Sequence record: PP359570
DNA from: Escherichia phage ALITA
Length of the DNA stretch: 64,000 nucleotides
Strand: one strand, 5' to 3'
The translations under genes and the position numbers were made by a program. Below, piece after piece: positions 1 to 64,000 of the stretch (within the stretch, counting starts at the first letter, position 1; every line of letters begins with the position of its first letter). The notes beneath the pieces were generated by a model. It was not told where the DNA came from and made no database searches. It was given only the letters and a program-made list of their open reading frames with translations.

Positions 1-152
1 GAGCAGCAGAACACTGGTTAGAAATTCTTGAAAAAATGGAGTCCTCTTTTAAAGATTCAACTCCACCGGAAGAAGTTAATGAAAAACAACGGCAAGAGCG
101 TTTAGAAGGTCGTATTTTGTTTGCTAAGTATTTCCATAATTTGTGGAGCTAA
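1..152 (+). CDS. 3' end of an upstream gene (partial, hypothetical)
   Basis: Frame open from window edge to TAA at 150-152; no start codon in window. Confidence 0.3.
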   Translation, partial: AAEHWLEILEKMESSFKDSTPPEEVNEKQRQERLEGRILFAKYFHNLWS

Positions 153-228
153 ACATATCTGGTAAAATCACTTATATGTTCTTAGTATACTTGTGTAAAG
201 AAGTTATCGGTCTAATTAAGGGGAAGAT

Positions 229-480
229 ATGATTCAGTTTCAAAAAGGTCAAAAGATGACAGTTCACAATGCAGAGGAAATGGAATTTGCACTTAAACTT
301 CTCGAAAATGCTGGGTTTGTGTGGATCAACGGTGGAGAGAAGCCTACAGCTTGGCTTCCACATGAGAAAATAGCCAACCACACCTTTCCTGATAGTATCA
401 ATTGGCATTCTGATGGTAAGATTTGCCGTGGAAGTTACCCAACAGGTGTTGAGTGGACTATTAAATTAGGAGGGCTTTAA
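229..480 (+). CDS. hypothetical early protein (83 aa)
   Basis: ORF-track ORF; purine-rich SD-like run (aaggggaag) upstream of ATG; no recognisable motif. Confidence 0.5.
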   Translation: MIQFQKGQKMTVHNAEEMEFALKLLENAGFVWINGGEKPTAWLPHEKIANHTFPDSINWHSDGKICRGSYPTGVEWTIKLGGL

Positions 481-481
481 T

Positions 482-820
482 ATGTTTAGTAAAGAAATGA
501 GAGAAGTAATTGCCACTTTGGTAGTTGATCATGGTGTTGAAGTTGAGCGTCACGTTTGGAACGATGAACCTCCTTTCTTCGATTTGGCATCACGAGCTAA
601 AAGTCATATGCACCTGCTGGAAGACGGTAATGAGTTTGTTCTCCGTATGCGTTATGATCGAGAGTTTCGAATTCCGCTTGACACTGAACCAGATGGTGTA
701 GTAATGTGGTTGGCAGAACATTTCGCATACGATGCACTACATGGAAGAAGTTTTGGTAATGAGCGTTGGGATGCCATTTGTCGTAAGCATAATATTGAAC
801 CAGAGTACGGGAGTATGTAA
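482..820 (+). CDS. hypothetical protein (112 aa)
   Basis: ATG 2 nt after previous stop (coupled); no recognisable motif. Confidence 0.5.
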   Translation: MFSKEMREVIATLVVDHGVEVERHVWNDEPPFFDLASRAKSHMHLLEDGNEFVLRMRYDREFRIPLDTEPDGVVMWLAEHFAYDALHGRSFGNERWDAICRKHNIEPEYGSM

Positions 821-1071
821 TGTTAAGTATCAAACCTAAAATGATAACGGAAGATGAAGCAGACTTTATTTTCAAATGTGGACGTGTATGGAGAGAATTC
901 ACAAAAGGAAATGAAGTGGTTGTTGTTGTCGAACACAAGATATCTATCCAGGATCTGTTTGGACAATATGTTGATGTTATTAAATTAGGTATTGACAAGG
1001 GTTTAGTTGAGGTGTTAACATTAGATCAAGTTGAAGCAGAGCACCTCGATAAAGTAGTGGTTGAATTTTAA
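820..1071 (+). CDS. hypothetical protein (83 aa)
   Basis: Start overlaps previous stop (ATGTAATG); no recognisable motif. Confidence 0.5.
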   Translation: MLSIKPKMITEDEADFIFKCGRVWREFTKGNEVVVVVEHKISIQDLFGQYVDVIKLGIDKGLVEVLTLDQVEAEHLDKVVVEF

Positions 1072-1091
1072 AATACAGACGGGAGAAAGGT

Positions 1092-1265
1092 ATGAGTTTC
1101 TTTGTTACAGTATTTATGGCTATCTGGATTGTAGTCTCACTCGTTCTTTTCCTGGTGGGTTGTCTGGAAGAGATTAAGAAAGCGGTTATTTGCGGTTTCT
1201 TTGGCTTTATTATCTCTCCTGCCTGGATGTGGTTCTTCATTATGATTGGTTTCCTTAAAAGGTAA
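1092..1265 (+). CDS. small hydrophobic membrane protein (57 aa)
   Basis: Below ORF-track cutoff; GGGAGAAAGG SD then ATG; translation MSFFVTVFMAIWIVVSLVLFLVG... is strongly hydrophobic; coordinates by codon counting. Confidence 0.4.
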   Translation: MSFFVTVFMAIWIVVSLVLFLVGCLEEIKKAVICGFFGFIISPAWMWFFIMIGFLKR

Positions 1266-1279
1266 GTGAGGAATAAAGA

Positions 1280-1717
1280 ATGAGTAAAACAAACGCAATT
1301 GCAGATAAAGCAACGGATGTACTTCTGAACATGGTTAACGTCACTATTCAAACAATGAGTGATGTTGTAGAGTTTGGAAAACAACAAATTCCAGAAGTAA
1401 TCCATCAATTATTAGTGTGGAAAGCAGTATCCGCAGGTTTATGGCAACTTTTTAGTATTTGCTTTATGTTTATTACTTTTATTGCTGTGCGGAACCTCGT
1501 AAAAGCAATTAAAGATAAAGAATGCCTGTGGTCACGAGATCGCTATGGTGAAGTATCTGCTTTACCTATTGTTGGTCTTGTTGTCTGTGCTTTCTTTTTC
1601 TTTTTAGGATTTGTTATTTTCTTTTCGAATTTTGATTGGCTAAAAATCATTATTGCACCAAAAGTGTATCTGATTGAATTTGCTGCTGATTTAATTCGTT
1701 CATCTCAACAAAAATAA
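1280..1717 (+). CDS. membrane protein (145 aa)
   Basis: ORF-track ORF with several hydrophobic segments (e.g. LWQLFSICFMFITFIAV, LVVCAFFFFLGFVIFF). Confidence 0.5.
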   Translation: MSKTNAIADKATDVLLNMVNVTIQTMSDVVEFGKQQIPEVIHQLLVWKAVSAGLWQLFSICFMFITFIAVRNLVKAIKDKECLWSRDRYGEVSALPIVGLVVCAFFFFLGFVIFFSNFDWLKIIIAPKVYLIEFAADLIRSSQQK

Positions 1718-1728
1718 AAGGGGTTAAA

Positions 1729-2856
1729 ATGAAATACACGATTTATGGTGATATTGTAAGTGTAAATAAAGATATGGGCGTGGAATCTAACTATCTTCCA
1801 CCTGGATTCTATACTGTTAGTCGTGATCCCCTTGGCAATTATTTTTTAAGCCGTGGTAATCTAACAGGTGTACCGGATGTTTTGTATGGTGAAACAGAAA
1901 AACGAGCAAATCACGTTATCCGTACATTCCATCGCCGGAGTGCACAAGGTAAAAACACAGGCTTGCTTCTGACAGGAACTAAGGGCAGTGGTAAAACTAT
2001 GTTAGCCAAACTCATTAGTCGTGACCTTGTAGAAGAAGGTATTCCAACTATTATGGTTACTCAAGCCTACAGCGATGCTAATTTCATTGAACTTATTAGC
2101 AAGATCACCGACAAAGCAGTGATTATTTTTGACGAGTTTGATAAAGTATATGAGAAGAAACAAGATCAAGAAGCACTTCTCACTTTGTTAGATGGTACTG
2201 GGAGTGGTAATAAACTGTTTATTCTAACTAAAAACAGTGGTTTTATCTCTGAATTCTTTTTAAATCGTCCTAGTCGTGTGTTTTATAATTTTAATTATGA
2301 TAAAATCTCACTAGAAACTATGATTGACTATTTAGATAAAAACTTGGATAACAAAGCACACTTTGATAATTTCCAAAGGCTTTGGGATGTAAGTTTAGAG
2401 TTGTCCTTTGATGTGATCCAAGGTATAGTAGAAGAACTTAATTTCTACCCTGATTTATCCTTTAAAGAATGCATCTCTATGATGGGCGTTTCTTTGGGTG
2501 GTGGTAATAAATGGGATATCAGCAGCGTTGTTATTAATGGAAAACTTCAGAAAGTTAGCTGGGTATCTAGTTGGCATAACTTCACACCTGCAATCTTCTT
2601 AGGTGGCTCGTGCACACTAGACGTGTACTTGTCATCTCCAAGTGATGCAGACTCTAAAGAAGCCCTTGCTAATAGCTCTTACGTGGTTTTTGATGATGAA
2701 GGCGATGCTCGAATTCCATTGAATGCGACAAAAATGAAAGCAGATCTTATTACAGGCGGTAAAATCGTTGTGTTTAGTGATGATCCAGAAGATTCTTTCC
2801 GTATTGTTCTGGAACCAACTATCACCAATGGTGCAACTTTGGCAAGCGTGTTTTAA
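1729..2856 (+). CDS. AAA+/P-loop ATPase
   Basis: Walker A GTKGSGKT and Walker B IIFDEFD in translation; gene followed by hairpin terminator. Confidence 0.6.
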   Translation: MKYTIYGDIVSVNKDMGVESNYLPPGFYTVSRDPLGNYFLSRGNLTGVPDVLYGETEKRANHVIRTFHRRSAQGKNTGLLLTGTKGSGKTMLAKLISRDLVEEGIPTIMVTQAYSDANFIELISKITDKAVIIFDEFDKVYEKKQDQEALLTLLDGTGSGNKLFILTKNSGFISEFFLNRPSRVFYNFNYDKISLETMIDYLDKNLDNKAHFDNFQRLWDVSLELSFDVIQGIVEELNFYPDLSFKECISMMGVSLGGGNKWDISSVVINGKLQKVSWVSSWHNFTPAIFLGGSCTLDVYLSSPSDADSKEALANSSYVVFDDEGDARIPLNATKMKADLITGGKIVVFSDDPEDSFRIVLEPTITNGATLASVF

Positions 2857-2871
2857 GTAAGCCAGCAAATA

Positions 2872-2897
2872 AAAACCCGCTTCGGCGGGTTTTCTTG
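2872..2897 (+). terminator. rho-independent terminator, UUCG-tetraloop family
   Basis: aacccgcTTCGgcgggtt followed by T-run; same element recurs near 27.8 kb and (reverse) 32.2 kb; approx coordinates. Confidence 0.6.
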
Positions 2898-2930
2898 TAT
2901 TGATACCAGATTTAATAAGAGGAGTAATAG

Positions 2931-4337
2931 ATGCCAGCACCAAAATCATGGGAACAATATAAAGAAGAATTAACACCCCTTGCTAAAAATCACAACATTC
3001 AGATTCTGGGTTATATTGGTGAATGGAAAGGGAGCAAGACTAAACTTAAGCTATCTTGCTCTGATCATGGGGAGTGGGAAAGTACCATAATCAATAGCTT
3101 TAAAACTAAAGGCGGTAAATGTTGCCCCGATTGCAATGGTCGTAGAAAAGTAACAGAAGAAAAGGAATGTATTTCCCTTGTTGATGTTGCTAAAGAAAGA
3201 GGGTTTACTTTTATAGGTCTTGCCGAAGAGTGGCGAGGTGTGCTAACAAAAATCCGCATAGTTTGCCCTAAACATGGAGAGTGGAACACCACGACCATTA
3301 GTGGTTTTAGGAAGGGACGTGGTTGTCCGGCATGTGCAAGTAATAAGCCGTTAACATGGGAAACAGAATTACCGATCTTGGAAGAGATAGCACAGAAGAA
3401 GGGGTATCAGGTGTTAGGGTACGTGGGAGAATGGAAAGGGATTGATACAAAACTTGATTTGTTGTGTCACTGTGGTAACAGATGGGATACTACAAGTATT
3501 AACAGTTTTAAACATGATCATGGTTGTCCTTTATGTGGGTATGAGAATACAAGGAAGGCACAAACAATACCCGACGATCAACATATTGCAGATTTCTTTT
3601 CTACAGGGAAATTTAAGGAAGGCACTATCTTTACCAATACAGGGAAACGTAGTTGTAGTAAAAACAAGGACATTATCTGGATGATCGAATGTCCTGTTTG
3701 CTCTCATGATGAGTATGTGCAAGCAGGTGTATGTGATGGTAAGTTTTATATGACACGTAGCGATCTTAAGGCTGGACACTTGCCCTGCCGCTGTGCAACT
3801 AACTCTCATTATACAGAAAATCAGATTACCTACAGGGTAAAAAAGGAAGTAGAAGGGAGAGGGTATGTCTGGGTAGGTTGGATCGGTAAACCGTCTATAA
3901 GACTGGGTAATTTTAAATATCTTTGTCTTGTTCATGGGGAACAAATTGGTAGTGCTTATCGCTTACTATATCAGGATAATGGTTGTCCACAATGTGCAGG
4001 TCATAGTCAGCAGCAATTGTATGTTAATGTTGTTAAAGATAATGGTATTATAGTTGCTCTTAAGTTTGGTATATCTAAAGATAGTGCTAGGAGATTAAAC
4101 ATTCAAAATAGGCGTAATATGTTTTTTATGGAGCGTATTTGTTTATATGATTTTAGTACAGTGAAGCAGTGTAAGGCTGCTGAAAGAGCTATAAAGAAAA
4201 AATTAAAAACTGGTATCTTAACAGCAAGAGAGTTGAAAGATGGTTATACAGAAACAGTAAGTGTTTCTGATTTGGAAAATCTTCAAAAAATTATTACACA
4301 ATATGGTGGCAAATTAGTATACAGTAAGGAGGTGTAA
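2931..4337 (+). CDS. putative GIY-YIG/T5orf172-family nuclease with N-terminal Zn-ribbon repeat modules (homing-endonuclease-like)
   Basis: 4-5 repeats of ~45 aa module GEW.G..TKL.L.C..HGEW.TT.I.SF....GCP.C; C-terminal LYVNVV...KFGIS...RR...DGYTET resembles GIY / KIG.T / GYTE pattern. Confidence 0.5.
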   Translation: MPAPKSWEQYKEELTPLAKNHNIQILGYIGEWKGSKTKLKLSCSDHGEWESTIINSFKTKGGKCCPDCNGRRKVTEEKECISLVDVAKERGFTFIGLAEEWRGVLTKIRIVCPKHGEWNTTTISGFRKGRGCPACASNKPLTWETELPILEEIAQKKGYQVLGYVGEWKGIDTKLDLLCHCGNRWDTTSINSFKHDHGCPLCGYENTRKAQTIPDDQHIADFFSTGKFKEGTIFTNTGKRSCSKNKDIIWMIECPVCSHDEYVQAGVCDGKFYMTRSDLKAGHLPCRCATNSHYTENQITYRVKKEVEGRGYVWVGWIGKPSIRLGNFKYLCLVHGEQIGSAYRLLYQDNGCPQCAGHSQQQLYVNVVKDNGIIVALKFGISKDSARRLNIQNRRNMFFMERICLYDFSTVKQCKAAERAIKKKLKTGILTARELKDGYTETVSVSDLENLQKIITQYGGKLVYSKEV

Positions 4338-4889
4338 ATGCGGATTACTGATAAGTATGTGTTCTTCTTCTCGGCAAAAGATGAATTTAGCAACTGGTAT
4401 CTATCATCTTTTATTGAACCTTTAGCTCCCAAGTATAATAATTCTATTACAAGTTCTGTTGAATTTACTTGTGTGGAACAATATATGATGTGGAGAAAAG
4501 CATGTTTGTTTTATGATTACAGTATTGCATCTTCTATTTTAACCGGAGATCTAAGATATACAGGAGAAAAAGAACAAGCATATTATAAACGACTAGGCAG
4601 ATTAGTTAAAGATTATGATGAAGATACCTGGGCTTCTTTACGGGAGAAGATTGTCAAGCGTGGTTTGTATCTTAAATACACACAAAATGAAGATCTCAAA
4701 AATAAACTTATCGCTTACGCAGATAAGGAGTTCGTAGAGGCAAGCCCCTATGATTCTATTTATGGTATCAAAATGGGGATGTGGGATCGGGACGTGGAAA
4801 ATAAGGATTGTTGGAAAGGGCAAAATCTTTTAGGAAAATGGCATACAGACCTTGCTGTTTATCTAAAATCACAATCTGATATTTCCTGA
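4338..4889 (+). CDS. NADAR-domain protein (YbiA-like)
   Basis: FFFSAKDEFSNWY, CVEQYMMWRKACLF.D and EASPYDSIYGIKMG match NADAR/YbiA conserved blocks. Confidence 0.6.
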   Translation: MRITDKYVFFFSAKDEFSNWYLSSFIEPLAPKYNNSITSSVEFTCVEQYMMWRKACLFYDYSIASSILTGDLRYTGEKEQAYYKRLGRLVKDYDEDTWASLREKIVKRGLYLKYTQNEDLKNKLIAYADKEFVEASPYDSIYGIKMGMWDRDVENKDCWKGQNLLGKWHTDLAVYLKSQSDIS

Positions 4890-4916
4890 TATTTTGAAAA
4901 TTTTTATTTTTATAAA

Positions 4917-4962
4917 AAGGGGTGTGGGTTTCATGTACGGAAATCCACCCTCTGAATAATAT
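4917..4962 (+). terminator. imperfect hairpin after NADAR gene (possible terminator/processing site)
   Basis: gggtgtgggtttc...gaaatccaccc inverted repeat; no clear T-run; approx. Confidence 0.25.
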
Positions 4963-5103
4963 ATCCAGAGTAAGTAGTATTCTGTACTCTGTTAATAAAG
5001 TATTTAATTTGTTTGTTGGATTATGGTGGCTGATCTTTAAAAGGCATACTATCTCTTAACTACTACTTATAACAAAACAGTAAAATCCTTTTTATAAAAG
5101 TAC

Positions 5104-5311
5104 AAAATTATTTAAAGTTTTTACAGATTTTCGGGTACAAATTTTGAAAATGAAAAGTTCAAGTTTGGTCAAAATTATTTAAAGTTTTTGTACGTATTTC
5201 TGTCCAGATTTTGAAAATGAAAACTTCAATTTTTTAAAAATTCCCCAGTTTATTTAAAGTTTTTTTGCCTTTTTCCGTAGAAAAATCAAAAATGAAAAGT
5301 TCAATTTCGTG
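5104..5311. repeat. three imperfect ~65-70 bp tandem direct repeats
   Basis: Each unit carries ATTATTTAAAGTTTTT and (A)TTTTGAAAATGAAAA(G/C)TTCAA(G/T)TT; approx boundaries. Confidence 0.6.
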
Positions 5312-5326
5312 TTTTTATAGGTGTGT

Positions 5327-5438
5327 TAATGAGAATCATTTTCGTTTGTAAATGAGAATCATTATCATTTAACTATGTAAGTGATAATCATTCTCAGTAA
5401 GAGAATGAGAATCATTAGCAAATGAGAATTTTTCTCAT
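5327..5438. promoter_or_regulatory. cluster of five Fur-box-like AT-rich palindromic motifs
   Basis: AATGAGAATCATT(ATCATT), GTGATAATCATTCTC, AATGAGAATTTTTCTCATT; one copy differs from the Fur core ATGATAATCATTATC at one position. Confidence 0.45.
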
Positions 5439-5439
5439 T

Positions 5440-6200
5440 TACAGAATAACGCGCAGGGGCGGTGTTTGTCTCGCGCTCCCGTGTCCCCTCGCCATACAAT
5501 AAGAATAGCATAACCAATAACAAAAGCAAGCGATTATTTTTATCTTTACATTTCTTTACAAATTTATTTTAGACGAGCTACCGGCGATCAACCTTCCAAC
5601 CAGTGCCCCCTGGTATGTTAGCCCCGCCTTTACGCCGTGGGGTGGCGTTTCCTCTTCTGTATGTAAAACAGTATAAGCCCGATCCCTGGGCTTGTCAAGA
5701 TTATTTTTTGTTTTCTTGCCAGGATAGGACACCTAACCAAAAATACATGTCGCCCCGCGCCCCTGGTGGGATCTTGCTTTCCCCGCCGCCACTGCAAGCC
5801 CATAAATAACCATCAGCGAACGGATCAAAGTGATCTATCTCTTCCACCTTATGATCGCCCAGGTTGAGAACGGTTTCAACCTTTAAGCCCGTTGCGCTTG
5901 CTACCTGGTGCACCGTGCCGCCTTGCCAGCCCAGTGAGTGCATGAGATGTAAAGAAGTATTTGTCATGGTATCGCCCTTTCTTTGTTGTGCGCCCTGGTT
6001 GGCGCGGTAGAAAGATGATAGCCGTTTCCTTCATATATAGCAAGCAAAAAAGAAATGAAAAAAAGATTAAAAAATGGTTGACGTTCCTCACCTGGTAGCG
6101 TAGTATTCATCTTGTCGAGGGGGGCAAGACACAACGACAATAAACAATAGGCGGGTGCAATGCAAGACGGGCAAAGGTGAGGATCTCCACAATCCACCGT
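5440..6200. other. G+C-rich island inside otherwise AT-rich phage DNA
   Basis: Visibly GC-rich (gcgcaggggcggtg..., ccccgcgcccctggtggg...); composition unlike flanking DNA. Confidence 0.5.
5701..5967 (-). CDS. hypothetical protein (88 aa) in GC-rich island
   Basis: ORF-track ORF, only sizeable ORF in island; no recognisable motif. Confidence 0.25.
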   Translation of the reverse strand: MTNTSLHLMHSLGWQGGTVHQVASATGLKVETVLNLGDHKVEEIDHFDPFADGYLWACSGGGESKIPPGARGDMYFWLGVLSWQENKK

Positions 6201-6339
6201 CACAATAACATTACTTATAAAAGGTTGATAACGATGATCAAGAAAGAAAATAGCTTGACGGTTGGAACGATTAACGCTATCATTCTTGCCGTTCCATTTT
6301 GGATTGTAGTTGCGGTTATTATTTTCTAAAAAAATATTC

Positions 6340-6397
6340 TTGACAACGTTTTTTAATCTGATAAGATGTATCACATAGGGCGGCAATAGTGCCGCTC
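6340..6397 (+). promoter_or_regulatory. PeSL-like cassette: sigma70-type promoter + 5' stem-loop
   Basis: TTGACA-16 bp-TAAGAT then cacataGGGCGGCAatagTGCCGCtc hairpin, SD, ATG at 6420; approx. Confidence 0.6.
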
Positions 6398-6419
6398 ATA
6401 ACAGAAGAGAGAAATAATC

Positions 6420-6692
6420 ATGGCATCATATAGCGCATCAATGATTGTAAAGGGTATCACTGGTAAACCTATGCGCGGTGGCGGATCTTTCGCTAACATC
6501 AATATTGATGGACGTTTATCCCTGGACGCAGCGATCACAGTGGCACGGGAAACATTTAAAAAAGAATGTAATTTCAATAAACAAGATTATCTCGGTTTTG
6601 CTATTGAAAAAACCGCGCGCTTTGTGGATTATAAAAGCCCGAAAATGATCGACACTACACTAAAAGCGCAAGATGTAGCGTTTTTGCTTTAA
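6420..6692 (+). CDS. hypothetical early protein (90 aa)
   Basis: Immediately downstream of PeSL cassette; SD agaagagag. Confidence 0.6.
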   Translation: MASYSASMIVKGITGKPMRGGGSFANINIDGRLSLDAAITVARETFKKECNFNKQDYLGFAIEKTARFVDYKSPKMIDTTLKAQDVAFLL

Positions 6693-6695
6693 GAC

Positions 6696-6756
6696 TTGAC
6701 ACTGAAAAATAATTTGATAATATATACCACATAAGGCGGGGAAATGGTTTCCCGCC
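6696..6756 (+). promoter_or_regulatory. PeSL-like cassette
   Basis: TTGACA, AT-rich -10, GGCGGGGAAATGGTTTCCCGCC hairpin; approx. Confidence 0.6.
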
Positions 6757-6778
6757 AAATCAAAGAAAGGGTAATGCA

Positions 6779-7141
6779 ATGAGCAAGCAAATCAATACTA
6801 TCATGTTTAATCTGGTATCTTTCCGCGATGACGTGAAAAACCTTTCGCGTGATGCAGTGGATGCACGGATCGAAAGCTATCGCACACAGATCGCAACGTT
6901 ACCGCTGAAACGTGATCAACATGCCGCTAATATGATGCTTGATGCTATGATTAAAAAGATGATTCAATGTGATCTTACCCTGGCTTATGAATATGCTGGC
7001 GATCTCTTTGTAACATATAGCAAGCCCGTTCCAGGTATGAGCACCACGGAAGAATTGCATGCCTTAAATCTGCGACAAGATGCATGGGATAACATGCGCC
7101 GTGTTATGGTATGGGTAGAAAGCGGTAAAATTTACGAATAA
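6779..7141 (+). CDS. hypothetical early protein (120 aa)
   Basis: Downstream of PeSL cassette; SD aaagaaaggg. Confidence 0.6.
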   Translation: MSKQINTIMFNLVSFRDDVKNLSRDAVDARIESYRTQIATLPLKRDQHAANMMLDAMIKKMIQCDLTLAYEYAGDLFVTYSKPVPGMSTTEELHALNLRQDAWDNMRRVMVWVESGKIYE

Positions 7142-7147
7142 AAACGG

Positions 7148-7201
7148 TTGACATTGCACTAAAACCTGATAAGCTATCTTAAAGCGGGAATAGTTCCCGC
7201 T
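7148..7201 (+). promoter_or_regulatory. PeSL-like cassette
   Basis: TTGACA...gataag -10-like, aGCGGGAAtagTTCCCGCt hairpin; approx. Confidence 0.55.
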
Positions 7202-7219
7202 TACATAGGATAAAACTTT

Positions 7220-7366
7220 ATGAAACAATATGTAATGAGTATTCACACCAAAAACGGCGCTACTGTTACGACTCCGGCACGGTTTGCACTTGTAAACCGT
7301 TGCAAGAGACTAAAACGAGAGCTAAAAAACAACCGTGCAACGGGCTTTAAACGCTGGGGAGGATAA
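7220..7366 (+). CDS. small basic protein (48 aa)
   Basis: Below track cutoff; ATG 19 nt after cassette hairpin; MKQYVMSIHTKNGATV...; codon-counted. Confidence 0.4.
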   Translation: MKQYVMSIHTKNGATVTTPARFALVNRCKRLKRELKNNRATGFKRWGG

Positions 7367-7368
7367 TC

Positions 7369-7629
7369 TTGTTTTTTCTAAAAGTTTTTGATAATGTGAT
7401 CGCTTTTGAACATGCTACAACGTTCGACCTGGCGAGATACGCTATCAGGTTTAAAGATAATGTTTATCCCCGTGCTGGCGGCGGTTACACTATTTTTAAT
7501 CATCGCAACGCGCAACTAACTGATATAACTAATCCAGATCCTGGAGTGTATCGGATAGGCTGGCTACCGTCAAAAGATGCGGCAAGCATGTTTAAGGTAT
7601 GTAAACTACTAACAGAAGAGGCGAACTAA
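7369..7629 (+). CDS. hypothetical protein (86 aa), TTG start
   Basis: ORF-track ORF beginning at TTG 7 nt after GGAGGA. Confidence 0.4.
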   Translation: MFFLKVFDNVIAFEHATTFDLARYAIRFKDNVYPRAGGGYTIFNHRNAQLTDITNPDPGVYRIGWLPSKDAASMFKVCKLLTEEAN

Positions 7630-7630
7630 C

Positions 7631-8185
7631 ATGGGGCGTGAATATGTGATCCAGTCCTGGGTAAAGCATGATGCTAATGATCCGCGCATAATACCAGATG
7701 ACATGATCGATCACATGGTAGGGTATAGCGGGGAGCAGATAGGAAATCGAGCGGCAAAGAGCAACGGCAACACCAGGACGCGATCCGTTCGCCCTGGATG
7801 GCTGGCAAATGGTAACGCTGACATTGCAAGCGCCGCAGATCCAAGCGATGACGCTAAAAATAATCCCTTATACAGTATTGATCCGGCTTTTAAGGTGTTG
7901 GAAGAGTATCCCGCTAAATTAGCCGCACTAGATAAAGCATACGAAGAAAAACGGGTGGCATGGACTGTATACAACACCGCTAAAATGGTGCTAGATGCAA
8001 AATTGATTAAAGCCCAGGAGAAGATCAATAAACTTGTTACCATAGCGCAAGAGGAAGACCAGGACGACCAGGAGGAAGAGGAAGAAATCATGCCTAACCT
8101 GGAAGAGGAAGAGATCCAGCCATACACGCCGACAGAAGAGGAAAAAATACAAGCCTTAAAAAATTATAAAAATTGTATTGTGTAA
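7631..8185 (+). CDS. hypothetical protein with highly acidic C-terminus (184 aa)
   Basis: ORF-track ORF; C-terminal EEDQDDQEEEEEIMPNLEEEEIQP run. Confidence 0.5.
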   Translation: MGREYVIQSWVKHDANDPRIIPDDMIDHMVGYSGEQIGNRAAKSNGNTRTRSVRPGWLANGNADIASAADPSDDAKNNPLYSIDPAFKVLEEYPAKLAALDKAYEEKRVAWTVYNTAKMVLDAKLIKAQEKINKLVTIAQEEDQDDQEEEEEIMPNLEEEEIQPYTPTEEEKIQALKNYKNCIV

Positions 8186-8188
8186 GGC

Positions 8189-8245
8189 TTGACATATGCA
8201 AACAAGCCCCGTAATATGTACCACATAGAGCGGGGCAACCCCCTC
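8189..8245 (+). promoter_or_regulatory. PeSL-like cassette (upstream of tandem pair)
   Basis: TTGACA-17-TAATAT, cacatagaGCGGGGcaaCCCCctc hairpin; approx. Confidence 0.5.
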
Positions 8246-8265
8246 AAAGGTGAAATAAAAATCAC

Positions 8266-8293
8266 TTGACAACTGAAATCAGTAAGCTATAAT
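8266..8293 (+). promoter_or_regulatory. sigma70-type promoter without hairpin
   Basis: TTGACA-16-TATAAT consensus; approx. Confidence 0.6.
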
Positions 8294-8330
8294 GCTTATA
8301 TAAATTAAAGCGTTACTAAGGAATAAAATC

Positions 8331-8696
8331 ATGGCTAAAAATATCAATGTTTCTGCTTATGCTACCCTGGCTAACACTGCTAAAATTGAACTATCCAGCA
8401 TTGAAGCGGTACATATTAGCGCCCGTCGCTGGTTTCAAAAGTCTTATGGTAATACTTATTTCTCTTTGATGGTTGACGTTGAGATCGGCGGTAAACTGAT
8501 TGAAGTCGTTAACGTTCCGTTTCAATATGGTTATGGTGATCATTTTGATACCGTTGCCCTAGAAGAGTTTAGCAAGGTTATCAACCTGGAAGGTAAAGAC
8601 TTTTCAAATTATGCTTACCTTTCCCGTTTTTGCCGTGATAATGGGATCGCTGTATACAGTCATGCAAGCGATGTTAAACGTAAAAAAGATTTATAA
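8331..8696 (+). CDS. hypothetical early protein (121 aa)
   Basis: Downstream of tandem promoters; SD aaggaa. Confidence 0.6.
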   Translation: MAKNINVSAYATLANTAKIELSSIEAVHISARRWFQKSYGNTYFSLMVDVEIGGKLIEVVNVPFQYGYGDHFDTVALEEFSKVINLEGKDFSNYAYLSRFCRDNGIAVYSHASDVKRKKDL

Positions 8697-8702
8697 AAAG
8701 TA

Positions 8703-8762
8703 TTGACAGCACGAATAAAAAGCGTAAAATGTTTTATATCAGGACGGGGGAACGGTTTCCCC
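8703..8762 (+). promoter_or_regulatory. PeSL-like cassette
   Basis: TTGACA-16-TAAAAT, GGGGGAAcggTTTCCCC hairpin; approx. Confidence 0.6.
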
Positions 8763-8785
8763 TCCTAACAAAGAGAGAAATAAAA

Positions 8786-16648: not shown

Positions 16649-16814
16649 CCTATGCCGGACACATAGGCGGCTAATAATAACGCAACTACACACCCCACAT
16701 AATAACCATCAACGATGGTTATTATTTGTGTTTATGTAGCTTGCAACAATTGCAAGCGCAACAATATACATGGTATATTGTATTCCCTTACATTGTTGCG
16801 GTGCGTTATTATTA
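16649..16814. other. nested inverted-repeat structure (outer 12-bp stem enclosing hairpins); candidate structured ncRNA or origin element
   Basis: gcctatg-ccggaca-cataggc; aataaccatc-aac-gatggttatt; gcttgcaa-caa-ttgcaagc; outer gctaataataac ... gttattattagc; approx. Confidence 0.4.
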
Positions 16815-17117
16815 GCTAATGTTTAGAACATTGGCTATAATATAAGCTGCATATAATAAACTATGCAATAATAAACATGGTGAATAATGACACCGATGAT
16901 CATAATGCGCCACCCTCCAGGGGGCGCTATGTAAACACAAAGAAATCTTTCTTGTCAAGAAAATATTGCCACTATTGCGCAAAATTATTTTTATCTGAAT
17001 AGATGATTTTTCATACTATTGCCCCTATAACATACCTCATTTGTTGAGCCTACTTTCTTAAAAGCGCAATAAATCAGAATTATCTTGATTTTTAGGGCGT
17101 TTTATAGTACAGAAAGT

Positions 17118-17142
17118 ATGCAAATGATAATCATTATCAGCT
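17118..17142. promoter_or_regulatory. Fur-box-like motif (closest to consensus)
   Basis: cAAATGATAATCATTATCag: 16 contiguous bases identical to the Fur consensus core; approx. Confidence 0.45.
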
Positions 17143-17299
17143 ATCTTCCACGGGTAGCACTATTTCACGCCAGATCATTTCATTTGGCAAGGTGTATATA
17201 GATGTTTAGACTTGCCAAGCCATTGATTTACTTAGAATTTATCTGTTTTGTTGTGAGTAATACCTTTCTTACTCAGAAAATAATCAAAAGTCTTATAAG

Positions 17300-17341
17300 T
17301 CATTGAATGATAATACAAATGATAATTATTCTCATTGATAT
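17300..17341. promoter_or_regulatory. Fur-box-like motif pair
   Basis: gAATGATAATacAAATGATAATTATTCTCATTgata; approx. Confidence 0.35.
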
Positions 17342-17695
17342 TTGAGGGGGACGGTCGGCAGAAATCGGGGGGCGCTGAAAATCGCGTTAAGCACCTCTCG
17401 CAAGCGAGCAGTATTTTGCGGCAAGTTATTGATATTATTGACTTTACGCTTATGAAAAGGGGGTGTGTCGAAATAAATCGGGTATACCGGAAAATTTTTG
17501 TGGCATAGATATTTATTTGTCTATATTATGTACAAAGGGGTGTATTAAAAATAATAGGTATATATAGAATAATTGATAGGGAAATCCTATACTAATCCCT
17601 CCATTAATGATGTTTCTATGTTGCTGTTATTGTAATAGATGAAAAGACGCTGTATGATGTGTGGCATGAAACGTAAACTTATAAAGGAGTCTGAT

Positions 17696-18065
17696 ATGTG
17701 TGTCCCTCTTAGCAGTCCACTGCTGTTAGAATTTTACAAAGCATGGATGGAAGATCATTCCTCAATGCATCGTGAGAATGTTGGTTTGTGTATTTGCCTT
17801 ATGGATTATCTGGCAACCACTATGTCAAAGAAAAAAAAAACCTACGCAAGAAGATATAGAACATTTCAAGATGGTTCGTAGTAAAACGCTGGAAGAGATG
17901 AAATTGCAATTCACGTGTGCTGGGCTATCCTCCTTCCTGCCCTTTAATGATGACCTTCTGTGTTATGAAGATGAAGGTAAGAAACATTCTTGCCATACTA
18001 ACCCAGAGAGATTGCAGTGGGTGAAAGATCGTATCGAAGATGCAAATAATGTTTGCATTGGATAG
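17696..18065 (+). pseudogene. paralogous-family gene split by a frameshift at an A10 tract (track ORFs 17639..17881 and 17772..18065)
   Basis: N-part LLEFYKAWMEDH...GLCICLMDYL and C-part EEMKLQF...PFN...ERLQWVKDRIED align with intact paralogs at 19847 and 20839; frames differ by one nt across A10 at 17831-17840. Confidence 0.5.
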
Positions 18066-18135
18066 AAATGCCTGTACACTGTGTTCCATAAGATATGCAA
18101 TATCGCGCATAACAAACTACTAATGAGAGGTGTAA

Positions 18136-18453
18136 ATGAGAACTTTATCTTTGTATATTGATCGTAACTCCATTCGAGAAATGCGAGATGTACAACAGGA
18201 TTATGAATTCTACCCGGAAATTTGTGAACGCTATGAAACTATTCTTAATTCTGTAGAAGACCCAGATACCAGTGAAACAGGTGCTTCCCACTTACTGTGG
18301 ATGTTGAATGAAATTCAGGATGGGTGTAATGATATGTCTGAAACCAAACGCCATCGTTGGCTAGGCTATATTCAGGGTGTTATGGTTATGAAAAACCTTA
18401 TTACAGTTGATGATGAACGTAACGCTACACGCCCCATCTTTAATGGAGCATAA
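18136..18453 (+). CDS. hypothetical protein (105 aa)
   Basis: ORF-track ORF; agaggtgtaa SD. Confidence 0.5.
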   Translation: MRTLSLYIDRNSIREMRDVQQDYEFYPEICERYETILNSVEDPDTSETGASHLLWMLNEIQDGCNDMSETKRHRWLGYIQGVMVMKNLITVDDERNATRPIFNGA

Positions 18454-18454
18454 C

Positions 18455-18670
18455 ATGAAAAGCATTCAGGTGTGTATTGAAAATAATTGTGGTTATCTGG
18501 GGTTGACACATGTTGCTTTCCCTCTTATGTTAGATGCCGATATCGCTTACAGCGGAGTTGCTTATGTGTCATTCAAGACAATGAGCCAAGTACCTGGCTG
18601 GAAGTGGGAAGTAGTTGATGTTGTTGAAGGAGAAGATTATGTTTTCCTTCCACACGAATATATTGTTTAA
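18455..18670 (+). CDS. hypothetical protein (71 aa)
   Basis: Track ORF 18407..18670 trimmed to ATG after ggagca SD (MKSIQVCIENNCGY...). Confidence 0.45.
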   Translation: MKSIQVCIENNCGYLGLTHVAFPLMLDADIAYSGVAYVSFKTMSQVPGWKWEVVDVVEGEDYVFLPHEYIV

Positions 18671-18684
18671 AAGAGGAAAAGAAG

Positions 18685-18861
18685 ATGGATAAAGAGACTA
18701 CTGTGTACTTAGTAACAAAGAATACCCCAGGCTGGAGCCAATGCAGCACTGTACCTTACAAAATCTGTGCAACATTAGAACTAGCACAACGTGCAGAAGC
18801 AGAAGTGAATGCCATGCAATACAGCTATGGTGAAATCATTCCTTTTACTCTTGAACAATAA
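18685..18861 (+). CDS. hypothetical small protein (58 aa)
   Basis: Below track cutoff; aagaggaaaagaag-ATG; codon-counted. Confidence 0.4.
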   Translation: MDKETTVYLVTKNTPGWSQCSTVPYKICATLELAQRAEAEVNAMQYSYGEIIPFTLEQ

Positions 18862-18872
18862 GGAGTTGTGTA

Positions 18873-19325
18873 ATGTTTGAAATTGGTAAAGTGTATCGTT
18901 TTAAAAACCCATCTTATATCCGTAAGTTTGCTAACGTGTCTGAGTGCAATAGCAGGATTGCTTCTTTTTTAGGTGATTCCTATTTTCGTGTATTAGATGT
19001 GGATGATTGGTATGGTGTCACTGCTTTGCAATCCTTAGCAGGAGAACAAGAAATTATCGCTCAAAATGAAGGAGACTTTCTTCAGTGTTACACGTTGCTT
19101 GCAAAAAGTGAGTTTGAATATTTTGTAGAAGTCTTAGAGGAAGCACCAAAAAGTAAACACGAAGAGAAATACCTGCTTGTAGTGGATGGAGTTCCGATCA
19201 TGGAAACCATCTCCCGTGAGGAAGTTGAAAAAGAGGCGAAACGTTACAAGCTGGATCGTACACAGAGTGTAGTTGAAATCTATTCTCTTGTTGGTGTTGC
19301 AGATATTAGTGTGAACATCGTATAA
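18873..19325 (+). CDS. hypothetical protein (150 aa)
   Basis: ORF-track ORF; aaggag SD. Confidence 0.55.
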   Translation: MFEIGKVYRFKNPSYIRKFANVSECNSRIASFLGDSYFRVLDVDDWYGVTALQSLAGEQEIIAQNEGDFLQCYTLLAKSEFEYFVEVLEEAPKSKHEEKYLLVVDGVPIMETISREEVEKEAKRYKLDRTQSVVEIYSLVGVADISVNIV

Positions 19326-19328
19326 TAT

Positions 19329-19541
19329 ATGTGTAATGGCAGATACATTCTTCGTGTATCTGATAAGTCTCCTATGTTTGACTGGCGGGGCTGGTGGCTA
19401 CTAGCTCCGATGCAAGGTCTGACAGACGTGGAAAAGGAGGCTTATGTGTATACAAAAGAAGAGATAGAAGATAGTCTTTATTTGACAGATAACATTAAGA
19501 ATGGTATCTTTGAGTGTAAATTGAAAGGAGAGGAAGAATGA
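19329..19541 (+). CDS. hypothetical protein (70 aa)
   Basis: ORF-track ORF. Confidence 0.4.
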   Translation: MCNGRYILRVSDKSPMFDWRGWWLLAPMQGLTDVEKEAYVYTKEEIEDSLYLTDNIKNGIFECKLKGEEE

Positions 19542-19837
19542 CTATTACAGAAAAACTGCGCTGTATTGCGAAGCAAAGTGGAGAAGGTTTATGGTTTCCT
19601 ATTGAGGAAATTATTCAGGACTGTTATGATCAGGCTAAGACTGGCAAATACTCCAAAGCATTTAAACCATCTGTTTTCGGTTTGGATGACTATCCAAAAA
19701 ATGAGCAAGCAAAGAAACGACAAGTTGATTTGATTGATCTTGCTATGGAAGCACTACGAGAGCATGGGCTTAGTAAGGTGTATGCTTTAAACACCAAAGA
19801 GGGTTTTGTAGATTCAGTGATCGTAGACTGGTATTAA
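19538..19837 (+). CDS. hypothetical protein (99 aa)
   Basis: ORF-track ORF; start overlaps previous stop; ggagaggaag SD. Confidence 0.5.
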   Translation: MTITEKLRCIAKQSGEGLWFPIEEIIQDCYDQAKTGKYSKAFKPSVFGLDDYPKNEQAKKRQVDLIDLAMEALREHGLSKVYALNTKEGFVDSVIVDWY

Positions 19838-19846
19838 GGAGAAGCC

Positions 19847-20215
19847 ATGCAAGAGAATAGTAAAGTGTGTAACATGAAAAGCAGCCCCTATTTGCTACAA
19901 TTTTATGAGTGGTGGTTAGAACAAGAAGATACAAACTTTAGCAAAAAGCATTATGGTCTTTGCACGTGTCTTGTAGACTTCTTATACAATATTGCTTTGA
20001 TAAAAGATGTTGAGAATGTAGCAAAGCTCCAATCCTCTGTACGAGAGGAAATGAAGGAACAATTTAAGAAAGCGGGTTTGAACCATTTACATCCGTTTAA
20101 TACGGATTTCTCGCACTACTTTACGGAAACAGAACTAGGCATTGCACACCTTAATAAAGAACGTGTACAATGGGTGATTGATCGTATTCGTGATATGGAG
20201 GAATACAATGGTTAA
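19847..20215 (+). CDS. paralogous-family protein, intact copy (122 aa)
   Basis: LLQFYEWW...GLCTCLVDFL...PFN...ERVQWVIDRIRD; aggagaag SD. Confidence 0.55.
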   Translation: MQENSKVCNMKSSPYLLQFYEWWLEQEDTNFSKKHYGLCTCLVDFLYNIALIKDVENVAKLQSSVREEMKEQFKKAGLNHLHPFNTDFSHYFTETELGIAHLNKERVQWVIDRIRDMEEYNG

Positions 20216-20426
20216 GTTTAAAACTTTCTGTGCAATCACTGTTTGTCTTATTCTTGCATACGTGTTATTCTCTAGTATCATTCGTTTAGGTGAGTATATG
20301 GCAAGAGAAGCTCGTGAAAGTGAAGCTAAAAAAGAACAGTGCATCGTGTTAAAGCACCAAAGGGATGCTGAAAAGTTTCTCGCACTTGATTGCAATCGTT
20401 ATGTATCTTATCAAATGTATGAGTAA
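20208..20426 (+). CDS. small single-TM protein, paralog of 23680..23904 (72 aa)
   Basis: Track ORF trimmed to ATG after ggagga; hydrophobic N-term then KEQCIVLKHQRDAEKFL. Confidence 0.5.
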   Translation: MVKFKTFCAITVCLILAYVLFSSIIRLGEYMAREARESEAKKEQCIVLKHQRDAEKFLALDCNRYVSYQMYE

Positions 20427-20435
20427 GGAGGGTTT

Positions 20436-20660
20436 ATGGTAAAACGTCTGGAATGGGATGCGTGTACTGCTCACGCTTGTCACTGTGATATTGTTGAAGA
20501 TCCTAATGGAGAGATGGTGTATTATGAGGATTACGAAGCATTGCACAATGCTGTGATTGCTTTACTGGATGATATTGGCTCACGCTATCCAGGACAACAA
20601 TTCACGTGTCCACATATCCAACTATTAGCCGAACTTACGGAGTATCCAAGTGTTCCATAA
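20436..20660 (+). CDS. hypothetical protein, paralog of 24565..24828 (74 aa)
   Basis: Shared CDIVEDPNGEMVYYEDYEAL / CDIVPDPEGDYVLLADYNKL block. Confidence 0.5.
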   Translation: MVKRLEWDACTAHACHCDIVEDPNGEMVYYEDYEALHNAVIALLDDIGSRYPGQQFTCPHIQLLAELTEYPSVP

Positions 20661-20661
20661 T

Positions 20662-20829
20662 ATGGGTGTCCCTGAACAACTGCTCTTTATTGTAGGATTA
20701 GTAGGCTTATTGGCGGCTGGCGCTAAAGCCGCTTCTCACACGCATCACATAATGTTAAGATTTCTATTCCTGCTCCCTTCTATCCTCGTACTACTAGTCA
20801 TACTGATCGATAACATTTTTCACAATTAA
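20662..20829 (+). CDS. small hydrophobic membrane protein (55 aa)
   Basis: Below track cutoff; MGVPEQLLFIVGLVGLLAAGAKAA...; codon-counted. Confidence 0.35.
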   Translation: MGVPEQLLFIVGLVGLLAAGAKAASHTHHIMLRFLFLLPSILVLLVILIDNIFHN

Positions 20830-20838
20830 GGAGAGGTC

Positions 20839-21423
20839 ATGAGTAAAATTATACCAAGCAGTTATGAATTATTGCAGTTTTATGTATATTATATAGACTG
20901 GGTTAATAGATCGAATGTTAAAGACAATGCGATGTTTAGTAAAAACATCTGTTTAACAGAAAGTATCTTCCGTTACTGGCACACAGGTAGAAAGTGTACA
21001 CACAGTGAAGCTATGCGCATTGTAGGTGAATACCTGGAGCAATTGCAAAAAGCAGAGCTACCTGTCCTTCACCCATTCAATGAATCTAAAGAAGAATTAG
21101 AACAAGAGTGTAGAGAAGGTAAGTGCCATTTGAATGAAAAACGTATCGAATGGGTGAGGCAACGTTTAGCCGATGCAGGAAAGACTCCTAGTGACTCTGA
21201 CTATACGTGGTATGATGTAGAGGGTTTAGTTCAAGGTTTTGAGGCTTGTGCTATAGATAATACAAACTTTGCCAAAGTTTTATGCGAGGCTTATGACCTG
21301 GCAGATAAAATCCGAAATCACGGATGGAAACAAGAGCATAAAGAATCATATGAACGCCTTGACAAGATTTTCAAACAGATCTATTCTAACCACAAGAAGA
21401 TGTTCCAAATGGAGGATGTGTAA
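20839..21423 (+). CDS. paralogous-family protein with C-terminal extension (194 aa)
   Basis: ELLQFYVYY...PFN...EKRIEWVRQRLAD; ggagaggtc SD. Confidence 0.55.
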   Translation: MSKIIPSSYELLQFYVYYIDWVNRSNVKDNAMFSKNICLTESIFRYWHTGRKCTHSEAMRIVGEYLEQLQKAELPVLHPFNESKEELEQECREGKCHLNEKRIEWVRQRLADAGKTPSDSDYTWYDVEGLVQGFEACAIDNTNFAKVLCEAYDLADKIRNHGWKQEHKESYERLDKIFKQIYSNHKKMFQMEDV

Positions 21424-21495
21424 TGAAAGAGATTATTTTGAAGGGCATCGTTACGAAGTTCCAGAATACTGTCTTTGGATAAAACGGGAGGAATA

Positions 21496-21663
21496 ATGCA
21501 AACATTTTTTATCGACAAGTTCAATAAAAGTATGAACACGTGGATGGCAACATTCACTATGCAATTTGCGTCATTTAAAGAAGCTCAAGAATGGTGCGAT
21601 CAACACAAGGATTTTGATTTTTACTATCAAGTTAATGCAAACCTTTCTCCAGAGGAGAAATAA
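21496..21663 (+). CDS. hypothetical small protein (55 aa)
   Basis: Track ORF 21475..21663 trimmed to ATG after gggaggaataa. Confidence 0.4.
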   Translation: MQTFFIDKFNKSMNTWMATFTMQFASFKEAQEWCDQHKDFDFYYQVNANLSPEEK

Positions 21664-21664
21664 T

Positions 21665-22009
21665 ATGTTGGCTGATATTGAAATCCTTATGTACCGACAA
21701 GGTATGATCAAAATGTGGCTAGATTCTTTTAGCAACATATACTGTACAGTACGATCAGCAGACGAGCGTAAAACGCTTATTTTATCTGCTATTGTTGATA
21801 AACAACGTTTCTTCAAAGAAATTTTGCAAACAGGCTTCTCCGATGCAGGAGTAGAGATTGCAACGCTTAGTCTTGGAGTGCTGTCTTACTTGGAATCCGT
21901 TGTTTTATATGTCTTCTCTTTAGAGGAAGACTTGCAATTTGAAGCATTAAAACTTATCCTAGATGCTGCAATTGACATAGAACAAAATCGAATTGATTCT
22001 TTTGAATAA
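21665..22009 (+). CDS. hypothetical protein (114 aa)
   Basis: Track ORF 21566..22009 trimmed to ATG after ggagaaataat (MLADIEIL...). Confidence 0.45.
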   Translation: MLADIEILMYRQGMIKMWLDSFSNIYCTVRSADERKTLILSAIVDKQRFFKEILQTGFSDAGVEIATLSLGVLSYLESVVLYVFSLEEDLQFEALKLILDAAIDIEQNRIDSFE

Positions 22010-22024
22010 AATAAGGAGAAAACT

Positions 22025-22483
22025 ATGAAAGAGGTTAAACATTATCCACATGGTCGTAGTTTTGTAGCTGTATGGCATGTTCCTGCTCGTAATGAACTAT
22101 TTTGTGCATCTTTTCATTACAAAGATGGACAATATTTCACCTATGACGAAACGATGGATGATTTTATCCCAGAGTGCGATCATGGGTATACACCAATGTT
22201 CTTTAAACGTATGAAAGCTCGTTTCTTCGTTACAGATGTTGATGGTGAACCTACTTGGCACATCGAAGAAGATTGGCAAGATTCTGTGGATATTAAAGAA
22301 GCCCCAGAATGGGCTACACTACTGGTACACGTCAAAACCCCTACTCTTGACGTTATGGCGTGGGTTAATCATGATGATACCCATTACCAATACATAAATG
22401 GTAGCACAGAGATTTCTGGTGAGATTATTGGTCGTTGGAAGCCTACGAATCAGGTTGCTATTGTCGGGTATAAGACAGTATAA
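22025..22483 (+). CDS. hypothetical protein (152 aa)
   Basis: ORF-track ORF; aaggagaaaact SD. Confidence 0.55.
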   Translation: MKEVKHYPHGRSFVAVWHVPARNELFCASFHYKDGQYFTYDETMDDFIPECDHGYTPMFFKRMKARFFVTDVDGEPTWHIEEDWQDSVDIKEAPEWATLLVHVKTPTLDVMAWVNHDDTHYQYINGSTEISGEIIGRWKPTNQVAIVGYKTV

Positions 22484-22484
22484 T

Positions 22485-22679
22485 ATGAAAAATAATGTAG
22501 ATTGGGATGATTTATCCGATTTTGAAAAATGGTTCTTAGGTAGTGGTTGTTATGCAGATGGGGATCTCGAAAGAGATCCTTCTGGAAACTACACTATGCC
22601 ATTAACCCAAGGTTTTTATGAGTGCTGGTGCGCAGCACAAAACAACGTACTGATTAAGGAGACAACACAATGCAATTAA
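22485..22679 (+). CDS. hypothetical protein (64 aa)
   Basis: Track ORF 22398..22679 trimmed to ATG overlapping previous stop. Confidence 0.4.
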   Translation: MKNNVDWDDLSDFEKWFLGSGCYADGDLERDPSGNYTMPLTQGFYECWCAAQNNVLIKETTQCN

Positions 22680-22909
22680 ACATCGGACAACCAATTTTTG
22701 ATGCAGATACTGGTCAATATGCAGTGATTGTTGCTCGTATGAGCGGTGATGACCTTATTGTTTCAGAACTACTCGGATCAGATCCGCAACTGCGCGTAGT
22801 ATGTGACCTATATCTTCGAGACGAAAGTGATCGCATTGCACTGAAAGAAGATGGTATGCTCTACTATACCTGGACTAGAGATCCTGGGGTAACGGAGGTA
22901 GAGGTATAA
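22670..22909 (+). CDS. hypothetical protein (79 aa)
   Basis: ORF-track ORF; aaggagacaaca SD. Confidence 0.45.
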   Translation: MQLNIGQPIFDADTGQYAVIVARMSGDDLIVSELLGSDPQLRVVCDLYLRDESDRIALKEDGMLYYTWTRDPGVTEVEV

Positions 22910-23208
22910 TGGTAAGGAATAGGGGTTTACATAAAAGAAGACACCTTACTTACTGGCATCGTAAAGTACATGAACCTGTATCAAAGAAAGAATGGCAATA
23001 TCTGCCTTATGGGAAGGAGCGAAGAAAGTATCTGTTAGCTCACTTAAGGGTACATGGTTCTCTTCCTGTTAACAGTAAGTGGCAATTGCAAACAGCTTAT
23101 GACGAAGATATGAAATATCTGTTAAAGAGAGGCATTATTTGCCTTGTTAAGATAGGACGATGGAAATCTCGTCAATCTTATATCGTACTTAAACAGGAGA
23201 AACGATGA
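22909..23208 (+). CDS. hypothetical basic protein (99 aa)
   Basis: ORF-track ORF; K/R-rich, possible nucleic-acid binding (inference). Confidence 0.45.
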   Translation: MVRNRGLHKRRHLTYWHRKVHEPVSKKEWQYLPYGKERRKYLLAHLRVHGSLPVNSKWQLQTAYDEDMKYLLKRGIICLVKIGRWKSRQSYIVLKQEKR

Positions 23209-23456
23209 ATATCAAAGATGTTGTAGCATACGTAGAAGATGAAGTTAAAAACCATACAAGTTTACTGAAAGTAATGGTTGTGGTTAAAGATGGTATTGGA
23301 CAAGTAAACGTACAACATGTCTTATCTGACACTGTATATAATGTGTTTGAATGTAAAGAAACACCTCATGGAGTACGTGTGGTTTATATTGATAACAATT
23401 TCAAAGAATGTGTGAGACATACCTTAGAAAATGAACTAAGGATCACAATCTTATGA
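23205..23456 (+). CDS. hypothetical protein (83 aa)
   Basis: ORF-track ORF; acaggagaaacg SD. Confidence 0.5.
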   Translation: MNIKDVVAYVEDEVKNHTSLLKVMVVVKDGIGQVNVQHVLSDTVYNVFECKETPHGVRVVYIDNNFKECVRHTLENELRITIL

Positions 23457-23626
23457 GTTATTATGTTGTACCTTATGCCAATAAGTGGAGAGTAAGAGAA
23501 ACTTGTTTTCTATTCTCCTGGTGGGCTACGTTCGGAGATGGTTGTGGAAATGATACAGGAAAGCCTGTAGAGTACGACACAAAAGAAGAATGTGAACAGT
23601 GGATAAAATTAACACAAAGATGTTGA
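23453..23626 (+). CDS. small Cys-containing protein (57 aa)
   Basis: Below track cutoff; ATGA overlap with previous stop; codon-counted. Confidence 0.35.
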   Translation: MSYYVVPYANKWRVRETCFLFSWWATFGDGCGNDTGKPVEYDTKEECEQWIKLTQRC

Positions 23627-23679
23627 CACGATCTTAACTTCTTGTTAGTATCAATGTGTACTAACGATAAGGAGGGTTT

Positions 23680-23904
23680 ATGAAGTCTGTAAACAAGTTG
23701 CAACAATTTTTGTTATCAACAGCAATCTTTTTGCTTTTGTTAATTGGTATTCTGTATGGTGCATCTAACTTATACAATCTACATAATGATGTAGAACAGA
23801 ATAAAGAGAAGTGCATCATTCTAAAACACAAGAAACAAGCAGAAGATTTCTTAAAGAATAAGTGTTACAACTACATTGATTATGAGGAGACAAACAATGA
23901 TTAA
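23680..23904 (+). CDS. small single-TM protein, paralog of 20208..20426 (74 aa)
   Basis: Hydrophobic N-term then KEKCIILKHKKQAEDFL; aaggaggg SD. Confidence 0.5.
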   Translation: MKSVNKLQQFLLSTAIFLLLLIGILYGASNLYNLHNDVEQNKEKCIILKHKKQAEDFLKNKCYNYIDYEETNND

Positions 23905-24139
23905 AGAATTAGGTATGCGAGTATACAGTGAGTGGACTCCAAGCAATGGCCCAGGAGTTGTTGCAGCTAAATGTATCAATGGTCGTATTGAGTACCTGGA
24001 AGGGTATGAAGATAATGAAGAGTTAGTAGATTATGCTAAATCTTTTATTGAAGATGATACAGACTTTATTGTATTATATGATACAGGAGAGTTAGAGTAT
24101 GGATATGATGGAGATGGGGATATCTTTGAACTTCAATAA
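23897..24139 (+). CDS. hypothetical acidic protein (80 aa)
   Basis: Track ORF 23876..24139 trimmed to ATG after gaggag. Confidence 0.45.
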   Translation: MIKELGMRVYSEWTPSNGPGVVAAKCINGRIEYLEGYEDNEELVDYAKSFIEDDTDFIVLYDTGELEYGYDGDGDIFELQ

Positions 24140-24159
24140 GAGTAGTAAGTAAGGTATAA

Positions 24160-24240
24160 AGAGTATATAGTTAGTTATAGAGTTAGTAACATTACATATA
24201 CTCTTTCCATGTATAACATGGAATATTCTCTACCTCGCTA
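24160..24240. promoter_or_regulatory. intergenic inverted repeats (candidate operator/promoter region)
   Basis: aaagagtatat ... atatactcttt 11-bp inverted repeat and TCCATGT-ata-ACATGGA palindrome; approx. Confidence 0.3.
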
Positions 24241-24346
24241 TCGCTCGGTATATAAGATTAGGGTAGCATGTTTTTTACGAAAAGTAAAACTGTTTATACC
24301 GATTGATAGCAGGTTTTTAATAGATTCTATCTATGAGGAGTAAAAA

Positions 24347-24565
24347 GTGTACAAATTATATAAAGGAAAAGATAAGTTTACGGGTAATACATCTGGTTTC
24401 TATGTAACACCACGTGGCGTTGCCGTATTTGATTGGATTCCTGGTACTCCAGATCGTGAAATGATCTCTCTTGTAAAACTGTCGGAACAAGAGTACACTT
24501 ACGGTGACATTACAACATTCTATTCTCGTGCAGAAAATCCAAAACTGATCGCGGAGTGGGAATAA
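24347..24565 (+). CDS. hypothetical protein (72 aa), GTG start
   Basis: ORF-track ORF; gaggag SD then GTG. Confidence 0.4.
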   Translation: MYKLYKGKDKFTGNTSGFYVTPRGVAVFDWIPGTPDREMISLVKLSEQEYTYGDITTFYSRAENPKLIAEWE

Positions 24566-24828
24566 TGGTTACACGATATGGCTTAGAGGTGTACAGCCAA
24601 GGTGCTGCTGGTCAATGTGATATTGTACCAGATCCAGAAGGAGACTATGTTCTTCTTGCTGATTACAACAAGCTAGAAGAAAGACTTCTGGCTGTGTATG
24701 CTAAAGAGAACAAAACAATCTGTCCTTATTGCAATGGAATGGGTTGGGTGGTTGCAGATGTTGGACAAATGTATGAATGTGTACCTTGTAAAACCACAGG
24801 CTTTATTGAAAAGGATACTGACAAATGA
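24565..24828 (+). CDS. hypothetical protein, paralog of 20436..20660 (87 aa)
   Basis: Track ORF trimmed to ATG; shared CDIV.DP.G block plus CPYCNG...CVPC Cys pairs. Confidence 0.45.
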   Translation: MVTRYGLEVYSQGAAGQCDIVPDPEGDYVLLADYNKLEERLLAVYAKENKTICPYCNGMGWVVADVGQMYECVPCKTTGFIEKDTDK

Positions 24829-25073
24829 CTGTAGCAGATAAAATGAGAGAACTGGCAGAAAACGCAGAACTTAACAAAGCAAAAGAGAGTTTACAAAACG
24901 TCTACGCGTATATTGAAAGAGCAGCTAAAGATGGAGACAGAGAAGCTGCTATATATACGCTTTATCCAACTTTCGTAAAAGTTAGTTTGGATGCTGAAGG
25001 TTTTTCAACTTTTATTGATACAGAAACATCTCATTACGATGAAAACTTTACTCGAATAGTTATTCGATGGTAA
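24825..25073 (+). CDS. hypothetical protein (82 aa)
   Basis: ORF-track ORF; overlapping start. Confidence 0.45.
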   Translation: MTVADKMRELAENAELNKAKESLQNVYAYIERAAKDGDREAAIYTLYPTFVKVSLDAEGFSTFIDTETSHYDENFTRIVIRW

Positions 25074-25088
25074 ATTTCTGATATTTAT

Positions 25089-25148
25089 GCGCCCTGGCTA
25101 CCTGGGCGTAATAAATTCAGCTTATATTTGATCCGCGCCTTCGGCGCT
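25089..25148 (+). terminator. pair of GC hairpins incl. UUCG tetraloop (terminator/processing element)
   Basis: cgccc-tggctacc-tgggcg and gcgccTTCGgcgc; no strong T-run; approx. Confidence 0.3.
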
Positions 25149-25178
25149 TAGGCAAAGCCACGCCACACAGGAGAGTTT

Positions 25179-25589
25179 ATGTTCAAATGGTTAAAAGAGT
25201 TTCTAACATCTTTGGCAGAACCTAAGCAAGATGTTATTAAAAGCTCTATCACAGGAAAACCGCTTGTTATAGTTACAGGCGGTTTTGGTCATGGGTTTTC
25301 TCTTAAACAAACAGATATAGGTTTACAGGGATCTTTGATTAGTTTTAGAATCACCCAACTAGGAGATAATAGACAAACAATCTTAGACCTTTTCAATGGG
25401 GAATTTGATGACTATTTATCCAAGAGTGGTAAAGAACGTCTGATCGAGCATATAAAACACCGCTATGAGCATGGTGGTTACTACTTAGATACAAAACGTA
25501 ATGCACAAGGTGATCTTGACATAGTTCGTATAGCGTGGGATAATGAATTTAAAACTAAACTTGGTAAACTTCTGGAGGAGTTATGGTAA
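25179..25589 (+). CDS. hypothetical protein (136 aa)
   Basis: ORF-track ORF; caggagag SD. Confidence 0.5.
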   Translation: MFKWLKEFLTSLAEPKQDVIKSSITGKPLVIVTGGFGHGFSLKQTDIGLQGSLISFRITQLGDNRQTILDLFNGEFDDYLSKSGKERLIEHIKHRYEHGGYYLDTKRNAQGDLDIVRIAWDNEFKTKLGKLLEELW

Positions 25590-25765
25590 ATATTAAAACA
25601 GGTGATATTGTACGTCTTGCCAGTGAAGAAATGTTAATGACTGTAATGGTATCTACTTATGATACTTGCGAAGTGGTATGGTTTGATGTTAATGAACAAC
25701 TACAGAAAGCTACATTTGATAAACGTATGCTTCGTAAAGTTGAAGAAGTGAAGGAGGAAGAATAA
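25583..25765 (+). CDS. hypothetical protein (60 aa)
   Basis: ORF-track ORF; overlapping start. Confidence 0.4.
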   Translation: MVNIKTGDIVRLASEEMLMTVMVSTYDTCEVVWFDVNEQLQKATFDKRMLRKVEEVKEEE

Positions 25766-25766
25766 T

Positions 25767-25979
25767 ATGACAATGTTGCTTCGTATGTTTGTGTTTCTTA
25801 TGTTCTGGATTATCGTTGGTAACGGTATTGTATTTTTGATTTTTCCTGAAGTAATGACAGGTAATGAAAATAAGGCAGTGCCTTACATTATGCTTATCGG
25901 TTACGGTATTGGTACACTTGGATTACTGTTTGCTGACTGGTTAGTCAATACCTTGTTCTCTAAGTACAGGAACAACTAA
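25767..25979 (+). CDS. membrane protein (70 aa)
   Basis: Two hydrophobic segments (FVFLMFWIIVGNGIVFLIF, IMLIGYGIGTLGLLFADWLV). Confidence 0.5.
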   Translation: MTMLLRMFVFLMFWIIVGNGIVFLIFPEVMTGNENKAVPYIMLIGYGIGTLGLLFADWLVNTLFSKYRNN

Positions 25980-25980
25980 T

Positions 25981-26253
25981 ATGTCAGAAAAATTACCTAA
26001 TGTTTTCTTTTGTTTTGTAGATTGTGTTACACAAGAAATTATAGTTGACGAAGAAGGTATGTTTACTTATTTTGCATCTGAAGAAGAGGCAAAACTATCA
26101 GCTATGAAATGTATAAGCCAACTATCAGTACCTGCTGTCAACAGGTTCGGTATTGCACAGGTGTATAAAACAGTAACAGAGTTTACACCAGATCGAAAAC
26201 TAACTTTTCTTAACGTTCACTTTGTTTGTAAGTTTAGTGAACTACGACATTAA
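25981..26253 (+). CDS. hypothetical protein (90 aa)
   Basis: ORF-track ORF. Confidence 0.45.
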   Translation: MSEKLPNVFFCFVDCVTQEIIVDEEGMFTYFASEEEAKLSAMKCISQLSVPAVNRFGIAQVYKTVTEFTPDRKLTFLNVHFVCKFSELRH

Positions 26254-26266
26254 ATCAGGAGTAAAA

Positions 26267-26866
26267 ATGAAAGAATATTGGAGTGGTGAGAAGGGCTTAC
26301 TGAAGCCAGGAATGCTTTTGCGAGTGAAGAACATGTTGATCACACAAGATTACATAATGCCTAACCCTGGAGCATTAGTAGAATTCCTTACTGCGCGAGA
26401 TCAACCTGGGGTTGGTGAAATGTGGATTGTAACGTGGATATCTCTCGATGGTAAATTGCGCGTTGCTCCTATTGACCCAAAACACCTAGAATCTCCTTAC
26501 GCCAGTATTGATCCTCGGATCATAGATTTGGCTAGAGTTTATAAAGCTCGGACTGGTGTAGAATTAAATGTGGAAATTTTAAATCAATGTATTGACTTCT
26601 TACCGGAAAAAGTGCATAATGCACAACAAGAAGGCAACGGTTTAGAAGTTGTTCTTCTTAATGATGGGATGTTCTCTGGTTTGGCATCCGTAGATTTTCC
26701 AATAACATTAAGATTGTTACCTGGAGAATATGTACTGGATGAAGATACTATTGCTATATCCTCTAAGATTTTAGAACTCATTCCAGGTGCAAGGTGTGTT
26801 GGTGATACATCTTCCTTGCTGTTTACCCTGAATGAAGAAGCCATTATAGTTAAAAAGGAGAAGTAA
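26267..26866 (+). CDS. hypothetical protein (199 aa)
   Basis: Track ORF 26222..26866 trimmed to ATG after caggagtaaaa. Confidence 0.5.
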   Translation: MKEYWSGEKGLLKPGMLLRVKNMLITQDYIMPNPGALVEFLTARDQPGVGEMWIVTWISLDGKLRVAPIDPKHLESPYASIDPRIIDLARVYKARTGVELNVEILNQCIDFLPEKVHNAQQEGNGLEVVLLNDGMFSGLASVDFPITLRLLPGEYVLDEDTIAISSKILELIPGARCVGDTSSLLFTLNEEAIIVKKEK

Positions 26867-27022
26867 ATGATGACGTTTATTGTTGGTGTTGTTGTTGGTT
26901 ATTTTGGTCACAAGTACCAAGATGTTATCATCGCTAAAGTTGACGAAGTAATCGAAAAATTTAAACACTAATTTTTTAAAAGGCTGTACTGCTGTGCAGC
27001 CTATCTTTCAAAGGAGAGTAAA

Positions 27023-27196
27023 ATGTTCAAAGATACCAATTATAAATGTGTACATTGTGGTAAATCTTTTGGTGATCACAAAGCTAAAACATTCAATTGT
27101 CCACGAAAAGGGCGGGGTAGCTTTAAAGGTTTTAATCCATCCCACGTTTATTCTCCCAACTACGAGAAACCAGAAGAAGAAAAATTTGTAATCTGA
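27023..27196 (+). CDS. small zinc-ribbon-like protein (57 aa)
   Basis: Below track cutoff; aaggagagtaaa-ATG; CVHCGK ... NCPRKGRG Cys pairs; codon-counted. Confidence 0.4.
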   Translation: MFKDTNYKCVHCGKSFGDHKAKTFNCPRKGRGSFKGFNPSHVYSPNYEKPEEEKFVI

Positions 27197-27205
27197 GGAG
27201 GCAAT

Positions 27206-27493
27206 ATGGAACTAGTGCAAGAAGTTTATGAAAAACTGAAAGAAGAGAATCTTGATTGGCCTGAACATGCTCTTATTGTCGTCAAAGATACTAATGGTGA
27301 AATAAAATTCTCAAGTGTAAGTGAAGATGATGTTGTTTTAAGTCCTACAGGATATTATATGAGAGGTGTTACGTGTCTATTCAACACCAAAGTGTATCCT
27401 GAAATTAAACTTAGTTACGGTGAACCTGATCATCCAGAAATCGTTACACGTAATGAATATGAAAATTATTATTTTGCTCGTGAAAGCAAATAA
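27206..27493 (+). CDS. hypothetical protein (95 aa)
   Basis: ORF-track ORF; gaggaggcaat SD. Confidence 0.5.
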   Translation: MELVQEVYEKLKEENLDWPEHALIVVKDTNGEIKFSSVSEDDVVLSPTGYYMRGVTCLFNTKVYPEIKLSYGEPDHPEIVTRNEYENYYFARESK

Positions 27494-27501
27494 GGAAAAC
27501 T

Positions 27502-27825
27502 ATGCAAAAAATAAACACTGGTTCTCGTCCTAAACAGAAGCAAACAAAAGCAAGGGTATCTTATGTTGACAACTCTTGTTATAATTTCAAAAATGTTAAA
27601 GAAGTTATCATTGATGAAAAAGAAGGTTTGATTCACATTTCATCTGAACGTTTGAAAGGTAGTGTTACTCTTCGTGAGAATGTATCTATACCTATGAAAG
27701 TTGTGGCTACACTCTGTGTTGATAAACCAGATGTTGTTAACTACTATGTGTTCCGTGATAGTTGTATTTCATTACATAACAAGATTTTTAAATCTTCGCA
27801 CGTTAAAACAAAACACATTGTATAA
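27502..27825 (+). CDS. hypothetical protein (107 aa)
   Basis: ORF-track ORF; followed by UUCG terminator. Confidence 0.5.
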   Translation: MQKINTGSRPKQKQTKARVSYVDNSCYNFKNVKEVIIDEKEGLIHISSERLKGSVTLRENVSIPMKVVATLCVDKPDVVNYYVFRDSCISLHNKIFKSSHVKTKHIV

Positions 27826-27830
27826 CACAT

Positions 27831-27857
27831 AAACCCGCTTCGGCGGGTTTTCTTGTA
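27831..27857 (+). terminator. rho-independent terminator, UUCG-tetraloop family
   Basis: aaacccgcTTCGgcgggttttcttgtat, same element as at 2872; approx. Confidence 0.65.
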
Positions 27858-27899
27858 TGTGTGTTTTTATTTGTCTTAGCATAAACAATAGGAGGTATT

Positions 27900-28121
27900 A
27901 TGTCTGTAGTTGTAGAAGGTAGTATTGGTTTCTTAGTAGATAACCCTCACCCTTTCGTGGTTAAGGTTCATATTCAAGAAAAGGTAAGCAACAATACGTG
28001 GTTGTGCTTGTTAGATAGTAAGATACACTCTTATACAGAGGTTTATCTTCACACTTGGCAAATTGGTACGATAACAGCAGAGGATGAATTGATAATTGAA
28101 CTATATGAACGAGATCTATAG
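27900..28121 (+). CDS. hypothetical protein (73 aa)
   Basis: ORF-track ORF; taggaggtatt SD; last + strand gene before convergence point. Confidence 0.45.
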   Translation: MSVVVEGSIGFLVDNPHPFVVKVHIQEKVSNNTWLCLLDSKIHSYTEVYLHTWQIGTITAEDELIIELYERDL

Positions 28122-28197
28122 ATGACTTTATTAGAGAGTATCGTAGTGTTAATCATCTTTATCATTGTTGTCATAGGATATTTTACAGAAGACTAAA

Positions 28198-28236
28198 ATA
28201 AAGCCCCTAGAATCGCTTCTAGGGGGCTTTTGTTTG
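28198..28236. terminator. bidirectional terminator at convergence of + and - gene blocks
   Basis: aaataaAGCCCCTAGaatcgcttCTAGGGGGCTtttgttt: long palindrome flanked by A-run and T-run; approx. Confidence 0.55.
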
Positions 28237-28297
28237 CATTAGATAGGGAAACGTATTACTAAAATAAAAAGTGCGTTAGAATGCGTTACAGGAGGTT

Positions 28298-28555
28298 TTA
28301 AGAATGCATAAAATCTTCTTCAGGGCAGGTTGAGAGATAAGAGATGCACGTTGGGACAACAACAACATTATCTTTAAGGTTTGCAACCAAGCCTTTTGTA
28401 ATTCCAGCCACTGCCCCGTTAATATCTGCTTGACGGATACCGAAACCTTGTTGTGCGGATAGATAACAAAATCCCTCACCTTTCTGTTGATTATTATTGA
28501 AGTAATAAACGTAGTGCATCATAAAATGGTCTTTAACGATTTGTTCTGTGGTCAT
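28298..28555 (-). CDS. hypothetical protein (85 aa)
   Basis: ORF-track ORF, last gene of - strand block. Confidence 0.45.
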   Translation of the reverse strand: MTTEQIVKDHFMMHYVYYFNNNQQKGEGFCYLSAQQGFGIRQADINGAVAGITKGLVANLKDNVVVVPTCISYLSTCPEEDFMHS

Positions 28556-28567
28556 AATATTCTCCTA

Positions 28568-28592
28568 TAAGAAAAGGGGCTTTCGCCCCCTT
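28568..28592 (-). terminator. GC hairpin with GAAA tetraloop (terminator family of - block)
   Basis: aaggggcTTTCgcccctt on + strand reads GGGGCGAAAGCCCC + T-run on - strand; approx. Confidence 0.5.
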
Positions 28593-28599
28593 GGTCAAG

Positions 28600-29412
28600 T
28601 TACTTAGTCAAATGATCTTCTATCATTTTTATGAAAGCAGGATTGCTAAAAGCCTCTGCTGCCTTTTCTCTATAAACAAAGACTCCTCTATCTTCGTAAA
28701 GAAGAGTTTCTTCGTAATTAATTCCTGGGTTAACAACAATCATTTTTGTACCCATATTAAGTGCAGGGAATAATTCCCAATTAAAATTGATAACTTGGTT
28801 TGAACATCCTACTACAACAACCAAATCTTGCATGGTCAAAGTATCAAACAAGTGAGCCATATCTGCATACAAAGGTGCAGCCTCACCAAAAAATACAACA
28901 TTAGGCTTCACCCAGTTATAATCATCTATGTTTATACTATTGTAACCAATGTCTACCAGTGTTTTGTAATCTCCAGGATGCATACGGTAAACTACTTCAG
29001 GAAGATACCCGTGCACGTGAATAACAGAATCCCTGTCCACACCTGCTCGCTCTAATAGATCATCAACGTTTGTTGTCAAGTTTACTACTTGGTTAGGATA
29101 TTCCTTAAACCACTTTGCTATTTGAATATGTGCAGCATTAGGTTGTACATCTTTAAGCTCAACACGTCTTTTGTTATAAAATTCGTGTGTTTTGGCATAC
29201 AAATCCATACCGTTCTCGTCTACACCACCGACCACTGGAAGATCTGGAGATGTTCTCACACGATAACCTGCTTGGAAAGCTCCAATATCGCAGACCTCTT
29301 CTAAATCATATTCTTCCCACAAGGCACGACCACTATCTGTGTCTGTTCGGAACGTTCGAATCCCACTGTCTGCACTTAAACCTGCGCCACTAACAAAAAT
29401 TACTCTTCGCAT
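28600..29412 (-). CDS. Sir2-family (sirtuin-like) NAD-binding protein
   Basis: N-terminal FVSGAGLSADSGIRTFR matches GAG(I/L)S...GI..FR; IHVHG catalytic-His context; no obvious CxxC...CxxC Zn module. Confidence 0.65.
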   Translation of the reverse strand: MRRVIFVSGAGLSADSGIRTFRTDTDSGRALWEEYDLEEVCDIGAFQAGYRVRTSPDLPVVGGVDENGMDLYAKTHEFYNKRRVELKDVQPNAAHIQIAKWFKEYPNQVVNLTTNVDDLLERAGVDRDSVIHVHGYLPEVVYRMHPGDYKTLVDIGYNSINIDDYNWVKPNVVFFGEAAPLYADMAHLFDTLTMQDLVVVVGCSNQVINFNWELFPALNMGTKMIVVNPGINYEETLLYEDRGVFVYREKAAEAFSNPAFIKMIEDHLTK

Positions 29413-29969
29413 TCAATATCCTCTTCGTAATCATCATCCCAAGAAGATGCGTCGTAACGCTCTTCCTCTTCGAAATCCCAATTAATTTCTACTCCAAAAT
29501 CTAAAAACAATTTAACAATGTTTTCTGTAGAGTAGTATTTATCATAAGCGTTAGCTAGTTCCCAATACTTGTCACTCAATTTTTTATATTTAGGATCATT
29601 ATAATCATAATCTACTTTATAACCATAATCATACATCTCTTGTTCAGCTTTAAGCATAGCTTCTGGTGTAAGAAGATTAGGGAACGGACGATTTCTTTCT
29701 TTTAACTTAGAAACAATCCAGTTTGCAACATTTGCCACTTCACCATCTTGATTATCACCTAAACAACTTGCATAATCTCCATCTTCGTAAGTGCCTAAAT
29801 CCCCACAGACCACATGTACAATAGATGAATACGATCCACACGTTTCACAATCTGAAAAAGTGTCTACTGTTGTAATATCAATAGATAAAACTGGTAAAGC
29901 CATAGCTTCTTTCACACAAGCCTCCTCATATAATAACATATCATCAAAACCCATATATCCTCCACACAA
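29400..29969 (-). CDS. hypothetical acidic protein (189 aa)
   Basis: ORF-track ORF; D/E/Y-rich C-terminus; overlaps Sir2 start by 13 nt (operon). Confidence 0.5.
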   Translation of the reverse strand: MCGGYMGFDDMLLYEEACVKEAMALPVLSIDITTVDTFSDCETCGSYSSIVHVVCGDLGTYEDGDYASCLGDNQDGEVANVANWIVSKLKERNRPFPNLLTPEAMLKAEQEMYDYGYKVDYDYNDPKYKKLSDKYWELANAYDKYYSTENIVKLFLDFGVEINWDFEEEERYDASSWDDDYEEDIECEE

Positions 29970-29995
29970 ATAAAGCCCCTGATTGGGGCTTTGGT
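29970..29995 (-). terminator. GC hairpin downstream of 30009..30617
   Basis: aaagcccctgattggggcttt; approx. Confidence 0.4.
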
Positions 29996-30008
29996 TAAGT
30001 TTTACGGA

Positions 30009-30617
30009 TTATACCAGACTTTTAAGGTACTTGTCAAGGGCTTCTTGATCACCTTGACAAACATAGCAACGGAAGTCTTGAGCAGAAGGTTCTTTGTCCT
30101 CGTCCCAATCCCAATAAACAGTACCTTTATAACGTGAGCCTGGGAACTCGAAATATGCTGTATGAGTAATATGATGTGGGCCACCCCAAAACTGTATAAA
30201 AGTAAATTGAGGATACGCTGCTTTAACTGTATTTTCAAACCAAGTTTTACGATCTAATGCTTCGTTTATAAAATAAGCATGGCGTTCCATTTCATCCCAG
30301 TTTTTCCAAACGCATTTTTCATCCAGAGAAAAAACAAAATCCTCGCTGTTGAATTCATCTGTATCTTCCAAAATATCATAATCATGTGCACTAGGTATCC
30401 ACCATCCAGCTTCTAATAGTGCTTTCACGGGTACAAAACCTTTTTCAGCATATTGATCAAATTCTTTTACTCTACGTACAGTGCAGTATTCATCTTCACC
30501 ACCAATGTCCAGCAGACAAGCACCTTTGCGTCTTGCTGCAAGACCATGTGTATCAAAAACTACAACACTACCTTCACCATCTTCACGATCTACTTGATAT
30601 GCAACTTTTTGAGTCAT
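30009..30617 (-). CDS. hypothetical protein (202 aa)
   Basis: ORF-track ORF; no recognisable motif. Confidence 0.5.
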   Translation of the reverse strand: MTQKVAYQVDREDGEGSVVVFDTHGLAARRKGACLLDIGGEDEYCTVRRVKEFDQYAEKGFVPVKALLEAGWWIPSAHDYDILEDTDEFNSEDFVFSLDEKCVWKNWDEMERHAYFINEALDRKTWFENTVKAAYPQFTFIQFWGGPHHITHTAYFEFPGSRYKGTVYWDWDEDKEPSAQDFRCYVCQGDQEALDKYLKSLV

Positions 30618-30740
30618 ATTACCCCCAATGTATATGGGAAATTAACCAAAAGATAAATTCCCAAAAACACCAACCAAGAAAAGTTAATGGAATTATAAAA
30701 GCTATCAGAGCAGTCTTCCAGCCTTTCCACAATGTTTCCA

Positions 30741-31730
30741 CTATTCCTCCATACATTTAAGAATATGTGCAATGACAGGTATAGTCCAACCGTTACCTAA
30801 CATCTTATATGCTTGTGTGTTACTACTCACTTTAAAGTAGTCATCTGGCACACCTTGCAAACGGCAACACTCTTTAACGGTTAACTTTCTATAATGTACG
30901 CCTTCACTCAATTTTTCAAAAGCATCTAAATATCTTCCAGGTGGAATGTAAGCTAATAGTACGTCTTTCGGCACAGTCGTGAGGCAACGAGTTTTTTCAC
31001 TGTCCTGAACTTCCAAACAATGTACCAAACGATCAGTTTTAGATGTACTACGTTTGCCATTTTCATTAATTCTACGCCCATATATTGCTGCTGGATAAAA
31101 AACCAGTTGTCTGCGACTCTTTTCAAAATACTGTTCTATATTACCACCTTTGGCATAATTTGCATCTATGCAATAAGCCTTATCTCTGTCTACAATACTA
31201 TCATCTTCAATGATATCTTGCAACACTTCATTGGTAATATCCCAGGGTTTTATTTCCCAGTTGCACCAGTATAAACGTTGTCTATTCTGTGCCGTGAAAT
31301 CTGCGGAGTTAATGAATACGGGATCAACACCTAAGTAACTTGTGATCACGTTTTCCCACTCCACTTTCATCTTAACGTTTTCAAGCATGAACTTAACATT
31401 AGGGTTAAACTTTTTAATATGTTCAAGAATCTCAACATATTCGAAGAATAGCTTAGATCGCGGATCTTGAAAGTTCAAACCCTTACCAGAAGAAGAGAAG
31501 CCTTGACACGGACTACCACCTAACAAAAGATCAATTTCTCCCCACGGGATATCCCATTCTCTCCATTTTGTAACATCACCTAACTGAATAATATCTGGAA
31601 AATTTGCTTGGCTTTCAGCTATGGCGAATTTGTCTAATTCTGAAGCATAATATGTATCTACGTCAATACCTGCACTTTTTAGCGCAAGCATTCCTCCTGA
31701 CATGCCATCAAAAAGACTTAAAACTTTCAT
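30741..31730 (-). CDS. DNA (cytosine-5)-methyltransferase
   Basis: Motif I LSLFDGMSGG, motif IV GGSPCQGFS (PCQ), motif VI MLENV. Confidence 0.85.
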   Translation of the reverse strand: MKVLSLFDGMSGGMLALKSAGIDVDTYYASELDKFAIAESQANFPDIIQLGDVTKWREWDIPWGEIDLLLGGSPCQGFSSSGKGLNFQDPRSKLFFEYVEILEHIKKFNPNVKFMLENVKMKVEWENVITSYLGVDPVFINSADFTAQNRQRLYWCNWEIKPWDITNEVLQDIIEDDSIVDRDKAYCIDANYAKGGNIEQYFEKSRRQLVFYPAAIYGRRINENGKRSTSKTDRLVHCLEVQDSEKTRCLTTVPKDVLLAYIPPGRYLDAFEKLSEGVHYRKLTVKECCRLQGVPDDYFKVSSNTQAYKMLGNGWTIPVIAHILKCMEE

Positions 31731-31732
31731 TA

Positions 31733-32143
31733 TTACTTCTTCTCCTTAACACTAGCTGGTAATTCTGCCTTGAGGCAGAAGTTTAAACGGTAAGCCTCAT
31801 TCTCATTTAAAAGTACAGATTCACACGATAACCAGAACAAGAGATCCTCAATACCAGGGCTGTTAAGCCAACAGTGCAGAAGAGAATGTTGTTCTATATC
31901 AATGTAATTTAGTAACAAGGCTTGTAAGGCGTAACTAGTTCCTGTCGTTTTTGCTTTTTCAAGGATGATATTGTGTTTACTAACAACTTTCTTCCTAAGA
32001 CCAAACCATTTATTAACAACAACAGTCTCTTCTTGTAGTTGTTTTCTTATTTTCTCACATTCTTTAACTACAATCTGCATCTTATCCACTGCTGATTGAA
32101 GTTGTTCTTTTGTTGGGTTTACAAAATAATCACTATAATACAT
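31733..32143 (-). CDS. hypothetical protein (136 aa)
   Basis: ORF-track ORF; stop 3 nt upstream of methyltransferase start. Confidence 0.5.
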   Translation of the reverse strand: MYYSDYFVNPTKEQLQSAVDKMQIVVKECEKIRKQLQEETVVVNKWFGLRKKVVSKHNIILEKAKTTGTSYALQALLLNYIDIEQHSLLHCWLNSPGIEDLLFWLSCESVLLNENEAYRLNFCLKAELPASVKEKK

Positions 32144-32197
32144 GCTAAACTCCTCTTCTGTTTTTCTGTAGTTTATTCGAAAAAACTGGTGTTGTCA

Positions 32198-32223
32198 ACA
32201 AAAAACCCGCCGAAGCGGGTTTA
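32198..32223 (-). terminator. rho-independent terminator, UUCG-tetraloop family (reverse orientation)
   Basis: + strand aaaaaacccgccgaagcgggttt = reverse complement of the 2872/27831 element; downstream of 32226..32483; approx. Confidence 0.6.
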
Positions 32224-32225
32224 TA

Positions 32226-32483
32226 TTATTCTACAGGAACTTCTTCACCAAGAGAAACTTCTAAACGGAATGCTTTACTTTCAATACATTCACTACCTTT
32301 TAAGAAATCGAATTGCACTATAGACTGACTTAATAGAATAGATAGAATCACATCGCAATCTTCACTAGGGGCTAGATGTTTGTATTCTTCCTTCAAGGTA
32401 ACATCATAAAAACATAAGTCCCCTACTCCTAGTTCATCCCATCCTTCCCACGCATCTACAAAGTTAAACTCTAAACCTTTCAT
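32226..32483 (-). CDS. hypothetical protein (85 aa)
   Basis: ORF-track ORF. Confidence 0.45.
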   Translation of the reverse strand: MKGLEFNFVDAWEGWDELGVGDLCFYDVTLKEEYKHLAPSEDCDVILSILLSQSIVQFDFLKGSECIESKAFRLEVSLGEEVPVE

Positions 32484-33004
32484 ACAATCTCCTCGTAATT
32501 GTTATTGTGTTTTACTGTCTCAACATACAATAAAGATTCCATCTGTAATACATTACCAGAAATAATAAACCCATAAGCCATTTCAGATGTGTCTATATCA
32601 TATGCCCCGTCTTCCGGTTTAGCAAAGTGTAAAACTATTTCATCTGGGTTTTCTTCATCCCATAGTTTAGAAATTTTCCGAACCAGAATGTTAGCTAAAA
32701 TAGTTGACATTCGGGATAAAGCTGTATCCTCATATCTTTTAAAACCTAGCCAATAGAGGTTAAGAATTTCTACTTCTTCTTGTGTTAAGTTTTTGTCTAA
32801 AGTAATCAGATCTGTAGAGCACGGCGTTTTTGTTGAACCTACTGTTACAAAACCTGGAGTGTTATGAAAAACAATCTTAACTTTATCACGTATAAAGTTT
32901 AAACCTTGTGCCTCAACTATATATTGTATTGTAGGTACAATATCGTTTGTTACATCAATAAAACTATCTTTAATGACGCTTATATTATTTCTGGACAATA
33001 CCAT
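32480..33004 (-). CDS. hypothetical protein (174 aa)
   Basis: ORF-track ORF; 4-nt overlap with downstream gene. Confidence 0.5.
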   Translation of the reverse strand: MVLSRNNISVIKDSFIDVTNDIVPTIQYIVEAQGLNFIRDKVKIVFHNTPGFVTVGSTKTPCSTDLITLDKNLTQEEVEILNLYWLGFKRYEDTALSRMSTILANILVRKISKLWDEENPDEIVLHFAKPEDGAYDIDTSEMAYGFIISGNVLQMESLLYVETVKHNNNYEEIV

Positions 33005-33563
33005 TCTCCTCTAAGATAGGCTTAATAAATTCGAAAATTTGTTTTTTACTTTTACCTCGAATATTAAAACAAGGAACATTAAACTTTTTAGCCAACATCC
33101 AAGCTGTTCTTGTACCACCTAAAGGATCTCCATTTTTATCTGTATTTGCACAAGCCAAAAGAAAACAAGATGGTTTTGGATTCTCAAGATCTCTTCCAAG
33201 AACTTGGTGGATATTTCTTTGATGTAATTTTTTAGCACCTTGAGATAATCTGTCCCAAGCTGGATGCAATTCTTTTGCATATTGCAAGGTTAAAGCATAG
33301 TTTACACTATCTGGTCTGTCAAGAACAATAACCTCTCCCTCTATTTCATTACCTTTAAACGAGAGCCAAGGGATGTATATTTCTTTCTTTGTATTGTTCC
33401 CACTATCATATACCCCGCATTCAAATGCGGAATCTGCACCTTCTGCTTTACCAGATCGCAAAATGAACCATGTAGATAGCCATTTTGCAACAGATACCAT
33501 AGTATCCCATTCTTCGTCTGTAATATCTCTGCTACCAACACCTGTGTAGAATAAATCGCTCAT
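32985..33563 (-). CDS. DprA/SLOG-family Rossmann-fold protein (192 aa)
   Basis: Track ORF trimmed to MSDLFYTGVGSRD (ggagaa SD); GVGSR, GKAEGADSAFE, HQRN..Q, GGTRTAW..A....PCF resemble DprA/Smf blocks. Confidence 0.4.
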   Translation of the reverse strand: MSDLFYTGVGSRDITDEEWDTMVSVAKWLSTWFILRSGKAEGADSAFECGVYDSGNNTKKEIYIPWLSFKGNEIEGEVIVLDRPDSVNYALTLQYAKELHPAWDRLSQGAKKLHQRNIHQVLGRDLENPKPSCFLLACANTDKNGDPLGGTRTAWMLAKKFNVPCFNIRGKSKKQIFEFIKPILEENGIVQK

Positions 33564-33573
33564 GGTTTTCTCC

Positions 33574-33894
33574 TTAACAAGTAATATTGGGAGTAACAAT
33601 TGGATTAACAATTGGAGTGATAGGGTACGTAAACCAAGGGCTTCCAATTTCCCAAGGATTATAAGGTCTACGAGGATCAAATGGAGGAGTTACTTCAGGC
33701 TTTTTCCAAATCTCCGCTAGTTGTTTCTTCCATTTATCCCTTGCTGTCTCATTATCTTCATCCAACTGTTCATCATTATCTTTTATTTCTGGTTTTGGAA
33801 ATAAAAGCTCTTTGACTAACTCAACATCTTCCGTCTCAATAGTAGTTTCTTTCGTAAGTTCTCCTACTGTTTCTTTAATTGTGATTTTATACAT
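33574..33894 (-). CDS. hypothetical protein (106 aa)
   Basis: ORF-track ORF; Pro/Trp-rich C-terminal half. Confidence 0.45.
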   Translation of the reverse strand: MYKITIKETVGELTKETTIETEDVELVKELLFPKPEIKDNDEQLDEDNETARDKWKKQLAEIWKKPEVTPPFDPRRPYNPWEIGSPWFTYPITPIVNPIVTPNITC

Positions 33895-34640
33895 TAGTCC
33901 TCCTCTAAAGTAGAATAAAATTGTAACGTATTTGAATCATCAAAATATGCAAAGGTTAAATTACCATTGAAGCAAGATCCTGTGTCCATATATACCCTAT
34001 TACTGCTAATCATAGGTTTAGGAACATAAGAATGCCCGTGAAATACATAATCTACTCCTGAAACCCTAGGAAGAAGAATCCCTTCAAGTGCGCAATCTAT
34101 CATATCACGATCCCACATTAAAGATTCTGTGAATCGAGAAACTTGCTCTTTATTCATATTCAAACAAAATGGCAAAACTTCTGTCACTGGTAAATGTTCC
34201 AAAACTGAAGGATACCCACCGTGAATAAAGCCTAGTTTCATATTACGATAATTGACAACAAGTACAACAGGTAAATCTTCTAGCATCAAAGCAAGAGCAG
34301 TTGCACCCTCTTCTCCACACTCGTCTAGAACTGTATGGCCTCCGTTCTGAAACCAACATTCGTAATATCGTCTATCACCTTCTAGCAACCCTTTAATCAT
34401 CATATCTTCATGGTTCCCACGAATACCATAACGATTTAGCTTTCTGGTGAATTCAACAACACAACGAAAATTCTGCTTGCCGCGATCTGTAAGATCTCCT
34501 AAAGATACAACAACATCTTGATCTCGGATACCTAAAGTATTAACACCTTTCTGGTACAAATCAAAGCAACCATGTAAATCACCAATAATAAACAGGTCTT
34601 GATCATCTTTTACACTAATTTCTTGATATACTAGCATCAA
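33894..34640 (-). CDS. PPP-family Ser/Thr protein phosphatase (lambda-phosphatase-like)
   Basis: GDLHG, GDLTDRG and GNHE signature motifs in order. Confidence 0.8.
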   Translation of the reverse strand: MMLVYQEISVKDDQDLFIIGDLHGCFDLYQKGVNTLGIRDQDVVVSLGDLTDRGKQNFRCVVEFTRKLNRYGIRGNHEDMMIKGLLEGDRRYYECWFQNGGHTVLDECGEEGATALALMLEDLPVVLVVNYRNMKLGFIHGGYPSVLEHLPVTEVLPFCLNMNKEQVSRFTESLMWDRDMIDCALEGILLPRVSGVDYVFHGHSYVPKPMISSNRVYMDTGSCFNGNLTFAYFDDSNTLQFYSTLEED

Positions 34641-34963
34641 CTCTCCTCAAAATCCATAAGTATAAAGATATTAACTTTACCTTCTATATTATGTTCTACA
34701 ACAAGATCTGCAAATTCTTTGTAGGCTTTTTCTTCTATTTGTTCAATGTGAGACGCTACATCTTTGTATATAGCGTCACCATCTACTTTAACAAGGAGGA
34801 ATAGAGATCTTACTTCAATCTCTTTATTTTTACGGGGTAGAAAATCGACGGCTTCTTGTATACGCCAGCCGAGATACCCTGGAGTCCTTTGAATATCCTC
34901 CAAATGACTTTCTAAGATTTCCCTTCCTTTGTCTATTAAAGCCTGTTCTGTCGTTATTTTCAT
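34637..34963 (-). CDS. hypothetical protein (108 aa)
   Basis: ORF-track ORF; 4-nt overlap with phosphatase start. Confidence 0.5.
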   Translation of the reverse strand: MKITTEQALIDKGREILESHLEDIQRTPGYLGWRIQEAVDFLPRKNKEIEVRSLFLLVKVDGDAIYKDVASHIEQIEEKAYKEFADLVVEHNIEGKVNIFILMDFEES

Positions 34964-34973
34964 CCCCTTCTCC

Positions 34974-35546
34974 TTAATGTGTTAATGAAACTGCGTAACT
35001 AAACACAGGTTCAGATATTACATCGGCTACAGTAATAAAAACGTCTTCGTCTTGAGTTGTTTCTACACGACATACAGTTACACCATTCACCACGAATTCA
35101 ACGCAATGTGGAATATCTTCACAAACGAAGGTAGTGTAAGTAACACCCAAAGCATCATACAAAGATTTAACAGTGTTTGCAAGTGCCGCAGTTTCTTCTT
35201 TTTCTGAGACAATGAATGCTGTAACAACAAGATTGTTTGCATAGTTTAGACTGTCCTCTATAGCCAATGATTTACAAGGTAGTAATGCAAAATATTTACC
35301 TGGTTTAATCAGACCTGCTTCCCATTGATTCAAAATTGCTTGGGATGGTTTAGTAATATAAAACAGATTTTCACTTGGGTTATCAATATTACTTCTGGCG
35401 ATACAACGTGAAGGATTATTAATATCAAACACATGATCAAAATCTACACAAACTGGTAAACTGAAAGGTGTGAATTTTTTACCTAATAATCCTACTGCTG
35501 ACAATATGTTTGCTGTGCTTATCTTCCCGTTAAAAGCTAAACGCAT
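34974..35546 (-). CDS. hypothetical protein (190 aa)
   Basis: ORF-track ORF. Confidence 0.5.
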   Translation of the reverse strand: MRLAFNGKISTANILSAVGLLGKKFTPFSLPVCVDFDHVFDINNPSRCIARSNIDNPSENLFYITKPSQAILNQWEAGLIKPGKYFALLPCKSLAIEDSLNYANNLVVTAFIVSEKEETAALANTVKSLYDALGVTYTTFVCEDIPHCVEFVVNGVTVCRVETTQDEDVFITVADVISEPVFSYAVSLTH

Positions 35547-35557
35547 ATTTAACTCCT

Positions 35558-35761
35558 TTAACTAGCAACCGTAACTTCCGAACTTTCTTCTTTCGTACTG
35601 TCTACGATATGCCTGGTGGCAATATACGAGACTTGCCAGTTACCATCTGGTGTAGTCTCAATAAGTACCCTATCTACTTCGAGAAAATGCAAAAATTCAA
35701 CCATCGCTCGCTTCGATAGGAATTGTTTTTTAACAGTCTCCTCAAAAGATTGAACTGCCAT
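35558..35761 (-). CDS. hypothetical protein (67 aa)
   Basis: ORF-track ORF. Confidence 0.4.
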   Translation of the reverse strand: MAVQSFEETVKKQFLSKRAMVEFLHFLEVDRVLIETTPDGNWQVSYIATRHIVDSTKEESSEVTVAS

Positions 35762-35770
35762 GTTTCCTCC

Positions 35771-36433
35771 TTATTTAATATTCAATTTTGCACAAAGACG
35801 TTGTACCGCTTTGGCATCGAACAAACTCCCACGAATAGTTCTCTTTCCTGATTCATTCAGATGTTTTGCAATCGTCATATATGGCGTTTTACAAGCTCTG
35901 TATGCAACTAAAGAATCTTTTAAAGAAAGCGCAAACTCTTTTGAGCGTTTTGCTTCTTCCGTTTTCGTATAATCTGTTCTTTTGTATTTAGGGTTTGCTG
36001 CACCAAGAAGCGTTCCCTTCGCTTTTGCTACTTTAAGGCTCTTCTTAACACGATCAGATATTGCACGAGCCTCTTCTTCTGCCAGAACTGCTAAAATATT
36101 TATTATCATATTTTCAGCGGAGGGCATAGTTGCTATTCGTACATTAATCATCTCTAACAAGGTTGCAACAGAAGCTGTGTTACGTCCAAGACGGTCAACC
36201 TTAGCAACAACAAGTGTAGCACCTGTTTCTTTGCAAAGATTAACAGCTTTTACAAGCTCTCTACGTTGCTTCCAATCGCCTTTACCCGAATAAAACTCTG
36301 CAAAGCTACCTACAATAGTATAATTTTCTTGTGAATCCAGGAAGCGTTGGATATCTGCTTCCTGTGATTCTATACCATACTGGTTGCCTTGTTGTTTCTT
36401 CTTAGAAAGTCGATGATACAGTACAAACTTCAT
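35771..36433 (-). CDS. serine recombinase (resolvase/invertase family)
   Basis: N-terminal YHRLSKKKQ (Y.R.S...Q catalytic-Ser context), VVAKVDRLGRN, C-terminal HTH-like tail. Confidence 0.75.
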   Translation of the reverse strand: MKFVLYHRLSKKKQQGNQYGIESQEADIQRFLDSQENYTIVGSFAEFYSGKGDWKQRRELVKAVNLCKETGATLVVAKVDRLGRNTASVATLLEMINVRIATMPSAENMIINILAVLAEEEARAISDRVKKSLKVAKAKGTLLGAANPKYKRTDYTKTEEAKRSKEFALSLKDSLVAYRACKTPYMTIAKHLNESGKRTIRGSLFDAKAVQRLCAKLNIK

Positions 36434-36490
36434 AATACCCTCCTGTTCTGTTACAGGAAGTATGCACTACCTTAACGTTAAAGTCAACAG

Positions 36491-36706
36491 TTAAGTAGTG
36501 GTAATATCATCTTCTTGAATATCAGGATCAACTTCTGCAAAGATAGCTTCTACAGGAATTTCTTCACCTGCTATTCTAGAAAGAAGCACTGAACCAATAG
36601 CTTTTGCGTGTTCTTCGGATTCCGCATAAACATTAGTCCCTGTGTCTTTTTTCTTAGTTTCGTTAAAATATACCAGATAGTAATTGTATGCCATTATTCT
36701 TCCCAA
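36491..36706 (-). CDS. hypothetical protein (71 aa)
   Basis: ORF-track ORF. Confidence 0.4.
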   Translation of the reverse strand: MGRIMAYNYYLVYFNETKKKDTGTNVYAESEEHAKAIGSVLLSRIAGEEIPVEAIFAEVDPDIQEDDITTT

Positions 36707-36945
36707 TCGTTGTTACGAGCATTTTCAAGAACCTTGACAACTTCTGCATACTCTACAGCTAAACCAGCACACACTTCAGCTTGTTTTGCAATTGCTTGTT
36801 TAAAGAACATAGCGATTGCAACACTCTGTGTTGTGTGAATGTTATCTGCTTTAGTTGATACGTGAAGATCAAAATCTTCTTCATCAAAGGGGAGTTCCAT
36901 AGTAACAATAAATTTCTCGGTCATAAAAATGCTCCTCTTAAACAA
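36694..36945 (-). CDS. hypothetical protein (83 aa)
   Basis: ORF-track ORF. Confidence 0.4.
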   Translation of the reverse strand: MFKRSIFMTEKFIVTMELPFDEEDFDLHVSTKADNIHTTQSVAIAMFFKQAIAKQAEVCAGLAVEYAEVVKVLENARNNDWEE

Positions 36946-37447
36946 AATAGAAAGGTTGAGTTAAACCCAGCCTGTTTTTTGGGTCGTAGACGTACCAAGC
37001 ATATGCTGTCTTATCAGTACCACCTGCAACAAAAGATGGTCGTTCAGAAAGAACAATCAAATTTGTTGGTGGATTCTGTTTATGGAACTCCCTTCGTTTA
37101 ATAGACTCTAGGAACCCAAGACGCAACAAGTATATGCAAACGTCTGCTTCTTTTAAGCTCTTTTGCAAGAACTCAAGTGCAAGTTTGAATGGGGGATTTG
37201 TGATTATAATATCCGGCTTAGTATGCCATTCGTGGTTAAAATAATCTTTCCCTTCTTCTAACTCACAATATTCTGATCCTTCTGGAAAATGTTGATAAAT
37301 TGCAGCAGCAGCACCTTTACACGGTTCTGCAAAAATAAAACCTTCTTCTTTAAGGTTATTAAAATCTATTACACTAAATAATGCATTTATACATTTTTGT
37401 GGAGTAGGATAGTAATCAGTTGGTGGACGATCATACTTATTTGCCAC
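36938..37447 (-). CDS. small phage-type DNA N6-adenine methyltransferase
   Basis: YYPTP, FAEPCKGAAAA (AdoMet-binding-like) and DIIITNPPF (NPPF motif IV). Confidence 0.65.
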   Translation of the reverse strand: MANKYDRPPTDYYPTPQKCINALFSVIDFNNLKEEGFIFAEPCKGAAAAIYQHFPEGSEYCELEEGKDYFNHEWHTKPDIIITNPPFKLALEFLQKSLKEADVCIYLLRLGFLESIKRREFHKQNPPTNLIVLSERPSFVAGGTDKTAYAWYVYDPKNRLGLTQPFYFV

Positions 37448-37865
37448 TACTTAAAATCTCCTCTTTTGTGATTTCAGGGTCTTCTTCAAAAACCATAATA
37501 TCTCTTAAGAACGTTAATTCTTCCATAGATACTGGTATTGTATCTTCTTCTGTTTTTCGTTTACATAAATCGTCAAGAAAGTTTTTAAAGTTTTCTGACA
37601 AATCGTAAAATTTCAACAGTTGATAATCACAGGAGGAGATCCTATCTAGTTCTAACATTCTTTCTAAGATATTTTCTGTGTTGCCATACAGCACACGAAC
37701 TTCTCCGAAAGGGTTGACTGAATATTGTGAAGTTCTGAACCATCCCTTTTTAGATACAGTGTAACGCTGTTCTGCTAAACTTTCAATAAAATTTTTAGCT
37801 CTTTTACAGTTTTGTTCTAAAGAGTAGTAGGCTTTTTCTACAAAGGTTACAGGTACTGGTAACAT
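37437..37865 (-). CDS. hypothetical protein (142 aa)
   Basis: ORF-track ORF; aggagg SD. Confidence 0.5.
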   Translation of the reverse strand: MLPVPVTFVEKAYYSLEQNCKRAKNFIESLAEQRYTVSKKGWFRTSQYSVNPFGEVRVLYGNTENILERMLELDRISSCDYQLLKFYDLSENFKNFLDDLCKRKTEEDTIPVSMEELTFLRDIMVFEEDPEITKEEILSSGK

Positions 37866-37876
37866 ATCTCCTCCTA

Positions 37877-37900
37877 ATAAACCCCCTCAAGGGGGTTTGT
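37877..37900 (-). terminator. GC hairpin downstream of HslV-like gene
   Basis: aaaccccctcaagggggttt; approx. Confidence 0.45.
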
Positions 37901-37906
37901 GTTAGA

Positions 37907-38560
37907 TTAATTATCAGAGGATACTTTATCAAGTTTTTCAGAGACTGTCAATACTTTTTCTTGTGATTCTTTCATTTCTGCTAAAATACTTTCAGCTTCA
38001 TCACTATCAGGATCACCAGTCAACAGCATACTAATTAGTTGCTCCTTGCTGAAGTTCAGAATATCTTCCGCTGTTAGCTCCAGTTGTTCTTCGATCTCTT
38101 CAACAAAAGTTTCACCCCCTGAAAAAGCATCTCGTAGTTTTGCAACTTCCATTGCTTCTTCTGGGGTTGCCCCAGCGTCTAAAGCTGCTAAAGCAAAATC
38201 TGCCCCACTACCAACAGCATAGTAATCTTCAGTTAAAGGATATGCTCGCGTTGGATTATTACCCTCGTGCATATAAATTTTACCGTCTGGGTGAACAACC
38301 AATGCCACAAACTCTTCATCTTCTTTATCAGGATCGGACTGGATCACCAAACCTGGGATTGTCTCTTGTGCTGCTTGGCATTGTAAGTTTTGTTCGAACC
38401 AAGAAAAGAAAGTCAGGATAGAAGACAGACGTCCTGCACCACCAACAAGGTAGTCCCCAATTTTACGCACTTTCTTGAAATTTAAAGTGTCTACACGACT
38501 ACCTACTGTTACTTTACCGTCAGACAGAATTTTGTTACGTGTTGCAATAATTGTTGTCAT
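37907..38560 (-). CDS. HslV-like Ntn-hydrolase (proteasome beta-type) peptidase with acidic C-terminal extension
   Basis: MTTIIATRN (Thr right after Met), KKVRKIGDYLVGGAG, YYAVGSGADFALAALDAG parallel E. coli HslV MTTIVSVRR / KKVRRL..AGFAG / AIGSGG.YAQAAA; extra ~50 aa D/E-rich tail. Confidence 0.6.
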   Translation of the reverse strand: MTTIIATRNKILSDGKVTVGSRVDTLNFKKVRKIGDYLVGGAGRLSSILTFFSWFEQNLQCQAAQETIPGLVIQSDPDKEDEEFVALVVHPDGKIYMHEGNNPTRAYPLTEDYYAVGSGADFALAALDAGATPEEAMEVAKLRDAFSGGETFVEEIEEQLELTAEDILNFSKEQLISMLLTGDPDSDEAESILAEMKESQEKVLTVSEKLDKVSSDN

Positions 38561-39051
38561 TGTACTTCCTCCTGTAGTGTTTTAAGGACTGCTTTACCAC
38601 CGCTTACATATTTACGGAGGTAATCAATAGCTCTTAGTGTTTCTTTATCCACAAGAATTTTATTAGTTCTTGTTAGTGGATGATTTAGTAAATCACTGCA
38701 ATTTCTTACTAACATAGATTTCTTGTGAAAAATACTGCTAAGAAAAAGAAGTTTAGAATCTTCTTCATCAATCAGGAGTAATTCTGAATTAGACCCAGCT
38801 ACATTTATTATACACTCAAACAAGCCTTCTTGACTATCAGATAATTCCTGGTAATATTTAGTTAGCCAATCCTCGCCTTTTAACCAACTAAAAAACATCT
38901 GAACTTTTTGTAAAGTTGTCATGTTCTCTAAACGAAGAGATATTTCTTTTTCAATCTTGTCAATATAAATCTGTCTAAACTCATTCGGCTTAACTAAGCC
39001 AGCTTGATAGCATTCATCAATACCATTGCGATCAATCTCAATTAGCGTCAT
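38557..39051 (-). CDS. hypothetical protein (164 aa)
   Basis: ORF-track ORF; 4-nt overlap with HslV-like start. Confidence 0.5.
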   Translation of the reverse strand: MTLIEIDRNGIDECYQAGLVKPNEFRQIYIDKIEKEISLRLENMTTLQKVQMFFSWLKGEDWLTKYYQELSDSQEGLFECIINVAGSNSELLLIDEEDSKLLFLSSIFHKKSMLVRNCSDLLNHPLTRTNKILVDKETLRAIDYLRKYVSGGKAVLKTLQEEVQ

Positions 39052-39087
39052 TTAACCTCCATAACAGGCATCCTTGCCTTGTAATTA

Positions 39088-39840
39088 TTAGTATACTTCC
39101 GTGATGAACTGAGACAAACGGGAACGTTGGTTATCAGCAGTTGTCATTTCAACATAACCAATAAAATCCACAATAGCTTCCCTTTCTCCTTCTTCATTAA
39201 TAGGAACAACACGATCTAACAAATCACCTAACCCGTTAGCTCTTCGTTTAATTGCATATGTTTGATTAACATCGCCCATAATGACAATACGTGTATTAAG
39301 ACCTGCTCGCTCAAGGAGAAGTTTTACTGTATTTGGTGACATAAGTTGAACTTCATCAATAAGAATAATGCTGTTATCCCACGTAGCACCTAGTGCATAG
39401 TTTGGAATATTAAGTTCAATTTTGCCACTTGCAATATCGTTTTCCAATTTATTTGCAGTCATAAACTGTTGGAAAATTCTTTTAGTTGATTCGTAGTGTG
39501 CTGCTAGTTTATCAGTCTTATCTCCAGATAAGAAACCAATTTGATCATCACCTACTTCTGTCGGGTTTTTAAGGAAAATCAACTTTCTGAAGTCACCAGC
39601 TTTAAGCATTTGCAATGCTTTCCATAGTGCTGTTGTCGTTTTTCCTGTTCCTGCTGGGGCATTAACAATGGTTAAATCATTCCAAACCATGCTTCTTACA
39701 ATAGCTTCTTGATTCCCAACAGGGGTAAATTCATCAAGACGGTAATCATCATTTCCTACTGCTTTAGCCGCATAACGACTGGCACGTTTGTCATCATTGG
39801 CTGCTGATTGACGACGAGCCTTTGCGGTTTTATTTCCCAT
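39088..39840 (-). CDS. phoH: PhoH-like ATPase
   Basis: Walker A PAGTGKTT, LIFLKNPTE...GFLSGDK, Walker B ILIDEVQ. Confidence 0.85.
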   Translation of the reverse strand: MGNKTAKARRQSAANDDKRASRYAAKAVGNDDYRLDEFTPVGNQEAIVRSMVWNDLTIVNAPAGTGKTTTALWKALQMLKAGDFRKLIFLKNPTEVGDDQIGFLSGDKTDKLAAHYESTKRIFQQFMTANKLENDIASGKIELNIPNYALGATWDNSIILIDEVQLMSPNTVKLLLERAGLNTRIVIMGDVNQTYAIKRRANGLGDLLDRVVPINEEGEREAIVDFIGYVEMTTADNQRSRLSQFITEVY

Positions 39841-39854
39841 GTTTGCACTCCTTA

Positions 39855-39878
39855 TAAAAGGGGCTTTCGCCCCTTTGT
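39855..39878 (-). terminator. GC hairpin with GAAA tetraloop downstream of lysozyme gene
   Basis: aaaaggggcTTTCgcccctttg; approx. Confidence 0.5.
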
Positions 39879-40379
39879 TTAGTTATAAGCGTCTAATGTT
39901 CCAGTTTTAAGTACCTGAATTACACGCTCTGCGCGATTAGGCGTTTGGCGATACCATTTACTTTTACGTAAATTTATAGAGGCTTGAGTATAATATGAAT
40001 TACTCACTAAAGTCAAGCTATTTTTGAAAGATTCTGCACCTTTCAATCCCATTTGAAATACCATATTGATAATAGCCATTTTACGATTAGGACTTACTTT
40101 ATCGTAAATAGGAGATAATATGGTGCTTGAATGGATCTGTTGTATCGCTTTCTTTACGTCACTCTCAAAGATTTTTCTAGCTTCCGCTTCAGTAATAACC
40201 CCATTGGTTTTTCTACCTACTAAGTTATCAAGAATGCGTATAGCTTCTGCTTTATCTTTGCGTTTTGTCAGAAGGTGTCCAATACCAACTGTCCAATACC
40301 CTTCGGTATCAGGATACACAGTTAGCTTTAGTCCTTCATCAAAACGTAACATATCAAACACATCAACTACTTTAGCCAT
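39879..40379 (-). CDS. e: T4-type lysozyme (endolysin)
   Basis: DMLRFDEGLKLTVYPDTEGYWTVGIGHLLTK and INMVFQMG...WYRQTPNRAERVI closely parallel T4 e. Confidence 0.95.
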   Translation of the reverse strand: MAKVVDVFDMLRFDEGLKLTVYPDTEGYWTVGIGHLLTKRKDKAEAIRILDNLVGRKTNGVITEAEARKIFESDVKKAIQQIHSSTILSPIYDKVSPNRKMAIINMVFQMGLKGAESFKNSLTLVSNSYYTQASINLRKSKWYRQTPNRAERVIQVLKTGTLDAYN

Positions 40380-40391
40380 GTTTTCCTTATA

Positions 40392-40535
40392 TCAGTCGCC
40401 CTCCCCATGATCTAACTCTTGAAACAGTAGGTGTTCAGGAGACATTTCACGTTTAGGCTTCGTCTTTTTAGTTTGGGACTTAAGCTCTGTTGCCAAAGCA
40501 CGAGAAAAGATCTTACGTTTCTGTTTACCTTTCAT
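40392..40535 (-). CDS. small basic protein (47 aa)
   Basis: Below track cutoff; MKGKQKRKIFSRALATELKSQTKKTKPKRE...; codon-counted from verified neighbours. Confidence 0.35.
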   Translation of the reverse strand: MKGKQKRKIFSRALATELKSQTKKTKPKREMSPEHLLFQELDHGEGD

Positions 40536-40539
40536 ATTG

Positions 40540-40806
40540 TTACTCCGCAATCTGAGCCATGAATTCACGTAGTTCAGAAAAACCTCCTACGTGGGTTAGC
40601 TGTTCACCATCTTCCACAAAAATCTGAGGAAATGTACGTGGTAGAACACCTGTTTTCTCTAAGACCAGATTCTGAATCTGATCTAAAGAATAGTCTTCAT
40701 CTAAGGTAAGGTATTTAAAATCCTGTTCACGCTGTTCTAGTAGAATCTTAGCGTTAGTGCAGAAAGGACAATTTGGTTTACCGTAGATAATAAAATTCAT
40801 TTTCAC
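40540..40806 (-). CDS. nrdC: glutaredoxin (NrdC-like)
   Basis: IIYGKPNCPFCTNAK (CPFC active site) and C-terminal HVGGFSELREF parallel T4 NrdC. Confidence 0.8.
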   Translation of the reverse strand: MKMNFIIYGKPNCPFCTNAKILLEQREQDFKYLTLDEDYSLDQIQNLVLEKTGVLPRTFPQIFVEDGEQLTHVGGFSELREFMAQIAE

Positions 40807-41633
40807 TCCTTGTTTAAAAGTATAGTTAAAGTTCTTACAATACCGCTATCAACACTTCGCGGATTTAAAGTAGGATCTGTTTTTAAATAAGATGTTGCTG
40901 GTCTGACTGCTTTGGAGTTATAGGTTGAAGCAGACACAGGATTAACTGTAACCGATAAATCTATAACAAGAAATATCTTACGTGCAAAGTCATACCAAGA
41001 AATATAATCTGCACCTGCATAGTGTACAATTTTACTATTTACACCATCTTTTACAAGTTTAAAAATTGTTTCTGCAAGATCAGGTGCATAAGTAGGACAC
41101 GACAAATGATCACATACTACATTAAATTCTTTTTGACCACCGTTGTAGCGTTCCAACATAGTTTTCAAAAAGTTATGTCCAAATTCACTATAAACAGAAG
41201 CTGTTCTGATAATAAGTGCTGTAGGACAAACTGTTTGTACTAAAGTTTCACCTAATTGTTTACTATAACCGTAGGTGTTCAAGGGGTTTGTTTTACTATC
41301 TTCTGTACCAGCAACATGCCCATCAAAAACATAGTCTGTTGAAATATGTACAAACTGTATCAGTAAATCATTACATGCTTTGGCAATGTTTGTTGCACCG
41401 TATGCATTAACATTTATACAGGTGTTAACATCTTCTTCAGCTTTATCTACTGCCGTGTAAGCCGCACAATTCACAACAACATCAGGCACATGCTGTACAA
41501 GATTATTCATAACATCTTTAAAGTTGGTAATGTCTACATCACTTGCTTCAATCAAAATAACATCTTCGGGCGCAACTTTTGCCAAAGACTGTCCTAATTG
41601 ACCTTTTGAACCAAAGATTAAAAATTTTGTCAA
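40803..41633 (-). CDS. rmlD: dTDP-4-dehydrorhamnose reductase
   Basis: MTKFLIFGSKGQLGQSL nucleotide-binding start, SDR-like STDYVFDG; last gene of rml operon. Confidence 0.8.
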   Translation of the reverse strand: MTKFLIFGSKGQLGQSLAKVAPEDVILIEASDVDITNFKDVMNNLVQHVPDVVVNCAAYTAVDKAEEDVNTCINVNAYGATNIAKACNDLLIQFVHISTDYVFDGHVAGTEDSKTNPLNTYGYSKQLGETLVQTVCPTALIIRTASVYSEFGHNFLKTMLERYNGGQKEFNVVCDHLSCPTYAPDLAETIFKLVKDGVNSKIVHYAGADYISWYDFARKIFLVIDLSVTVNPVSASTYNSKAVRPATSYLKTDPTLNPRSVDSGIVRTLTILLNKE

Positions 41634-42184
41634 AGTATGATCTCCTTTAGTGTTTTTGCTTCCTGATCTTTTTGTGACAAGATAGGTTTAAAATTAATAT
41701 CATTAAAGATTAAATCAAAACCCCAATCTATATTGATATCTGGATCATTCCACGCAAGACTACACTCTGAAGTCGGATCGTAATATTCTGTACACTTATA
41801 TTCAAAATCAGCAATATCGCTAATCACAACAAAGCCATGAGCGAAACCAGGAGGAATCCAAAATTGTGTTTTATTCTTTTCAGATAAGAGAACACCTACC
41901 CATTCTCCAAATGTTGGACTACCAACTCTAATATCTACAGCAACATCATAAACTTCACCACGAACACAACGTACTAACTTCCCTTGTGGGTTTTTCTTTT
42001 GAAAATGAAGCCCACGTAGAACTCCTCGGATAGAACGTGAATGGTTATCTTGGACAAAGTTTTGTTTACCTATGTATTGATCATATAAAGCCTGATTAAA
42101 ACTTTCTAAGAAAAAACCACGTTCATCTCCGTAAACGTCAGGTTGAATGATCAACAAATCTTCGATTTTTGTTGCTTGAATCAT
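41630..42184 (-). CDS. rmlC: dTDP-4-dehydrorhamnose 3,5-epimerase
   Basis: RGFFLESF...GVLRGLHFQ...VRCVRGEVYDVAVDIR cupin blocks. Confidence 0.85.
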   Translation of the reverse strand: MIQATKIEDLLIIQPDVYGDERGFFLESFNQALYDQYIGKQNFVQDNHSRSIRGVLRGLHFQKKNPQGKLVRCVRGEVYDVAVDIRVGSPTFGEWVGVLLSEKNKTQFWIPPGFAHGFVVISDIADFEYKCTEYYDPTSECSLAWNDPDINIDWGFDLIFNDINFKPILSQKDQEAKTLKEIIL

Positions 42185-42196
42185 TTAATCTCCCCT

Positions 42197-43066
42197 TTAT
42201 TTTAATTTAAGTAAATACTTGCCGTAGTCTGTTTTACTTAAAACCTCTCCAGAACTTTTTACGGAATCTAAAGTAATCCATTCATTTTTAAAAGCAATCT
42301 CTTCTAGACATGCAACCTTCATACCTTGTTGCTTTTCTATTGCATGAACAAATTGAGATGCTTCCATAAGACTTTCATGTGTTCCTGTATCCAGCCAAGT
42401 GAAACCTCTTCCTAGCTTACAGACACGTAAAGCCTTTTCTTTCCAGTACATCTCATTTATATCTGTGATCTCTAACTCCCCTCTAGCAGAAGGCTTAACG
42501 CTTTTAGCTTTCTGTATAACAGAATTATCGTAAAAGTACAAGCCTGTAATTGCATAGTTGCTTTTTGGTGCTTTTGGTTTTTCTTCAATACTTACCACTG
42601 TACCTTCAGAATCAAACTCAACAACACCAAATCTTTCAGGATCATTTACGTGATACCCAAAAATATTAGCTCCACCATTCTTTTCAATATGTTCTCTAGC
42701 AGAATCTAAAATGCTACCAAAACTCTGACCAAAGAATAAATTATCACCTAGAACAAGTGCTACAGAATCTTCACCAATAAAGCTCTCACCAATAATAAAC
42801 GCTTCTGCTAAACCTTTTGGGCTGTCCTGTATTGCATACTGTAGGGAAACACCAAAAGAAGAACCATCACCTAGAAGATTTACAAAATTAATTTGATCTT
42901 CTGGTGTTGTAATTATTAGTATTTCCCTAATTCCAGAAAGCATTAGGACAGAGAGTGGATAATAAATCATAGGTTTATCGTAAATTGGTAATAGTTGTTT
43001 ACTAACCCCTTTAGTAACTGGGTAAAGTCTTGTTCCACTACCACCCGCTAAGATAATACCTTTCAT
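42197..43066 (-). CDS. rmlA: glucose-1-phosphate thymidylyltransferase
   Basis: [18 protein letters not shown]...[17 protein letters not shown] signature. Confidence 0.9.
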
Positions 43067-43074
43067 ACTCCTCC

Positions 43075-44064
43075 TTAAACTTTATTTTCCCACCACTCTT
43101 TGTTATCTACATACCAATCAATGGTTGAATAAAGTTTTTCTTCAAATGTGCCTTTAGCTTTCCACCCTAATTCCTTTTCAATCTTATAAGGATTCACTTC
43201 ATATCTTAGATCATGTCCAGGTCTATCTGTAACCATCTCAATTAGGCTACAAGCATCTGTTTCAGATGGATACACCGCATCCATATAATCACAAATCATA
43301 TAGATTACATCAATATTAGTTCTAGGGTTTCTGCTCCCAATATTATATGTTTCTCCAGATTTGCCTTTAGTTACTACTAGGTGTAATGCTTCTGCGTGAT
43401 CGTCAACGTATAACCAGTCTCTTACCTGAAGACCATTGCCATAAACAGGGATTGGTTTATTCATCAAGATATTTGTTATCGTTTTAGGTATTAGTTTTTC
43501 TGGATGATGGTATGCTCCAAAATTATTTGAACAATTTGTTATAACTGTCGGAATACCATAAGTACGATGCCACGCTCTTACCAAATGATCGCTTGCTGCC
43601 TTAGATGCAGCATATGGACTACTTGGCTTATAAGGATTCTGTTCTGTAAACGGATAATCCCCTTCTTCCATATCACCATATACTTCATCTGTTGAAATAT
43701 GATGGAACATTTTAAGATTTGATTTATCTCCCATTAAACGAACAGCTTCTAGGAGATTAAATGTCCCAACAATATTTGAATTTATAAAAACACTCGGTGA
43801 TGCTATTGAATTATCTACGTGACTTTCTGCTGCAAGATGCATTATATAATCTGGATTAACATCTGCCACAATCTTAGCAGTTAACTGCGCATTTGTCAAG
43901 TCAACACGACAAAACTTTACATTGGGTGTTTCTGATAAATTTCTAGGGTCTGAAGCGTAACCCCATTTATCTATAACGTAAATATCATTTTTAGTATTTT
44001 TAGCCAGGAAACGAACTACTGCACTTCCAATAAAGCCTAAACCACCTGTTACTAAGTATTTCAT
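43075..44064 (-). CDS. rmlB: dTDP-glucose 4,6-dehydratase
   Basis: [36 protein letters not shown] catalytic YxxxK. Confidence 0.9.
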
Positions 44065-44258
44065 TTAGTCTCCTTCCAATTATTCCCTTCAGTAAAAATA
44101 ATACCTTCATAAAACAACCATCTGGAACCTTTTTCAACAGGAACAGGAATCTCTTCTTCAGTAAAGTTATAAACTTCTCTAGCATCTTCTAAAAGTGATG
44201 CAAATGTTTTTGGACTTACTGTTACGCGAGGAGCATTGATCAGTTGATCTAGCATCAT
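44061..44258 (-). CDS. hypothetical protein (65 aa)
   Basis: Track ORF 44061..44351 trimmed to ATG after taaggagga SD. Confidence 0.4.
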   Translation of the reverse strand: MMLDQLINAPRVTVSPKTFASLLEDAREVYNFTEEEIPVPVEKGSRWLFYEGIIFTEGNNWKETK

Positions 44259-44271
44259 TCTACTATCCTCC

Positions 44272-44598
44272 TTACCAAACGTGTTGAGAAATAATAGTTT
44301 CCGTTTCAATGTTATATTTTTCAAGAAGTTGTGCGTAGGCTTCTTTTGCATTCTTATTTAGTTGCTCAAGATCTACAGCTATACTTCCTTCGCCACCTTC
44401 TAAATAAATGCCATATATGCAATAAGATTCATCAGCATCATAGAAAGGAGAGATACGGCTTAAATCAAGACCTTCTTGTAAGAACCAATTAAAATCTCCA
44501 TCAAATTCTTCTTCAATTCTAGGATCTTCTCCTACAGCCCCTTCCCATTTATTAAAAGGTGCACCCTGTAACATACGCCATGCAATATCAACCCCCAC
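44272..44598 (-). CDS. hypothetical acidic protein (108 aa), GTG start
   Basis: ORF-track ORF; GAGGAGG SD then GTG. Confidence 0.45.
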   Translation of the reverse strand: MGVDIAWRMLQGAPFNKWEGAVGEDPRIEEEFDGDFNWFLQEGLDLSRISPFYDADESYCIYGIYLEGGEGSIAVDLEQLNKNAKEAYAQLLEKYNIETETIISQHVW

Positions 44599-44734
44599 TA
44601 TCTTCCTCCTCTTCTTTTTCTTCTGTATGAACGAAACCTAAGCCGTTACAATTCCAACAAGGAATAAATTGTTCCATACTAACAATAAAATTCCCAGTGC
44701 CGCCGCAGATAGGACAAATACTTACATCGTCCAT
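44588..44734 (-). CDS. small zinc-ribbon protein (48 aa)
   Basis: Below track cutoff; MDDVSICPICGGTGNF...PCWNCNGLGF... (two CxxC pairs); codon-counted. Confidence 0.4.
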   Translation of the reverse strand: MDDVSICPICGGTGNFIVSMEQFIPCWNCNGLGFVHTEEKEEEEDSGG

Positions 44735-44736
44735 TA

Positions 44737-44943
44737 TTAAAGCTCCTCAATCTTTTCTAACATCTGTTTTAACTCATTCTCTGTTAACAGAATTTCTGTG
44801 ATACCATCATAAGTTTCTACCATCAGAGTAAAACATTTCTCTCCATCTGAACACACAAAAGCACCACCTTCATCTTCTGTTAAGTCAGAATTAATATCTA
44901 CATCAACAAAATCAATCATCTTTTTCTCCTTTGATAATTTCAA
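44737..44943 (-). CDS. hypothetical acidic protein (68 aa)
   Basis: ORF-track ORF. Confidence 0.4.
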   Translation of the reverse strand: MKLSKEKKMIDFVDVDINSDLTEDEGGAFVCSDGEKCFTLMVETYDGITEILLTENELKQMLEKIEEL

Positions 44944-45130
44944 ACTTGGCTACACCATTAACTATAATATGACCGCAAGACAGAACTCCTAGCCAATGAT
45001 CACCATTCTTTTTTAAACGTTTACCGTAAACATCACAGAAACCATTCTGTAATTCGGAAGCCTCATAAGAGGCTCCCTTTTCGAAAACGTCTTTGAAGTC
45101 AGAAATTAATCCAACACAAAGTAGTTTCAT
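44912..45130 (-). CDS. hypothetical protein (72 aa)
   Basis: ORF-track ORF; start overlaps nrdB stop. Confidence 0.4.
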   Translation of the reverse strand: MKLLCVGLISDFKDVFEKGASYEASELQNGFCDVYGKRLKKNGDHWLGVLSCGHIIVNGVAKFEIIKGEKDD

Positions 45131-46215
45131 TAGAAGTCTAACTCCTCGTCATCACTTACATCTTTATTTGCTGAATTCAGTTTGTAAGCTGTAATTTGGA
45201 TCTCCTGTGCTGCTGCTTGAATTTGATCTGGGTTTAACCAAACATCCATCCAAGGCAGTGGACTTTTCTTCGGTGCACGGAATTTGTGTTTCATTTTCAG
45301 TCTGCGATAGATAGGTGCAGCATTGAAGTAAACCCAAAGTTTGAACAACTCTGCGTTACCACCAACGATAACCCTTCCTTCACTAAACAGATAGTCACAC
45401 CAATCTTCCTCTTGTCCAACTACCGTGTCAAGAATTTCTGTCAGAACGTCGATATTATCTTCGTATACTTTTCTCCAAACAGGATCTTTCAGCAGTGCAT
45501 CAATAATAGCATAATCCATTTTAACGTGCAATAGTTCATCCAACATAATTTTTTGAATGAGTTTAGCTGCACCTACAAACAATTGCTGCTCTGCTAAGGC
45601 AAATGTTGCAGCAAAAGAGGATATGAATTGAATGCCTTCCAGACCGATAAGTGCAATCATTCCTTTCAAGATCAGTAGACGAAGGTTATCATCCTTCTCA
45701 ATCAGACCTAGAGCATATTTATGTCCTGCCTCTGCCAGATCACCCATTATCTCTTCAACTATACCCATCCTCTGGAAGATTCTTTCATTCTCCATAATCT
45801 GATCGATAACTTCATTTGGATTAGGGATACACTGACGAATAATTTCAGAATATGTCAAAGCGTGTAAAACTTCCATTTCTGATTGCTTCATCATCATTGC
45901 ACATGCTTCGTTGTTGCTTAAAAATGGTGCAAACAAAGTGATGATTGATTTAGCAAGTGAATCATTTTCCCATTGGAAAGATAGGTTTTTGATCATAACA
46001 TCATAGTTGCTTTTAGAACAAGCTACGAAATCTTTTCGTGTCTGATCTAAGTTTACTTCGTTTTCATCCCAATCTTGCTGTTTTTGTAGTTTGTACAGAC
46101 GATGCATTTCTGGGTATGTTACATTAATAGAATCAAAAATACCTAACTGTTCTCCCAAAAATACAGGGTAGAAACCTTCTTTGTAAGTGTCGTTGTATAA
46201 GTTAATTGCTGCCAT
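45130..46215 (-). CDS. nrdB: ribonucleotide reductase class Ia small (beta) subunit
   Basis: 361 aa, uninterrupted; ferritin-like helices with acidic/His iron-ligand pattern and C-terminal acidic tail DDEELDF. Confidence 0.9.
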   Translation of the reverse strand: MAAINLYNDTYKEGFYPVFLGEQLGIFDSINVTYPEMHRLYKLQKQQDWDENEVNLDQTRKDFVACSKSNYDVMIKNLSFQWENDSLAKSIITLFAPFLSNNEACAMMMKQSEMEVLHALTYSEIIRQCIPNPNEVIDQIMENERIFQRMGIVEEIMGDLAEAGHKYALGLIEKDDNLRLLILKGMIALIGLEGIQFISSFAATFALAEQQLFVGAAKLIQKIMLDELLHVKMDYAIIDALLKDPVWRKVYEDNIDVLTEILDTVVGQEEDWCDYLFSEGRVIVGGNAELFKLWVYFNAAPIYRRLKMKHKFRAPKKSPLPWMDVWLNPDQIQAAAQEIQITAYKLNSANKDVSDDEELDF

Positions 46216-46537
46216 TTAAATCCTCCACAATATCACACATTGCTTTTATTGTATCAATGTGTTCTCTCTCCATACCATCATCTAGGTAAGCCTTCTCTAA
46301 TGCGTCCCATACACTCTTTGTGAGTAGTATAGTAACCTCTCCCTCATACCTTGCTCTGGTTAAAGCATACCAGGTAGCTATGGGATCATTGGAAGCCCAT
46401 ATTTCAACACTGGAAAATTGAAAACCTGCAATATAATGACAACACCAATCGAATGTAAAATCTTTACTATCTACCAGTGTATAATTTCCCCAGCGTCTTT
46501 GTGGTGTTGCTCCAGGTAATACAACTAATGTAGGCAT
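46202..46537 (-). CDS. hypothetical protein between nrdA and nrdB (111 aa)
   Basis: Track ORF 46202..46612 trimmed to ATG after aaggagg SD. Confidence 0.45.
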   Translation of the reverse strand: MPTLVVLPGATPQRRWGNYTLVDSKDFTFDWCCHYIAGFQFSSVEIWASNDPIATWYALTRARYEGEVTILLTKSVWDALEKAYLDDGMEREHIDTIKAMCDIVEDLNGSN

Positions 46538-46549
46538 ATTCCTCCTTAA

Positions 46550-46571
46550 GAAAGGGGGACAAAGCCCCCTA
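46550..46571 (-). terminator. GC hairpin just downstream of nrdA
   Basis: agggggacaaagccccct; possible attenuator/processing site; approx. Confidence 0.35.
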
Positions 46572-46577
46572 GTTTCA

Positions 46578-48839
46578 TTACATCTTACAAGCCTCACAAC
46601 CGGATTCTTCATCCTCTTGAGCGAGTGAGGTTGCCGATTTTGTTCTGCTATTTAGATAGTACAAAGATTTACCACCAAGTTTTGCAAACTGAAGAATATA
46701 TTGCATTTCTGATTTAATGGATAAACGACCACCTTCCATCTTAGAATAGTCAATCCACTTATCACATGATGCACCTTGATCTAAGAATTTAGTCAACAGC
46801 CCATATGCTTCAGCCATATCTTTATCTGGTGTATCCCAAGCCGATTGGTAAATATCTTTTAGTTTATCGTAGTCTGGCACAATAAACAGAACATTACCCT
46901 TTTGGCTTTGTTTATAAACTATAGTATCACGTACAGGATACACAGAGTTAGTCGTATTACTTACAAGACTACTGGACTCATTTGGAGCAATAGCTGCTAA
47001 TACACTATTTCGGATACCGCCCTGTGCAATGATATCTTGTCGTAAACCTTCCCAATCCATTTTAAGTTTAAAATTGCCAATATCGTCTACAGCTTTAGCG
47101 TAGGTGTCAATAGGCAACCATCCTTCAGGCCATTTGGTTTTATGCATCCATTCTGCATTACCTTTCTCTTTTGCCAAACGAAGAGAAGCTCTTGCTAACC
47201 AATAATAATGTCTTTCTGCTAATTCGTGAATTAGTTTTTTGCCGTAAGGATCTGAATAAGTAACAAAATTACTTGCCAGATAATGTGCAAGGTTTGTAAT
47301 ACCTACACCGATAGACCTACGTGCTTTAGCAGTGATTTCGTTATGTTTAAACGGATACTGCATTGTTTCAATAACATTATCAATAGTTAGAACGGTATAA
47401 TATGCAACATCTTCATATTCTTCTGGTGTAACACGACCAGCTACAATAGAAGACAGGAAGCATAATGCCAATTCTTGGTCTTCTGTATTCTCACCTGTGA
47501 AAAGATCAGTCATATTGTGAAATGCTTTCGTAGGTAAGAAAATTTCTTGGCACAAGTTTGACTGGTAAATAACATCCTTAAACGGAGTATGCTTATTAGC
47601 ATTATCCGCAAAGAACATATAAATACGTCCTGTTTCTGCTCTTTGTGTAATAATTTCTGCCAGAAGATCTCGTGCTTTTACAAACTTCTTCTTAATTCGT
47701 TTGCGACTAACTTTTTCATATACTTCTTCAAACTCTTCCTCGCTTTTATAAAGCGCCTCATAGAGTTCTGGTGCTTCGTCATAACTGACTAGCATCCAAT
47801 CTTTACCTTTTGCTGCACGTCGCAGGAAAGCATTGTTTACTACAATAGAGTAATCAAGTTTATCTACTCGTTTTTCACTAACAGTAGTTGGGTTTTTCAA
47901 ACGTACCAGATCTTCAAAATCAGGTTCTAATATTGTAAACGTTACTGTTGCACTTCCACCACGGCTTGCTTGTTTTGATGCTCCAACACTTGTCTCCATC
48001 CATTTCAGATATGGTAAAAGACCACCGTGAACGATACGGTTGTTCTTAACACCTTGTCCTGTAGCACGGGTTTGGAGGTTAACACCAATACCTGCATTAT
48101 TCAATGTATATTCATGAGCAAGATAGTTAGCAATTGCTAAAGACTCTGCTGTATCATCTGCTCTAAACAGACAACAAGAAGCACTACCTTTAATCTTAGT
48201 ACGCAAAGTTGTTAAATAAGGCGATGGTAAATTAATCTTAAGATCACTTACGTAGGTATATAGACGTTTAATGTCTTCTACTCTGCGATCTTTTGGTTGA
48301 ATTTCCATTACCTTCATTGCTACACCAATGAATAAAAACTGTGGTGATTCAAAAACAACATCATTGATCGCATCTTTCACAAGATACTTATCAACCATCT
48401 GGCGCAGTACGGAATAACCATAAGTTAGGTTTTTATCGTGATTGACAATCTTACCAATCTCAATAATTTCTTCTTCTGTATAATCCATTTTTCCCCAATA
48501 GCCTTTACTTACAGACATATTGTAGAAATCCAGGAGGGAGGGGATATTGTGATATCCCCCATGAGCCTGTTTATAAATCATACCAAGAAGTAACCGACCT
48601 GCCATATCACTATATGCCTGATCTTTCTTATCAATACATGCTGCTATCATAGCTTTATGTAAATCACGAGTAGGCACACCGTCGTAACAACGTTTAACAG
48701 CTTCGAGTTCGATTTCAGACCAATTTAATTTACCAGCAGCAAACTCTGACCATTTACGAAGTTTTTCTGGATTAAATTCTTCTTTCTTGCCGTTTGTTTT
48801 TGTTACATAACGGATAGATTTGCTTAGATACTGAGTCAC
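46578..48839 (-). CDS. nrdA: ribonucleotide reductase class Ia large (alpha) subunit
   Basis: 753 aa; N-terminal ATP-cone-like segment, catalytic core blocks, C-terminal CEACKM-type Cys pair. Confidence 0.95.
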   Translation of the reverse strand: MTQYLSKSIRYVTKTNGKKEEFNPEKLRKWSEFAAGKLNWSEIELEAVKRCYDGVPTRDLHKAMIAACIDKKDQAYSDMAGRLLLGMIYKQAHGGYHNIPSLLDFYNMSVSKGYWGKMDYTEEEIIEIGKIVNHDKNLTYGYSVLRQMVDKYLVKDAINDVVFESPQFLFIGVAMKVMEIQPKDRRVEDIKRLYTYVSDLKINLPSPYLTTLRTKIKGSASCCLFRADDTAESLAIANYLAHEYTLNNAGIGVNLQTRATGQGVKNNRIVHGGLLPYLKWMETSVGASKQASRGGSATVTFTILEPDFEDLVRLKNPTTVSEKRVDKLDYSIVVNNAFLRRAAKGKDWMLVSYDEAPELYEALYKSEEEFEEVYEKVSRKRIKKKFVKARDLLAEIITQRAETGRIYMFFADNANKHTPFKDVIYQSNLCQEIFLPTKAFHNMTDLFTGENTEDQELALCFLSSIVAGRVTPEEYEDVAYYTVLTIDNVIETMQYPFKHNEITAKARRSIGVGITNLAHYLASNFVTYSDPYGKKLIHELAERHYYWLARASLRLAKEKGNAEWMHKTKWPEGWLPIDTYAKAVDDIGNFKLKMDWEGLRQDIIAQGGIRNSVLAAIAPNESSSLVSNTTNSVYPVRDTIVYKQSQKGNVLFIVPDYDKLKDIYQSAWDTPDKDMAEAYGLLTKFLDQGASCDKWIDYSKMEGGRLSIKSEMQYILQFAKLGGKSLYYLNSRTKSATSLAQEDEESGCEACKM

Positions 48840-48850
48840 TTCCTCTCCTA

Positions 48851-49111
48851 TTAATTGTGCATGTTTAGAACATCTACATCATAACCGCCACGCATCTCAT
48901 TATATAAGCCATTTGCGTATAGAAAACCTTCAAAATGATCTATACCTTCAAAACCTTTTGCCTTTGCTTTGCGGTCTGCTTCTTGTCTTTTTGGAGATAA
49001 TCTTTTAGATGTATCAAGGATAACTGTTACATTGCAACCTAATGTTTCATCAAAATAGACTTCAATTTCACAGCCTTCATATTTATTACTTTCTGTCATT
49101 TGGCCTCTCAA
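48851..49111 (-). CDS. hypothetical protein (86 aa)
   Basis: ORF-track ORF. Confidence 0.45.
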   Translation of the reverse strand: MRGQMTESNKYEGCEIEVYFDETLGCNVTVILDTSKRLSPKRQEADRKAKAKGFEGIDHFEGFLYANGLYNEMRGGYDVDVLNMHN

Positions 49112-49522
49112 TTAGAATTCAGAATCATCATCTCGTGATGGATCATGTTCATTTCCGAAGTCTTCCATTTTGATATGAGAGCTACCCCAACCTGTAAAAT
49201 CTTCTTCTCCAAAGTGCAAAATATCTACACCTTGATAGATTCGCTTATATTTATAGTCCTGTCGAACTGGGAAAGTATACAATGTAGTATTTGCAAACAC
49301 CACACGTCGATTGTTGTTACTACGAATATTAACACCACGTTCTACTGTATAATGTCCATCGGTAGACATACCAAGCATTACTAATGCTGCTCGCAATGTA
49401 GTGTTATGATACTCGTGAGGAATTTTTCCTCCGTGCTTTTTAGCCATTTCTTTCCAGATCGGTGTAGCCTTAATGGTAGACATACTTACGGTCGCCCAAA
49501 TGGTTGTATTAATTAGTGACAT
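49112..49522 (-). CDS. hypothetical protein (136 aa)
   Basis: ORF-track ORF; preceded on - strand by promoter + hairpin. Confidence 0.5.
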   Translation of the reverse strand: MSLINTTIWATVSMSTIKATPIWKEMAKKHGGKIPHEYHNTTLRAALVMLGMSTDGHYTVERGVNIRSNNNRRVVFANTTLYTFPVRQDYKYKRIYQGVDILHFGEEDFTGWGSSHIKMEDFGNEHDPSRDDDSEF

Positions 49523-49539
49523 AAATTCTCCTTCTCTCT

Positions 49540-49601
49540 TTTAAGGAGAGCATAGCTCTCCTAACGTTAGCCTATACTACACGAATCTCAATTAAAAGTC
49601 A
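49540..49601 (-). promoter_or_regulatory. sigma70-type promoter + 5' hairpin on - strand
   Basis: - strand reads TTGACT-17-TAGTAT then AGGAGAGCtatGCTCTCCT hairpin, SD, ATG; approx. Confidence 0.4.
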
Positions 49602-49619
49602 ACTATAATTTTAAATTGA

Positions 49620-50591
49620 TCACCATTTTGTATGGTTAGTCAAAAGTTGACGATGTTGAATCCAACCACAGAAGTTTCCACTCCACAAACGATGTTTACG
49701 ATCCATATGTGTAATACCTTCTTCCCAAGAAGTAGGGAACGGAGGAATATTAATACCACCTTTCTGTTGTTTTAATCCTGACAAATCCATTTCTTTCATT
49801 GGCGTTGCCTGGTGTTCAAACGGAGATGCATGTACCTTTTGTCCAGACAGCAAACGAGAATAGATATCCAATGCTTTATCTTTAGTATCATTCAATTTAC
49901 GATAACTTACCTGAGCGCAACAAGAAGCTGAAATAGCTTTTGCTTCCTCTTCTGTCAACATTTTCTCGTTGGAGAAGGTTTCACCCAAGAAATAACGGAT
50001 CATACCAGTTTCTGGATCTCGATCACGATTAACGTAAGGTGTATGCCATTCCCCTGGGAAAAGAAGATATGGTTCAGAAGATTCATACAGTTTTTTAATT
50101 TCTTTAGCAAGAGCCTCAATAGTAGGATCTGCATCAGCATCTACGCGCAACCACAAGAAGTTTTCTAGCTCTGTAGTGGTTACTACAGTCTTCATACGTT
50201 GGAATGGTTCTAGTAGGCGGTTTGCAACCTGTTTATGATAACCAGCAAGGGCAAACTCTTCTGCAAAACGTGCAGCACTTAGCGCAGCTAAGTCCCACCA
50301 TTCTTTTGCAGTGTAACCTGCATCAATCAGGGCATCGTGATCTGTGCCTTTATCTTGCATACCTGGTTGGTTAGCACCAAAACGATAAGGACGTGCTGGA
50401 GATTGCCGTACCATTTCAATTAGAGTTTTAACAGGAATAGCTCGACTTGATGCGGCATTACGAGAAAACAAACGATGCGTCATCAATTCAGAGTGAATGA
50501 TTCGGGGATATTCAAGTTCAAAGGTAACAATATCCTTACCTTCAGATGTTTGAGAGTGTGCAATAATTTTTGCTGAAATAGAATTTGTCAT
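49620..50591 (-). CDS. thyX: flavin-dependent thymidylate synthase (ThyX-like)
   Basis: IVTFELEYPRIIHSELMTHRLFSRNAASSRA parallels ThyX FTFEI...SHQLVRHRIASYSQQSQRY, but first Arg of RHR is Thr here. Confidence 0.6.
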   Translation of the reverse strand: MTNSISAKIIAHSQTSEGKDIVTFELEYPRIIHSELMTHRLFSRNAASSRAIPVKTLIEMVRQSPARPYRFGANQPGMQDKGTDHDALIDAGYTAKEWWDLAALSAARFAEEFALAGYHKQVANRLLEPFQRMKTVVTTTELENFLWLRVDADADPTIEALAKEIKKLYESSEPYLLFPGEWHTPYVNRDRDPETGMIRYFLGETFSNEKMLTEEEAKAISASCCAQVSYRKLNDTKDKALDIYSRLLSGQKVHASPFEHQATPMKEMDLSGLKQQKGGINIPPFPTSWEEGITHMDRKHRLWSGNFCGWIQHRQLLTNHTKW

Positions 50592-50600
50592 TATTTCTCC

Positions 50601-51191
50601 TTAAGGTAGTAAAATACTTTCAATTTCTTCCCACTGATTATCTAAACCAGTGATAATTACATTAGGAAGTTTCTTTAACTCTTCCAAGTATGGATCTTCG
50701 TAAATAGTGTTGAAATATATTTTCAACGTTTCATCTGGAAATAGGACAAGATTTTCAGCCCTATCGTCAATAGTTACGTCGCAAGGTAATAAGTATTTTT
50801 CTTTTGTTGCGAAAAAGCCATTACCAGATGTTCTACTAAAGTCCACTTTATCTAAAGATCGTGTTACGTGTCTATATTTAGAACTAAGGTGTCCACCCTT
50901 AGTGTGGCTTGCTATAGATATATTAGCTCCATTTGCAATTATACGATGAACAACATCTGTACTATTAGGTACTACTCCCATAGTATCATATAGATGTTGG
51001 TTATCCCAAAAAGAGTAAGGATCTACACCAAATTGCTTTTTAAAATCAGGAAAATATTTCGTAATATCATAATGCACAGTCTTATGTGCCTTATCAAATT
51101 TGATATTAGATCTACTTACCGCATTTAACCAACTCAACCATTCTACATCGGCAGGAGCTATTACTAAATCCCAATCACATACTAGACGCAT
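50601..51191 (-). CDS. HAD-family 5'(3')-deoxyribonucleotidase-like protein (196 aa)
   Basis: Track ORF 50601..51305 trimmed to MRLVCDWDLVIA (aggagaa SD); D.D nucleophile motif at N-terminus. Confidence 0.55.
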   Translation of the reverse strand: MRLVCDWDLVIAPADVEWLSWLNAVSRSNIKFDKAHKTVHYDITKYFPDFKKQFGVDPYSFWDNQHLYDTMGVVPNSTDVVHRIIANGANISIASHTKGGHLSSKYRHVTRSLDKVDFSRTSGNGFFATKEKYLLPCDVTIDDRAENLVLFPDETLKIYFNTIYEDPYLEELKKLPNVIITGLDNQWEEIESILLP

Positions 51192-51738
51192 TATTTCTCC
51201 TGTTATAACATTTTCTACACATTGTTTCGTAAATGTCTTCTCCTCCAATAACAATCTGTTCTTTAGAGTCGATAAGTCTAGCATTGAAAATAGCTTTTCT
51301 TCCACATTTACAAATGCTTTTCAATTCTGTAATTGAATCTGCTATGGCTAATAACCGTTCAGAACCTTCGAACAATTCTGTAGCAAAATCTGTTTTAAGC
51401 CCATAACAGAATACAGGAATATCGTAATTATCTACCACATCTCCAAGAATGTCAACCATATCTTTAGTTAGGAATTGTGATTCGTCCACAAACACTGCAT
51501 CTACTGGATTTTCTTTAAGTTGTGTATAAATTTCCAGCATATCTTCTTTTGTTTTAACTGGTTTTGCTTCCTCTTTAATACCTATCCTAGAAGCAATAGC
51601 ACAACCAGATCTAGTATCTAAAGCTGAAGTTAAAAGAAGAACTTTCATATTTCTTTCTTTATAGTTCCAAGCTGTTTGTAGCAGATGTGTGCTTTTACCA
51701 CTGTTCATCGGACTGTATCGGAAATAAAGTTTAGCCAT
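51175..51738 (-). CDS. tk: thymidine kinase
   Basis: YSPMNSGKSTHLL P-loop, VDESQFL, C-terminal CKCG...CRKCY Zn motif; near-collinear with T4 Tk. Confidence 0.9.
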   Translation of the reverse strand: MAKLYFRYSPMNSGKSTHLLQTAWNYKERNMKVLLLTSALDTRSGCAIASRIGIKEEAKPVKTKEDMLEIYTQLKENPVDAVFVDESQFLTKDMVDILGDVVDNYDIPVFCYGLKTDFATELFEGSERLLAIADSITELKSICKCGRKAIFNARLIDSKEQIVIGGEDIYETMCRKCYNRRNNASSM

Positions 51739-51783
51739 ATTTTCTCCTCTAACGCTCCCATTTGTGGGAGCGATAATACTTTA

Positions 51784-52359
51784 TTATTTCTCTTCGTCAA
51801 GAAGAATTTTTACTATTTGTTTTCTTCGCTTACTTACTGTACTTTCTGGTGAAATTCCGCGCTTCGTTAGCCAATTTTTATCCTTTTTAGACTGGCATAA
51901 AGCTATCGCTTCCTTCTCCGCTTTTGCTTCCCTGAATGTCATATCGTGCTTGTCAGCATAAGCCAGGATAGCGTTACACTGCTTACAAACTACACGCAGG
52001 TCGTCTTCTGTTACGTACAATAGGCGTAAAACAAAACTTGGGATATCTTCATAACAGGTTAATGTACCTGCTGCATTAATATGGTCTACTTGAAAGTCTT
52101 TCATACCTCCTGTATGTCCACACAATTCACACTTACAATTCCAAACCTGTTTCGGTTTGCCTGTTTTCTTATCTAAAACTATATTTCCATCTTTATCCAA
52201 CCTATCCGCTTTAAATCGTACAGATTGGATCTTTTTTATCTTATTCGGGTGTCTCACCCATGCTTTCCTTAAGCAACCCCTTAAATATGTATAAAAGGCT
52301 GCTTGAGTTTTCCAAGGTGTTCCATCTCCCCAAATAACTTTAGGTTCTTTATTTTCCAA
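51784..52359 (-). CDS. HNH homing-endonuclease-like protein
   Basis: CELCGHTGGMKDFQVDHINAAG ... CKQCNAILAYADKH fits HNH pattern. Confidence 0.6.
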   Translation of the reverse strand: MENKEPKVIWGDGTPWKTQAAFYTYLRGCLRKAWVRHPNKIKKIQSVRFKADRLDKDGNIVLDKKTGKPKQVWNCKCELCGHTGGMKDFQVDHINAAGTLTCYEDIPSFVLRLLYVTEDDLRVVCKQCNAILAYADKHDMTFREAKAEKEAIALCQSKKDKNWLTKRGISPESTVSKRRKQIVKILLDEEK

Positions 52360-52543
52360 TAGTGCTCACCTTTTTAGCTACATAATCTCCTGGTGGAATG
52401 TTATATTTAAAGAAAAGCATACGGTCTAAACCAGCTTTACACATGTTTTCTGTGATTGTGATTGTATATAGGAGTTTATCTCCACGCTTATTGTATATTT
52501 TATATACTTCACCCTCTCCGTATTGTTTACCGTGAGAAGCCAT
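52349..52543 (-). CDS. hypothetical protein (64 aa)
   Basis: ORF-track ORF. Confidence 0.4.
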   Translation of the reverse strand: MASHGKQYGEGEVYKIYNKRGDKLLYTITITENMCKAGLDRMLFFKYNIPPGDYVAKKVSTIGK

Positions 52544-52928
52544 CTACACTCTCCTTCAATGTTTCAATAGCATCTGCTGCTTCAATATACTTACCTTTGT
52601 ACATTGCTTTTAAAGCCTTACGAACAAGATCATCGTCTGTGTATAAATCAATTAGCTGATTAGCTAACTCAATTTTTACAGGATTTTTTAAGTTAGGGTA
52701 GGCTTCATACAACATATTGTAATACTTATCACTTAATTCTTTTTCAATATGAATAACGTGAATCGCTTTGTTTAGGTTGATCACACGATCACCTTTGTTT
52801 CGACAAGCATACTTAGCTAACTTAGTGAAACAAGGAGTTGCACCAATTAGATATGCAAGTTCCAAAGGTTGCATACGCATACGTTTGTAGTGATCACCAT
52901 CAATTTGAATATCCAGTGCTGTAGTCAT
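52527..52928 (-). CDS. hypothetical protein (133 aa)
   Basis: ORF-track ORF. Confidence 0.5.
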   Translation of the reverse strand: MTTALDIQIDGDHYKRMRMQPLELAYLIGATPCFTKLAKYACRNKGDRVINLNKAIHVIHIEKELSDKYYNMLYEAYPNLKNPVKIELANQLIDLYTDDDLVRKALKAMYKGKYIEAADAIETLKESVDGFSR

Positions 52929-52940
52929 AAATCCTCCAAA

Positions 52941-52966
52941 AATAAAGGGGCTTTCGCCCCTTTTTT
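52941..52966 (-). terminator. rho-independent terminator with GAAA tetraloop
   Basis: aaaggggcTTTCgccccttttttatt, T-runs both sides; approx. Confidence 0.6.
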
Positions 52967-52967
52967 A

Positions 52968-53930
52968 TTAAATTCCAATAACAGTATTTACACGCTTCTC
53001 TTTGCTACGCAAATTAACACGTCCACGAGACAGGCTATTACATGATGTGCATCTTAGCACTTGGAATGTACTAACCGCTGTTGTGTAAACCTTACCAGGA
53101 ACAACTTCAAGGTGCTCTTTACCGCAACGAGGACAACGAAGTTTTTCATCGTCATAGAATGCAGATACGTTAGGATGTTGTGGAATCCATGCACGAAGTT
53201 TGATGTAAAGATCTCTAAGAGAAACAACATCACCATCATTGTATGTTTGCATACGGAAGAAGGCATGTCTATCTCCTTCACAACATGCTTTCCACAAAGG
53301 AAAACCTTCATTATCAAGTTTAAAGTTTTCTGTATCAAAATACAAACACATTTCTTTAAGCGCATTAGAAGGTAGTGCAAACTGCTTCTTAGCTGCCTTG
53401 AGTGTATCAATTACAACATAATGTGATGGTGGCTCCATACCGTGAAAAGCAAAACGTTGGTTAATATAAGCCTTATCAAACTTAATACCGTTGTGCGCGA
53501 TCACAATATCTGCATCGTCAAGCAAGTGCCAGAGATCTTGACATAATTCCCAATCATCTGTATGATCTATGTCAAACAAAGGGTAATTGCTAAGGTTCTT
53601 ACCTTCTACTTCCCCTGTTTCTAAATCAGCAGATGAATAGGAAAGCAAGTAACCTCGACGAATAACTTGTTCAGGTGCAATAAAGGCTTTGAAACGTGAG
53701 AAGCTATACACAATCTCCGGTGCTGTCTCTACGTCAATAATTTTAATTACTGGCCCACCTTTATCTTGCGGAGCACCGCGATGTGGTGAATTTACACGAG
53801 CTAAGTAATCATTTACTGTGCTCTTCTTAGTAGAACTTCCCAACACCTCTTGTGCAATCTTACGCGAAGAATAACCTTGTGCTTTCATAGATACAATCAA
53901 GGCTTTCTGTTCGTCTGTTAATTTACTCAA
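52968..53930 (-). CDS. DEDD-type 3'-5' exonuclease with N-terminal HTH-like region
   Basis: Exo I IIDVETAP, Exo II AHNGIKFD, Exo III YNDGD. Confidence 0.55.
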   Translation of the reverse strand: MSKLTDEQKALIVSMKAQGYSSRKIAQEVLGSSTKKSTVNDYLARVNSPHRGAPQDKGGPVIKIIDVETAPEIVYSFSRFKAFIAPEQVIRRGYLLSYSSADLETGEVEGKNLSNYPLFDIDHTDDWELCQDLWHLLDDADIVIAHNGIKFDKAYINQRFAFHGMEPPSHYVVIDTLKAAKKQFALPSNALKEMCLYFDTENFKLDNEGFPLWKACCEGDRHAFFRMQTYNDGDVVSLRDLYIKLRAWIPQHPNVSAFYDDEKLRCPRCGKEHLEVVPGKVYTTAVSTFQVLRCTSCNSLSRGRVNLRSKEKRVNTVIGI

Positions 53931-54961
53931 TGTTCCTCCTGCTCTGAAATATATGCTTGTAGCATACTTTCAAAAGTTGTTTCATCATTAGCCCAACGTT
54001 TCATATATACCAACTGAAAAATTGTCTCTATCCATTCATCAGTTGTCATTTCTACTTCTTCACCATCCCAAGAAGTAAATTTAACGCCATCTGGGAACCA
54101 TTCATAATACTGATCTTTAACTGTCTGAAAAAGTTCAGCCTGTGTTTTACATTTGGAAATAAGATTAAAGCAAGTAATATCTCCAAACTTAACATCGAAA
54201 TCTTGGTAAGGTCGAATACTATCTGTCTTATCGCCCATTAGCATTTGATAAGCTAACCAGTAACTACCCCAACCCTTAACTTCTTTTTTCTTACCTTTTT
54301 CTACGATCCAGATATCACCGATAGATTCATCAATCAGAATAACACAAGGATTTTTATAAACACCATCCTCTTTATAAAAGTTAAAGAGTAAACTTGGTGT
54401 ATGTAAGCTATCTTTGTCGATAGATGCTACAATATGAGAAAACTTACCAGTTTCCTTGTAGGCTTTATACCCTGCATATCCATAGATTTCTAAAGCATCA
54501 TCTGCCTCAATACCAGTAACAACGTCACCGTTATGTTTTTCAACTAGATAATCTTTAGTATCTGATAATTGGATTGGTCTTAAATCTGATCGTTCTGATT
54601 TATATTCTTTTGGCATTTTGAAAGAATGCCGGAAGGTTTTTCCTACCCCGATGACACCGCAATACTTTTGAAGTTTTAGGTGATCCACCATCTGGGTTAT
54701 TTTTGTCTTTGCAGCTTGAAACGTAAAAGAAATATTCTCTGGGACTATTTGAACATCTTTTATTTCAAAATCTTCCTTGGAGAACAACTTCTTACCAGCA
54801 GCTTCGCGTTGCGCGTTAAGTGCTCCTAACCATCCTCCAATATTTTTTGAAGATTTACCCCAAAAATCTGTTCTTGTTTCAAACTCTTTTACATTACCGG
54901 AAGCCTTGTGTACAGCGTGGATTTTTCTTTGTTCTAAAGCTGAAGATGCTTGGAACGCCAC
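53927..54961 (-). CDS. 5'-3' exonuclease / flap endonuclease (RNase H-like)
   Basis: VTGIEADDALEIYGY (G.EADD) and ASIDKDSL (DKD) acidic clusters. Confidence 0.5.
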   Translation of the reverse strand: MAFQASSALEQRKIHAVHKASGNVKEFETRTDFWGKSSKNIGGWLGALNAQREAAGKKLFSKEDFEIKDVQIVPENISFTFQAAKTKITQMVDHLKLQKYCGVIGVGKTFRHSFKMPKEYKSERSDLRPIQLSDTKDYLVEKHNGDVVTGIEADDALEIYGYAGYKAYKETGKFSHIVASIDKDSLHTPSLLFNFYKEDGVYKNPCVILIDESIGDIWIVEKGKKKEVKGWGSYWLAYQMLMGDKTDSIRPYQDFDVKFGDITCFNLISKCKTQAELFQTVKDQYYEWFPDGVKFTSWDGEEVEMTTDEWIETIFQLVYMKRWANDETTFESMLQAYISEQEEH

Positions 54962-55053
54962 TTGATCGTAGTCTATTGCAAGAATTGTGTTCTCGTCAAC
55001 ATATTTGTGCAGGTCTTCCGGTTGGATTAAAATGTAACCGCTAATATTACCTC

Positions 55054-55266
55054 CTATTCATCATCTGAACTCTCTGTTGAGAATGTTCGTGTGTAGGGAC
55101 ACTGACGACTTGCAGAAACCTCTATAACCTTGTCGTACATACCGTTAGAGTAAAAACAGTATTTTGTACTTCCATAAACTTGTTCTCCAGAATTAATTAA
55201 AGTTATTTGACCAGCATAAGAATAAGAACTGATTACTAAAAGTAAACCGACAAGAAGTTTTTTCAT
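55054..55266 (-). CDS. small secreted protein with signal peptide (70 aa)
   Basis: MKKLLVGLLLVISSYSYAGQ signal-peptide-like N-terminus; two Cys. Confidence 0.45.
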   Translation of the reverse strand: MKKLLVGLLLVISSYSYAGQITLINSGEQVYGSTKYCFYSNGMYDKVIEVSASRQCPYTRTFSTESSDDE

Positions 55267-55341
55267 TGGTGTGTCTCCTTAAAAGCCCACCTAACTAAGT
55301 AGGTAGGCATATTAACACATATTAAATTAGTAAGTCAAGTA

Positions 55342-56226
55342 TTATTTTTGAATAGTTGACTTAATAAGGTCTTGCATAATACCACGGATTTCATTAAAGC
55401 ACAGAAGGACAGATGCTTCAAAAGATCCTTCTTCATCGTTAAAGTATTTAGGGAATTTAATACCACTCAACTTAAATTCTTTATCAACAATAAAGTTAAC
55501 GAAACCGTCATATTCCAGGCCAATAGCAACAACGTGCTTACCATCTTCCATAAGTTCTACTGCACGAGATTCGTAAAGGGATTCTTTACTCCATACAACC
55601 ACACCTTCAGAATCTTCAAGTTTAATATAATTACCAAGGGTCAGTCGTTCAGCCTCATGTTCTTCTAAGATGGTATCAAAACCTTTAATAATGGCTTCTT
55701 CGTGTACACTAAACGGCAGAACTGGGAAAGTACCCAACACCTCACGAAGAAATACAGCAATATCTTCACTAATTTTCTTAGTACCATTAAGAACGTAGGT
55801 AATACTGTTTTCAGTGTCTACAACAACATAGTTATAGAAATCATCTGCCTCTGTTTCTGGGAGCAGAGAAAACACAATATCAGCCTCAATTGCTTTTTTA
55901 CTTTCTTTGTCCAAGAAGAATTCTTTAGTAGGATTTGCAGCAATAAACTCTTGTTCCATCTCTTGGAGTTTTTCATTAAGAATGCGTTTAACTTTTTTCT
56001 TGTTAACTTTCTTAACAGATTGCCCTACTTTAATAACCTCTAAACCAGAGAACACTTTTACATAGGAACCATCATCTTCAAAACGAACAAGACCAATGGT
56101 ATGTGCTTGTTGACCCTGTGCCACAACAAAATCCAGCGGTTTGTCTGTTACTGTGTTCAGTGCGGAAATAGACAGACCATCACCAGAAATCAGGGTTACG
56201 CAAGATTTGAAATTTTTAGCAAACAT
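55342..56226 (-). CDS. hypothetical protein (294 aa)
   Basis: ORF-track ORF; no motif recognised. Confidence 0.5.
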   Translation of the reverse strand: MFAKNFKSCVTLISGDGLSISALNTVTDKPLDFVVAQGQQAHTIGLVRFEDDGSYVKVFSGLEVIKVGQSVKKVNKKKVKRILNEKLQEMEQEFIAANPTKEFFLDKESKKAIEADIVFSLLPETEADDFYNYVVVDTENSITYVLNGTKKISEDIAVFLREVLGTFPVLPFSVHEEAIIKGFDTILEEHEAERLTLGNYIKLEDSEGVVVWSKESLYESRAVELMEDGKHVVAIGLEYDGFVNFIVDKEFKLSGIKFPKYFNDEEGSFEASVLLCFNEIRGIMQDLIKSTIQK

Positions 56227-56236
56227 AGTTTTCTCC

Positions 56237-56515
56237 TCAAATAATAACTACAAAATATTTTACACCATCATATTCGACAATATGATCAGGATATTTAAAT
56301 CCTTTATAAGATTTACCAAACAGACTAACAGCCTCATTAGCTTTGTTTTGCGGATTACTCAGCCACTGTTCTTCTGTGTAAAACTTAAACTCTGTTCTCT
56401 TACCTTCTTTTTCTAAACCAACAATTTCCTGTGTGATATCTTCAATACCTGCATTCTTCAAGGATTTGATTACCTGACGCAAACCGTGTTTAAAGATATC
56501 TTCTGCTGTTAACAT
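56237..56515 (-). CDS. hypothetical protein (92 aa)
   Basis: ORF-track ORF. Confidence 0.45.
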   Translation of the reverse strand: MLTAEDIFKHGLRQVIKSLKNAGIEDITQEIVGLEKEGKRTEFKFYTEEQWLSNPQNKANEAVSLFGKSYKGFKYPDHIVEYDGVKYFVVII

Positions 56516-56524
56516 AATACCTCC

Positions 56525-56550
56525 AATAAGCCCCCGAAGGGGCTTTATTT
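56525..56550. terminator. GC hairpin (terminator-like)
   Basis: aagcccccgaaggggcttt + T-rich; approx. Confidence 0.4.
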
Positions 56551-56551
56551 C

Positions 56552-57274
56552 TTAAGCAATGATTGCTGCGATATTAGGTTTAACAAAGGTAGATGGTTTC
56601 ATAATTTTACCTTTGTCATCAAAGAATACGTACACCTTTTGAACTTCGTTATATACAGCATGTACCCCAGTATAAGAACCTTCTGCACGATCTTTGCTTC
56701 GCATCTCGATAGCATCGCACTCTTTTTCAAGAGCTTCAATAATATCTTTAGTTTCCCAAATAGCCAGGAGTTGCTTCTTGGTAGGATACTTGGACTCATT
56801 GCTATTCAACACTTCACGCATAACCTTCTTCTCGTTATAAACAGAACGCACCAAAGTATCTCGTGCCATACGTGTAAGTGTAAGAGACATTAAGGCAAAT
56901 TGCAAGTCATTTTCTACCATTTTATCAAATTCAATGATAACATCGTAAATGTTTTCTGCCAGAACATCGCCTGTCGGCATTTCCAGAGCTTTATCAACAC
57001 CTTCTTTACCAAAGAACATAAATGCCAGATAGGATGCTACCACAAAAATATCTGCTGCTGCATCAAGTAATTCAACGTGATCATTTTCCTGTGCTGCTGC
57101 TTGAAACTCTTTAAGTTCTTCTCGTACAAAAGAAAGTTGAGCTTCAAACATCTCTTGAGTAAATTCTGGAGTTACTCCACCGCGTGCCTTAGCATTCCAA
57201 GCAACAATTTGATCGGCAGCTTTGATAAAGAAGCTATTGTCCACTTTTACTTGTTTGAAAAAATTCTCGATCAT
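56552..57274 (-). CDS. hypothetical protein, possibly MazG-like all-alpha NTP pyrophosphohydrolase (240 aa)
   Basis: REELKEFQAA...ELLDAAADIFVV loosely resembles MazG E..E / D motifs; weak. Confidence 0.3.
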   Translation of the reverse strand: MIENFFKQVKVDNSFFIKAADQIVAWNAKARGGVTPEFTQEMFEAQLSFVREELKEFQAAAQENDHVELLDAAADIFVVASYLAFMFFGKEGVDKALEMPTGDVLAENIYDVIIEFDKMVENDLQFALMSLTLTRMARDTLVRSVYNEKKVMREVLNSNESKYPTKKQLLAIWETKDIIEALEKECDAIEMRSKDRAEGSYTGVHAVYNEVQKVYVFFDDKGKIMKPSTFVKPNIAAIIA

Positions 57275-57283
57275 TGTTTCTCC

Positions 57284-57463
57284 TTATTTAAAATATTGTT
57301 CTAACAAAACACTAATGCGAACTACCGATTCGCCCATATACGCCCCAGCACAGAGGAAAACAACAAATCTACAAAAATTGCAGTACCATTTGTCCACTGG
57401 AAACGAGGCTAACATTATAATTGCAATAGCAATTAACATCATAAGAACTGTTACTAATACCAT
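57284..57463 (-). CDS. small membrane protein (59 aa)
   Basis: Track ORF 57284..57490 trimmed to MVLVTVLMMLIAIAIIMLASF after aagagg SD. Confidence 0.35.
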   Translation of the reverse strand: MVLVTVLMMLIAIAIIMLASFPVDKWYCNFCRFVVFLCAGAYMGESVVRISVLLEQYFK

Positions 57464-57471
57464 ATTACCTC

Positions 57472-58587
57472 TTACTCTGCTGGTTCCCAAGTACCTGGAA
57501 TCATCTTACGTACACGTACCCCAACAGGCTTGGTAGGAATACCTTCGTCTGAAAATTCTTCGTACTCTATTTCAACAAATTGACCAATAAGTGTCAAAGC
57601 ATTTTCTTCTTTACGATAGTTAATGGTTTCATCTGAATCCTTACGCATCAGGAATTCGACTACTTTACCATTTTCCATCTCGCCTGTCAATACCCCGTCA
57701 CCATTTTTATCACGTTTTGCACTTACCACTTTAACTTCAAGCGTCTGACGTGGTTTACGTTTAATAACATCATAAGAACGTTTATCAAACTCGTAAACAC
57801 CTTGTGCGTTACGATACACCACACCTTCCGCTTTCTCACGCAGAGCTTTTGCATAGAATTCATCAAACTGCTCTTGGTTTTCAATGTACTCTGTATGTAC
57901 TACACAAATAAGTTCATCTAAACCTTTATCTTCAACAACGTCTTTTAGAGCAGCCAAAACTTCAACCCTCTTCTCAAATGGTACAGATGGCACAGGAACA
58001 TCATATACATAGTATTTAAGAAGCGGAGTGTTAGCATTATGCTTTTTCCACGCACTATTAATTTGTTGAAGGCTAAGGACACCCAAACCAGCAAAAACTT
58101 CACCGTCAAGAGGATGACCAACTACTTCTTTAATGAAGGTTGGAATTTCTTTCCAGTGAGGTGGAAGTTTATATACTTCCCCAGCTTTAGATAAACATTC
58201 ACCTTGCATGTTAATCATTGAACGTAGACCATTCAATTTATATTGTGCATAACCTGGGAACAAAACACGATCAGCATAATCTTTATAATCCTGACATTTC
58301 ATGGGTGTAGAAGGAACATGGTTTTCAGCTTCCTCTTTTGTTTTATAATACCCATTCTTAAGTTGCTTTGTCCATTTGGCAAGAGCTTCTATTTCAGCTT
58401 GTTCTTCTGCTGTTGTTTCATTTGAGCGACCAATATTTTTAGGTTCTGCCGTATAAGATTTGCTAGTGATCTTTCCACCTAATTGACCATGAGCAACAGT
58501 TACAACACTACCTTCGGTATAGACTGACCACTGTCTAATTTTACCTGTAGAAGTTTTACCATATAATGTAGGATTAGTTTGTTTCAT
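57472..58587 (-). CDS. ATP-dependent DNA ligase (small, T7-size)
   Basis: Track ORF 57472..58635 trimmed to MKQTNPTLYG after GGAGG; motif I YKLNGLR, III LDGEVF, IV EGVVYR, V VIKRK. Confidence 0.8.
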   Translation of the reverse strand: MKQTNPTLYGKTSTGKIRQWSVYTEGSVVTVAHGQLGGKITSKSYTAEPKNIGRSNETTAEEQAEIEALAKWTKQLKNGYYKTKEEAENHVPSTPMKCQDYKDYADRVLFPGYAQYKLNGLRSMINMQGECLSKAGEVYKLPPHWKEIPTFIKEVVGHPLDGEVFAGLGVLSLQQINSAWKKHNANTPLLKYYVYDVPVPSVPFEKRVEVLAALKDVVEDKGLDELICVVHTEYIENQEQFDEFYAKALREKAEGVVYRNAQGVYEFDKRSYDVIKRKPRQTLEVKVVSAKRDKNGDGVLTGEMENGKVVEFLMRKDSDETINYRKEENALTLIGQFVEIEYEEFSDEGIPTKPVGVRVRKMIPGTWEPAE

Positions 58588-58777
58588 CTTTAACCTCCAG
58601 TTGCGAAAGAACCCATTTAGCCATTTCAATTTCACCGTGTAGTCTGCCTAGTTCATAGGCATCATCAATATTACCACCAGTGTAATCATCCACCATAAAG
58701 TAAGGATCTTCACTACTGTTAGGCGCGTTTGCAATTCTCGTTAGTTCTTCAATAAATGTCATAGTTAACCTTACCAA
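58574..58777 (-). CDS. hypothetical acidic protein (start uncertain)
   Basis: ORF-track ORF; alternative ATG at 58762. Confidence 0.35.
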   Translation of the reverse strand: MVRLTMTFIEELTRIANAPNSSEDPYFMVDDYTGGNIDDAYELGRLHGEIEMAKWVLSQLEVKDETN

Positions 58778-58995
58778 TTATACACAAGAGTTTGAATTTC
58801 TTCCATCAAATCTTCAAGATCTGTATCAACATATTCAGAAGATGTTGCCATAAAGTATGTAATCATTGTGAACCCTTCCGAAGAAAGGGCATCAAGGATA
58901 TCATTAAACATATCTTCCATTTCAGTATTCTCACCAAATGAAAATAACATTTGTTGATCTTCGCTTACACCTTTAACATAGATAGCTGTGCTCAT
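58771..58995 (-). CDS. hypothetical acidic protein (74 aa)
   Basis: ORF-track ORF. Confidence 0.4.
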   Translation of the reverse strand: MSTAIYVKGVSEDQQMLFSFGENTEMEDMFNDILDALSSEGFTMITYFMATSSEYVDTDLEDLMEEIQTLVYNW

Positions 58996-58998
58996 ATA

Positions 58999-59319
58999 TT
59001 AATCCTTAAGACGTTCATTTAAATCTGCAATAACATCATTTAAATCTTCACATTCCAGTGTTAACTCTGAAACTTGTTCATTCAAACAAGAAACTTCTTC
59101 ATTTAGATCTGAAATAATGTTTTCTAATGAATCTACTTGATCATCATATGAACGTTTTGTTTCTTCAAGGTCTTCCATAAGACTATCAATCAAATGTAGC
59201 AAAGATAAGATATAGCCGTCTCCTGTTGCGTTCCTCCACTCACTTCCGTAGCGATAAATAATAATTTCACCATCATCGACTACTGTAAAATACTTACCTT
59301 TACCAGAATAAATTTCCAT
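58999..59319 (-). CDS. hypothetical protein with coiled-coil-like C-terminus (106 aa)
   Basis: Heptad-like LEETKRSYDDQVDSLENIISDLNEEVSCLNEQVSELT. Confidence 0.45.
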   Translation of the reverse strand: MEIYSGKGKYFTVVDDGEIIIYRYGSEWRNATGDGYILSLLHLIDSLMEDLEETKRSYDDQVDSLENIISDLNEEVSCLNEQVSELTLECEDLNDVIADLNERLKD

Positions 59320-59328
59320 AAACTCTCC

Positions 59329-59733
59329 TTATTGTAGCTTAAGTGAACTGCGAAGACGTTCCTCTTGCTGATCACGAATATGTTGTGGAACCTCATGAAT
59401 TGAATCGTTACCGTGCCTATTCTCCACAACTAAAGAAATAACTTGATAACCAAACTCTTCAGCAAGAGTTAAATAAGGTTTAAGTTCTTTTTCTGTAGTA
59501 GAGGTATTAGAAACAATAATCTTTTCAACACCATACTGCATATATTTTTGTACTTTGACACGACACCATTGGTGTGCTTTATGGATATTCTCTTGTTTCC
59601 ACTCATACACACCATCTTCAGTGTAGTGGTATTGATCTGCCTCACAAATAGGCCAATGATTTTCAGAGATAATTTCTGCTACTGTAGATTTACCTGCACC
59701 TGAAACACCACGTAAAATGATAAGTTGTTTCAT
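59329..59733 (-). CDS. P-loop polynucleotide-kinase-like protein
   Basis: MKQLIILRGVSGAGKSTVAE Walker A at N-terminus as in T4 Pnk kinase domain; no phosphatase domain attached. Confidence 0.5.
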   Translation of the reverse strand: MKQLIILRGVSGAGKSTVAEIISENHWPICEADQYHYTEDGVYEWKQENIHKAHQWCRVKVQKYMQYGVEKIIVSNTSTTEKELKPYLTLAEEFGYQVISLVVENRHGNDSIHEVPQHIRDQQEERLRSSLKLQ

Positions 59734-60666
59734 TTAGCCTCCAAAGAAGTTTTCTATTTCTTTACGTCGCTCTTGTGGATCGAGAGCAGCCCATTGAGCC
59801 TTCGTAAATTTATTTCGAAGCCATTCTAGCAAAGTATAATATTCTTCGTCAACAATTTGTTTAGCATTGTTTGGGTTGTCCCAAATCATATCCCACTTCT
59901 TATTGCCACCACGCATAAGGAATTTCTTAGCAAGATAGTATGGTGACTTAATCTTTAAGAGTAAGTTAAACGGATAGTTTGTTTCACGAACAACAAAGCC
60001 TTCGTGTCTACAATGTTTAGACATTTCAACAACATCTGAAAATTTAATCATTGGATAAACTTCAGGACGTTTAAATTTTGTAATAGATGCAATCCCATCA
60101 AGAACACCTTCAGGTAACATGAAACTTGTCCCATCAAGATTTTGAATTCTTGCTCCAATTAAGTATGCGCCTGGTTCTTCTTCGACAATATGTGGATCAG
60201 AAGGATCACAGATTTCAAAAAGGAAAGTTGCTTTTGCACTTTCTGTCCACTTAATGAAATACTCTATGTCATCACACTCGGAAACAATACGGTTCTTGGC
60301 AATAGTTGCAAAGTCTGATTCTAGGCTTCCTGTTGTTGATACAACAAGTTTCCCTTTGTACACACCTACAGATGCCATAAAACCGTTTACTTTACGGACA
60401 GCATCTACAAATTCATCTCTTGGAAGATCTGTACCATTCTCAAAACGATTAAAGATTTTAGTAAAAGGCCAAATAACAATATTATCTTCTGAGTCAACAA
60501 CCAACCCACGACAATCTAAAAGTCGTTTGTCAACGTTCCACAAGTTATCCCAGAATACATTGTTTTTGTATTTAAGTACAGCAAGACCAGCATACTCTCC
60601 AGATTTAACTTCTTTTTTATGCACTAAACCTTTTGCAATCAGGTCATCACAATTGAACTTAGCCAC
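59734..60666 (-). CDS. RNA ligase, T4 Rnl1-like
   Basis: LLDCRGLVVD...PFTKIFNRFENG, candidate motif I VRKVNGFM, later LKIKSPYY parallel T4 Rnl1 LECRGIMFE...PMEKFFNLNEN, KEDG, FKIKSDWY (from memory). Confidence 0.55.
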   Translation of the reverse strand: MAKFNCDDLIAKGLVHKKEVKSGEYAGLAVLKYKNNVFWDNLWNVDKRLLDCRGLVVDSEDNIVIWPFTKIFNRFENGTDLPRDEFVDAVRKVNGFMASVGVYKGKLVVSTTGSLESDFATIAKNRIVSECDDIEYFIKWTESAKATFLFEICDPSDPHIVEEEPGAYLIGARIQNLDGTSFMLPEGVLDGIASITKFKRPEVYPMIKFSDVVEMSKHCRHEGFVVRETNYPFNLLLKIKSPYYLAKKFLMRGGNKKWDMIWDNPNNAKQIVDEEYYTLLEWLRNKFTKAQWAALDPQERRKEIENFFGG

Positions 60667-60667
60667 C

Positions 60668-61219
60668 TTAATCTCCTTTGATTATCTTATGATGATCTAC
60701 AACAATAATATCACGCTTATCCATAATAGAGATGATTTCGTCAAAATGCAAGATTTTCCCGTGTGCATCCCAACCAACATCCAACATTTTCCCATACAAA
60801 TGATCAGGGAATGATCCGTGAGAGTGTCCGTGTAGCATGATTGATCCATGCCCTTGTTTATTCCAGGCAGCCATAGGGTAATGACTTAAGACGAAGAACA
60901 GCTTCTGATATTTCACTTCGTCATAATACACAACTTCTCCATACTCTGCAAGCACTTTTCTGTGTTTACTGTAATCATGGTTCCCAACACAGTAAGTAAT
61001 ATCCCCTTGGAGACGGGAAGCAATCTTACGGGTATCTTCTTCAGTCCCGAAACAGAAGTCCCCAAGATGGTACATCTTTACTCCTGGTGTTGTGGCACAT
61101 TTATTCCATGCTTCGATCAGTGCTTCTGTCATATGCTCCATATCTTCCCACGGGCGATATTCAGGAGCAAACTCTCGGATACGTTTGTGCATAAAATGCA
61201 AATCACTTGTAATAAACAT
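60668..61219 (-). CDS. calcineurin-like metallophosphoesterase
   Basis: SDLHFMH (D.H), HLGDF (GD), VGNHDY (GNHD), LHGHSHG. Confidence 0.75.
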   Translation of the reverse strand: MFITSDLHFMHKRIREFAPEYRPWEDMEHMTEALIEAWNKCATTPGVKMYHLGDFCFGTEEDTRKIASRLQGDITYCVGNHDYSKHRKVLAEYGEVVYYDEVKYQKLFFVLSHYPMAAWNKQGHGSIMLHGHSHGSFPDHLYGKMLDVGWDAHGKILHFDEIISIMDKRDIIVVDHHKIIKGD

Positions 61220-61581
61220 TAGTATAATCCCTCGCTGAATAGTTCACTGTTGTGACCATTTCTTTCGTAGTTAATTTGTTTGGCGTTATCTGCAATGACA
61301 TAAGCATCTTTGCGACTCCACCAGTTATAATACTGATCAATAAACCCTTGATTATCAGGTAAGCAAAACAGTTTATCGATCAATCCTGCATCTTTTAAAA
61401 CATTAAGTTGTGCAGATAGTACAGGATTTGCATGCCTAACACAAGGAATAATTAACTCTTCACCATTGTTAAGAATATACTTGTTCGCAGCGCAGACTAT
61501 AACACGTTGAGCATAGTGATCCTCACCAATCCAAGTAAGAGGTTGGTAACAAATATCATGTTGATTAGTAGCGCACATCAA
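61219..61581 (-). CDS. hypothetical protein (120 aa)
   Basis: ORF-track ORF; stop overlaps phosphoesterase start. Confidence 0.5.
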   Translation of the reverse strand: MMCATNQHDICYQPLTWIGEDHYAQRVIVCAANKYILNNGEELIIPCVRHANPVLSAQLNVLKDAGLIDKLFCLPDNQGFIDQYYNWWSRKDAYVIADNAKQINYERNGHNSELFSEGLY

Positions 61582-61736
61582 TTTTCTCCATACTCTTTTA
61601 GTCTATCAGCGAAAAAACTGTAATCAGGAAGTAAAAGATCATTACTCGTATCGCTCCAATTTTCTTCCTCTCTATAGATAAAATGCCCTTCATCCTCTTC
61701 TTGCTCTGACCAGACTGAGTAATGCATAATACCTAC

Positions 61737-62273
61737 TTAATAGTTAACACGTTTAATTTCAACACCATAGGATGCAATAAAATTTTCCTTAGCTAACATA
61801 TATTTACCAGCAGCAGAAGGATTTGATGTATGAACATAGATAGTTTTAAGAGCATCCCATTCACCAGCGTACAACATACATTCTACATCTAAGAACGCAT
61901 GATAGCCTTCTTGATCTTCCCCAAGATCATTATCGAAGTGTATTTCTGAGATATTATTGAAATTATCTTCATCTGAAACAAAAGATGACCAATCCCCAAA
62001 AGATTTTAACCAAATGGCATCCTCATAACCATAATCTTTAGGATCTCTTAAATCGTCTAACCAAAGAATTTTAGCCACTATCAACCCCCCTTCCTGTTTC
62101 TCTTCTTTCCAAGTTTTACCTTTATCTACCAATTGCTTAGAAACAGCAAATCTTTCTCCATTGACATAAAACAGATAAAGAATAAAGGATTTTCCTATAG
62201 TTACAGTATCTACTACTTCTACACGCTTTACACCTTGCATGTATTTGGCTTTACCTGAATAAATAAGGAACAT
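61737..62273 (-). CDS. hypothetical protein (178 aa)
   Basis: ORF-track ORF; conserved-looking ILWLDDLRDP, HFDNDLG, VHTSNP blocks of unknown family. Confidence 0.5.
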   Translation of the reverse strand: MFLIYSGKAKYMQGVKRVEVVDTVTIGKSFILYLFYVNGERFAVSKQLVDKGKTWKEEKQEGGLIVAKILWLDDLRDPKDYGYEDAIWLKSFGDWSSFVSDEDNFNNISEIHFDNDLGEDQEGYHAFLDVECMLYAGEWDALKTIYVHTSNPSAAGKYMLAKENFIASYGVEIKRVNY

Positions 62274-62551
62274 TATTTATTCCTTTTGTTGTTGATCACA
62301 TCTAAAGCTGTGTAAGGTTTGTTTGTACCGCTGTATTCAAGAATAATTGGTGCATGTTCATAGACAAACTCAAAAGTACCATACACAGAATCTGCAACTG
62401 AAATAAGCATTTCAGTGCCTTCATCGTTCTTAATTAATGAAAACCTTGCCCCTGGTTTATTGAGCACTTCATATTTCTTACCTGCTGTCAGCAAACCTGA
62501 ATACCATTCATTTTGCACAACAGACAAACACTTCAGGTAGGTTTTTCTCAT
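62273..62551 (-). CDS. hypothetical protein (92 aa)
   Basis: ORF-track ORF. Confidence 0.45.
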   Translation of the reverse strand: MRKTYLKCLSVVQNEWYSGLLTAGKKYEVLNKPGARFSLIKNDEGTEMLISVADSVYGTFEFVYEHAPIILEYSGTNKPYTALDVINNKRNK

Positions 62552-62889
62552 TTCTTTTTGCTCCTTCTTTTAGGCTTCTCGTATAAACCTAACACAGCAG
62601 ACTCTTTTGCACAGATAGGAACTGACTTCATTCCTCGTTTTTTAGCTTCTGGTAGATTCAAAACCCACCAGCCAAACCAATACAATTCATCTTCTGTGAA
62701 AGGATCTGCCATAGGATCTGCATCACGTTCTTCAAATCTAGCAAGAGCTTCTTCTATCTTCTCTATTGGAGTATCAAAGACAAAAGCCTCTGTATCAAAT
62801 TTTTGTTTCTTAGGAGCGGCTTTTGCCGCCCCATCTTTAGATGCGTGCTTTGTTACGGATCGCTTCTTCGGTGTTTTCGCCATCAACAA
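62548..62889 (-). CDS. hypothetical protein with basic N- and C-termini (113 aa)
   Basis: K/R-rich ends (MLMAKTPKKRSVTKHASKDGAAKAAPKKQK, KPKRRSKKK). Confidence 0.45.
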   Translation of the reverse strand: MLMAKTPKKRSVTKHASKDGAAKAAPKKQKFDTEAFVFDTPIEKIEEALARFEERDADPMADPFTEDELYWFGWWVLNLPEAKKRGMKSVPICAKESAVLGLYEKPKRRSKKK

Positions 62890-63076
62890 CCTCCATACGG
62901 TGTAAGAAATCTTGCTGGAATCGCCAATACTGTTGACCAGTCCTTACATCTTCGTAGATCACAACAGGATCAAATACTTTAGATACACCCGCTGGTTTAG
63001 GAAAGCCAACTACACGATATAAACCACCTTTACTAATACAAGAATATGTTACATCAGTTAAAATTTCTTTTTTCAT
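62837..63076 (-). CDS. hypothetical protein (79 aa)
   Basis: ORF-track ORF; overlaps neighbour, start uncertain. Confidence 0.35.
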   Translation of the reverse strand: MKKEILTDVTYSCISKGGLYRVVGFPKPAGVSKVFDPVVIYEDVRTGQQYWRFQQDFLHRMEVVDGENTEEAIRNKARI

Positions 63077-63270
63077 TTTTTAATAAACTCCAAAACAGGT
63101 ACGTGATCAGCAGTCAAAGTTACACAATTGTAACTTACCTTTTCAACTTCAGAGAATGCTTCAACCCAAAGCAAGAAATTCTCTTTAGCTTCTTCATAAT
63201 TCAATGTTGACTTAACAACATGGAACTCACCAAGAATTACTCTATAGATTGTTTGCATAGTTTGATTCAT
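63073..63270 (-). CDS. hypothetical protein (65 aa)
   Basis: ORF-track ORF. Confidence 0.4.
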   Translation of the reverse strand: MNQTMQTIYRVILGEFHVVKSTLNYEEAKENFLLWVEAFSEVEKVSYNCVTLTADHVPVLEFIKK

Positions 63271-63336
63271 TTATTTTTCCTTTGTTTAAAATGTGTTAAA
63301 CAATCGCAAATGCTCGTGACGCACTTTGTGATCCCA

Positions 63337-63705
63337 CTAATTAACGTCAGCACTATGATTGTTGAGAGTATAGGATACTCCATCGCCCAAGTCAACATGA
63401 ATCTCAACTCCTAACTGTCTTTCTAATGGTAAACGTTTTGAGAATTGATAATTACAAAGTTTGCAATCTAAGTCAAGCAACTCATGTTTGCTTAAACCTG
63501 GGATGATAACTTTGCTTCCCACTGTCCACTCAATACCTTCAAAGTTATCTCTTCTTTTCAAAATGTCAAGTAAGAAGATGATTTGTTGCCATTCCGTAGA
63601 CAAGTCTTCTTCATAGAACGCAGAACAAAAAGTTTTATCATCGTAGAAAGCATACATTATGCCTCCATCTACTGTTTCACTTCTAACGTAACGTGTGACC
63701 CTCAT
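63337..63705 (-). CDS. hypothetical protein (122 aa), first gene of - strand block
   Basis: ORF-track ORF; acaggaggg SD; upstream intergenic region carries GTAACGAG / CTCGTTAC inverted repeats. Confidence 0.5.
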   Translation of the reverse strand: MRVTRYVRSETVDGGIMYAFYDDKTFCSAFYEEDLSTEWQQIIFLLDILKRRDNFEGIEWTVGSKVIIPGLSKHELLDLDCKLCNYQFSKRLPLERQLGVEIHVDLGDGVSYTLNNHSADVN

Positions 63706-64000
63706 TATTCCCTCCTGTATAGCTCTGTAACGAGCTAATGGCCTTTAAGATATGCAATCACCTTACCTCACAGTAAAACTCGTTACAATCGTTTTTAGGA
63801 GGTTTAGGTTGTACTTAAAAATAATCTAAAAAGGTGTTGACAAACGCAAAAAAGTATGCTACCCTAACCCCCGAAAAACGCCGAGCGCAGCGAGGGGGTG
63901 TTATCTAATCTTGTGATACATGATCTAACAGACAACTGAGTAGTCTACATATAGCACTATGTTATGTCTATAATACTAACATACATACTCTATACTAACA

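What the first reader, a model, noticed from the sequence alone, without database searches (positions are those of the whole stretch)
19847..24828. Local paralogous families indicate repeated gene duplication in the early region
(i) 17696, 19847 and 20839 share LL.FY..W…GLC.CL.D…PFN…ER..WV..RI. (ii) 20208..20426 and 23680..23904 are single-TM proteins sharing KE(Q/K)CI(V/I)LKH. (iii) 20436..20660 and 24565..24828 share CDIV.DP.G…Y. Members of (ii) and (iii) are adjacent in one copy and ~0.7 kb apart in the other, pointing to segmental duplication followed by divergence, as under an arms race.
Basis: seen in the sequence. Interest (0 to 1): 0.45.

Follow-up and report, generated by a model that had tools for sequence, protein, structure and literature searches.

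The report
Old small-gene families in phage early array
Three sets of related small genes really do sit beside the genome end of this phi92-like E. coli phage. They are old, conserved members of uncharacterised phage gene families that are now reshuffled by recombination, deletion and fusion, which is ordinary for a large phage and does not show a fresh arms-race duplication.

Summary
All three similarity groups are statistically real by BLASTP within the window, shuffle tests, PHROG cross-hits and hhalign.

The window is a Justusliebigvirus (phi92-like). The genes are phi92 gp006/007/008/010/022/025, just inside the left terminal repeat.

- **Family (i):** a ~110-residue all-helical, phage-only domain. 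It has at least 1,750 clusters in public data, no Pfam model, no PDB relative and no known function. It is multi-copy in many phages.
- **Family (ii):** small signal-anchored proteins with a conserved C-x16-C tail.
- **Family (iii):** a shared N-terminal half fused to different C-termini, not whole-gene paralogy.

- The copies are 27–49% identical and their DNA similarity is essentially gone.
- Most have counterparts in the sister genus Phapecoctavirus.
- Families (i) and (iii) are under purifying selection (dN/dS 0.06–0.12).
- Only the A1/A1b tandem pair is demonstrably a local duplication.
- In this window that pair has collapsed into one hybrid gene by recombination in the shared QWVKDRI-coding stretch. 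The hybrid also carries a private A10 frameshift.
- A block duplication of (ii)+(iii) is possible but unproven.

Function is unknown; an early host-takeover or counter-defence role is inferred from position only.

The parts
17047..17389 (.). Equivalent of the phi92 left direct terminal repeat. It marks the physical genome end, so the gene families lie in the first ~8 kb inside it.
   Evidence: phi92 positions 1-565 (the DTR is annotated as 1-343) match window 17047-17609 at 97%.
17696..18065 (+). Family (i) copy 1. It is a hybrid of the tandem paralogs A1 (5' ~345 nt) and A1b (3' end plus downstream DNA), and it is frameshifted in this genome.
   Evidence: Alignment to outra A1 and A1b. The same hybrid is intact with an A6 run in KKE7M. 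The family HMM hits both half-ORFs.
17831..17840 (+). A10 homopolymer that breaks the reading frame of copy 1. The four relatives checked (EmilieFrey, Eryne, outra, KKE7M) have A6.
   Evidence: No phage record gave a full 321-nt collinear match; the single-piece matches are 317 nt.
18015..18034 (+). Crossover stretch CAGTGGGTGAAAGATCGTAT (encodes QWVKDRI), shared by A1 and A1b, where one gene unit was deleted.
   Evidence: The BLASTN segments to the A1 and A1b regions of outra and EmilieFrey overlap here. The column-wise identity switch is seen.
19847..20215 (+). Family (i) copy 2 (A2; phi92 gp006), 122 aa, six predicted helices. Its stop overlaps the start of B1 by 8 nt.
   Evidence: phrog_2510 at 1e-25. 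AF2 pLDDT 85, pTM 0.80. dN/dS 0.12.
20208..20426 (+). Family (ii) copy 1 (B1; phi92 gp007). It has an N-terminal hydrophobic anchor and a charged tail with Cys45 and Cys62.
   Evidence: phrog_15662 at 9e-38, cross-hit to phrog_23204 at 2e-6. Hydropathy and Cys spacing. Orthologue directly after a family (i) gene in ESCO25.
20436..20660 (+). Family (iii) member 1 (C1; phi92 gp008), 74 aa. It has an N-terminal MV.R(L/Y)…G..V.YEDY..L module followed by an RYPG..F.CP helix pair.
   Evidence: phrog_23083. 216 homologues found. AF2 pLDDT 76. dN/dS 0.06.
20839..21423 (+). Family (i) copy 3 (A3; phi92 gp010), 194 aa. The family domain covers residues 1-118 (20839-21192). The extension at residues 120-193 is a separate gene in Phapecoctavirus.
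   Evidence: phrog_27059 at 6e-140 and phrog_2510 at 2e-17. The extension matches L003 21885-22112 at E = 6e-5. dN/dS 0.12.
23680..23904 (+). Family (ii) copy 2 (B2; phi92 gp022). It has a predicted signal peptide or anchor and a C-x16-C tail. Found in Justusliebigvirus only.
   Evidence: phrog_23204 at 1e-49, cross-hit to phrog_15662 at 1.5e-8. SignalP note in the phi92 record. tblastn hits in 55 records, all in this genus.
24565..24828 (+). Family (iii) member 2 (C2; phi92 gp025), 87 aa. The shared N-terminal module covers about residues 1-50 (24565-24714). A DnaJ-like double CxxC zinc ribbon covers residues 49-81.
   Evidence: phrog_22955, cross-hit to phrog_23083 at 4.6e-4. hhalign E = 1.8e-8. 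Only the ribbon half is found in Phapecoctavirus. dN/dS 0.09.

Best explanation
**What it is (shown).** The region is the accessory gene array just inside the left terminal repeat of a phi92-like (Justusliebigvirus) coliphage. All genes are small, on one strand, and often overlap stop to start. The array contains three groups of homologous genes.

- **Family (i):** three copies of a ~110-residue all-helical, phage-specific domain of unknown function. The family is very large and is typically multi-copy within a genome.
- **Family (ii):** two small proteins with an N-terminal membrane anchor or signal and a conserved two-cysteine tail.
- **Family (iii):** two small proteins that share an N-terminal half but carry different C-terminal halves.

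**How it arose (shown in part).**
- The copies are ancient. Most were already present before Justusliebigvirus and Phapecoctavirus split, or were exchanged with other phages.
- Only A1/A1b is demonstrably a local tandem duplicate.
- Present-day change is turnover, not amplification. It includes homologous recombination between tandem paralogs (here two genes collapsed into one hybrid), deletions, homopolymer frameshifts, and gene fusion or fission (A3).
- The A and C genes are kept by purifying selection.

**What it does (inferred, not shown).** From their position these are probably early-expressed host-takeover or counter-defence accessory proteins.
- Family (i) would be a cytoplasmic protein with a conserved polar site (invariant Cys39, Asn103 and Arg106, plus His101). 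Diverged copies would act on different host targets.
- Family (ii) would be an exported or periplasm-facing disulfide mini-protein acting at the envelope. The A2-B1 pair would be co-translated.
- Family (iii) would use its common N-terminal module as an adaptor for different C-terminal effector parts.
For: **Identity and position**
- 98% DNA identity to Justusliebigvirus genomes.
- The phi92 gene names and the DTR map immediately upstream.

**Homology**
-.

**Family (i) size and nature**
- 1,750 representative clusters at E<=1e-3 and 841 at E<=1e-10. Most are 95-125 aa; some proteins carry 2-3 tandem domains.
- No Pfam or NCBIfam model.
- Six-helix AF2 model, pLDDT 85.
- BFVD hits are all uncharacterised phage proteins from many host genera.
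- Near-invariant residues are Y20, C39, P83, F84, N103, R106 and W109.

**Copy number of family (i)**

| Genome or contig | Copies |
|---|---|
| phi92 | 2 |
| this window, KKE7M | 3 |
| EmilieFrey, Eryne, outra | 4 |
| ESCO25 | 5 |
| unrelated contigs | 2-3 |

**Age of the copies**
- Identity matrix and tree.
- ESCO25 synteny.
- Nearest relatives lie outside the genome.
- DNA similarity is gone.

**Turnover**
- Hybrid A1/A1b gene.
- Locus states of 317, 491, 687 and 826 bp across the genus.
- phi92 keeps only an 80-bp remnant.
- A3 extension is a separate gene in ESCO25.
- Deletion-fusion variant P0002.
- A 1.23-kb deletion and a 141-bp deletion in this window.

**Selection**
- dN/dS is 0.06-0.12 for A and C genes, and 0.30 and 0.71 for B genes.

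**Family (ii) topology**
- Kyte-Doolittle hydropathy 2.3-2.8 and C-x16-C in all four homologues.
- SignalP note in the phi92 record.

**A-then-B overlap in both genera**
-.
Against: - No experiment, expression data or characterised homologue supports any function. 'Early' is inferred from position next to the DTR, gene size and strand only. The sigma-70 scan was no better than chance (50 sites against 51.5 expected).
- The A-B coupling is not universal. Klebsiella phage FKP3 has a B gene but no family (i) gene within 10 kb. In Akira and Arno18 the gene after the family (i) member is not a membrane protein.
- With ~110-residue sequences at 30-45% identity, the deep tree is weak. Ancient duplication and horizontal acquisition cannot be cleanly separated.
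- The A10 frameshift could be a sequencing error.
Confidence: 0.7

Rival explanations
1. A B-C two-gene block was duplicated as a segment within the Justusliebigvirus lineage (B1-C1 giving B2-C2). The new copies then diverged fast under an arms race, with insertions separating B2 from C2 and a zinc ribbon replacing the C2 tail.
For: - Same order and strand. B1-C1 are adjacent and B2-C2 are 660 nt apart.
- Similar residual similarity: 44% over 34 aa for B and 41% over 32 aa for C.
- B2 and full-length C2 are found only in Justusliebigvirus, whereas B1 and C1 have Phapecoctavirus orthologues.
- B genes show raised dN/dS (0.30, 0.71), with changes in the exported tail.
Against: - No homology between the genes lying between B and C in EmilieFrey or ESCO25 and those between B2 and C2 (gp023, gp024), nor between the flanks.
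- There is no hidden family (i) copy upstream of B2.
- B1 and C1 are separated by one gene in EmilieFrey and four in ESCO25, so adjacency here may be secondary.
- B2 and C2 are outgroups to (B1, Phapecoctavirus B) and (C1, Phapecoctavirus C). The Klebsiella FKP3 B protein is as close to B2 as to B1.
- C1 and C2 share only the N-terminal half.
- All genes are on one strand, so order agrees by chance half the time, and proximity within three genes has odds of about 0.1.
- dN/dS of C1 and C2 is 0.06-0.09.
Confidence: 0.25
2. Most co-resident 'paralogs' are xenologs. Members of widely circulating phage gene families were acquired separately by recombination with other phages and landed in the same permissive accessory array. 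They did not arise by duplication in this lineage.
For: - Family (i) and the C1 family occur in unrelated phage groups, including Ounavirinae, Akiravirus, Drexlerviridae, Kagunavirus, N4-like, T7-like and jumbo phages.
- A2, A3, ESCO25 18339 and ESCO25 21559 each have closer relatives outside their own genome than inside. ESCO25 18339 is closest to a Drexlerviridae protein at 47%.
- C1 is about as similar to Kagunavirus-like proteins (46-59%) as to the Phapecoctavirus orthologue (57%).
- A1b is 89% identical between genera while neighbouring genes are 30-57% identical.
- The array is indel-rich.
Against: - A1, A1b and the two tandem ESCO25 copies are each other's nearest relatives, and they are adjacent. 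This is the signature of local tandem duplication.
- Gene order A, B, C, A is conserved between the two genera.
- Many best outside hits come from ~150-kb contigs that may themselves be Stephanstirmvirinae relatives.
- Short, divergent sequences give weak trees.
Confidence: 0.35
3. The A10 run in the first family (i) gene is a programmed slippage site, transcriptional or translational, that regulates how much full-length protein is made. It would not be a defect.
For: - Runs of 9 or more A are known, from my own knowledge of the literature, to cause RNA polymerase slippage in bacteria that can restore frame.
- Removing one A gives a full 122-aa family member with all conserved residues.
Against: - The four relatives whose run was read (EmilieFrey, Eryne, outra, KKE7M) have A6 and an uninterrupted ORF, including KKE7M with the same hybrid gene.
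- No record in the phage collection matched the A10 form.
- A feature private to one genome is more simply a mutation or a homopolymer sequencing error.
Confidence: 0.05
4. The similarities are chance matches between short, compositionally similar ORFs.
For: C1-C2 alone is modest in a simple pairwise search (E = 4e-4 over 32 aa).
Against: - Shuffle tests give P values from 5e-6 to below 1e-9.
- Independent PHROG cross-hits.
- hhalign E = 1.8e-8.
- The motifs are conserved in orthologues of other genera.
Confidence: 0.01

Closest known systems
PHROG families 2510 / 27059 / 6418 (pVOG VOG7392), uncharacterised phage proteins
   Same: All three family (i) genes match these profiles. The outra record already tags its three annotated copies with VOG7392. 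They share size, helical content and the conserved L..FY..W / GLC / PFN / N..R..WV motifs.
   Different: Nothing is known about these families, so filing the genes there gives a name but no function. A3 carries an extra fused domain. The first copy here is a recombinant hybrid with a frameshift.
Multigene accessory families and 'gene accordions' in large DNA viruses, such as poxvirus K3L amplification (from my own knowledge)
   Same: Copy number of a tandem family changes by homologous recombination between copies. The collapse of two genes to one is seen directly at A1/A1b.
   Different: There are no near-identical copies and no sign of recent expansion. Copies are 27-49% identical and under purifying selection. 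Only contraction is seen, not amplification.
T4 Sp and Imm type small early membrane or periplasmic proteins, which act in superinfection exclusion (from my own knowledge)
   Same: Family (ii) proteins are about 70 aa. They have one N-terminal hydrophobic segment and a short exported tail, and they are encoded among putative early genes.
   Different: No sequence similarity to any Pfam, NCBIfam or PADLOC-independent family was found. The conserved C-x16-C motif is specific to this family. Function is untested.
DnaJ central CxxCxGxG zinc-finger / anti-TRAP-like zinc ribbons (PF00684, PF15777)
   Same: C2 residues 49-81 contain CPYCNGMG … CVPCKTTG. The phi92 record calls gp025 'DnaJ-like zinc finger'.
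   Different: HMM scores are far below the curated cut-offs (16 bits against 32.7; 15 against 32). The ribbon is absent from C1 and is not part of what C1 and C2 share.
Lar-like restriction alleviation proteins (phrog_3592; Pfam PF14354)
   Same: C1 residues 2-47 give a weak hit to phrog_3592 (E = 1.1e-3). Both are small proteins in early or accessory regions.
   Different: No Pfam Lar hit even at E<=1, and C2 does not hit it. This is too weak to claim membership.

Membership tests
PHROG 2510-type phage domain (family i) | Significant full-length match to the family profile | tested here: met
   E-values for the three copies are 1e-22 (A1, frame-corrected), 1e-25 (A2) and 2e-17 (A3). An HMM built from 128 representatives finds exactly these three in the window.
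PHROG 2510-type phage domain (family i) | Conserved core residues: F19, Y20, G37-L38-C39, P83-F84-N85, N103, R106, W109-V110 | tested here: met
   Conservation table. A1 and A2 keep all of them. A3 keeps FY, PFN, CH.N, R and WV, but its GLC motif is degenerate (NIC).
Local tandem duplication (A1/A1b) | Adjacent copies that are each other's nearest relatives, with recombination between them | tested here: met
   The copies are adjacent in EmilieFrey, outra and ESCO25. Their nearest relatives are each other. The hybrid gene has its crossover at 18015-18034.
Recent lineage-specific gene amplification (arms-race expansion) | High identity between copies, detectable DNA similarity, copies absent from sister taxa | tested here: not met
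   Protein identity is 27-49%. Only 30-38-nt motif remnants remain at DNA level. A1b, the A-B pair and C1 have counterparts in Phapecoctavirus.
Recent lineage-specific gene amplification (arms-race expansion) | Elevated dN/dS | tested here: not met
   A2 0.12, A3 0.12, C1 0.06, C2 0.09. Only B1 (0.30) and B2 (0.71) are raised, and B2 rests on 15 synonymous differences against 47 nonsynonymous summed over pairs.
Segmental (block) duplication of B-C | Collinear homologous genes in both blocks | tested here: met
   B comes before C on the + strand in both places.
Segmental (block) duplication of B-C | Additional homologous genes or non-coding DNA within or flanking the blocks | tested here: not met
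   No hits among intervening or flanking genes. No family (i) remnant upstream of B2. No DNA similarity beyond the motifs.
Segmental (block) duplication of B-C | Congruent phylogenies of the two gene pairs | tested here: inconclusive
   B2 and C2 both look like outgroups to B1 and C1 plus their Phapecoctavirus orthologues. The sequences are too short and the taxa too few for a real test.
Whole-gene paralogy of C1 and C2 | Homology over the full length | tested here: not met
   The alignment covers C2 residues 1 to about 62 only. The C1 tail (RYPG..F.CP helix pair) is replaced in C2 by a zinc ribbon. The ribbon occurs alone in Phapecoctavirus.
Bitopic or secreted small membrane protein (family ii) | One N-terminal hydrophobic segment of about 19 residues and a conserved exported-domain cysteine pair | tested here: met
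   Kyte-Doolittle(19) is 2.3-2.8 and C-x16-C is present in B1, B2, ESCO25 B and FKP3 B. SignalP note for phi92 gp022. Actual topology is not testable here.
DnaJ CxxCxGxG zinc finger (PF00684) | Score above the Pfam gathering threshold | tested here: not met
   16.0 bits against a cut-off of 32.7. The motif is present by eye: CPYCNGMG and CVPCKTTG.
Lar restriction-alleviation family | Match to Pfam PF14354 or a strong PHROG 3592 match | tested here: not met
   No Pfam hit at E<=1. phrog_3592 gives E = 1.1e-3 for C1 only.
Programmed slippage site | Conservation of the slippery run and of the two-frame arrangement in relatives | tested here: not met
   Relatives have A6 and a single ORF.
Early (pre-replicative) phage genes | Expression early in infection | not testable with these tools
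   Only position next to the DTR, one-strand arrangement and small gene size are available. The promoter scan was uninformative.

The most novel reading that the evidence does not exclude
Family (i) could be a large, unrecognised phage effector superfamily: an enzyme or tight binder built on a six-helix fold with no solved relative, using an invariant Cys/Asn/Arg (plus His) site. Multi-copy arrays whose copy number changes through recombination would then be a set of specificities against different host defence or housekeeping targets. The translationally coupled B protein would be an envelope-located partner.
Probability: 0.15. Interest if true: 0.6.

Novelty: new member of a known kind. Interest (0 to 1): 0.3.

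Why it matters
The practical value is modest.

- **Remote links.** The analysis connects PHROG pairs that are currently kept apart (15662 with 23204, and 23083 with 22955).
- **A candidate Pfam family.** Family (i) is very large and phage-only, has conserved polar residues and no solved structural relative. It is a reasonable target for a structure or function study.
- **A clean natural example.** The A1/A1b locus shows two diverged tandem paralogs collapsing into a functional hybrid gene by recombination within a 20-nt conserved stretch. Several locus states coexist across one genus.
- **Annotation.** For genome annotation, the first gene should be flagged as frameshifted.

None of this changes current views of phage genome evolution.

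Tried and rejected
- **Word-indexed homologue search.** With A2 alone it returned only its own orthologue. With a 9-sequence alignment it returned 13 proteins. The full HMMER search was needed to see the family.
- **AFDB50 fold search.** Not available.
- **Curated families.** Pfam and NCBIfam gave only sub-threshold noise. Cluster names were all 'hypothetical'.
- **Promoter scan.** No better than shuffled sequence.
- **dN/dS between paralogs.** Abandoned because synonymous sites are saturated and DNA similarity is gone. I used orthologue comparisons instead.
- **Degenerate family (i) copy upstream of B2.** The weak hit of 23453-23626 to A1 (E = 0.13) was not confirmed by the HMM.
- **Conserved partner genes in distant phages.** Neighbours in Akira, Arno18 and three metagenomic contigs are just other small unknown genes.
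- **Literature.** Searches for the phage group and for family identifiers found nothing on these genes.

Full report
**Context**

The 7.5 kb around the finding is 96-98% identical to many Justusliebigvirus (phi92-like, Stephanstirmvirinae) coliphage genomes.

In phi92 nomenclature the genes map as follows:

| Label here | phi92 gene |
|---|---|
| A2 | gp006 |
| B1 | gp007 |
| C1 | gp008 |
| A3 | gp010 |
| B2 | gp022 |
| C2 | gp025 |

- The phi92 left terminal repeat maps to window 17047-17389.
- The families therefore lie in the first ~8 kb inside the physical genome end.
- This is a one-strand array of small, often overlapping genes, bounded by terminator-like hairpins at 15958 and at 27831/28204.
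- 'Early region' is a reasonable inference from this layout, but it is not shown. The sigma-70 scan found no more sites than shuffled sequence.

**Observation check**

In an all-vs-all BLASTP of 376 window ORFs, the three groups stand out:
- A2 vs the two halves of the 17696 gene: 6e-14 and 1e-8.
- A3 vs A2: 1e-7.
- B1 vs B2: 8e-8.
- C1 vs C2: 4e-4.

Further support:
- Shuffle tests give P values from 5e-6 (C1-C2) to far below 1e-9.
- PHROG profiles give independent cross-hits for every group.
- A C1-family profile built without any C2-like sequence finds C2 with 95% probability, E = 1.8e-8.

Chance is excluded. Two corrections are needed.
- The 17696 gene is split over two frames by an A10 run at 17831-17840.
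- C1 and C2 share only their N-terminal halves.

**Family (i): what it is**

- A full HMMER search of 1.84 billion representative proteins finds 1,750 clusters at E<=1e-3 and 841 at E<=1e-10.
- Most are stand-alone proteins of 95-125 aa. Roughly twenty of the top 150 have two or three copies of the domain in one chain.
- No Pfam or NCBIfam model matches.
- No PDB sequence relative was found.
- No source gives any name other than 'hypothetical'.
- AlphaFold2 gives a confident six-helix model (pLDDT 85, pTM 0.80).
- Foldseek against viral models finds only uncharacterised proteins. They come from phages of Rhizobium, Pectobacterium, Burkholderia, Delftia, Klebsiella, Achromobacter and Pseudomonas, and several of those phages have more than one copy.
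- Across 128 diverse members the residues Y20, C39, P83, F84, N103, R106 and W109 (A2 numbering) are 99-100% conserved. H101 is 82% conserved.
- All three window copies keep this core, although A3 has a degenerate GLC motif.

**Family (i): history**

An HMM scan gives these copy numbers:

| Genome or contig | Copies |
|---|---|
| phi92 | 2 |
| this window, KKE7M | 3 |
| EmilieFrey, Eryne, outra | 4 |
| Phapecoctavirus ESCO25 | 5 |
| short stretches of unrelated metagenomic phage contigs | 2-3 |

*The copies are old.*
- They are 27-49% identical to each other.
- The tandem A1/A1b pair is already present in ESCO25, where A1b is 89% identical to its counterpart.
- A1, A1b and the two ESCO25 tandem copies are each other's nearest relatives. 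This is the one clear local duplication.
- A2, A3 and the other ESCO25 copies each have closer relatives outside their own genome. A2 is 47% identical to P0031 but 41% to A1. ESCO25 18339 is 47% identical to a Drexlerviridae protein.
- These copies are therefore either very ancient paralogs or separately acquired.

*What happens today is turnover.*
- The first gene in this window matches A1 for its 5' ~345 nt. From the QWVKDRI-coding stretch (18015-18034) onward it matches A1b and the DNA downstream of A1b.
- Exactly one gene unit has been lost by recombination between the two paralogs.
- The same hybrid is intact in KKE7M. At least eight records show the single-copy state.
- Other genomes show the two-copy state (687 bp), two copies plus an insert (826 bp), or partial states.
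- phi92 keeps only an 80-bp remnant.
- The A10 run is private to this window; relatives have A6.
- A3 is a fusion. Its last 74 residues are a separate gene that follows the family (i) gene in ESCO25.
- A metagenomic variant (P0002) fuses A3 to a downstream gene by deletion.
- Compared with all relatives, the window also lacks 1.23 kb (phi92 gp011-013) and 141 bp inside the gp001 homologue.

**Family (ii)**

- B1, B2, the ESCO25 homologue and the Klebsiella FKP3 homologue all have one N-terminal hydrophobic stretch (Kyte-Doolittle 2.3-2.8).
- All have a charged tail carrying two cysteines exactly 16 residues apart, within a conserved (K/E)(E)(Q/K/E)CI.LK(H/Y)…AE.FL…C..Y core.
- phi92 gp022 (B2) is annotated with a SignalP signal peptide.
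- B1 overlaps the stop of A2 by 8 nt. In ESCO25 the B gene overlaps the preceding family (i) gene by 10 nt.
- FKP3 has a B gene without a nearby family (i) gene.
- B2 is found only in Justusliebigvirus.

**Family (iii)**

- C1 belongs to a family of at least 216 proteins. Members are 67-76 aa in ~44-kb Kagunavirus-like contigs and 148-152 aa in Phapecoctavirus.
- The same N-terminal module heads a 198-aa Wifcevirus protein with unrelated repeats.
- C2 has this module followed by a double CxxC zinc ribbon. The ribbon occurs alone as a small ORF in Phapecoctavirus, where it is often mislabelled 'DNA ligase'.
- The relationship is therefore module sharing, not whole-gene paralogy.
- A weak hit of C1 to the 'Lar-like' PHROG (1e-3) is not backed by Pfam.

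**Was B-C duplicated as a block?**

For:
- Same order and similar divergence.
- Both B2 and full-length C2 are restricted to this genus.

Against:
- No homology among intervening or flanking genes.
- No hidden family (i) copy before B2.
- B1 and C1 are not adjacent in EmilieFrey (one gene between) or ESCO25 (four genes between).
- B2 and C2 behave as outgroups to B1 and C1 plus their Phapecoctavirus orthologues.
- DNA similarity is limited to a 38-nt and a 30-nt motif remnant.

I rate this possible, at about 0.25, but unproven.

**Selection**

Nei-Gojobori estimates over six genomes:

| Gene | dN/dS |
|---|---|
| A2 | 0.12 |
| A3 | 0.12 |
| C1 | 0.06 |
| C2 | 0.09 |
| B1 | 0.30 |
| B2 | 0.71 (few changes) |

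Neighbouring genes give 0.03-0.18. The B substitutions fall mainly in the exported tail. The A and C genes are therefore conserved, functional genes. Only family (ii) gives a hint of relaxed or diversifying selection.

**Mechanism**

Shown:
- Homology within each group.
- The age of the copies.
- Recombination-driven contraction.
- Gene fusion.
- Purifying selection.

Inferred:
- Early expression.
- A host-takeover or counter-defence role.
- A functional site in family (i) formed by the invariant Cys, Asn and Arg.
- A periplasmic disulfide domain in family (ii), possibly working with A2.
- An adaptor role for the family (iii) module.

No tool result bears directly on function.

**Novelty**

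- Paralogous small-gene families in phage accessory arrays are a known kind of thing.
- Family (i) is already catalogued. The outra record tags three of its copies with VOG7392.
- New here are the remote links within (ii) and (iii), the hybrid-gene evidence for paralog recombination, the fusion origin of A3, and the size and conservation pattern of family (i).
- I found no paper on any of these genes.
- Interest is modest.

Noticed in passing
window 17831-17840: An A10 homopolymer frameshifts the first family (i) gene. The four relatives checked (EmilieFrey, Eryne, outra, KKE7M) have A6 and an intact ORF. It is either a real private mutation or a homopolymer sequencing error.
   Followed up: yes
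window 17696-18140 (crossover at 18015-18034): The first family (i) gene is a recombinant of two tandem paralogs (A1 5' part, A1b 3' end), with one gene unit deleted. Across the genus the locus exists in single-copy, two-copy, two-copy-plus-insert and remnant-only states.
   Followed up: yes
window 21458-21465 (junction): About 1.23 kb present in the five aligned relatives (phi92, EmilieFrey, Eryne, outra, KKE7M) is missing here. It covers phi92 gp011, gp012 and most of gp013, annotated 'Eaa-like' and 'Tk.3-like'. This genome has the most reduced version of the array among the records seen.
   Followed up: partly
window 18136-18453: The homologue of the outra/EmilieFrey gene that follows the A1/A1b pair (152 aa there) carries an in-frame 141-bp deletion and is 105 aa here. 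phi92 itself has unrelated sequence at this position.
   Followed up: partly
window 17047-17389, and the AT-rich stretch about 16000-17600 (GC 0.33): The phi92 left direct terminal repeat maps here, so the window runs across the physical genome end. The record is therefore permuted relative to phi92.
   Followed up: partly
window 21196-21417 (A3 residues 120-193); L003 21885-22112: The C-terminal 74 residues of A3 are a separate gene in Phapecoctavirus ESCO25, which indicates gene fusion or fission. A metagenomic variant (P0002) instead fuses A3 to the C-terminal part of the product of window 21665-22009.
   Followed up: partly
window 40803-41633 (-) and 43075-44064 (-): Another paralogous pair outside the finding (BLASTP E = 5e-7, 28% over 162 aa). 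Both match phrog_540, which is labelled 'nucleotide-sugar epimerase'.
   Followed up: partly
window 44588-44734 (-): A 48-aa ORF resembles the zinc-ribbon half of C2 (E = 7e-4). The ribbon is therefore a second, independently recurring small module in this genome.
   Followed up: no
window 24698-24841 (+1 frame inside C2); protein P0215: A metagenomic C2 variant is frameshifted inside the zinc ribbon and continues in the frame of this overlapping window ORF. This is another example of indel damage in the array.
   Followed up: no
window about 27800-28300: GC skew changes sign and gene orientation flips here, with two bidirectional terminator-like hairpins at 27831-27850 and 28204-28225. This marks the end of the plus-strand accessory array.
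   Followed up: no
L003 13335-13703 vs L001 2065-2433: The A1b paralog is 89% identical between Justusliebigvirus and Phapecoctavirus, while neighbouring genes are 30-57% identical. This means either unusually strong constraint or recent exchange between genera. It is also the copy that this window has partly lost.
   Followed up: no

Follow-up and report, generated by a model that had tools for sequence, protein, structure and literature searches.

The closest described counterpart of the locus considered here is the gp043–gp056 block of phage phi92 (NC_023693, 14463–21169), a type of block known from more than 50 Justusliebigvirus genomes. The locus lies in a 64,000-nucleotide stretch (the window) of the genome of Escherichia phage ALITA (PP359570), a phi92-like virulent E. 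coli myophage (Justusliebigvirus, Stephanstirmvirinae), and its genes, their order, strand and spacing are all as in phi92, at 97–99% nucleotide identity and with differences limited to scattered point changes. A sequence-only reading had picked out five genes here, encoding a C5-cytosine methyltransferase (C5-MTase), a DprA-like protein, a PPP phosphatase, a serine recombinase and a small N6-adenine methyltransferase (small MTase). These calls and their coordinates are right, with domain matches far beyond chance, and all five genes are already known, the existing annotation of both phi92 (gp043, gp047, gp049, gp053 and gp056) and EmilieFrey being in agreement. Annotation of these genes dates back to the phi92 genome paper, and they recur without change in the genomes of dozens of coliphages that are candidates for therapy, so their presence as it stands matters little. 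Phapecoctavirus (phAPEC8/ESCO13), the sister genus, is alike in the order of Sir2, the DprA-like protein, the NinI phosphatase, a protein labelled 'HisRS', the small MTase, an HslV-like protein, PhoH and lysozyme; ESCO13 differs in that the C5-MTase is absent and the recombinase is located elsewhere but is otherwise syntenic. The gene order is also found in relatives more distant than the sister genus.

The five genes had further been taken to form an island, a view that comparison with relatives contradicts. Over a 12-kb block, ALITA has 98.4% identity with phi92 (12218–24221) and 98.7% with EmilieFrey, and the block is collinear in 52 full-coverage records at 97–99% nucleotide identity. It aligns as a single unbroken piece in each genus member listed, whereas the adjacent early region (positions 1–25000 of the window) is mosaic and falls into 6–11 alignment pieces. 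None of the marks of a genomic island or mobile cassette, namely deviant composition, flanking repeats or polymorphism in close relatives, was found: GC content of the region is 0.33–0.38, matching the remainder of the window, the recombinase has no flanking repeats, inverted or direct, either within 27–42 kb or across the whole window, and there is no presence/absence polymorphism of the recombinase among the 52 full-coverage records of the genus. The order of genes is kept in the sister genus, and the two MTases fall in separate predicted units. These patterns point to vertically inherited phage backbone rather than an island. Within the genus the block is invariant in order and orientation, it shares synteny with the sister genus, and lineage differences occur at genus level only, in the presence of the C5-MTase and the position of the recombinase. 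We consider it likely that the region is a conserved, leftward-transcribed block of early/middle accessory genes of a phi92-like virulent myophage, and as such part of the backbone.

Table 1. Features of the locus, in coordinates of the window.
Feature	Position	Strand	Basis
Orphan C5-cytosine DNA methyltransferase, phi92 gp043 homolog	30741..31730	-	PF00145, TIGR00675, motifs
Intrinsic-terminator hairpin, then TTGACA-17-TAAACT promoter match (32198-32170)	32203..32222	-	terminator and promoter scan
Stand-alone DprA-like (SLOG/Rossmann) protein, phi92 gp047 homolog	32985..33563	-	phrog_768
NinI/lambda-PP-type PPP serine/threonine phosphatase, gp049 homolog	33894..34637	-	PF00149, phrog_246
Small serine recombinase, gp053 homolog, active site predicted intact	35771..36433	-	PF00239, alignment, AF2/Foldseek
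Putative sigma-70-like promoter TTGACT-17-CATACT, directly upstream of recombinase	36459..36487	-	pattern scan, consensus match only
Two small ORFs, gp054 and gp055 homologs, between small MTase and recombinase	36491..36945	-	phrog_15892, phrog_14731
Minimal 169-aa NPPF amino-methyltransferase, gp056 homolog, annotated N6-adenine DNA MTase	36938..37447	-	phrog_799, motifs, fold
Terminator-like hairpin, upstream boundary of unit 37865 to 32226	37882..37894	-	terminator scan

The terminator hairpin with its following promoter match (Table 1) splits the C5-MTase unit from the unit carrying the recombinase and small MTase, placing the two MTases in different predicted terminator-delimited transcription units. 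This hairpin recurs at 27831–27850 and 2868–2913, and the only long inverted repeats in the window are terminator hairpin modules. A sigma-70-like promoter match lies upstream of the recombinase in every context examined, with a TTGACA-17/18-(C/T)A(T/G)ACT or TAAAAT element preceding the gene in three relatives (L005, L006 and L007) and in ESCO13 (L004); promoter consensus matches are not commoner in the region than in shuffled sequence (51 compared with 43 ± 7 expected). The palindrome TTAACGTTAA in the spacer of the recombinase promoter is not conserved, even in phi92. Under the backbone reading, the units would be transcribed early by host RNA polymerase.

The call of a serine recombinase is borne out by the catalytic residues: the protein matches PF00239 (Resolvase, E 8.4e-22), and R8, S10, Q24, D80-R81-L82-x-R84, E121 and R128 are kept across 27 homologs with 31–88% identity, so that from its alignment the enzyme is predicted to be a catalytically intact small serine recombinase. 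In an AF2 model (pLDDT 88) there are a catalytic domain, a long helix E and, at the C-terminus, a putative DNA-binding domain of four helices (pLDDT ~90) with no Pfam HTH match; Foldseek ranks Bxb1 integrase, Sin and gamma-delta resolvase highest. The catalytic fold and the Arg/Ser/Asp-Arg-x-x-Arg set are common to Sin, Tn3, gamma-delta resolvase and Gin/Hin, but sequence similarity to these enzymes reaches only E ~1e-5 and the C-terminal domain is longer, with an IAxxLNxxGxxTxxG motif like that of the recombinase domain in large serine recombinases. PF07508 is present in one homolog. The protein is 100% identical to that of phi92, with no amino-acid and 1–3 nucleotide changes relative to phi92 and EmilieFrey, and is 99–100% identical in ~55 genus members with one copy per genome. 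It is kept under purifying selection in a virulent lineage; no role for gp053 was found in the literature, and the puzzle is why such a lineage retains a catalytically intact serine recombinase.

One answer could be that it is a Gin/Hin-type DNA invertase that inverts part of the phage genome and thereby switches a trait, host range for instance, in line with the invertible segment proposed by the sequence-only reading. PHROG and several GenBank records carry the label 'DNA invertase', the Mpi invertase model matches weakly over its full length (E 3.3e-8; 33 bits, cutoff 272), and phi92-like phages have many receptor-binding proteins (PMC8594841). However, the inverted repeats that an invertase requires are absent near the gene and across the window, all 52 genomes carry the block in a single orientation, with no inversion or excision form among sequenced relatives, no tail-fibre gene is adjacent, and PDB and NCBIfam matches place the protein at least as near to Sin/Tn3 resolvases or large serine recombinases as to invertases; we therefore regard an invertible segment as very improbable. 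Nor is it credible, beyond the slightest chance, that the gene is an integrase left from a temperate past or enabling lysogeny, as phrog_95 'integrase' (the second-best PHROG match) and one GenBank record would have it: the protein, at 220 aa, has neither the zinc-ribbon nor the coiled-coil domain found in large serine integrases, there is no repressor or att-like context, and the phages are described as strictly lytic, without lysogeny genes (PMC12210895; PMC8594841). The 'DNA invertase/integrase' label on these phages should be taken to imply neither lysogeny nor a switchable segment.

The surroundings of the gene, which has only 57 nt upstream and 9 nt downstream, likewise speak against the mobile cassette that had been suggested. 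Metagenomic relatives down to 50% protein identity (50–60%) preserve the order small MTase, gp055, gp054, recombinase, indicating that the recombinase is an old resident and not a recent arrival; homologs of gp054 and gp055 hold the equivalent position in all four relatives examined (L005 to L008), and the recombinase occupies an equivalent spot in Klebsiella phage phi1_175008. Mobility is not apparent within the genus, and its one point of support lies beyond it, where the Phapecoctavirus homolog (57% identical) sits at another locus ~9 kb away, on the other strand and among early genes, and the syntenic gap in ESCO13 holds only a terminator hairpin. It could be argued from these different loci in two sister genera, from that gap, from the gene having its own promoter in each context and from patchy homologs in Vibrio, Shewanella and Cellulophaga phages that promoter and recombinase make up a selfish, moron-like mobile unit that moved by itself in Phapecoctavirus and has no role in phage growth. 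We find this unlikely, as homology stops at the ORF borders with no common flanks or terminal repeats, each genome has exactly one copy, the gene is fixed in ~55 genus members without presence/absence polymorphism, and its place beside gp054 and the small MTase is kept over deep divergence.

A tentative suggestion, which we hold as a possibility, is that the recombinase is no relic but a functional lytic-cycle enzyme in Stephanstirmvirinae and related 130–150-kb myophages, with its own host-type promoter and an evolutionary tie to the small MTase two genes upstream, acting at a defined site on replicating phage DNA (multimer resolution or terminal-repeat cyclisation) or on host DNA. Its reaction may be of the resolvase type, pairing two copies of a putative site on phage DNA, and could serve, for example, to resolve or cyclise terminal repeats or the multimers formed in replication; it would flip no segment and move no cassette. 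No res, hix/gix-like or other recombination site was found in the 64 kb analyzed of the ~147-kb genome, which makes such a role a guess. The structural or tail-fibre region and the host chromosome are possible locations for target sites, and a multi-subsite res region is possible within coding sequence. If a lytic-cycle function is true, site-specific recombination gains an undescribed role in a strictly virulent phage.

For the small MTase, the name 'N6-adenine DNA MTase' has thin evidence behind it. The protein matches phrog_799 'DNA methyltransferase' (E 7.8e-57) but has no match in Pfam, NCBIfam or PDB sequence searches, the only trace being to EcoRI_methylase (E 0.041, NPPF region only). 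E41-P42-C43 and T83-N84-P85-P86 are invariant in the family and D11-x-Y13-x-T15-P16 nearly so, with an EPC(K/R)G AdoMet-binding motif followed by (I/V)TNPPF, both invariant, as in the gamma class. In an AF2 model (pLDDT 90), the top Foldseek matches are M.TaqI and the HsdM subunits of StySJI and EcoKI, followed by the rRNA m6A MTases Dim1, KsgA and Erm, all at TM 0.5–0.59. The order of AdoMet motif then NPPF is shared with M.TaqI and type I HsdM, the gamma-class N6-adenine DNA MTases, which are also the best structural matches (TM ~0.5), but the small MTase is less than half their size, lacks a Pfam MTase family match, and has neither a target-recognition domain in its 169 aa nor any additional domain in the model. 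Motifs and predicted fold together support an amino-methyltransferase. Identity is 86% in ESCO13 and 49–54% in distant relatives.

An alternative explanation is that the small MTase acts on RNA (rRNA or tRNA) or in regulation or packaging, leaving restriction to the C5-MTase alone. The absence of a target-recognition domain would fit, as would the scores of Dim1, KsgA, Erm and PH1948, which come close to those of M.TaqI and HsdM, and deep conservation as a core gene is unlike typical swappable anti-restriction MTases. Adenine methylation inside the site blocks each of EcoRI, EcoRV and EcoP1_I. Phages bearing the small MTase are still sensitive to all three (PMC8594841), consistent with a substrate other than DNA. 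We nevertheless consider an RNA-directed or regulatory enzyme quite improbable, as gamma-class DNA MTases rank top in the fold search, the EPCxGxG...NPPF order is that of TaqI/HsdM-type enzymes and PHROG places the protein among phage DNA MTases.

The C5-MTase matches PF00145 over residues 1–327 of 329 (E 1.5e-43, 149.9 bits, cutoff 22) and TIGR00675 at 140.5 bits (cutoff 100.65), and its translation contains FDGMSGG, GGSPCQGFS (motif IV), FMLENV (VI), QNRQR (VIII) and LGNGW (X). PDB sequence matches are to DNMT3A/B, M.HaeIII and M.HhaI at ~1e-23. It resembles orphan phage C5-MTases (phrog_116; the jumbo coliphages PBECO4 and 121Q) in having full-length PF00145 and no partner nuclease, with ~51% identity, and its next best match among phages is 52% identical. 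It is not an ortholog of E. coli Dcm/M.EcoRII (CCWGG), since the NF007772 match covers only the C-terminal 50 aa at 29.9 bits against a cutoff of 710. Among its relatives only Justusliebigvirus has the gene; from the syntenic block of ESCO13 it is missing, and in Phapecoctavirus its slot is filled by a protein of 227 aa that carries a DNA methyltransferase annotation but is not homologous, together with extra genes. This distribution makes the C5-MTase a genus-specific accessory gene.

A Pfam search found no nuclease or other Pfam domain among the neighbours of either MTase, in agreement with the earlier description of both as orphans. The anti-restriction self-methylation proposed from that status stands only in a narrow form. 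Phi92-like phages, EmilieFrey included, are 'exceptionally susceptible' to restriction-modification, six systems (EcoKI, EcoCFT_I, EcoRI, EcoRV, EcoCFT_II and EcoP1_I) having been effective in plating (PMC8594841), so self-methylation is no broad shield and any protection must be narrow. Both orphan MTases may methylate particular short motifs in phage DNA as it replicates, with protection limited to cognate restriction enzymes and excluding the six systems already plated. Given that the published plating data say otherwise, the two enzymes should not be assumed to make the phage restriction-resistant.

The two remaining proteins may act in host takeover and DNA metabolism. Evidence for the name 'DprA' is thin: the protein matches phrog_768 'DprA-like' (E 7.6e-60) and has no direct Pfam match itself, homologs at 40–49% identity bear PF02481, and a profile of the family gives weak matches (E 0.1–0.5) to two DprA structures, 3uqz and 3maj, across GSR...SGxAxGxD. 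G11-S12-R13 and R37-S38-G39-x-A41-x-G43-x-D45 are invariant in the family, and the protein is a single domain of 192 aa in which the SAM and C-terminal winged-helix (DML1) domains of DprA/Smf are absent. The phosphatase ORF spans 33894–34640 on the minus strand, with a likely start at the ATG at 34637, as in phi92 gp049. Its translation contains GDLHG, GDLTDRG and GNHE, as in PPP phosphatases of the lambda NinI type, and it matches PF00149 (Metallophos, E 2.9e-13) and phrog_246 (NinI-like, E 7e-76), with kinship to the E. coli PrpA/PrpB-type phosphatases (E 3e-27 and 8e-24).

The genes of window positions 28500–40500 are a known and already annotated phage backbone. With this block as a megablast query, 110 GenBank phage records matched, 52 of them with at least 80% of the query under one alignment, and all 40 of the records listed covered the query completely and in one piece at 97.3–99.1% identity. 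The BASEL phages EmilieFrey and PaulScherrer are among these complete, single-piece matches, and phi92 aligned over its positions 12218–24221 at 98.4% identity. Matches of this kind to phi92 and its kin identify the window as DNA of a virulent, phi92-like E. coli myophage in the genus Justusliebigvirus (Stephanstirmvirinae). The genes of 30741–37447 correspond to phi92 gp043–gp056, for which existing annotations in phi92 and EmilieFrey give a DNA methyltransferase, a DprA-like protein, a NinI-like phosphatase, a DNA invertase/resolvase and a second DNA methyltransferase; from 28600 to beyond 40379 the genes are densely packed and all on the minus strand. Four records (MG065639, MG065645, MG065656 and MG065689) are named 'Campylobacter phage' with C. 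jejuni as host, yet have 97.9% identity to this coliphage block, and are probably mislabelled or contaminant genomes.

The sequence-only reading had treated 30741–37447 as an island, possibly a mobile cassette or an invertible segment. Its five gene calls were borne out by domain, PHROG or motif and predicted-fold evidence; the island was not. GC content and skew are like those of the surrounding minus-strand block, which is uninterrupted in the listed genus members, while in those same genomes the adjacent early region (1–25000) aligns in 6–11 pieces with indels. The order Sir2, DprA-like protein, phosphatase, 'HisRS'-labelled protein, small methyltransferase (86% identical), HslV-like protein, PhoH and lysozyme is the same in ESCO13, a phage of the sister genus Phapecoctavirus. 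Terminator-like hairpins divide the block into transcription units, so that the C5-methyltransferase does not share one with the recombinase and the small methyltransferase. A search for repeats, inverted or direct, near the recombinase (27–42 kb) and in the whole 64-kb window gave nothing beyond short matches at chance level and terminator hairpins used more than once, and none bracketed any part of the region. Together these patterns argue against an island, and the single-piece alignments and lack of bracketing repeats likewise speak against a cassette or an invertible segment. Lineage-specific within the block are two genes, the C5-methyltransferase and, by its position, the recombinase.

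Coordinates (window numbering), strand and supporting evidence for features of the block
Feature	Position	Strand	Evidence
Terminator-like hairpin	28592-28574	-	terminator scan
Terminator-like hairpin	29992-29972	-	terminator scan
C5-cytosine methyltransferase, full-length	30741-31730	-	PF00145, E 1.5e-43; TIGR00675 above cutoff
Terminator-like hairpin	32222-32203	-	terminator scan
DprA-like protein	32985-33563	-	PHROG 768, E 7.6e-60
PPP phosphatase, calcineurin-like, lambda NinI type	33894-34637	-	domain, PHROG and NCBIfam matches
Serine recombinase	35771-36433	-	resolvase catalytic domain, E 8.4e-22
Small methyltransferase	36938-37447	-	PHROG 799
Terminator-like hairpin	37894-37882	-	terminator scan

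The recombinase looks, from its sequence, to be active and under purifying selection. Across 27 homologs of 31–88% identity, residues R8, S10, Q24, D80-R81-L82-x-R84, E121 and R128 show little or no variation, and comparison with phi92 and EmilieFrey showed 1–3 nucleotide differences and 0 amino-acid differences. In the predicted structure (pLDDT 88) the catalytic domain is accompanied by a long helix E and a C-terminal domain of four helices, and the top structural matches were Bxb1 integrase, Sin and gamma-delta resolvase; by sequence, solved resolvases reached E about 1e-5 at best, and NCBIfam matches (CcrB, Mpi, YneB) were all far under cutoffs. The gene has 57 nt of space upstream and 9 nt downstream, and a sigma-70-like promoter is predicted just upstream of it in each context examined. 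The palindrome TTAACGTTAA in the promoter spacer was considered as an operator or crossover site and rejected, as phi92 has TTAACATTAA; spacers in the Klebsiella phage and metagenomic relatives are unrelated to it.

In ESCO13 the syntenic spot is a 45-nt gap with a terminator hairpin and no recombinase, and the homolog (57% identical) is found about 9 kb off, on the opposite strand, among early genes. No flanks are shared between the window and ESCO13 recombinase loci, with homology ending at the ORF borders. Klebsiella phage phi1_175008 has a 78% identical recombinase positioned as in the window, and three metagenomic relatives (recombinases 50–60% identical) keep the order small methyltransferase, (gp055), gp054, recombinase in shuffled surroundings. 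Because the Klebsiella position, the kept micro-order and a promoter in each context coincide, the recombinase appears to be a long-established gene that has a promoter of its own and was moved in Phapecoctavirus, the window arrangement being the apparently older one. Across 36491–37447 and four corresponding loci of relatives (L005–L008), the order small methyltransferase, gp055, gp054, recombinase persists where protein identity is as low as about 50%, and neighbouring phosphatase, tailspike, dTDP-sugar and HslV-like genes are rearranged. Either simple linkage or a functional connection could account for this. Our best guess is that the enzyme would act on replicating phage DNA in the manner of a resolvase. 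Literature searches on the function of phi92 gp053 or the phAPEC8 homolog, and on serine recombinases in virulent phages, returned nothing relevant. Phages of this type are described as strictly lytic (PMC12210895), and yet they keep a conserved, apparently active serine recombinase in lasting linkage to a minimal methyltransferase.

The C5-methyltransferase shows PCQ, ENV, QxRxR and GN motifs and scores similarly against HaeIII, HhaI and DNMT3, with none singled out for specificity; identity as an E. coli Dcm ortholog was rejected using the NCBIfam subfamily model. Its identity is 95% or higher in 54 phage records, which tallies with the roughly 55 Justusliebigvirus genomes, and the next homologs among phages are at 52% (a Pseudoalteromonas siphophage) and about 51% (jumbo coliphages). 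The ESCO13 syntenic block has no homolog of it, and between the gp041 and gp044 homologs carries a 227-aa non-homologous protein annotated DNA methyltransferase plus several other genes. This drop in identity and the absence from the ESCO13 block point to an accessory gene gained at the root of the genus.

The small methyltransferase had no match by sequence in Pfam, NCBIfam or PDB (phmmer), and weak traces were limited to EcoRI_methylase (0.041) in Pfam at E ≤ 10 and to E ≥ 0.02 in a profile search. EPCxG and (I/V)TNPPF motifs are invariant in its family (165–200 aa), and the model (pLDDT 90) most resembles M.TaqI and the HsdM subunits of type I systems, at TM-scores of only 0.5–0.59, with rRNA m6A methyltransferases close behind. 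By these motifs and the predicted fold, the protein is the core of an amino-methyltransferase, lacks a target-recognition domain, and is plausible as a putative N6-adenine DNA methyltransferase.

Neighbours of the two methyltransferases had no Pfam domain match, and both enzymes are orphans, as had been proposed together with anti-restriction self-methylation; as a broad shield, the latter does not stand. EcoRI, EcoRV and EcoP1 are blocked by adenine methylation inside their sites. Maffei et al. challenged phi92-like phages, including close relatives of the window, with EcoKI, EcoCFT_I, EcoRI, EcoRV, EcoCFT_II and EcoP1_I, and described them as 'exceptionally susceptible' to these six systems and lacking 'any effective protection' (PMC8594841). 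Sensitivity to EcoRI, EcoRV and EcoP1_I thus argues against promiscuous adenine methylation of virion DNA by the small methyltransferase, and protection by either enzyme, if any, must be confined to particular motifs. No relevant methylome data for BASEL or phi92-like phages came up in a literature search. Outside the window, phi92 gp121 is a further small 'DNA methyltransferase' gene between the portal and scaffold genes (phi92 60192–60671, or 35193–35672 of the 25–75 kb segment L010), and the BME3 paper counted four methyltransferase CDSs in the genus (PMC12210895).

The DprA-like protein has no Pfam match of its own, homologs at 40–49% identity carrying PF02481; its family profile matched DprA structures weakly, and the single sequence had no PDB match. 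It is predicted to be a single Rossmann-type domain with the other DprA domains missing. PHROG and a number of GenBank entries label a 190-aa protein at 34974–35546 'histidyl tRNA synthetase' or 'aminoacyl-tRNA synthetase'; as neither Pfam nor NCBIfam gave a match, this label looks unreliable. At 37907–38560 lies an HslV/proteasome-beta-like peptidase; none of the neighbouring genes that were scanned encodes an HslU-type partner. This peptidase and a Sir2-family protein (28600–29412) are both conserved in Phapecoctavirus.

Elsewhere in the window, numerous linear records of this genus in GenBank, among them phi92, VEcB, W22, PD06 and BME3, end at about 17025–17389, where a 'right end direct terminal repeat' is annotated in Salmonella phage UAB_1, and bin 16001–17000 has a GC trough (0.299) and reversed GC skew; roughly 16000–17400 is probably a physical genome terminus or terminal-repeat region. 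In about half of the listed relatives the main alignment leaves out positions 1 to about 598, many of their records contain a second matching site, and several relatives with the first ~600 bases unaligned have an 'endonuclease' annotated somewhere under the 25-kb match, not located to these bases; a homing-endonuclease-type indel is a possibility. The terminator hairpin AAACCCGC-TTCG-GCGGGTTT recurs on both strands at 2868–2913, 27829–27851 and 32182–32227. The latter two copies, each near a TTGACA-type promoter, are perfectly complementary over 23 nt, and the hairpin has the appearance of a regular terminator-promoter unit in this phage rather than of a recombination site.

Follow-up and report, generated by a model that had tools for sequence, protein, structure and literature searches.

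The window analysed here, a stretch of 64,000 nucleotides from Escherichia phage ALITA (PP359570), carries a 192-aa minus-strand open reading frame with an ATG start (33563..33561) and a TAA stop (32987..32985). The first-pass annotation had placed a gene at exactly these coordinates, and it is preceded by an AGGAG ribosome-binding site that shares bases with the stop codon of the gene upstream (33574..33894; Table 1). A longer, TTG-started reading frame (to 33680) is unsupported because homologues begin at MSDLFYTGVGSR. By tblastn the window protein is 99.5% identical to gp047 of Escherichia phage phi92—where an AGGAG motif is likewise annotated—and it matches PHROG 768 (E 7.5e-60). The surrounding DNA (31000-36000, the 5 kb searched) is 99.3% identical to phi92 (Justusliebigvirus) and 99.5% identical to phage Nernie. 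The annotated parts of a near-identical genome show no integrase, and we take the window phage to be virulent, in line with what is generally known of phi92.

Table 1. Features of the SLOG gene and its surroundings; positions are those of the window.
Feature	Positions	Strand	Basis or remark
CDS, stand-alone SLOG-fold protein, phi92 gp047 homologue	32985..33563	-	ORF, tblastn, PHROG, AlphaFold2
Ribosome-binding site AGGAG	33570..33574	-	6 nt 5' of ATG; direct reading
GVGSR loop, residues 8-12	33528..33542	-	After strand 1; G10, R12 invariant
SGKAEGADSAFE loop/helix, residues 38-48	33420..33452	-	After strand 2; G38, A40, G42, D44 invariant
GADSAFE, residues 42-48	33420-33440	-	Within the SGKAEGADSAFE segment
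Family-specific segment, residues 64-103	33255..33374	-	Between strand 3 and the RN helix
H-x-R-N-x-x-Q helix motif, residues 114-120	33204..33224	-	77/77 members; H114, R116, N117, Q120 invariant
RN, residues 116-117	33213-33218	-	Inside the H-x-R-N-x-x-Q helix
GGT loop, residues 149-151	33111..33119	-	Before helix 150-160; invariant
PCF, residues 164-166	33066-33074	-	Present in window protein
Downstream gene, phi92 gp046 homologue, 174 aa, PHROG 8569 (function not assigned)	32480..33004	-	
Terminator-like hairpin, 8 bp, 5 G-C, T-run	32203..32222	-	Consensus match only

The gene belongs to a long run of leftward genes, among them genes for an exonuclease, a DNA polymerase exonuclease subunit, RNR and thymidylate synthase. 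Its end is overlapped by the start of the gp046 homologue by 20 nt, so the two are probably co-translated; a gp046 homologue is the +1 neighbour in only 2 of the 41 lineages surveyed below. The terminator-like hairpin stands directly 3' of the next gene (32226..32483) and, judged by its sequence, probably ends the transcription unit of the SLOG gene. A promoter and terminator scan gave counts no higher than shuffled controls, with one strong hairpin notable. The local neighbours of the gene in the window phage are uninformative on its function.

The AlphaFold2 model of the window protein is a single domain with a pLDDT of 96.8. It has a three-layer alpha/beta architecture with a parallel sheet, a glycine-rich loop following each of the first two strands, and a G-G-(x)-T/S motif before the C-terminal helix, which are the fold and loop hallmarks of the SLOG superfamily. 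The top structural neighbours come from that superfamily only—DprA, Moco carrier protein, LOG, ShosA, YpsA and the SLOG domain of ThsA—and the best Foldseek match is Helicobacter pylori DprA (E 5.7e-6, TM 0.54-0.59). Because the model matches only SLOG-superfamily structures, the DprA/SLOG fold that had been proposed from the letters stands; an unrelated fold would have spoken against that proposal, and the opposite was found. On the predicted structure, the window protein belongs to the Rossmann-like SLOG (Smf/DprA-LOG) superfamily. When PDB sequences are searched with the family profile, the five top matches are likewise all DprA, at marginal E values of 0.06-0.18; a search with the single sequence returned only NSA2 (E 0.83), a chance match.

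This fold-level finding is already known. The RefSeq record of phi92 gp047 reads "DprA-like DNA recombination-mediator protein", the label of PHROG 768 is also DprA-like, and the name 'DNA recombination-mediator protein' recurs among sampled annotations of family genes. Elsewhere the protein is nameless: Pfam, NCBIfam and PADLOC return zero matches even at E<=1, and PHROGs alone names it. Re-deriving the existing annotation adds little; the functional label is what matters.

Conservation was read from an alignment of 77 homologues that extends down to ~40% identity. Fifteen residues are invariant (G10, R12, G38, A40, G42, D44, H114, R116, N117, Q120, G123, S132, G149, G150 and T151) and another 21 nearly so; in the alignment and the AlphaFold2 model they occupy the C-terminal strand edges and the helix before strand 4, a placement that fits a defined pocket. 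The blocks singled out in the first-pass annotation (GVGSR, GADSAFE, RN, GGT and PCF) are all present and coincide with invariant columns, far above chance; G.G[ST]R is found in 73, SG.A.G.D in 76 and GGT in all 77 members. The GVGSR loop aligns with the GSR/GTR motif of DprA, SGKAEGADSAFE with SGxAxGID of DprA, and the GGT loop with SGS of H. pylori DprA. The H-x-R-N-x-x-Q helix resembles the F-x-R-N-R-I-I helix of DprA in fold position, a topological equivalence that we infer. Residues 64-103 hold an IPW..F loop, an extra strand (77-80), a helix (87-99) and an HPAW motif, with P65, W66, F69 and H100 nearly invariant; sequence alignments give this segment no confident DprA counterpart.

DprA is the nearest relative of the gp047 family by sequence, yet the family is not canonical DprA—the resemblance is not membership. 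Common to the family and DprA/Smf (PF02481; H. pylori 4LJK/4LJR, Streptococcus pneumoniae 3UQZ, Escherichia coli Smf) are GxGSR, SGxAxGxD, an RN motif carried by the helix that precedes strand 4, and a loop of small residues before the following helix (GGT in the family, SGS in DprA). Sub-threshold matches to PF02481 were found for 66 of 77 relatives (best E 3.6e-6), but no member tested reaches its gathering threshold of 29.6 bits, and the partial matches, where printed, span model positions ~42-101 of 212 (one extends to 127), which correspond to the first ~45 residues of the family proteins only. Superposition on DprA takes in only ~140-145 of the 192 residues, and the family differs by an extra insert of ~40 residues bearing the IPW..F and HPAW motifs. 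E. coli Smf and its relatives carry PF25317, PF02481 and PF17782, whereas the window protein is one domain; SAM-like or winged-helix flanking domains were absent from all 256 family proteins scanned. Profile alignment by hhalign gave a probability of 8.8% against E. coli Smf alone and 29% against 14 enterobacterial DprA, credible at the N-terminal motifs only, though this is a weak test because the DprA alignment is shallow (>=68% identity). H. pylori DprA contacts ssDNA through R52, R143 and R170 (PMC12961424). By counting on the sequence alignment, invariant R12 aligns with the GTR arginine R52; invariant R116 plausibly matches R143, as far as sequence can tell; the position of R170 is M156 in the window protein and is not conserved in the family.

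A minimal DprA-like recombination mediator, which would bind ssDNA, load host RecA or protect ssDNA and so aid recombination-dependent replication or repair of the phage, has these sequence and fold matches in its favour, along with invariant R12 and the R116-N117 pair, set on the helix before strand 4 as RNRII is in Smf. The company of the exonuclease, polymerase-subunit, RNR and thymidylate synthase genes points the same way, as does Queuovirinae phage EC151, where a family member adjoins a primase/helicase gene, and the suggestion that DprA/Smf might give jumbo phages an additional ssDNA-binding protein (Iyer et al. 2021). We nevertheless regard a mediator as unlikely: the missing flanking domains, the short and sub-threshold PF02481 alignment, the hhalign result and the unconserved R170 equivalent all argue against it. 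The annotation of phage Nernie, read over ~138 of its 146 kb, lists no gene of the RecA/UvsX type, and its two 'ATPase' genes are AAA+ and not RecA-like. The near-neutral pI (6.8 for the window protein, family median 7.1) is weak evidence in the same direction, and fusions and neighbourhoods, described next, also speak against a mediator.

The family is large, mostly phage-borne and distinct within the SLOG superfamily. Its profile collects 6083 protein clusters (50% identity) at E<=1e-3, members occur in 1506 of 50,697 phage genomes (~3%), and the BFVD fold library likewise shows it widespread in phages. Scans that demanded strict motifs confirmed 255 loci among viral contigs and 3 among 185,579 bacterial and archaeal species genomes, the latter a lower bound, from a smaller alignment and strict motif patterns, that does not prove absence. 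The genome context of four distant relatives consists mostly of unannotated small phage genes, with no obvious partner. A search of the literature found no ligand, enzymatic or genetic experiment on the gp047 family.

Fusions were surveyed in the 28 family proteins of 225 aa or more, and the partner domains that could be recognised all have a part in ADP-ribose biology. NADAR is fused in four proteins (P0121, P0122, P0141 and P0206) and DUF4326 in another four (P0072, P0196, P0221 and P0231), where it is found on either side of the SLOG domain and was therefore fused independently at least twice. Further SLOG domains (YAcAr and LDcluster4) are fused in two proteins of ~1480 aa, and an unnamed domain, phrog_9995, is the partner in two proteins. 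The third recurrent partner, phrog_2072 (three proteins), looked Macro-like by eye, a reading that we rejected (hhalign probability 0.1%, no PDB sequence relative). SAM, winged-helix and recombination domains are absent among the fusion partners.

Neighbourhoods were compared across 80 IMG/VR loci and the window, grouped at 70% identity into 41 lineages. In 13 of the 41, a gene of the Macro, NADAR, DUF4326, Nampt-like or Sir2 kind lies within 5 kb, a raw count over lineages that are not independent; the other 28 have no NAD/ADP-ribose gene within that distance. The commonest neighbours are PhoH (11 lineages) and metallophosphatase genes (8 lineages), which are not specific to ADP-ribose. Adps-like and Namat-like genes, labelled by likeness only as against true Prs/Nampt, both occur within 5 kb in 3 of 41 lineages, in three gene orders, and either one in 6 of 41 (raw counts, not corrected for phylogeny). 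In L057 the order is SLOG, Adps-like (4-nt overlap), Namat-like, one other gene and DUF4326; in L027 it is Adps-like, Namat-like, a 152-aa gene and SLOG; and in Pakpunavirus PaP1 (also L025) it is Adps-like, Namat-like, Macro and SLOG, with small genes between, an order confirmed by public annotation. In phi92-like phages the Adps/Namat-like pair is ~31 kb away from the SLOG gene, and no NAD-related gene is nearer than one of the Sir2 family, 3.6 kb downstream. Phage 'Prs + Nampt' pairs constitute the NARP1 pathway (10.1101/2024.02.11.579819), and the Macro gene beside NARP1 pairs encodes the ADPR-1''-phosphate phosphatase Adpp (10.64898/2026.01.28.702374). The gp047 family thus departs from DprA in this respect too: its fusions and neighbours are ADP-ribose enzymes and not competence or recombination genes, and zero recombination proteins were found among fusion partners or conserved neighbours. 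Of the two roles that the first-pass annotation offered, context disfavours RecA loading and favours nucleotide binding or processing for gp047.

Our preferred explanation, offered tentatively and at somewhat less than even confidence, is that gp047 is an accessory protein of phage NAD+/ADP-ribose counter-defence that binds or processes an ADP-ribose-type nucleotide. The classical SLOG pocket, built from the GxGSR loop, the SGxAxGAD loop, the aromatic IPW..F loop, the H-x-RN-xxQ helix and the GGT loop, would bind a ribose-phosphate nucleotide derived from NAD+; candidate ligands are ADP-ribose itself, its phosphorylated or cyclic forms, or some related signal. Having bound its ligand, the protein would either hydrolyse or retain it, acting alongside NARP1 (Adps + Namat), the Adpp Macro phosphatase, NADAR and DUF4326. 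The fold, family, conserved residues, fusions and neighbourhoods are observed; the class of ligand, and whether the protein acts as an enzyme or a sponge, are what we infer. A more specific version, by analogy with Adpp, which extends NARP1 against aRES, is that the family may be an accessory enzyme or sponge that could, for instance, convert or trap a product of NAD+ outside the reach of NARP1, such as an ADP-ribose that is cyclic or otherwise modified; this we consider rather doubtful. In favour of an ADP-ribose reading also count the Adps/Namat-like pair and the Sir2-family gene of phi92-like phages, the predominance of the family in viral contigs and the earlier prediction for viral SLOG domains (PMC9503650). 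[quoted passage not shown]

The DprA-like sequence affinity and the NADAR and Macro associations could be joined if the protein were an ssDNA-recognising module that works with NADAR/Macro DNA ADP-ribosyl-glycohydrolases, finding or exposing DarT-type adducts, or cleaving the adducts itself. NADAR enzymes remove ADP-ribose from guanine in ssDNA, the stand-alone phage NADAR T4 30.3/AdfN counters DarTG1 (PMC11257639; 10.1101/2025.11.20.689424), and DUF4326 is predicted to connect systems that use NAD with DNA modification (PMC7824862), all of which would suit such a module. The fused NADARs, however, resemble the widespread phage YbiA-like NADARs by tblastn; kinship with T4 AdfN was rejected, with T4-type 30.3 absent among 40 sampled matches, and Pfam Phage_30_3 matches are sub-threshold. 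The Macro neighbour, moreover, stands in a NARP1 context, whose characterised enzyme acts on soluble ADPR-1''P and not on DNA. We consider an ssDNA module improbable.

A LOG/PpnN-like phosphoribohydrolase, which would split AMP/NMP into base and ribose-5-phosphate, remodel pools and might act like PhiDruSM1 ORF83 against Avs III, would suit a gene that is often near RNR genes and whose invariant RN pair and GGT threonine are analogous to the modelled AMP contacts of ORF83, but it is very improbable: LOG-type chemistry is unsupported because PGGxGTxxE, with its catalytic Glu, is absent in 77/77 members; PF03641 has zero matches; ORF83 belongs to a separate 130-aa family; and the ORF83 phenotype was seen in a knockout screen described in a preprint.

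Many of these genes bear the name 'DNA recombination-mediator protein', yet the family falls short of several features that define DprA and travels instead with ADP-ribose-processing domains and, in several lineages, with a NARP1-like NAD+-rebuilding operon. Much of the conflict between bacteria and phages turns on NAD+ depletion and on signals derived from ADP-ribose, and accessory enzymes that extend NARP1 keep emerging in recent work. If gp047 is a counter-defence accessory, a widespread counter-defence gene would be added and a misleading annotation corrected; were the enzyme-or-sponge reading true, the current DprA annotation would be functionally wrong.

Several known systems help to place the family. 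LOG/PpnN proteins and the Moco carrier protein (2IZ5, 9US2, 5WQ3, 1WEK, TM1055 1RCU) share 14-19% sequence identity with the window protein; the pattern GG.GT..E matches 0 of 77 members, and PF03641 (Lysine_decarbox) is not among the Pfam families that they match. The SLOG domain of ThsA, the Thoeris 3'cADPR sensor, and ShosA, the DprA-like antitoxin of ShosTA, match the model less well in structure than DprA, LOG or the Moco carrier protein do. ShosA has a SAM domain and DprA dimer features that the window protein does not; a ShosA antitoxin mimic was rejected on the missing SAM domain, the weaker structural match and the PADLOC-DB search, in which 0 families of defence models (ShosA and ThsA included) matched at E<=1.

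ORF83 and its counterpart, Seurat gp80, resemble gp047 in being stand-alone phage SLOG proteins called 'Smf/DprA' by pipelines, with an RN pair and a G-G-x-G-T loop. ORF83 has an anti-AVAST-III phenotype, its loss sensitising the phage to Avs type III (10.1101/2024.04.14.589459), an example of how phage 'DprA-like' proteins can serve counter-defence. It has been modelled as an AMP binder via R89, N90, T112 and D114, exactly the residues of Seurat gp80, and its relatives are fused to DUF4326, as in the gp047 family (10.1101/2025.06.06.658234). The same work reports that ORF83 has lost the dimerisation, RecA and ssDNA residues of DprA, with low RecA ipTM, a finding not transferable to the gp047 family. 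Both proteins belong to a different, 130-aa YspA/DUF2493-like SLOG family: Seurat gp80 scores only 9.4 bits with the HMM of the gp047 family and reaches an hhalign probability of 6%, and PF10686 is not among the Pfam families matched by the 77 members; because ORF83 is of a different SLOG family, we rejected transfer of its anti-Avs3 phenotype to gp047.

Further parallels come from two lines of work on NAD+ and ADP-ribose. In the viral SLOG-Macro-NADAR-DUF4326 network of Iyer, Burroughs, Anantharaman and Aravind (2022, PMC9503650), viral SLOG domains were predicted from such fusions to sense or process ADP-ribose derivatives; our survey found the same NADAR and DUF4326 partners independently, although most viral SLOG proteins were placed there in a YpsA-like clade, whereas the gp047 family is closest to DprA by sequence. 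The papers on NARP1 and NARP1-AP (Osterman et al. 2024, 2026) name no SLOG or DprA-like gene; they describe the same Macro, Adps-like and Namat-like neighbours that we find around members of the gp047 family, and accessory enzymes encoded beside an NAD+-rebuilding operon.

The gene considered here is a 192-aa open reading frame, and the coordinates that the first-pass annotation gave for it (32985-33563) proved exact, because its start codon, stop codon, and ribosome-binding site all match. The sequence blocks listed there were likewise all found—GVGSR at residues 8-12, GADSAFE at 42-48, RN at 116-117, GGT at 149-151, and PCF at 164-166. Over the 5 kb surrounding the gene, identity is 99.3% to Escherichia phage phi92 (Justusliebigvirus) and 99.0-99.5% to a dozen relatives; the protein itself shares 99.5% identity with phi92 gp047. 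The phi92 record describes gp047 as a "potential DNA processing protein like fold"; RefSeq names it "DprA-like DNA recombination-mediator protein", a name shared by PHROGs, whose phrog_768 matches our protein with an E-value of 7.5e-60. The first-pass annotation thus re-derived an existing label from raw sequence, and public annotation already contains both the observation and its interpretation at the level of fold.

An AlphaFold2 model of the protein, built from a 77-member alignment, shows alternating strands and helices with high scores (mean pLDDT 96.8, pTM 0.92). The best Foldseek match in the PDB is H. pylori DprA (E 5.7e-6, TM 0.54-0.59), followed by Moco carrier protein, S. pneumoniae DprA, LOG proteins, ThsA, ShosA, and YpsA. 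All strong matches are members of the SLOG superfamily—the opposite of an unrelated fold—so the model supports the SLOG/DprA-like fold that had been proposed.

The gene is real, beyond chance, and belongs to a large family: a word-indexed search returned 238 homologues, and a scan of 1.84 billion cluster representatives with the gp047-family HMM retrieved 6083 clusters at E<=1e-3, of which 2277 reach E<=1e-30; most are of 160-200 aa. A tblastn search places the family in 1506 of 50,697 phage records, spread over numerous unrelated groups that include phi92-like and rV5-like myoviruses, Pakpunavirus, N4-like Schitoviridae, some T4-like Straboviridae, Queuovirinae, and jumbo phages. In the alignment of 77 members, which reaches down to ~40% identity, 15 columns are invariant (G10, R12, G38, A40, G42, D44, H114, R116, N117, Q120, G123, S132, G149, G150, and T151) and a further 21 are nearly so.

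The clearest functional signal from relatives is domain fusion, surveyed in 28 family proteins of at least 225 aa. A NADAR domain occurs in four of them and DUF4326 in another four, either before or after the SLOG domain. Two of the NADAR proteins, P0121 (1475 aa) and P0122 (1488 aa), combine two gp047-type SLOG domains, YAcAr and LDcluster4 SLOG domains, and a C-terminal NADAR, an architecture reminiscent of the "polyvalent" proteins found in phages and conjugative elements. Two further fused domains are without a Pfam or PDB sequence match: phrog_2072, at the C-terminal ~130-170 aa of three proteins (P0187, P0190, P0256; motif VFVFGSN..G.HG.GAA ... YAIPT), and phrog_9995, at the N-terminal ~128 aa of two (P0199, P0230; motif Y.VS.KGDKRFS). 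Recombination, SAM, and winged-helix domains were found in none of the 28.

Gene neighbourhoods were compared by calling and clustering ORFs at 80 IMG/VR loci plus the window locus, which form 41 lineages at 70% central-protein identity. In 13 of the 41 lineages one or more NAD/ADP-ribose genes lie no further than 5 kb from the SLOG gene: Macro (6), Nampt-like (5), Sir2 (3), NADAR (3), or DUF4326 (2). A Prs-like gene lies within this distance in 6 lineages. The commonest neighbour over the same range is a PhoH-like ATPase gene (11/41), often directly upstream (loci L054, L060, L085, and others; Aeromonas phage 4_4572), an adjacency that could reflect either inherited synteny or a functional link; a calcineurin-like, NinI-like phosphoesterase is second (8/41).

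Phage "Prs + Nampt" pairs have been shown to be the NARP1 pathway, whose enzymes Adps and Namat use ADP-ribose and nicotinamide to restore NAD+ (10.1101/2024.02.11.579819); the Macro gene beside the pair encodes Adpp, whose ADPR-1''-phosphate phosphatase activity extends NARP1 to the aRES defence (10.64898/2026.01.28.702374). The SLOG gene accompanies a putative NARP1-like pair in three different arrangements: SLOG, Adps-like (4-nt overlap), Namat-like, one other gene, DUF4326 (L057); Adps-like, Namat-like, a 152-aa gene, SLOG (L027); and Adps-like, Namat-like, Macro, SLOG, with small genes in between (PaP1-like Pakpunavirus). NARP1 was counted in 859 of 20,185 phage genomes (10.64898/2026.01.28.702374) and in 6 of 41 lineages the SLOG gene has a putative NARP1 part no more than 5 kb away, a suggestive excess in a count that is uncorrected for phage kinship and rests on putative Adps/Namat pairs.

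We tentatively propose, with rather less than even confidence, that the SLOG protein is an accessory of a phage NAD+/ADP-ribose counter-defence network: its conserved pocket would bind an NAD+-derived ribose-phosphate nucleotide, which the protein would hydrolyse or sequester. The analysis demonstrates the fold, the family, its conservation, its fusions, and its neighbourhoods; ligand class and the choice between catalysis and binding are what we infer from them. The broader claim that the gp047 family is a widespread, uncharacterised NARP1-associated counter-defence protein is more doubtful.

Local context in the window phage gives a weaker signal than that of relatives. The SLOG gene lies within a long leftward string that passes from exonuclease, polymerase, RNR, and thymidylate synthase genes to PhoH, an HslV-like peptidase, methyltransferases, and a NinI-like phosphatase, and on to a Sir2-family gene, whose near-identical copy in the phi92-like phage Nernie matches PF02146 (E 1.3e-22). 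The 174-aa gene that follows the SLOG gene has zero Pfam matches, and outside phi92-like phages it occupies the +1 position in just one other lineage; the 20-nt overlap suggests that the two are translationally coupled. One gene further on, a terminator-like hairpin and a promoter-like site probably mark a transcription-unit boundary inside the string. Phi92-like phages have a putative NARP1-like (Namat/Adps) pair ~31 kb from the SLOG gene, located in Nernie as adjacent genes annotated "nicotinamide phosphoribosyl transferase" and "ribose-phosphate pyrophosphokinase"; a phage-borne sirtuin-family gene in company with such a pair merits attention. The "histidyl tRNA synthetase" label on a nearby 190-aa protein looks unreliable, as this protein has no Pfam match and is far too short for HisRS; a same-label gene of the same length occurs elsewhere in Nernie. 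The Dcm-like gene is one of at least four annotated methyltransferase genes in phi92-like genomes.

Features in the window and in related phages
Feature	Location	Strand	Details
SLOG gene	32985..33563	-	192 aa; ATG at 33563, TAA stop ending at 32985
Ribosome-binding site	6 nt upstream of SLOG ATG		AGGAG; overlaps preceding gene's stop codon
174-aa gene	32480-33004	-	PHROG 8569; start overlaps SLOG gene 3' end by 20 nt
Strong terminator-like hairpin	32203-32222	both	AAACCCGC-TTCG-GCGGGTTT, T-run on minus strand; right after gene 32226..32483
Promoter-like site	32198-32170		TTGACA/TAAACT; after hairpin
Dcm-like C5-cytosine DNA methyltransferase	30741-31730	-	329 aa
184-189-aa gene	29400..29969		Overlapped by start of Sir2-family gene
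Sir2-family gene	28600-29412	-	270 aa; 3.6 kb downstream of SLOG gene
NinI-like calcineurin-type phosphoesterase	33894-34640	-	Two genes upstream of SLOG gene
190-aa protein	34974-35546	-	phrog_4806 "histidyl tRNA synthetase"
Putative NARP1-like pair, Nernie	L088 32397-35095		Would map about 64111-66809, just beyond window end
Same-label gene, Nernie	L089 21486-22058		573 nt
Seurat gp80 "hypothetical protein"	KM236243 53155-53547 (L095 3656-4048)		130 aa

DprA is the nearest named family by sequence: PF02481 gives weak matches in 66 of 77 members, confined to the N-terminal ~45 residues where the GxGSR and SGxAxGxD motifs lie, and a PDB sequence search with the family profile has DprA proteins in its top five places (E 0.06-0.18). 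No member tested reaches the Pfam threshold for PF02481, the window protein has zero Pfam matches, and hhalign against a shallow enterobacterial DprA alignment gives a probability of 29%. Canonical DprA has SAM-like N-terminal and winged-helix C-terminal domains, whereas the window protein is a single domain, and neither extra domain occurs in any of the 256 family proteins examined. The family has an invariant H-x-R-N-x-x-Q helix before strand 4 where DprA has F-x-R-N-R-I-I, and a GGT loop where DprA has SGS; from fold position, helix and loop would be homologous to their DprA counterparts. Residues 64-103 (~40 residues; IPW..F and HPAW motifs) have no confident counterpart in sequence alignments to DprA. 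A genuine minimal DprA-like protein, binding ssDNA and loading RecA, is unlikely; no RecA/UvsX-type recombinase is annotated in the ~138 kb inspected of the near-identical genome. H. pylori DprA has three arginines that bind ssDNA (PMC12961424): the first aligns with invariant R12, the second is plausibly R116, and the third aligns with a non-conserved position. A helper that recognizes ssDNA for the reversal of DNA ADP-ribosylation seems improbable. Least probable is a LOG-like NMP phosphoribohydrolase, a reading weakened by the LOG catalytic motif being present in 0 of 77 members. The window protein belongs to a distinct SLOG family adjacent to DprA, outside DprA proper.

Deletion of ORF83 ("Smf/DprA") lowers plating of phage PhiDruSM1 on AVAST type III hosts in a knockout screen (10.1101/2024.04.14.589459), and ORF83 has been modelled as AMP-binding and LOG-like via R89, N90, T112, and D114 (preprint 10.1101/2025.06.06.658234). 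The related phage Seurat keeps exactly these residues in gp80, which is therefore very likely the ORF83 orthologue, a small YspA/DUF2493-like SLOG protein. Gp80 belongs to a different, shorter SLOG family than gp047 (9.4 bits against the gp047-family HMM; hhalign probability 6%), which rules out transferring the anti-AVAST phenotype. ORF83 indicates that DprA-labelled phage proteins can be counter-defence genes, and says nothing direct on gp047. A true gp047-family member is found in EC151, another Queuovirinae phage, where it adjoins a primase/helicase gene.

Fusions of viral SLOG domains with Macro, NADAR, and DUF4326 have been described, with a predicted role for these SLOG domains in sensing or processing ADP-ribose derivatives (Iyer et al. 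2022, PMC9503650), so the general idea that they act on ADP-ribose is already published. Neither NARP1 paper (10.1101/2024.02.11.579819; 10.64898/2026.01.28.702374) mentions a SLOG or DprA-like gene. Possibly new are the lack of support shown for the family's "recombination mediator" label and the recurrent placement of the SLOG gene beside NARP1-like operons.

Follow-up and report, generated by a model that had tools for sequence, protein, structure and literature searches.

In 2021, Fuchs, Alva and Lupas used computational analyses to describe the proteasome homologues designated PPH and RPC, and reported the loss of helix H2 as their signature (PMC8665760); the structural definition given in section 3.3 of that paper combines this loss with the retention of H1, H3, H4 and the catalytic set (PMC8665760). 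The reference sequences of those authors are WP_042125023.1 for PPH and WP_140207863 for RPC (PMC8665760). PPH consists of a compact core of ~140 aa and carries no tail, whereas RPC possesses a C-terminal extension of unknown fold and has been reported from proteobacterial genomes only. Our search of the literature on PPH function found nothing past the bioinformatic description of 2021, and no biochemical or genetic data for any PPH. In HslV, the pocket for the HslU tail is composed of F54, F57, A79, K80, and Q114, with Ala79 and Lys80 being located on helix H2 (PMC6429459), and a basic pore cluster, R86/R89/K90, responds to HslU (PMC5777263). The Betaproteobacteria proteasome homologue BPH is a descendant of HslV that has lost its dependence on HslU and has an acidic pore region (PMC5777263).

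The stretch of DNA analyzed in the present study, a window of 64 kb, originates from a phi92-like Justusliebigvirus, and the features discussed below are listed in Table 1. The open reading frame proposed in the initial annotation is real and lies on the minus strand; its product, gp058, starts with MTTIIATRN as claimed, and an AGGAGG ribosome-binding site is present upstream of the start codon. The sequence blocks that had been regarded as HslV-like were also found, namely, K29-K30-V-R-K33, G40-G-A-G43, and G117-S-G-A-D-F-A-L-A-A-L-D-A-G130. This protein corresponds to Phi92_gp058, for which the annotation "peptidase HslV family" already exists (phrog_1040, E 8e-62), and a homologue is kept in 166 phage records. 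The finding of gp058 is a correct re-discovery of this annotation and not a new kind of system; the new details of the present analysis are the conservation of the catalytic residues across 145 representatives, an acidic loop in place of the basic pore cluster of HslV, a conserved proximal tail motif that is followed by a variable part, the tight coupling to gp059 with its confident all-helical model, and PhoH synteny in all 27 loci of the long form. The whole protein is strongly acidic, with a net charge of -22 and a pI of 4.3. In phi92-like phages, the gene is surrounded by genes for nucleotide metabolism (ribonucleotide reductase, glutaredoxin, PhoH, and a methyltransferase) and is far from the virion block. 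No match to gp057, gp058, or gp059 was obtained in the PADLOC defence library.

Table 1. Positions of gp058, its parts, and adjacent features in the 64-kb window
Feature	Position	Strand	Basis or remark
gp058, 217-aa PPH-type proteasome homologue (Ntn threonine peptidase)	37907..38560 (including stop codon)	minus	ORF, phrog_1040, PF00227
Catalytic core of gp058, residues 1-155	38096..38560	minus	Conservation in 145 representatives, model secondary structure
Acidic linker and conserved two-helix motif (ELTAEDILNFSKEQLISMLL), residues 156-182	38015..38095	minus	70 diverse tail-bearing members
Variable distal acidic tail, residues 183-217	37910..38014	minus	Low-confidence helix 188-216, pLDDT 53-66
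Terminator-like hairpin (CCCCTTGAGGGGG then TTTATT)	37882..37894	minus	12 nt past the gp058 stop; consensus scan, pattern match only
gp059, 164-aa all-helical protein	38557..39051	minus	Stop codon overlaps gp058 start (ATGA, 4 nt)
gp060, PhoH-like P-loop ATPase	39088..39840	minus	PF02562, E 1.4e-35; next gene upstream

Regarding its fold, gp058 is a member of the proteasome/HslV superfamily (Ntn hydrolases, MEROPS T1, PF00227), as judged from both the fold and the catalytic network. The initial annotation had proposed an Ntn hydrolase with a threonine directly after the initiator methionine and had suggested a comparison of the predicted fold with HslV. An AlphaFold2 (AF2) prediction of the monomer (pLDDT 80) yielded an Ntn-hydrolase fold with HslV as the top match (E ~1e-9), and the best 50 Foldseek matches in the PDB were all HslV, BPH, or 20S beta subunits (E 7e-10 to 8e-8), with TM values of 0.66-0.70 between the model and HslV or 20S beta subunits. 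At the sequence level, HslV in the PDB was matched at E 5e-8 with the single sequence and at 1.9e-12 with a profile, and the Proteasome model PF00227 scored 25.1 bits (cut-off 22.4). Since the phrog_1040 assignment, the PDB and Foldseek matches to HslV, and the number of phage records all point in the same direction, this similarity is beyond chance. The solved structures and the sequences nearest to gp058 are those of HslV (ClpQ), with 28% identity to the E. coli protein, and the two proteins share the Met-Thr-Thr start and the site comprising Thr1, Asp17, Lys33, Gly, and Ser-Gly.

The term "HslV-like" used in the initial annotation is appropriate for this superfamily relationship, but not for orthology. 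The NCBIfam equivalog models of HslV gave only 34.0 bits for NF003964 (cut-off 137) and 31.6 bits for TIGR03692 (cut-off 157.75), and gp058 is not an HslV orthologue because a score of 34 bits falls far under the 137-bit cut-off. In addition, tblastn with E. coli HslV at E <= 1e-3 did not retrieve gp058, and helix H2 is missing: the model contains helices at residues 45-65 (H1), 120-128, and 133-143, while residues 66-84 are coil. With H2 gone, the other helices and the catalytic set present, and no propeptide, gp058 shows the structural characteristics of PPH/RPC, with which it also shares a phage-borne gene and an MTT N-terminus. The family profile scored 80-95 bits against PPH-like representatives of ~140 aa and 40-50 bits against true HslV, and a reciprocal match from a 142-aa PPH showed 37.6% identity. 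gp058 belongs to the phage PPH/RPC clade, which has already been described (PMC8665760); this placement was made from the published description and profile scores. Within the clade, it may be an RPC, a tailed PPH, or a member of a sister clade. Its long acidic tail distinguishes it from PPH, and RPC also bears a C-terminal extension; the long-tailed clade to which gp058 belongs is found in large virulent myoviruses, whereas RPC has been found in proteobacterial genomes. BPH resembles gp058 in the absence of a partner ATPase and a propeptide, its acidic pore region, and its retained active-site residues (PMC5777263); however, BPH is a cellular protein without a C-terminal tail that retains H2 and assembles into heptameric double rings, while gp058 is a tailed phage protein without H2. 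BPH chains were among the best fold matches of gp058, but were not among its profile matches at E <= 0.01, and the sequence likeness is weaker than that of HslV.

The active site of the proteasome type has complete equivalents in gp058: T2 (Thr1), D14 (Asp17), K30 (Lys33), G43 (Gly47), S118 (Ser129), D144 (Asp166), and S147 (Ser169). Conservation was assessed in 145 representatives of the gp058 family with no more than 50% identity to each other. T2 was kept in 135 of 137 representatives from this set, and D14, K30, and G43 were present in 139, 142, and 143 of the 145, respectively. The serine of the GSG motif was found in 127 and replaced by Thr in 16 more, D144 was retained in 137, and S147 was retained in 90, with Thr in a further 46. 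Since the open reading frame begins with Met-Thr-Thr, gp058 has no propeptide. Methionine aminopeptidase prefers small P1' residues, and Met1 of gp058 is probably removed by this enzyme. The activity of gp058 as a peptidase is not guaranteed because standard peptidase assays showed no activity for BPH, a related stand-alone homologue (PMC5777263).

Because helix H2 is absent from the model, half of the pocket for the HslU tail (Ala79 and Lys80) is missing, and the H1 side of this pocket is still hydrophobic, with F54 and F57 of HslV corresponding to L49 and F52. The basic pore cluster R86/R89/K90 of HslV aligned with K79/E82/E83, such that R89 and K90 have undergone charge reversal to E82 and E83, and the loop of residues 66-84 was net acidic in 89% of 225 family members. 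The acidic loop of gp058 thereby parallels the pore region of the HslU-independent BPH. The initial annotation stated that no HslU-like gene was adjacent, and this holds for a wider range: tblastn with E. coli HslU gave no match at E <= 10 in the whole 64-kb window. A search for HslU in Escherichia phage records returned 4 matches only, versus 106 records with a gp058 homologue.

The core of gp058 ends at approximately residue 155, and is followed by 17 D/E versus 5 K/R in residues 156-217 and by 13 D/E versus 5 K/R in residues 166-217 (25% D/E). These counts agree with the D/E-rich extension of ~50 aa that had been noted previously; counted from the core boundary, the tail amounts to ~60 aa. 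A comparison of 70 diverse members that carry a tail showed its proximal part to be conserved, with a family consensus of an acidic run, L-T-x-E, and (S/T)-K-E-E-L-L-x-h-L-F-(G/P) (in short form, LTxE…SKEELLxLLFG); E173 and L175 were near-invariant in the set A1, and the model places helices at residues 164-169 and 172-181 (pLDDT 61-73). The distal part, in contrast, showed an identity to relatives of 0.23, 0.09, and 0.07 versus 0.85, 0.64, and 0.37 for the core. The length of the tail ranges from 0 to 220 aa among relatives, and 136 of 142 tails are net acidic. The earlier idea that the tail may regulate the enzyme fits this conserved proximal motif, as far as may be judged from the sequence. 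A search of the proximal motif against the PDB gave no match, the best hit being the extended homology region of MafG at E 0.36. Long variants of the tail carry a far-C-terminal motif (…LGVKYAHNIGxEKL…) that is absent from phi92 gp058; when this motif was considered as a SAP/HeH/Rho_N-type domain, it hit Pfam Rho_N at E 0.39 in one protein, and its profile gave designed-repeat artefacts only against the PDB.

Co-transcription of gp058 with the 164-aa gene, as had been proposed, is supported by their common strand and the ATGA overlap, and the terminator-like hairpin lies behind the gp058 stop codon. The AF2 model of gp059 is confident and all-helical, and no known fold relative was found for it. 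Since gp059 is restricted to Stephanstirmvirinae-like phages, it is no general partner of the gp058 family. The sequence of gp059 includes MTLIEIDRNG, FFSW at the same offset, and SGG near its end, features that prompted the idea of a paralogue. A degenerate HslV paralogue was rejected from a BLAST E of 0.11, an hhalign probability of 0.08%, and the all-helical model. ORFs in the equivalent position upstream of PPH in Vibrio and Aeromonas phages were also considered as remote gp059 homologues and were rejected (hhalign probability 0.13%).

Taken together, we favor, with moderate confidence, an interpretation in which gp058 is a stand-alone and catalytically competent N-terminal-threonine peptidase of the PPH/RPC branch, the tail of which recruits partners or regulates the enzyme. 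Host methionine aminopeptidase would trim Met1 and free the Thr nucleophile, and the subunits would form HslV-like rings that, like BPH or Anbu, need no HslU-type unfoldase. A role for the tail as a recruiting or gating element would follow from this independence: the proximal motif, which is expected to point off the ring, may recruit substrates or partners or gate the enzyme, the fast-evolving distal tail may tune specificity, and gp059 may be a lineage-specific partner in the form of an adaptor, inhibitor, or substrate. That gp058 assembles into rings, acts as a peptidase, and does so independently of an unfoldase is inferred in each case.

The initial annotation suggested instead that the phage may plug a protease subunit into host unfoldases, such that gp058 rings dock on HslU or another AAA+ unfoldase such as ClpX and redirect ATP-dependent proteolysis in infection. 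HslV is the nearest solved relative of gp058, no phage-encoded HslU-like gene was found in the window, with 4 matches only in Escherichia phage records, and the hydrophobic residues L49 and F52 of H1 are retained in the pocket. Use of the host HslU is conceivable because every cultured host of the long subfamily is a gammaproteobacterium with HslUV. Nevertheless, this proposal was not supported and we regard it as unlikely: gp058 lacks H2, which bears Ala79 and Lys80 of the pocket, the charge of the basic cluster that responds to HslU is reversed, and the score of gp058 is far under the HslV equivalog thresholds. Moreover, Table 1 of PMC8665760 lists PPH, but not HslV, in Actinobacteria, a point on which the text of the same paper is inconsistent. 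In a Keio screen with a V5-like phage, which may or may not carry the gene, there was no mention of hslU, hslV, clpX, or lon, and this is weak evidence. It is similarly unlikely that gp058 is a highly specific Ntn enzyme rather than a general protease, such as a connectase-like protein ligase or transpeptidase, a site-specific processing enzyme, or an amidase, that acts on one or a few targets, possibly as a monomer or small oligomer. Connectase, a monomeric ligase, belongs to this superfamily, in which several homologues have been predicted to be unfit for stacked rings (PMC8665760); BPH does not act on standard substrates (PMC5777263), the loss of H2 together with the tail could change assembly, and the tight pairing with gp059 would be in line with this small protein being a dedicated substrate or cofactor. 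However, the whole proteasome-type network is kept, including the equivalents of Ser129, Asp166, and Ser169, the model has a plain beta-hairpin at S3-S4 without the connectase-type insertion, and the closest relatives by sequence are HslVs, which form rings.

The position of gp060 offers a further explanation, in which PhoH is the nucleotide-dependent partner of gp058 and gp059 is the adaptor. All 27 loci of the long subfamily that were compared carry PhoH within 6 kb of the gene and on its strand, and this synteny persists at ~35% PPH identity, where the PhoH match is weak (E 1e-8 to 1e-11). PhoH adjoins PPH in Shewanella phage 1/40, was kept after rearrangement in the locus L029, and shares 20 nt with a short PPH gene in the locus L058. 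On the other hand, PhoH is found within 6 kb in just 1 of the 37 short-PPH loci and is lacking nearby in the other 36, and as many as 6 unrelated ORFs separate the two genes in the Aeromonas phages. The arrangement fits an inherited gene order in one lineage of large myoviruses, in which the synteny extends to lysozyme, glutaredoxin, and ribonucleotide reductase, and PhoH looks like a P-loop ATPase of the helicase type rather than an AAA+ unfoldase. To our knowledge, there is no precedent for a peptidase machine coupled to PhoH; we consider such a machine to be quite improbable, and gp060 is an uncertain component of the gp058 system. A broader speculation, to which we attach a similarly small probability, is that the long-tailed clade constitutes a self-contained viral proteolytic device of a new type, in which the conserved acidic tail motif would serve the PPH ring as a built-in activator or gate replacing the C-terminal tails of HslU, with specificity or energy being supplied by gp059, the helical fold of which is novel, and/or PhoH. 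If true, it would provide the first example of an ATP-dependent protease that uses a PhoH-type ATPase, and the first function of a phage PhoH. The least probable of the roles considered, and a very improbable one, is that of a prohead protease in virion maturation. Some short PPH genes are located 1-4 kb from terminase-like or portal-like genes, but their placement relative to these genes is inconsistent; the phi92-like gene resides among genes for nucleotide metabolism, far from structural genes, and a paper from 2026 on the structure of the phi92 virion mentions neither gp58 nor any protease.

Viral proteasome homologues have so far been catalogued, not characterized. gp058 represents a convenient entry point because phi92 is a well-studied and easily grown phage of E. 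coli and the active site is intact. Identification of the substrates of gp058 could show by what means large lytic phages reshape the proteome of the host or the phage, and the mode of action of the enzyme, whether alone as we favor or with host HslU, gp059, or PhoH, would shed light on the loss of unfoldase dependence in proteasome-like enzymes.

Among the neighbors of short PPH genes in 25 locus groups, no family occurred in more than 4 groups and there was no recurrent ATPase. In a search of 185,579 bacterial species genomes, a single contig of 425 nt matched, and the long-tailed clade is essentially absent from them. The context of P0082 is a 1-kb contig only, and the gp058 homologue of phage DSL-LC04 stands alone.

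The open reading frame that the initial annotation had described as starting with MTTIIATRN is present on the minus strand, preceded by an AGGAGG ribosome-binding site and followed by a terminator-like hairpin on its 3' side. The window is from a phi92-like E. coli myovirus, and the 3.5 kb around this gene shares 98.5-99.5% identity with over 50 Justusliebigvirus genomes. One of these is that of phi92, in which the gene is Phi92_gp058, labeled "peptidase HslV family" in RefSeq and "putative 20S proteasome" in the original record. Every sequence block quoted previously was found in gp058, and the 62 residues past its core contain 17 D/E and 5 K/R, with a net charge of -22 and a pI of 4.3 for the whole protein; the earlier observation, including that of an acidic C-terminal extension, was therefore confirmed. 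Four Campylobacter-labeled records (MG065639, MG065645, MG065656, and MG065689; host C. jejuni) share 98.5% identity with phi92 over the gp058 region and look like mislabeled or contaminating coliphages.

Features of the gp058 region in the window
Feature	Coordinates	Strand	Remarks
NinI-like Ser/Thr phosphatase	33894..34640	minus	
190-aa ORF	34974..35546	minus	RefSeq label 'histidyl tRNA synthetase'
Serine recombinase / DNA invertase	35771..36433	minus	
gp058 ORF	37907..38560	minus	217 aa, start MTTIIATRN
gp059	38557..39051	minus	164 aa
gp060, PhoH-like ATPase	39088..39840	minus	just upstream of gp059/gp058
RmlD-like	40803..41633	minus	
RmlC-like	41630..42184	minus	
RmlA-like	42197..43066	minus	

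The comparison of a predicted structure with HslV, which had been suggested as a check, indicated an Ntn, proteasome-type fold. The gp058 protein matched PHROG 1040 (E 8e-62), scored above the Pfam Proteasome threshold, and matched solved HslV chains at E 5e-8, or 1.9e-12 with the family profile. The top PDB matches obtained using Foldseek with an AlphaFold2 model based on 20 homologues (mean pLDDT 80, core confident) were all HslV, the Betaproteobacteria proteasome homologue BPH, and 20S beta subunits (E ~1e-9, TM 0.66-0.70 relative to the target). When 1.84 billion cluster representatives were searched exhaustively with the profile, 57 relatives were identified at E <= 1e-30, 1,362 at <= 1e-10, and 7,090 at <= 1e-3, and nearly all of the 150 relatives listed from this search start with MTT. 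The whole proteasome-type active-site network was conserved when 145 representatives new from this search were aligned with 82 close homologues and E. coli HslV: the equivalent of Thr1 was retained in 135/137 representatives, and, in the set of 145, those of Asp17 in 139, Lys33 in 142, the oxyanion Gly in 143, the Ser of G-S-G in 127 (Thr in 16 more), and Asp166 in 137, while the Ser169 equivalent was Ser in 90 and Thr in 46 more. The conservation of this network argues for gp058 being an active enzyme rather than a scaffold. Since gp058 starts with Met-Thr, and Met before small residues is removed by methionine aminopeptidase, the host enzyme would expose the Thr, and propeptide processing should probably be unneeded. 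In Aeromonas phage 4L372XY, two phrog_1040 genes occur in tandem (3429-3980 and 3998-4825 of locus L004), the first of which (183 aa) retains Thr1, Asp, and Lys, has GYTTS for GxAG and GCG for GSG, and is without the D..SGG block; this copy may have degenerated into an alpha-like subunit within a mixed ring.

The label "HslV-like" given in the initial annotation is appropriate at the superfamily level, but not at the family level. The NCBIfam HslV equivalog models gave 34 bits (cut-off 137) and 32 bits (cut-off 158), and phi92-like genes were not retrieved by E. coli HslV in a tblastn search of 50,697 phage records, in which only host-like hslVU fragments matched. HslV has two helices (H1 and H2) where the gp058 model has one (45-65), followed by an acidic loop at residues 66-84. 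Besides connectase, the only groups without H2, a helix of the first pair, are PPH, a proteasome homologue of approximately 140 residues that phages and their hosts carry, and the related RPC, which has a C-terminal extension (Fuchs, Alva and Lupas, 2021, PMC8665760). Representatives of approximately 140 aa scored 80-95 bits with the profile of the gp058 family, versus 40-50 bits for true HslVs, and a 142-aa representative matched phi92 gp058 reciprocally with 37.6% identity across the whole core. Because of the missing H2, these bit scores, and the reciprocal match, gp058 is, as judged from its sequence and modeled fold, a member of the known, computationally described PPH/RPC family, in which it may represent RPC, a PPH with a tail, or a sister clade. 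RPC was reported from proteobacterial genomes, whereas the long-tailed clade of gp058 comprises 166 cultured phage records, namely large myoviruses of Escherichia, Klebsiella, Vibrio, Aeromonas, Shewanella, and others. This clade was essentially missing from 185,579 bacteria and archaea (one genome per species), among which a single 425-nt contig matched, and the gene is, therefore, one of virulent phages. The novelty of gp058 is low because its annotation and the description of its family already exist, and the finding would not surprise a specialist; nevertheless, no experimental study of any PPH/RPC member was found in the literature searched, and gp058 represents a tractable entry point to a viral enzyme family known there by computation only.

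Regarding the unfoldase, the absence of a neighboring HslU-like gene noted previously was borne out, as a tblastn search of the whole 64 kb with E. coli HslU gave no match at a threshold as permissive as E <= 10. The proposal that gp058 plugs into host HslU, or another host unfoldase, is possible, but not favored. The cultured hosts of the long subfamily are all gammaproteobacteria with HslUV, and the H1 positions of the pocket that in HslV accepts the HslU C-terminal tails (Phe54 and Phe57 on H1, Ala79 and Lys80 on H2, and Gln114; PMC6429459) are still hydrophobic in gp058 (L49 and F52); however, H2, which carries the Ala79 and Lys80 side, is missing. The basic pore cluster of HslV, Arg86/Arg89/Lys90, which is important for activity and remodeled by HslU (PMC5777263), is aligned with K79/E82/E83 in gp058, and among 225 family members, 89% have a loop with a net acidic charge. 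The same change from basic to acidic occurred in BPH, an HslV descendant freed of HslU dependence (PMC5777263). In the phage collection, E. coli HslU matched 4 Escherichia phage records versus 106 with a gp058 homologue; short PPH genes had no recurrent neighbor and no ATPase across 25 non-redundant viral-contig groups, and in phage DSL-LC04, the gp058-type gene stands alone, adjoining an HNH endonuclease. Based on the loss of H2, the acidic loop, the parallel with BPH, and the lack of HslU or ATPase neighbors, we favor an enzyme that would not use HslU in the manner of HslV. Separately, jumbo phages of Erwinia and Salmonella were observed to encode HslU-like ATPases that are 33-43% identical to the E. 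coli protein (H100-H115 among the collection matches: Ea35-70, Caitlin, SPAsTU, and others).

At least 30 post-core residues are present in 142/227 family members, and these tails are net acidic in 136/142 (median D/E 25%, K/R 8%). The first ~30 residues form an element conserved in 70 diverse members, with an acidic run followed by L-T-(R/K)-E and then (S/T)-K-E-E-L-L-x-h-L-F-(G/P); in gp058, this element is ELTAEDILNFSKEQLISMLL, modeled as two short helices (pLDDT 61-73), and the motif had no match in the PDB. The identity of the distal part (183-217) to gp058 was 0.23, 0.09, and 0.07 in three tiers of divergence, versus 0.85, 0.64, and 0.37 for the core, and tail lengths in relatives range from 0 to 220 residues. 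Since the proximal element is conserved, the distal part is swappable, and the C-terminus in related structures points away from the ring (PMC8665760), we infer that the tail may be a recruitment or regulatory module. Many long variants (for example, L002 4001-4831, L003 4001-4723, P0126, P0128, and P0133) end in a recurring motif of ~40 aa, …L(A/C)DxLG(V/I)KYAHNIGxEKLxxK…, which resembles SAP/HeH/Rho_N domains (Pfam Rho_N, E 0.39 only) and had no match in a PDB search; phi92 gp058 does not have the LGVKYAHNIGxEKL motif.

The coupling of gp058 to a 164-aa gene also withstood scrutiny: gp059 ends within the gp058 start codon (ATGA), and its family adjoins a PPH gene in all 20 loci in which it occurs, with PPH identities of 41-100% and gaps of -4, -1, +9, or +37 nt (one nominal -50 is artefactual, stemming from how the ORF start was called). 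The gp059 model is all-helical and of very high confidence (pLDDT 93.7), with no recognizable relative in the PDB. The hypotheses that ORFs at the same position in Vibrio and Aeromonas phages are remote homologues of gp059 and that gp059 is a degenerate HslV paralogue were both tested and rejected, and gp059 is, thus, a lineage-specific candidate for a partner. With confidence that is evenly balanced, we propose that gp058 is a stand-alone PPH-type threonine peptidase in which the conserved acidic tail element would mediate recruitment or gating and gp059 would act as the lineage-specific partner.

A PhoH gene lies within 6 kb of PPH in 27/27 long-subfamily loci, including phages with a PPH of ~35% identity (loci with PhoH: gp060 in the window, L002-L007, L010-L029, and, among the short-PPH loci, L058). 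A functional link, which would point to a role for PhoH in phages, may be considered because PhoH directly adjoins PPH in Shewanella phage 1/40, is kept nearby in L029 despite a rearranged order, and overlaps PPH by 20 nt in L058; however, L058 is the only one of 37 short-PPH loci with PhoH nearby, and lysozyme, glutaredoxin, and ribonucleotide reductase are also syntenic with PPH. Since this shared synteny is more simply explained by inheritance of the gene order, the proximity of PhoH is probably inherited, and a functional link has a low probability. The glutaredoxin and ribonucleotide reductase genes adjoin a dTDP-rhamnose-type pathway in the window (40803..43066, minus strand, and beyond), next to which RmlB is annotated in phi92, and the leftward gene block also contains the NinI-like phosphatase, the 190-aa ORF, and the serine recombinase / DNA invertase (33894..36433, minus strand).
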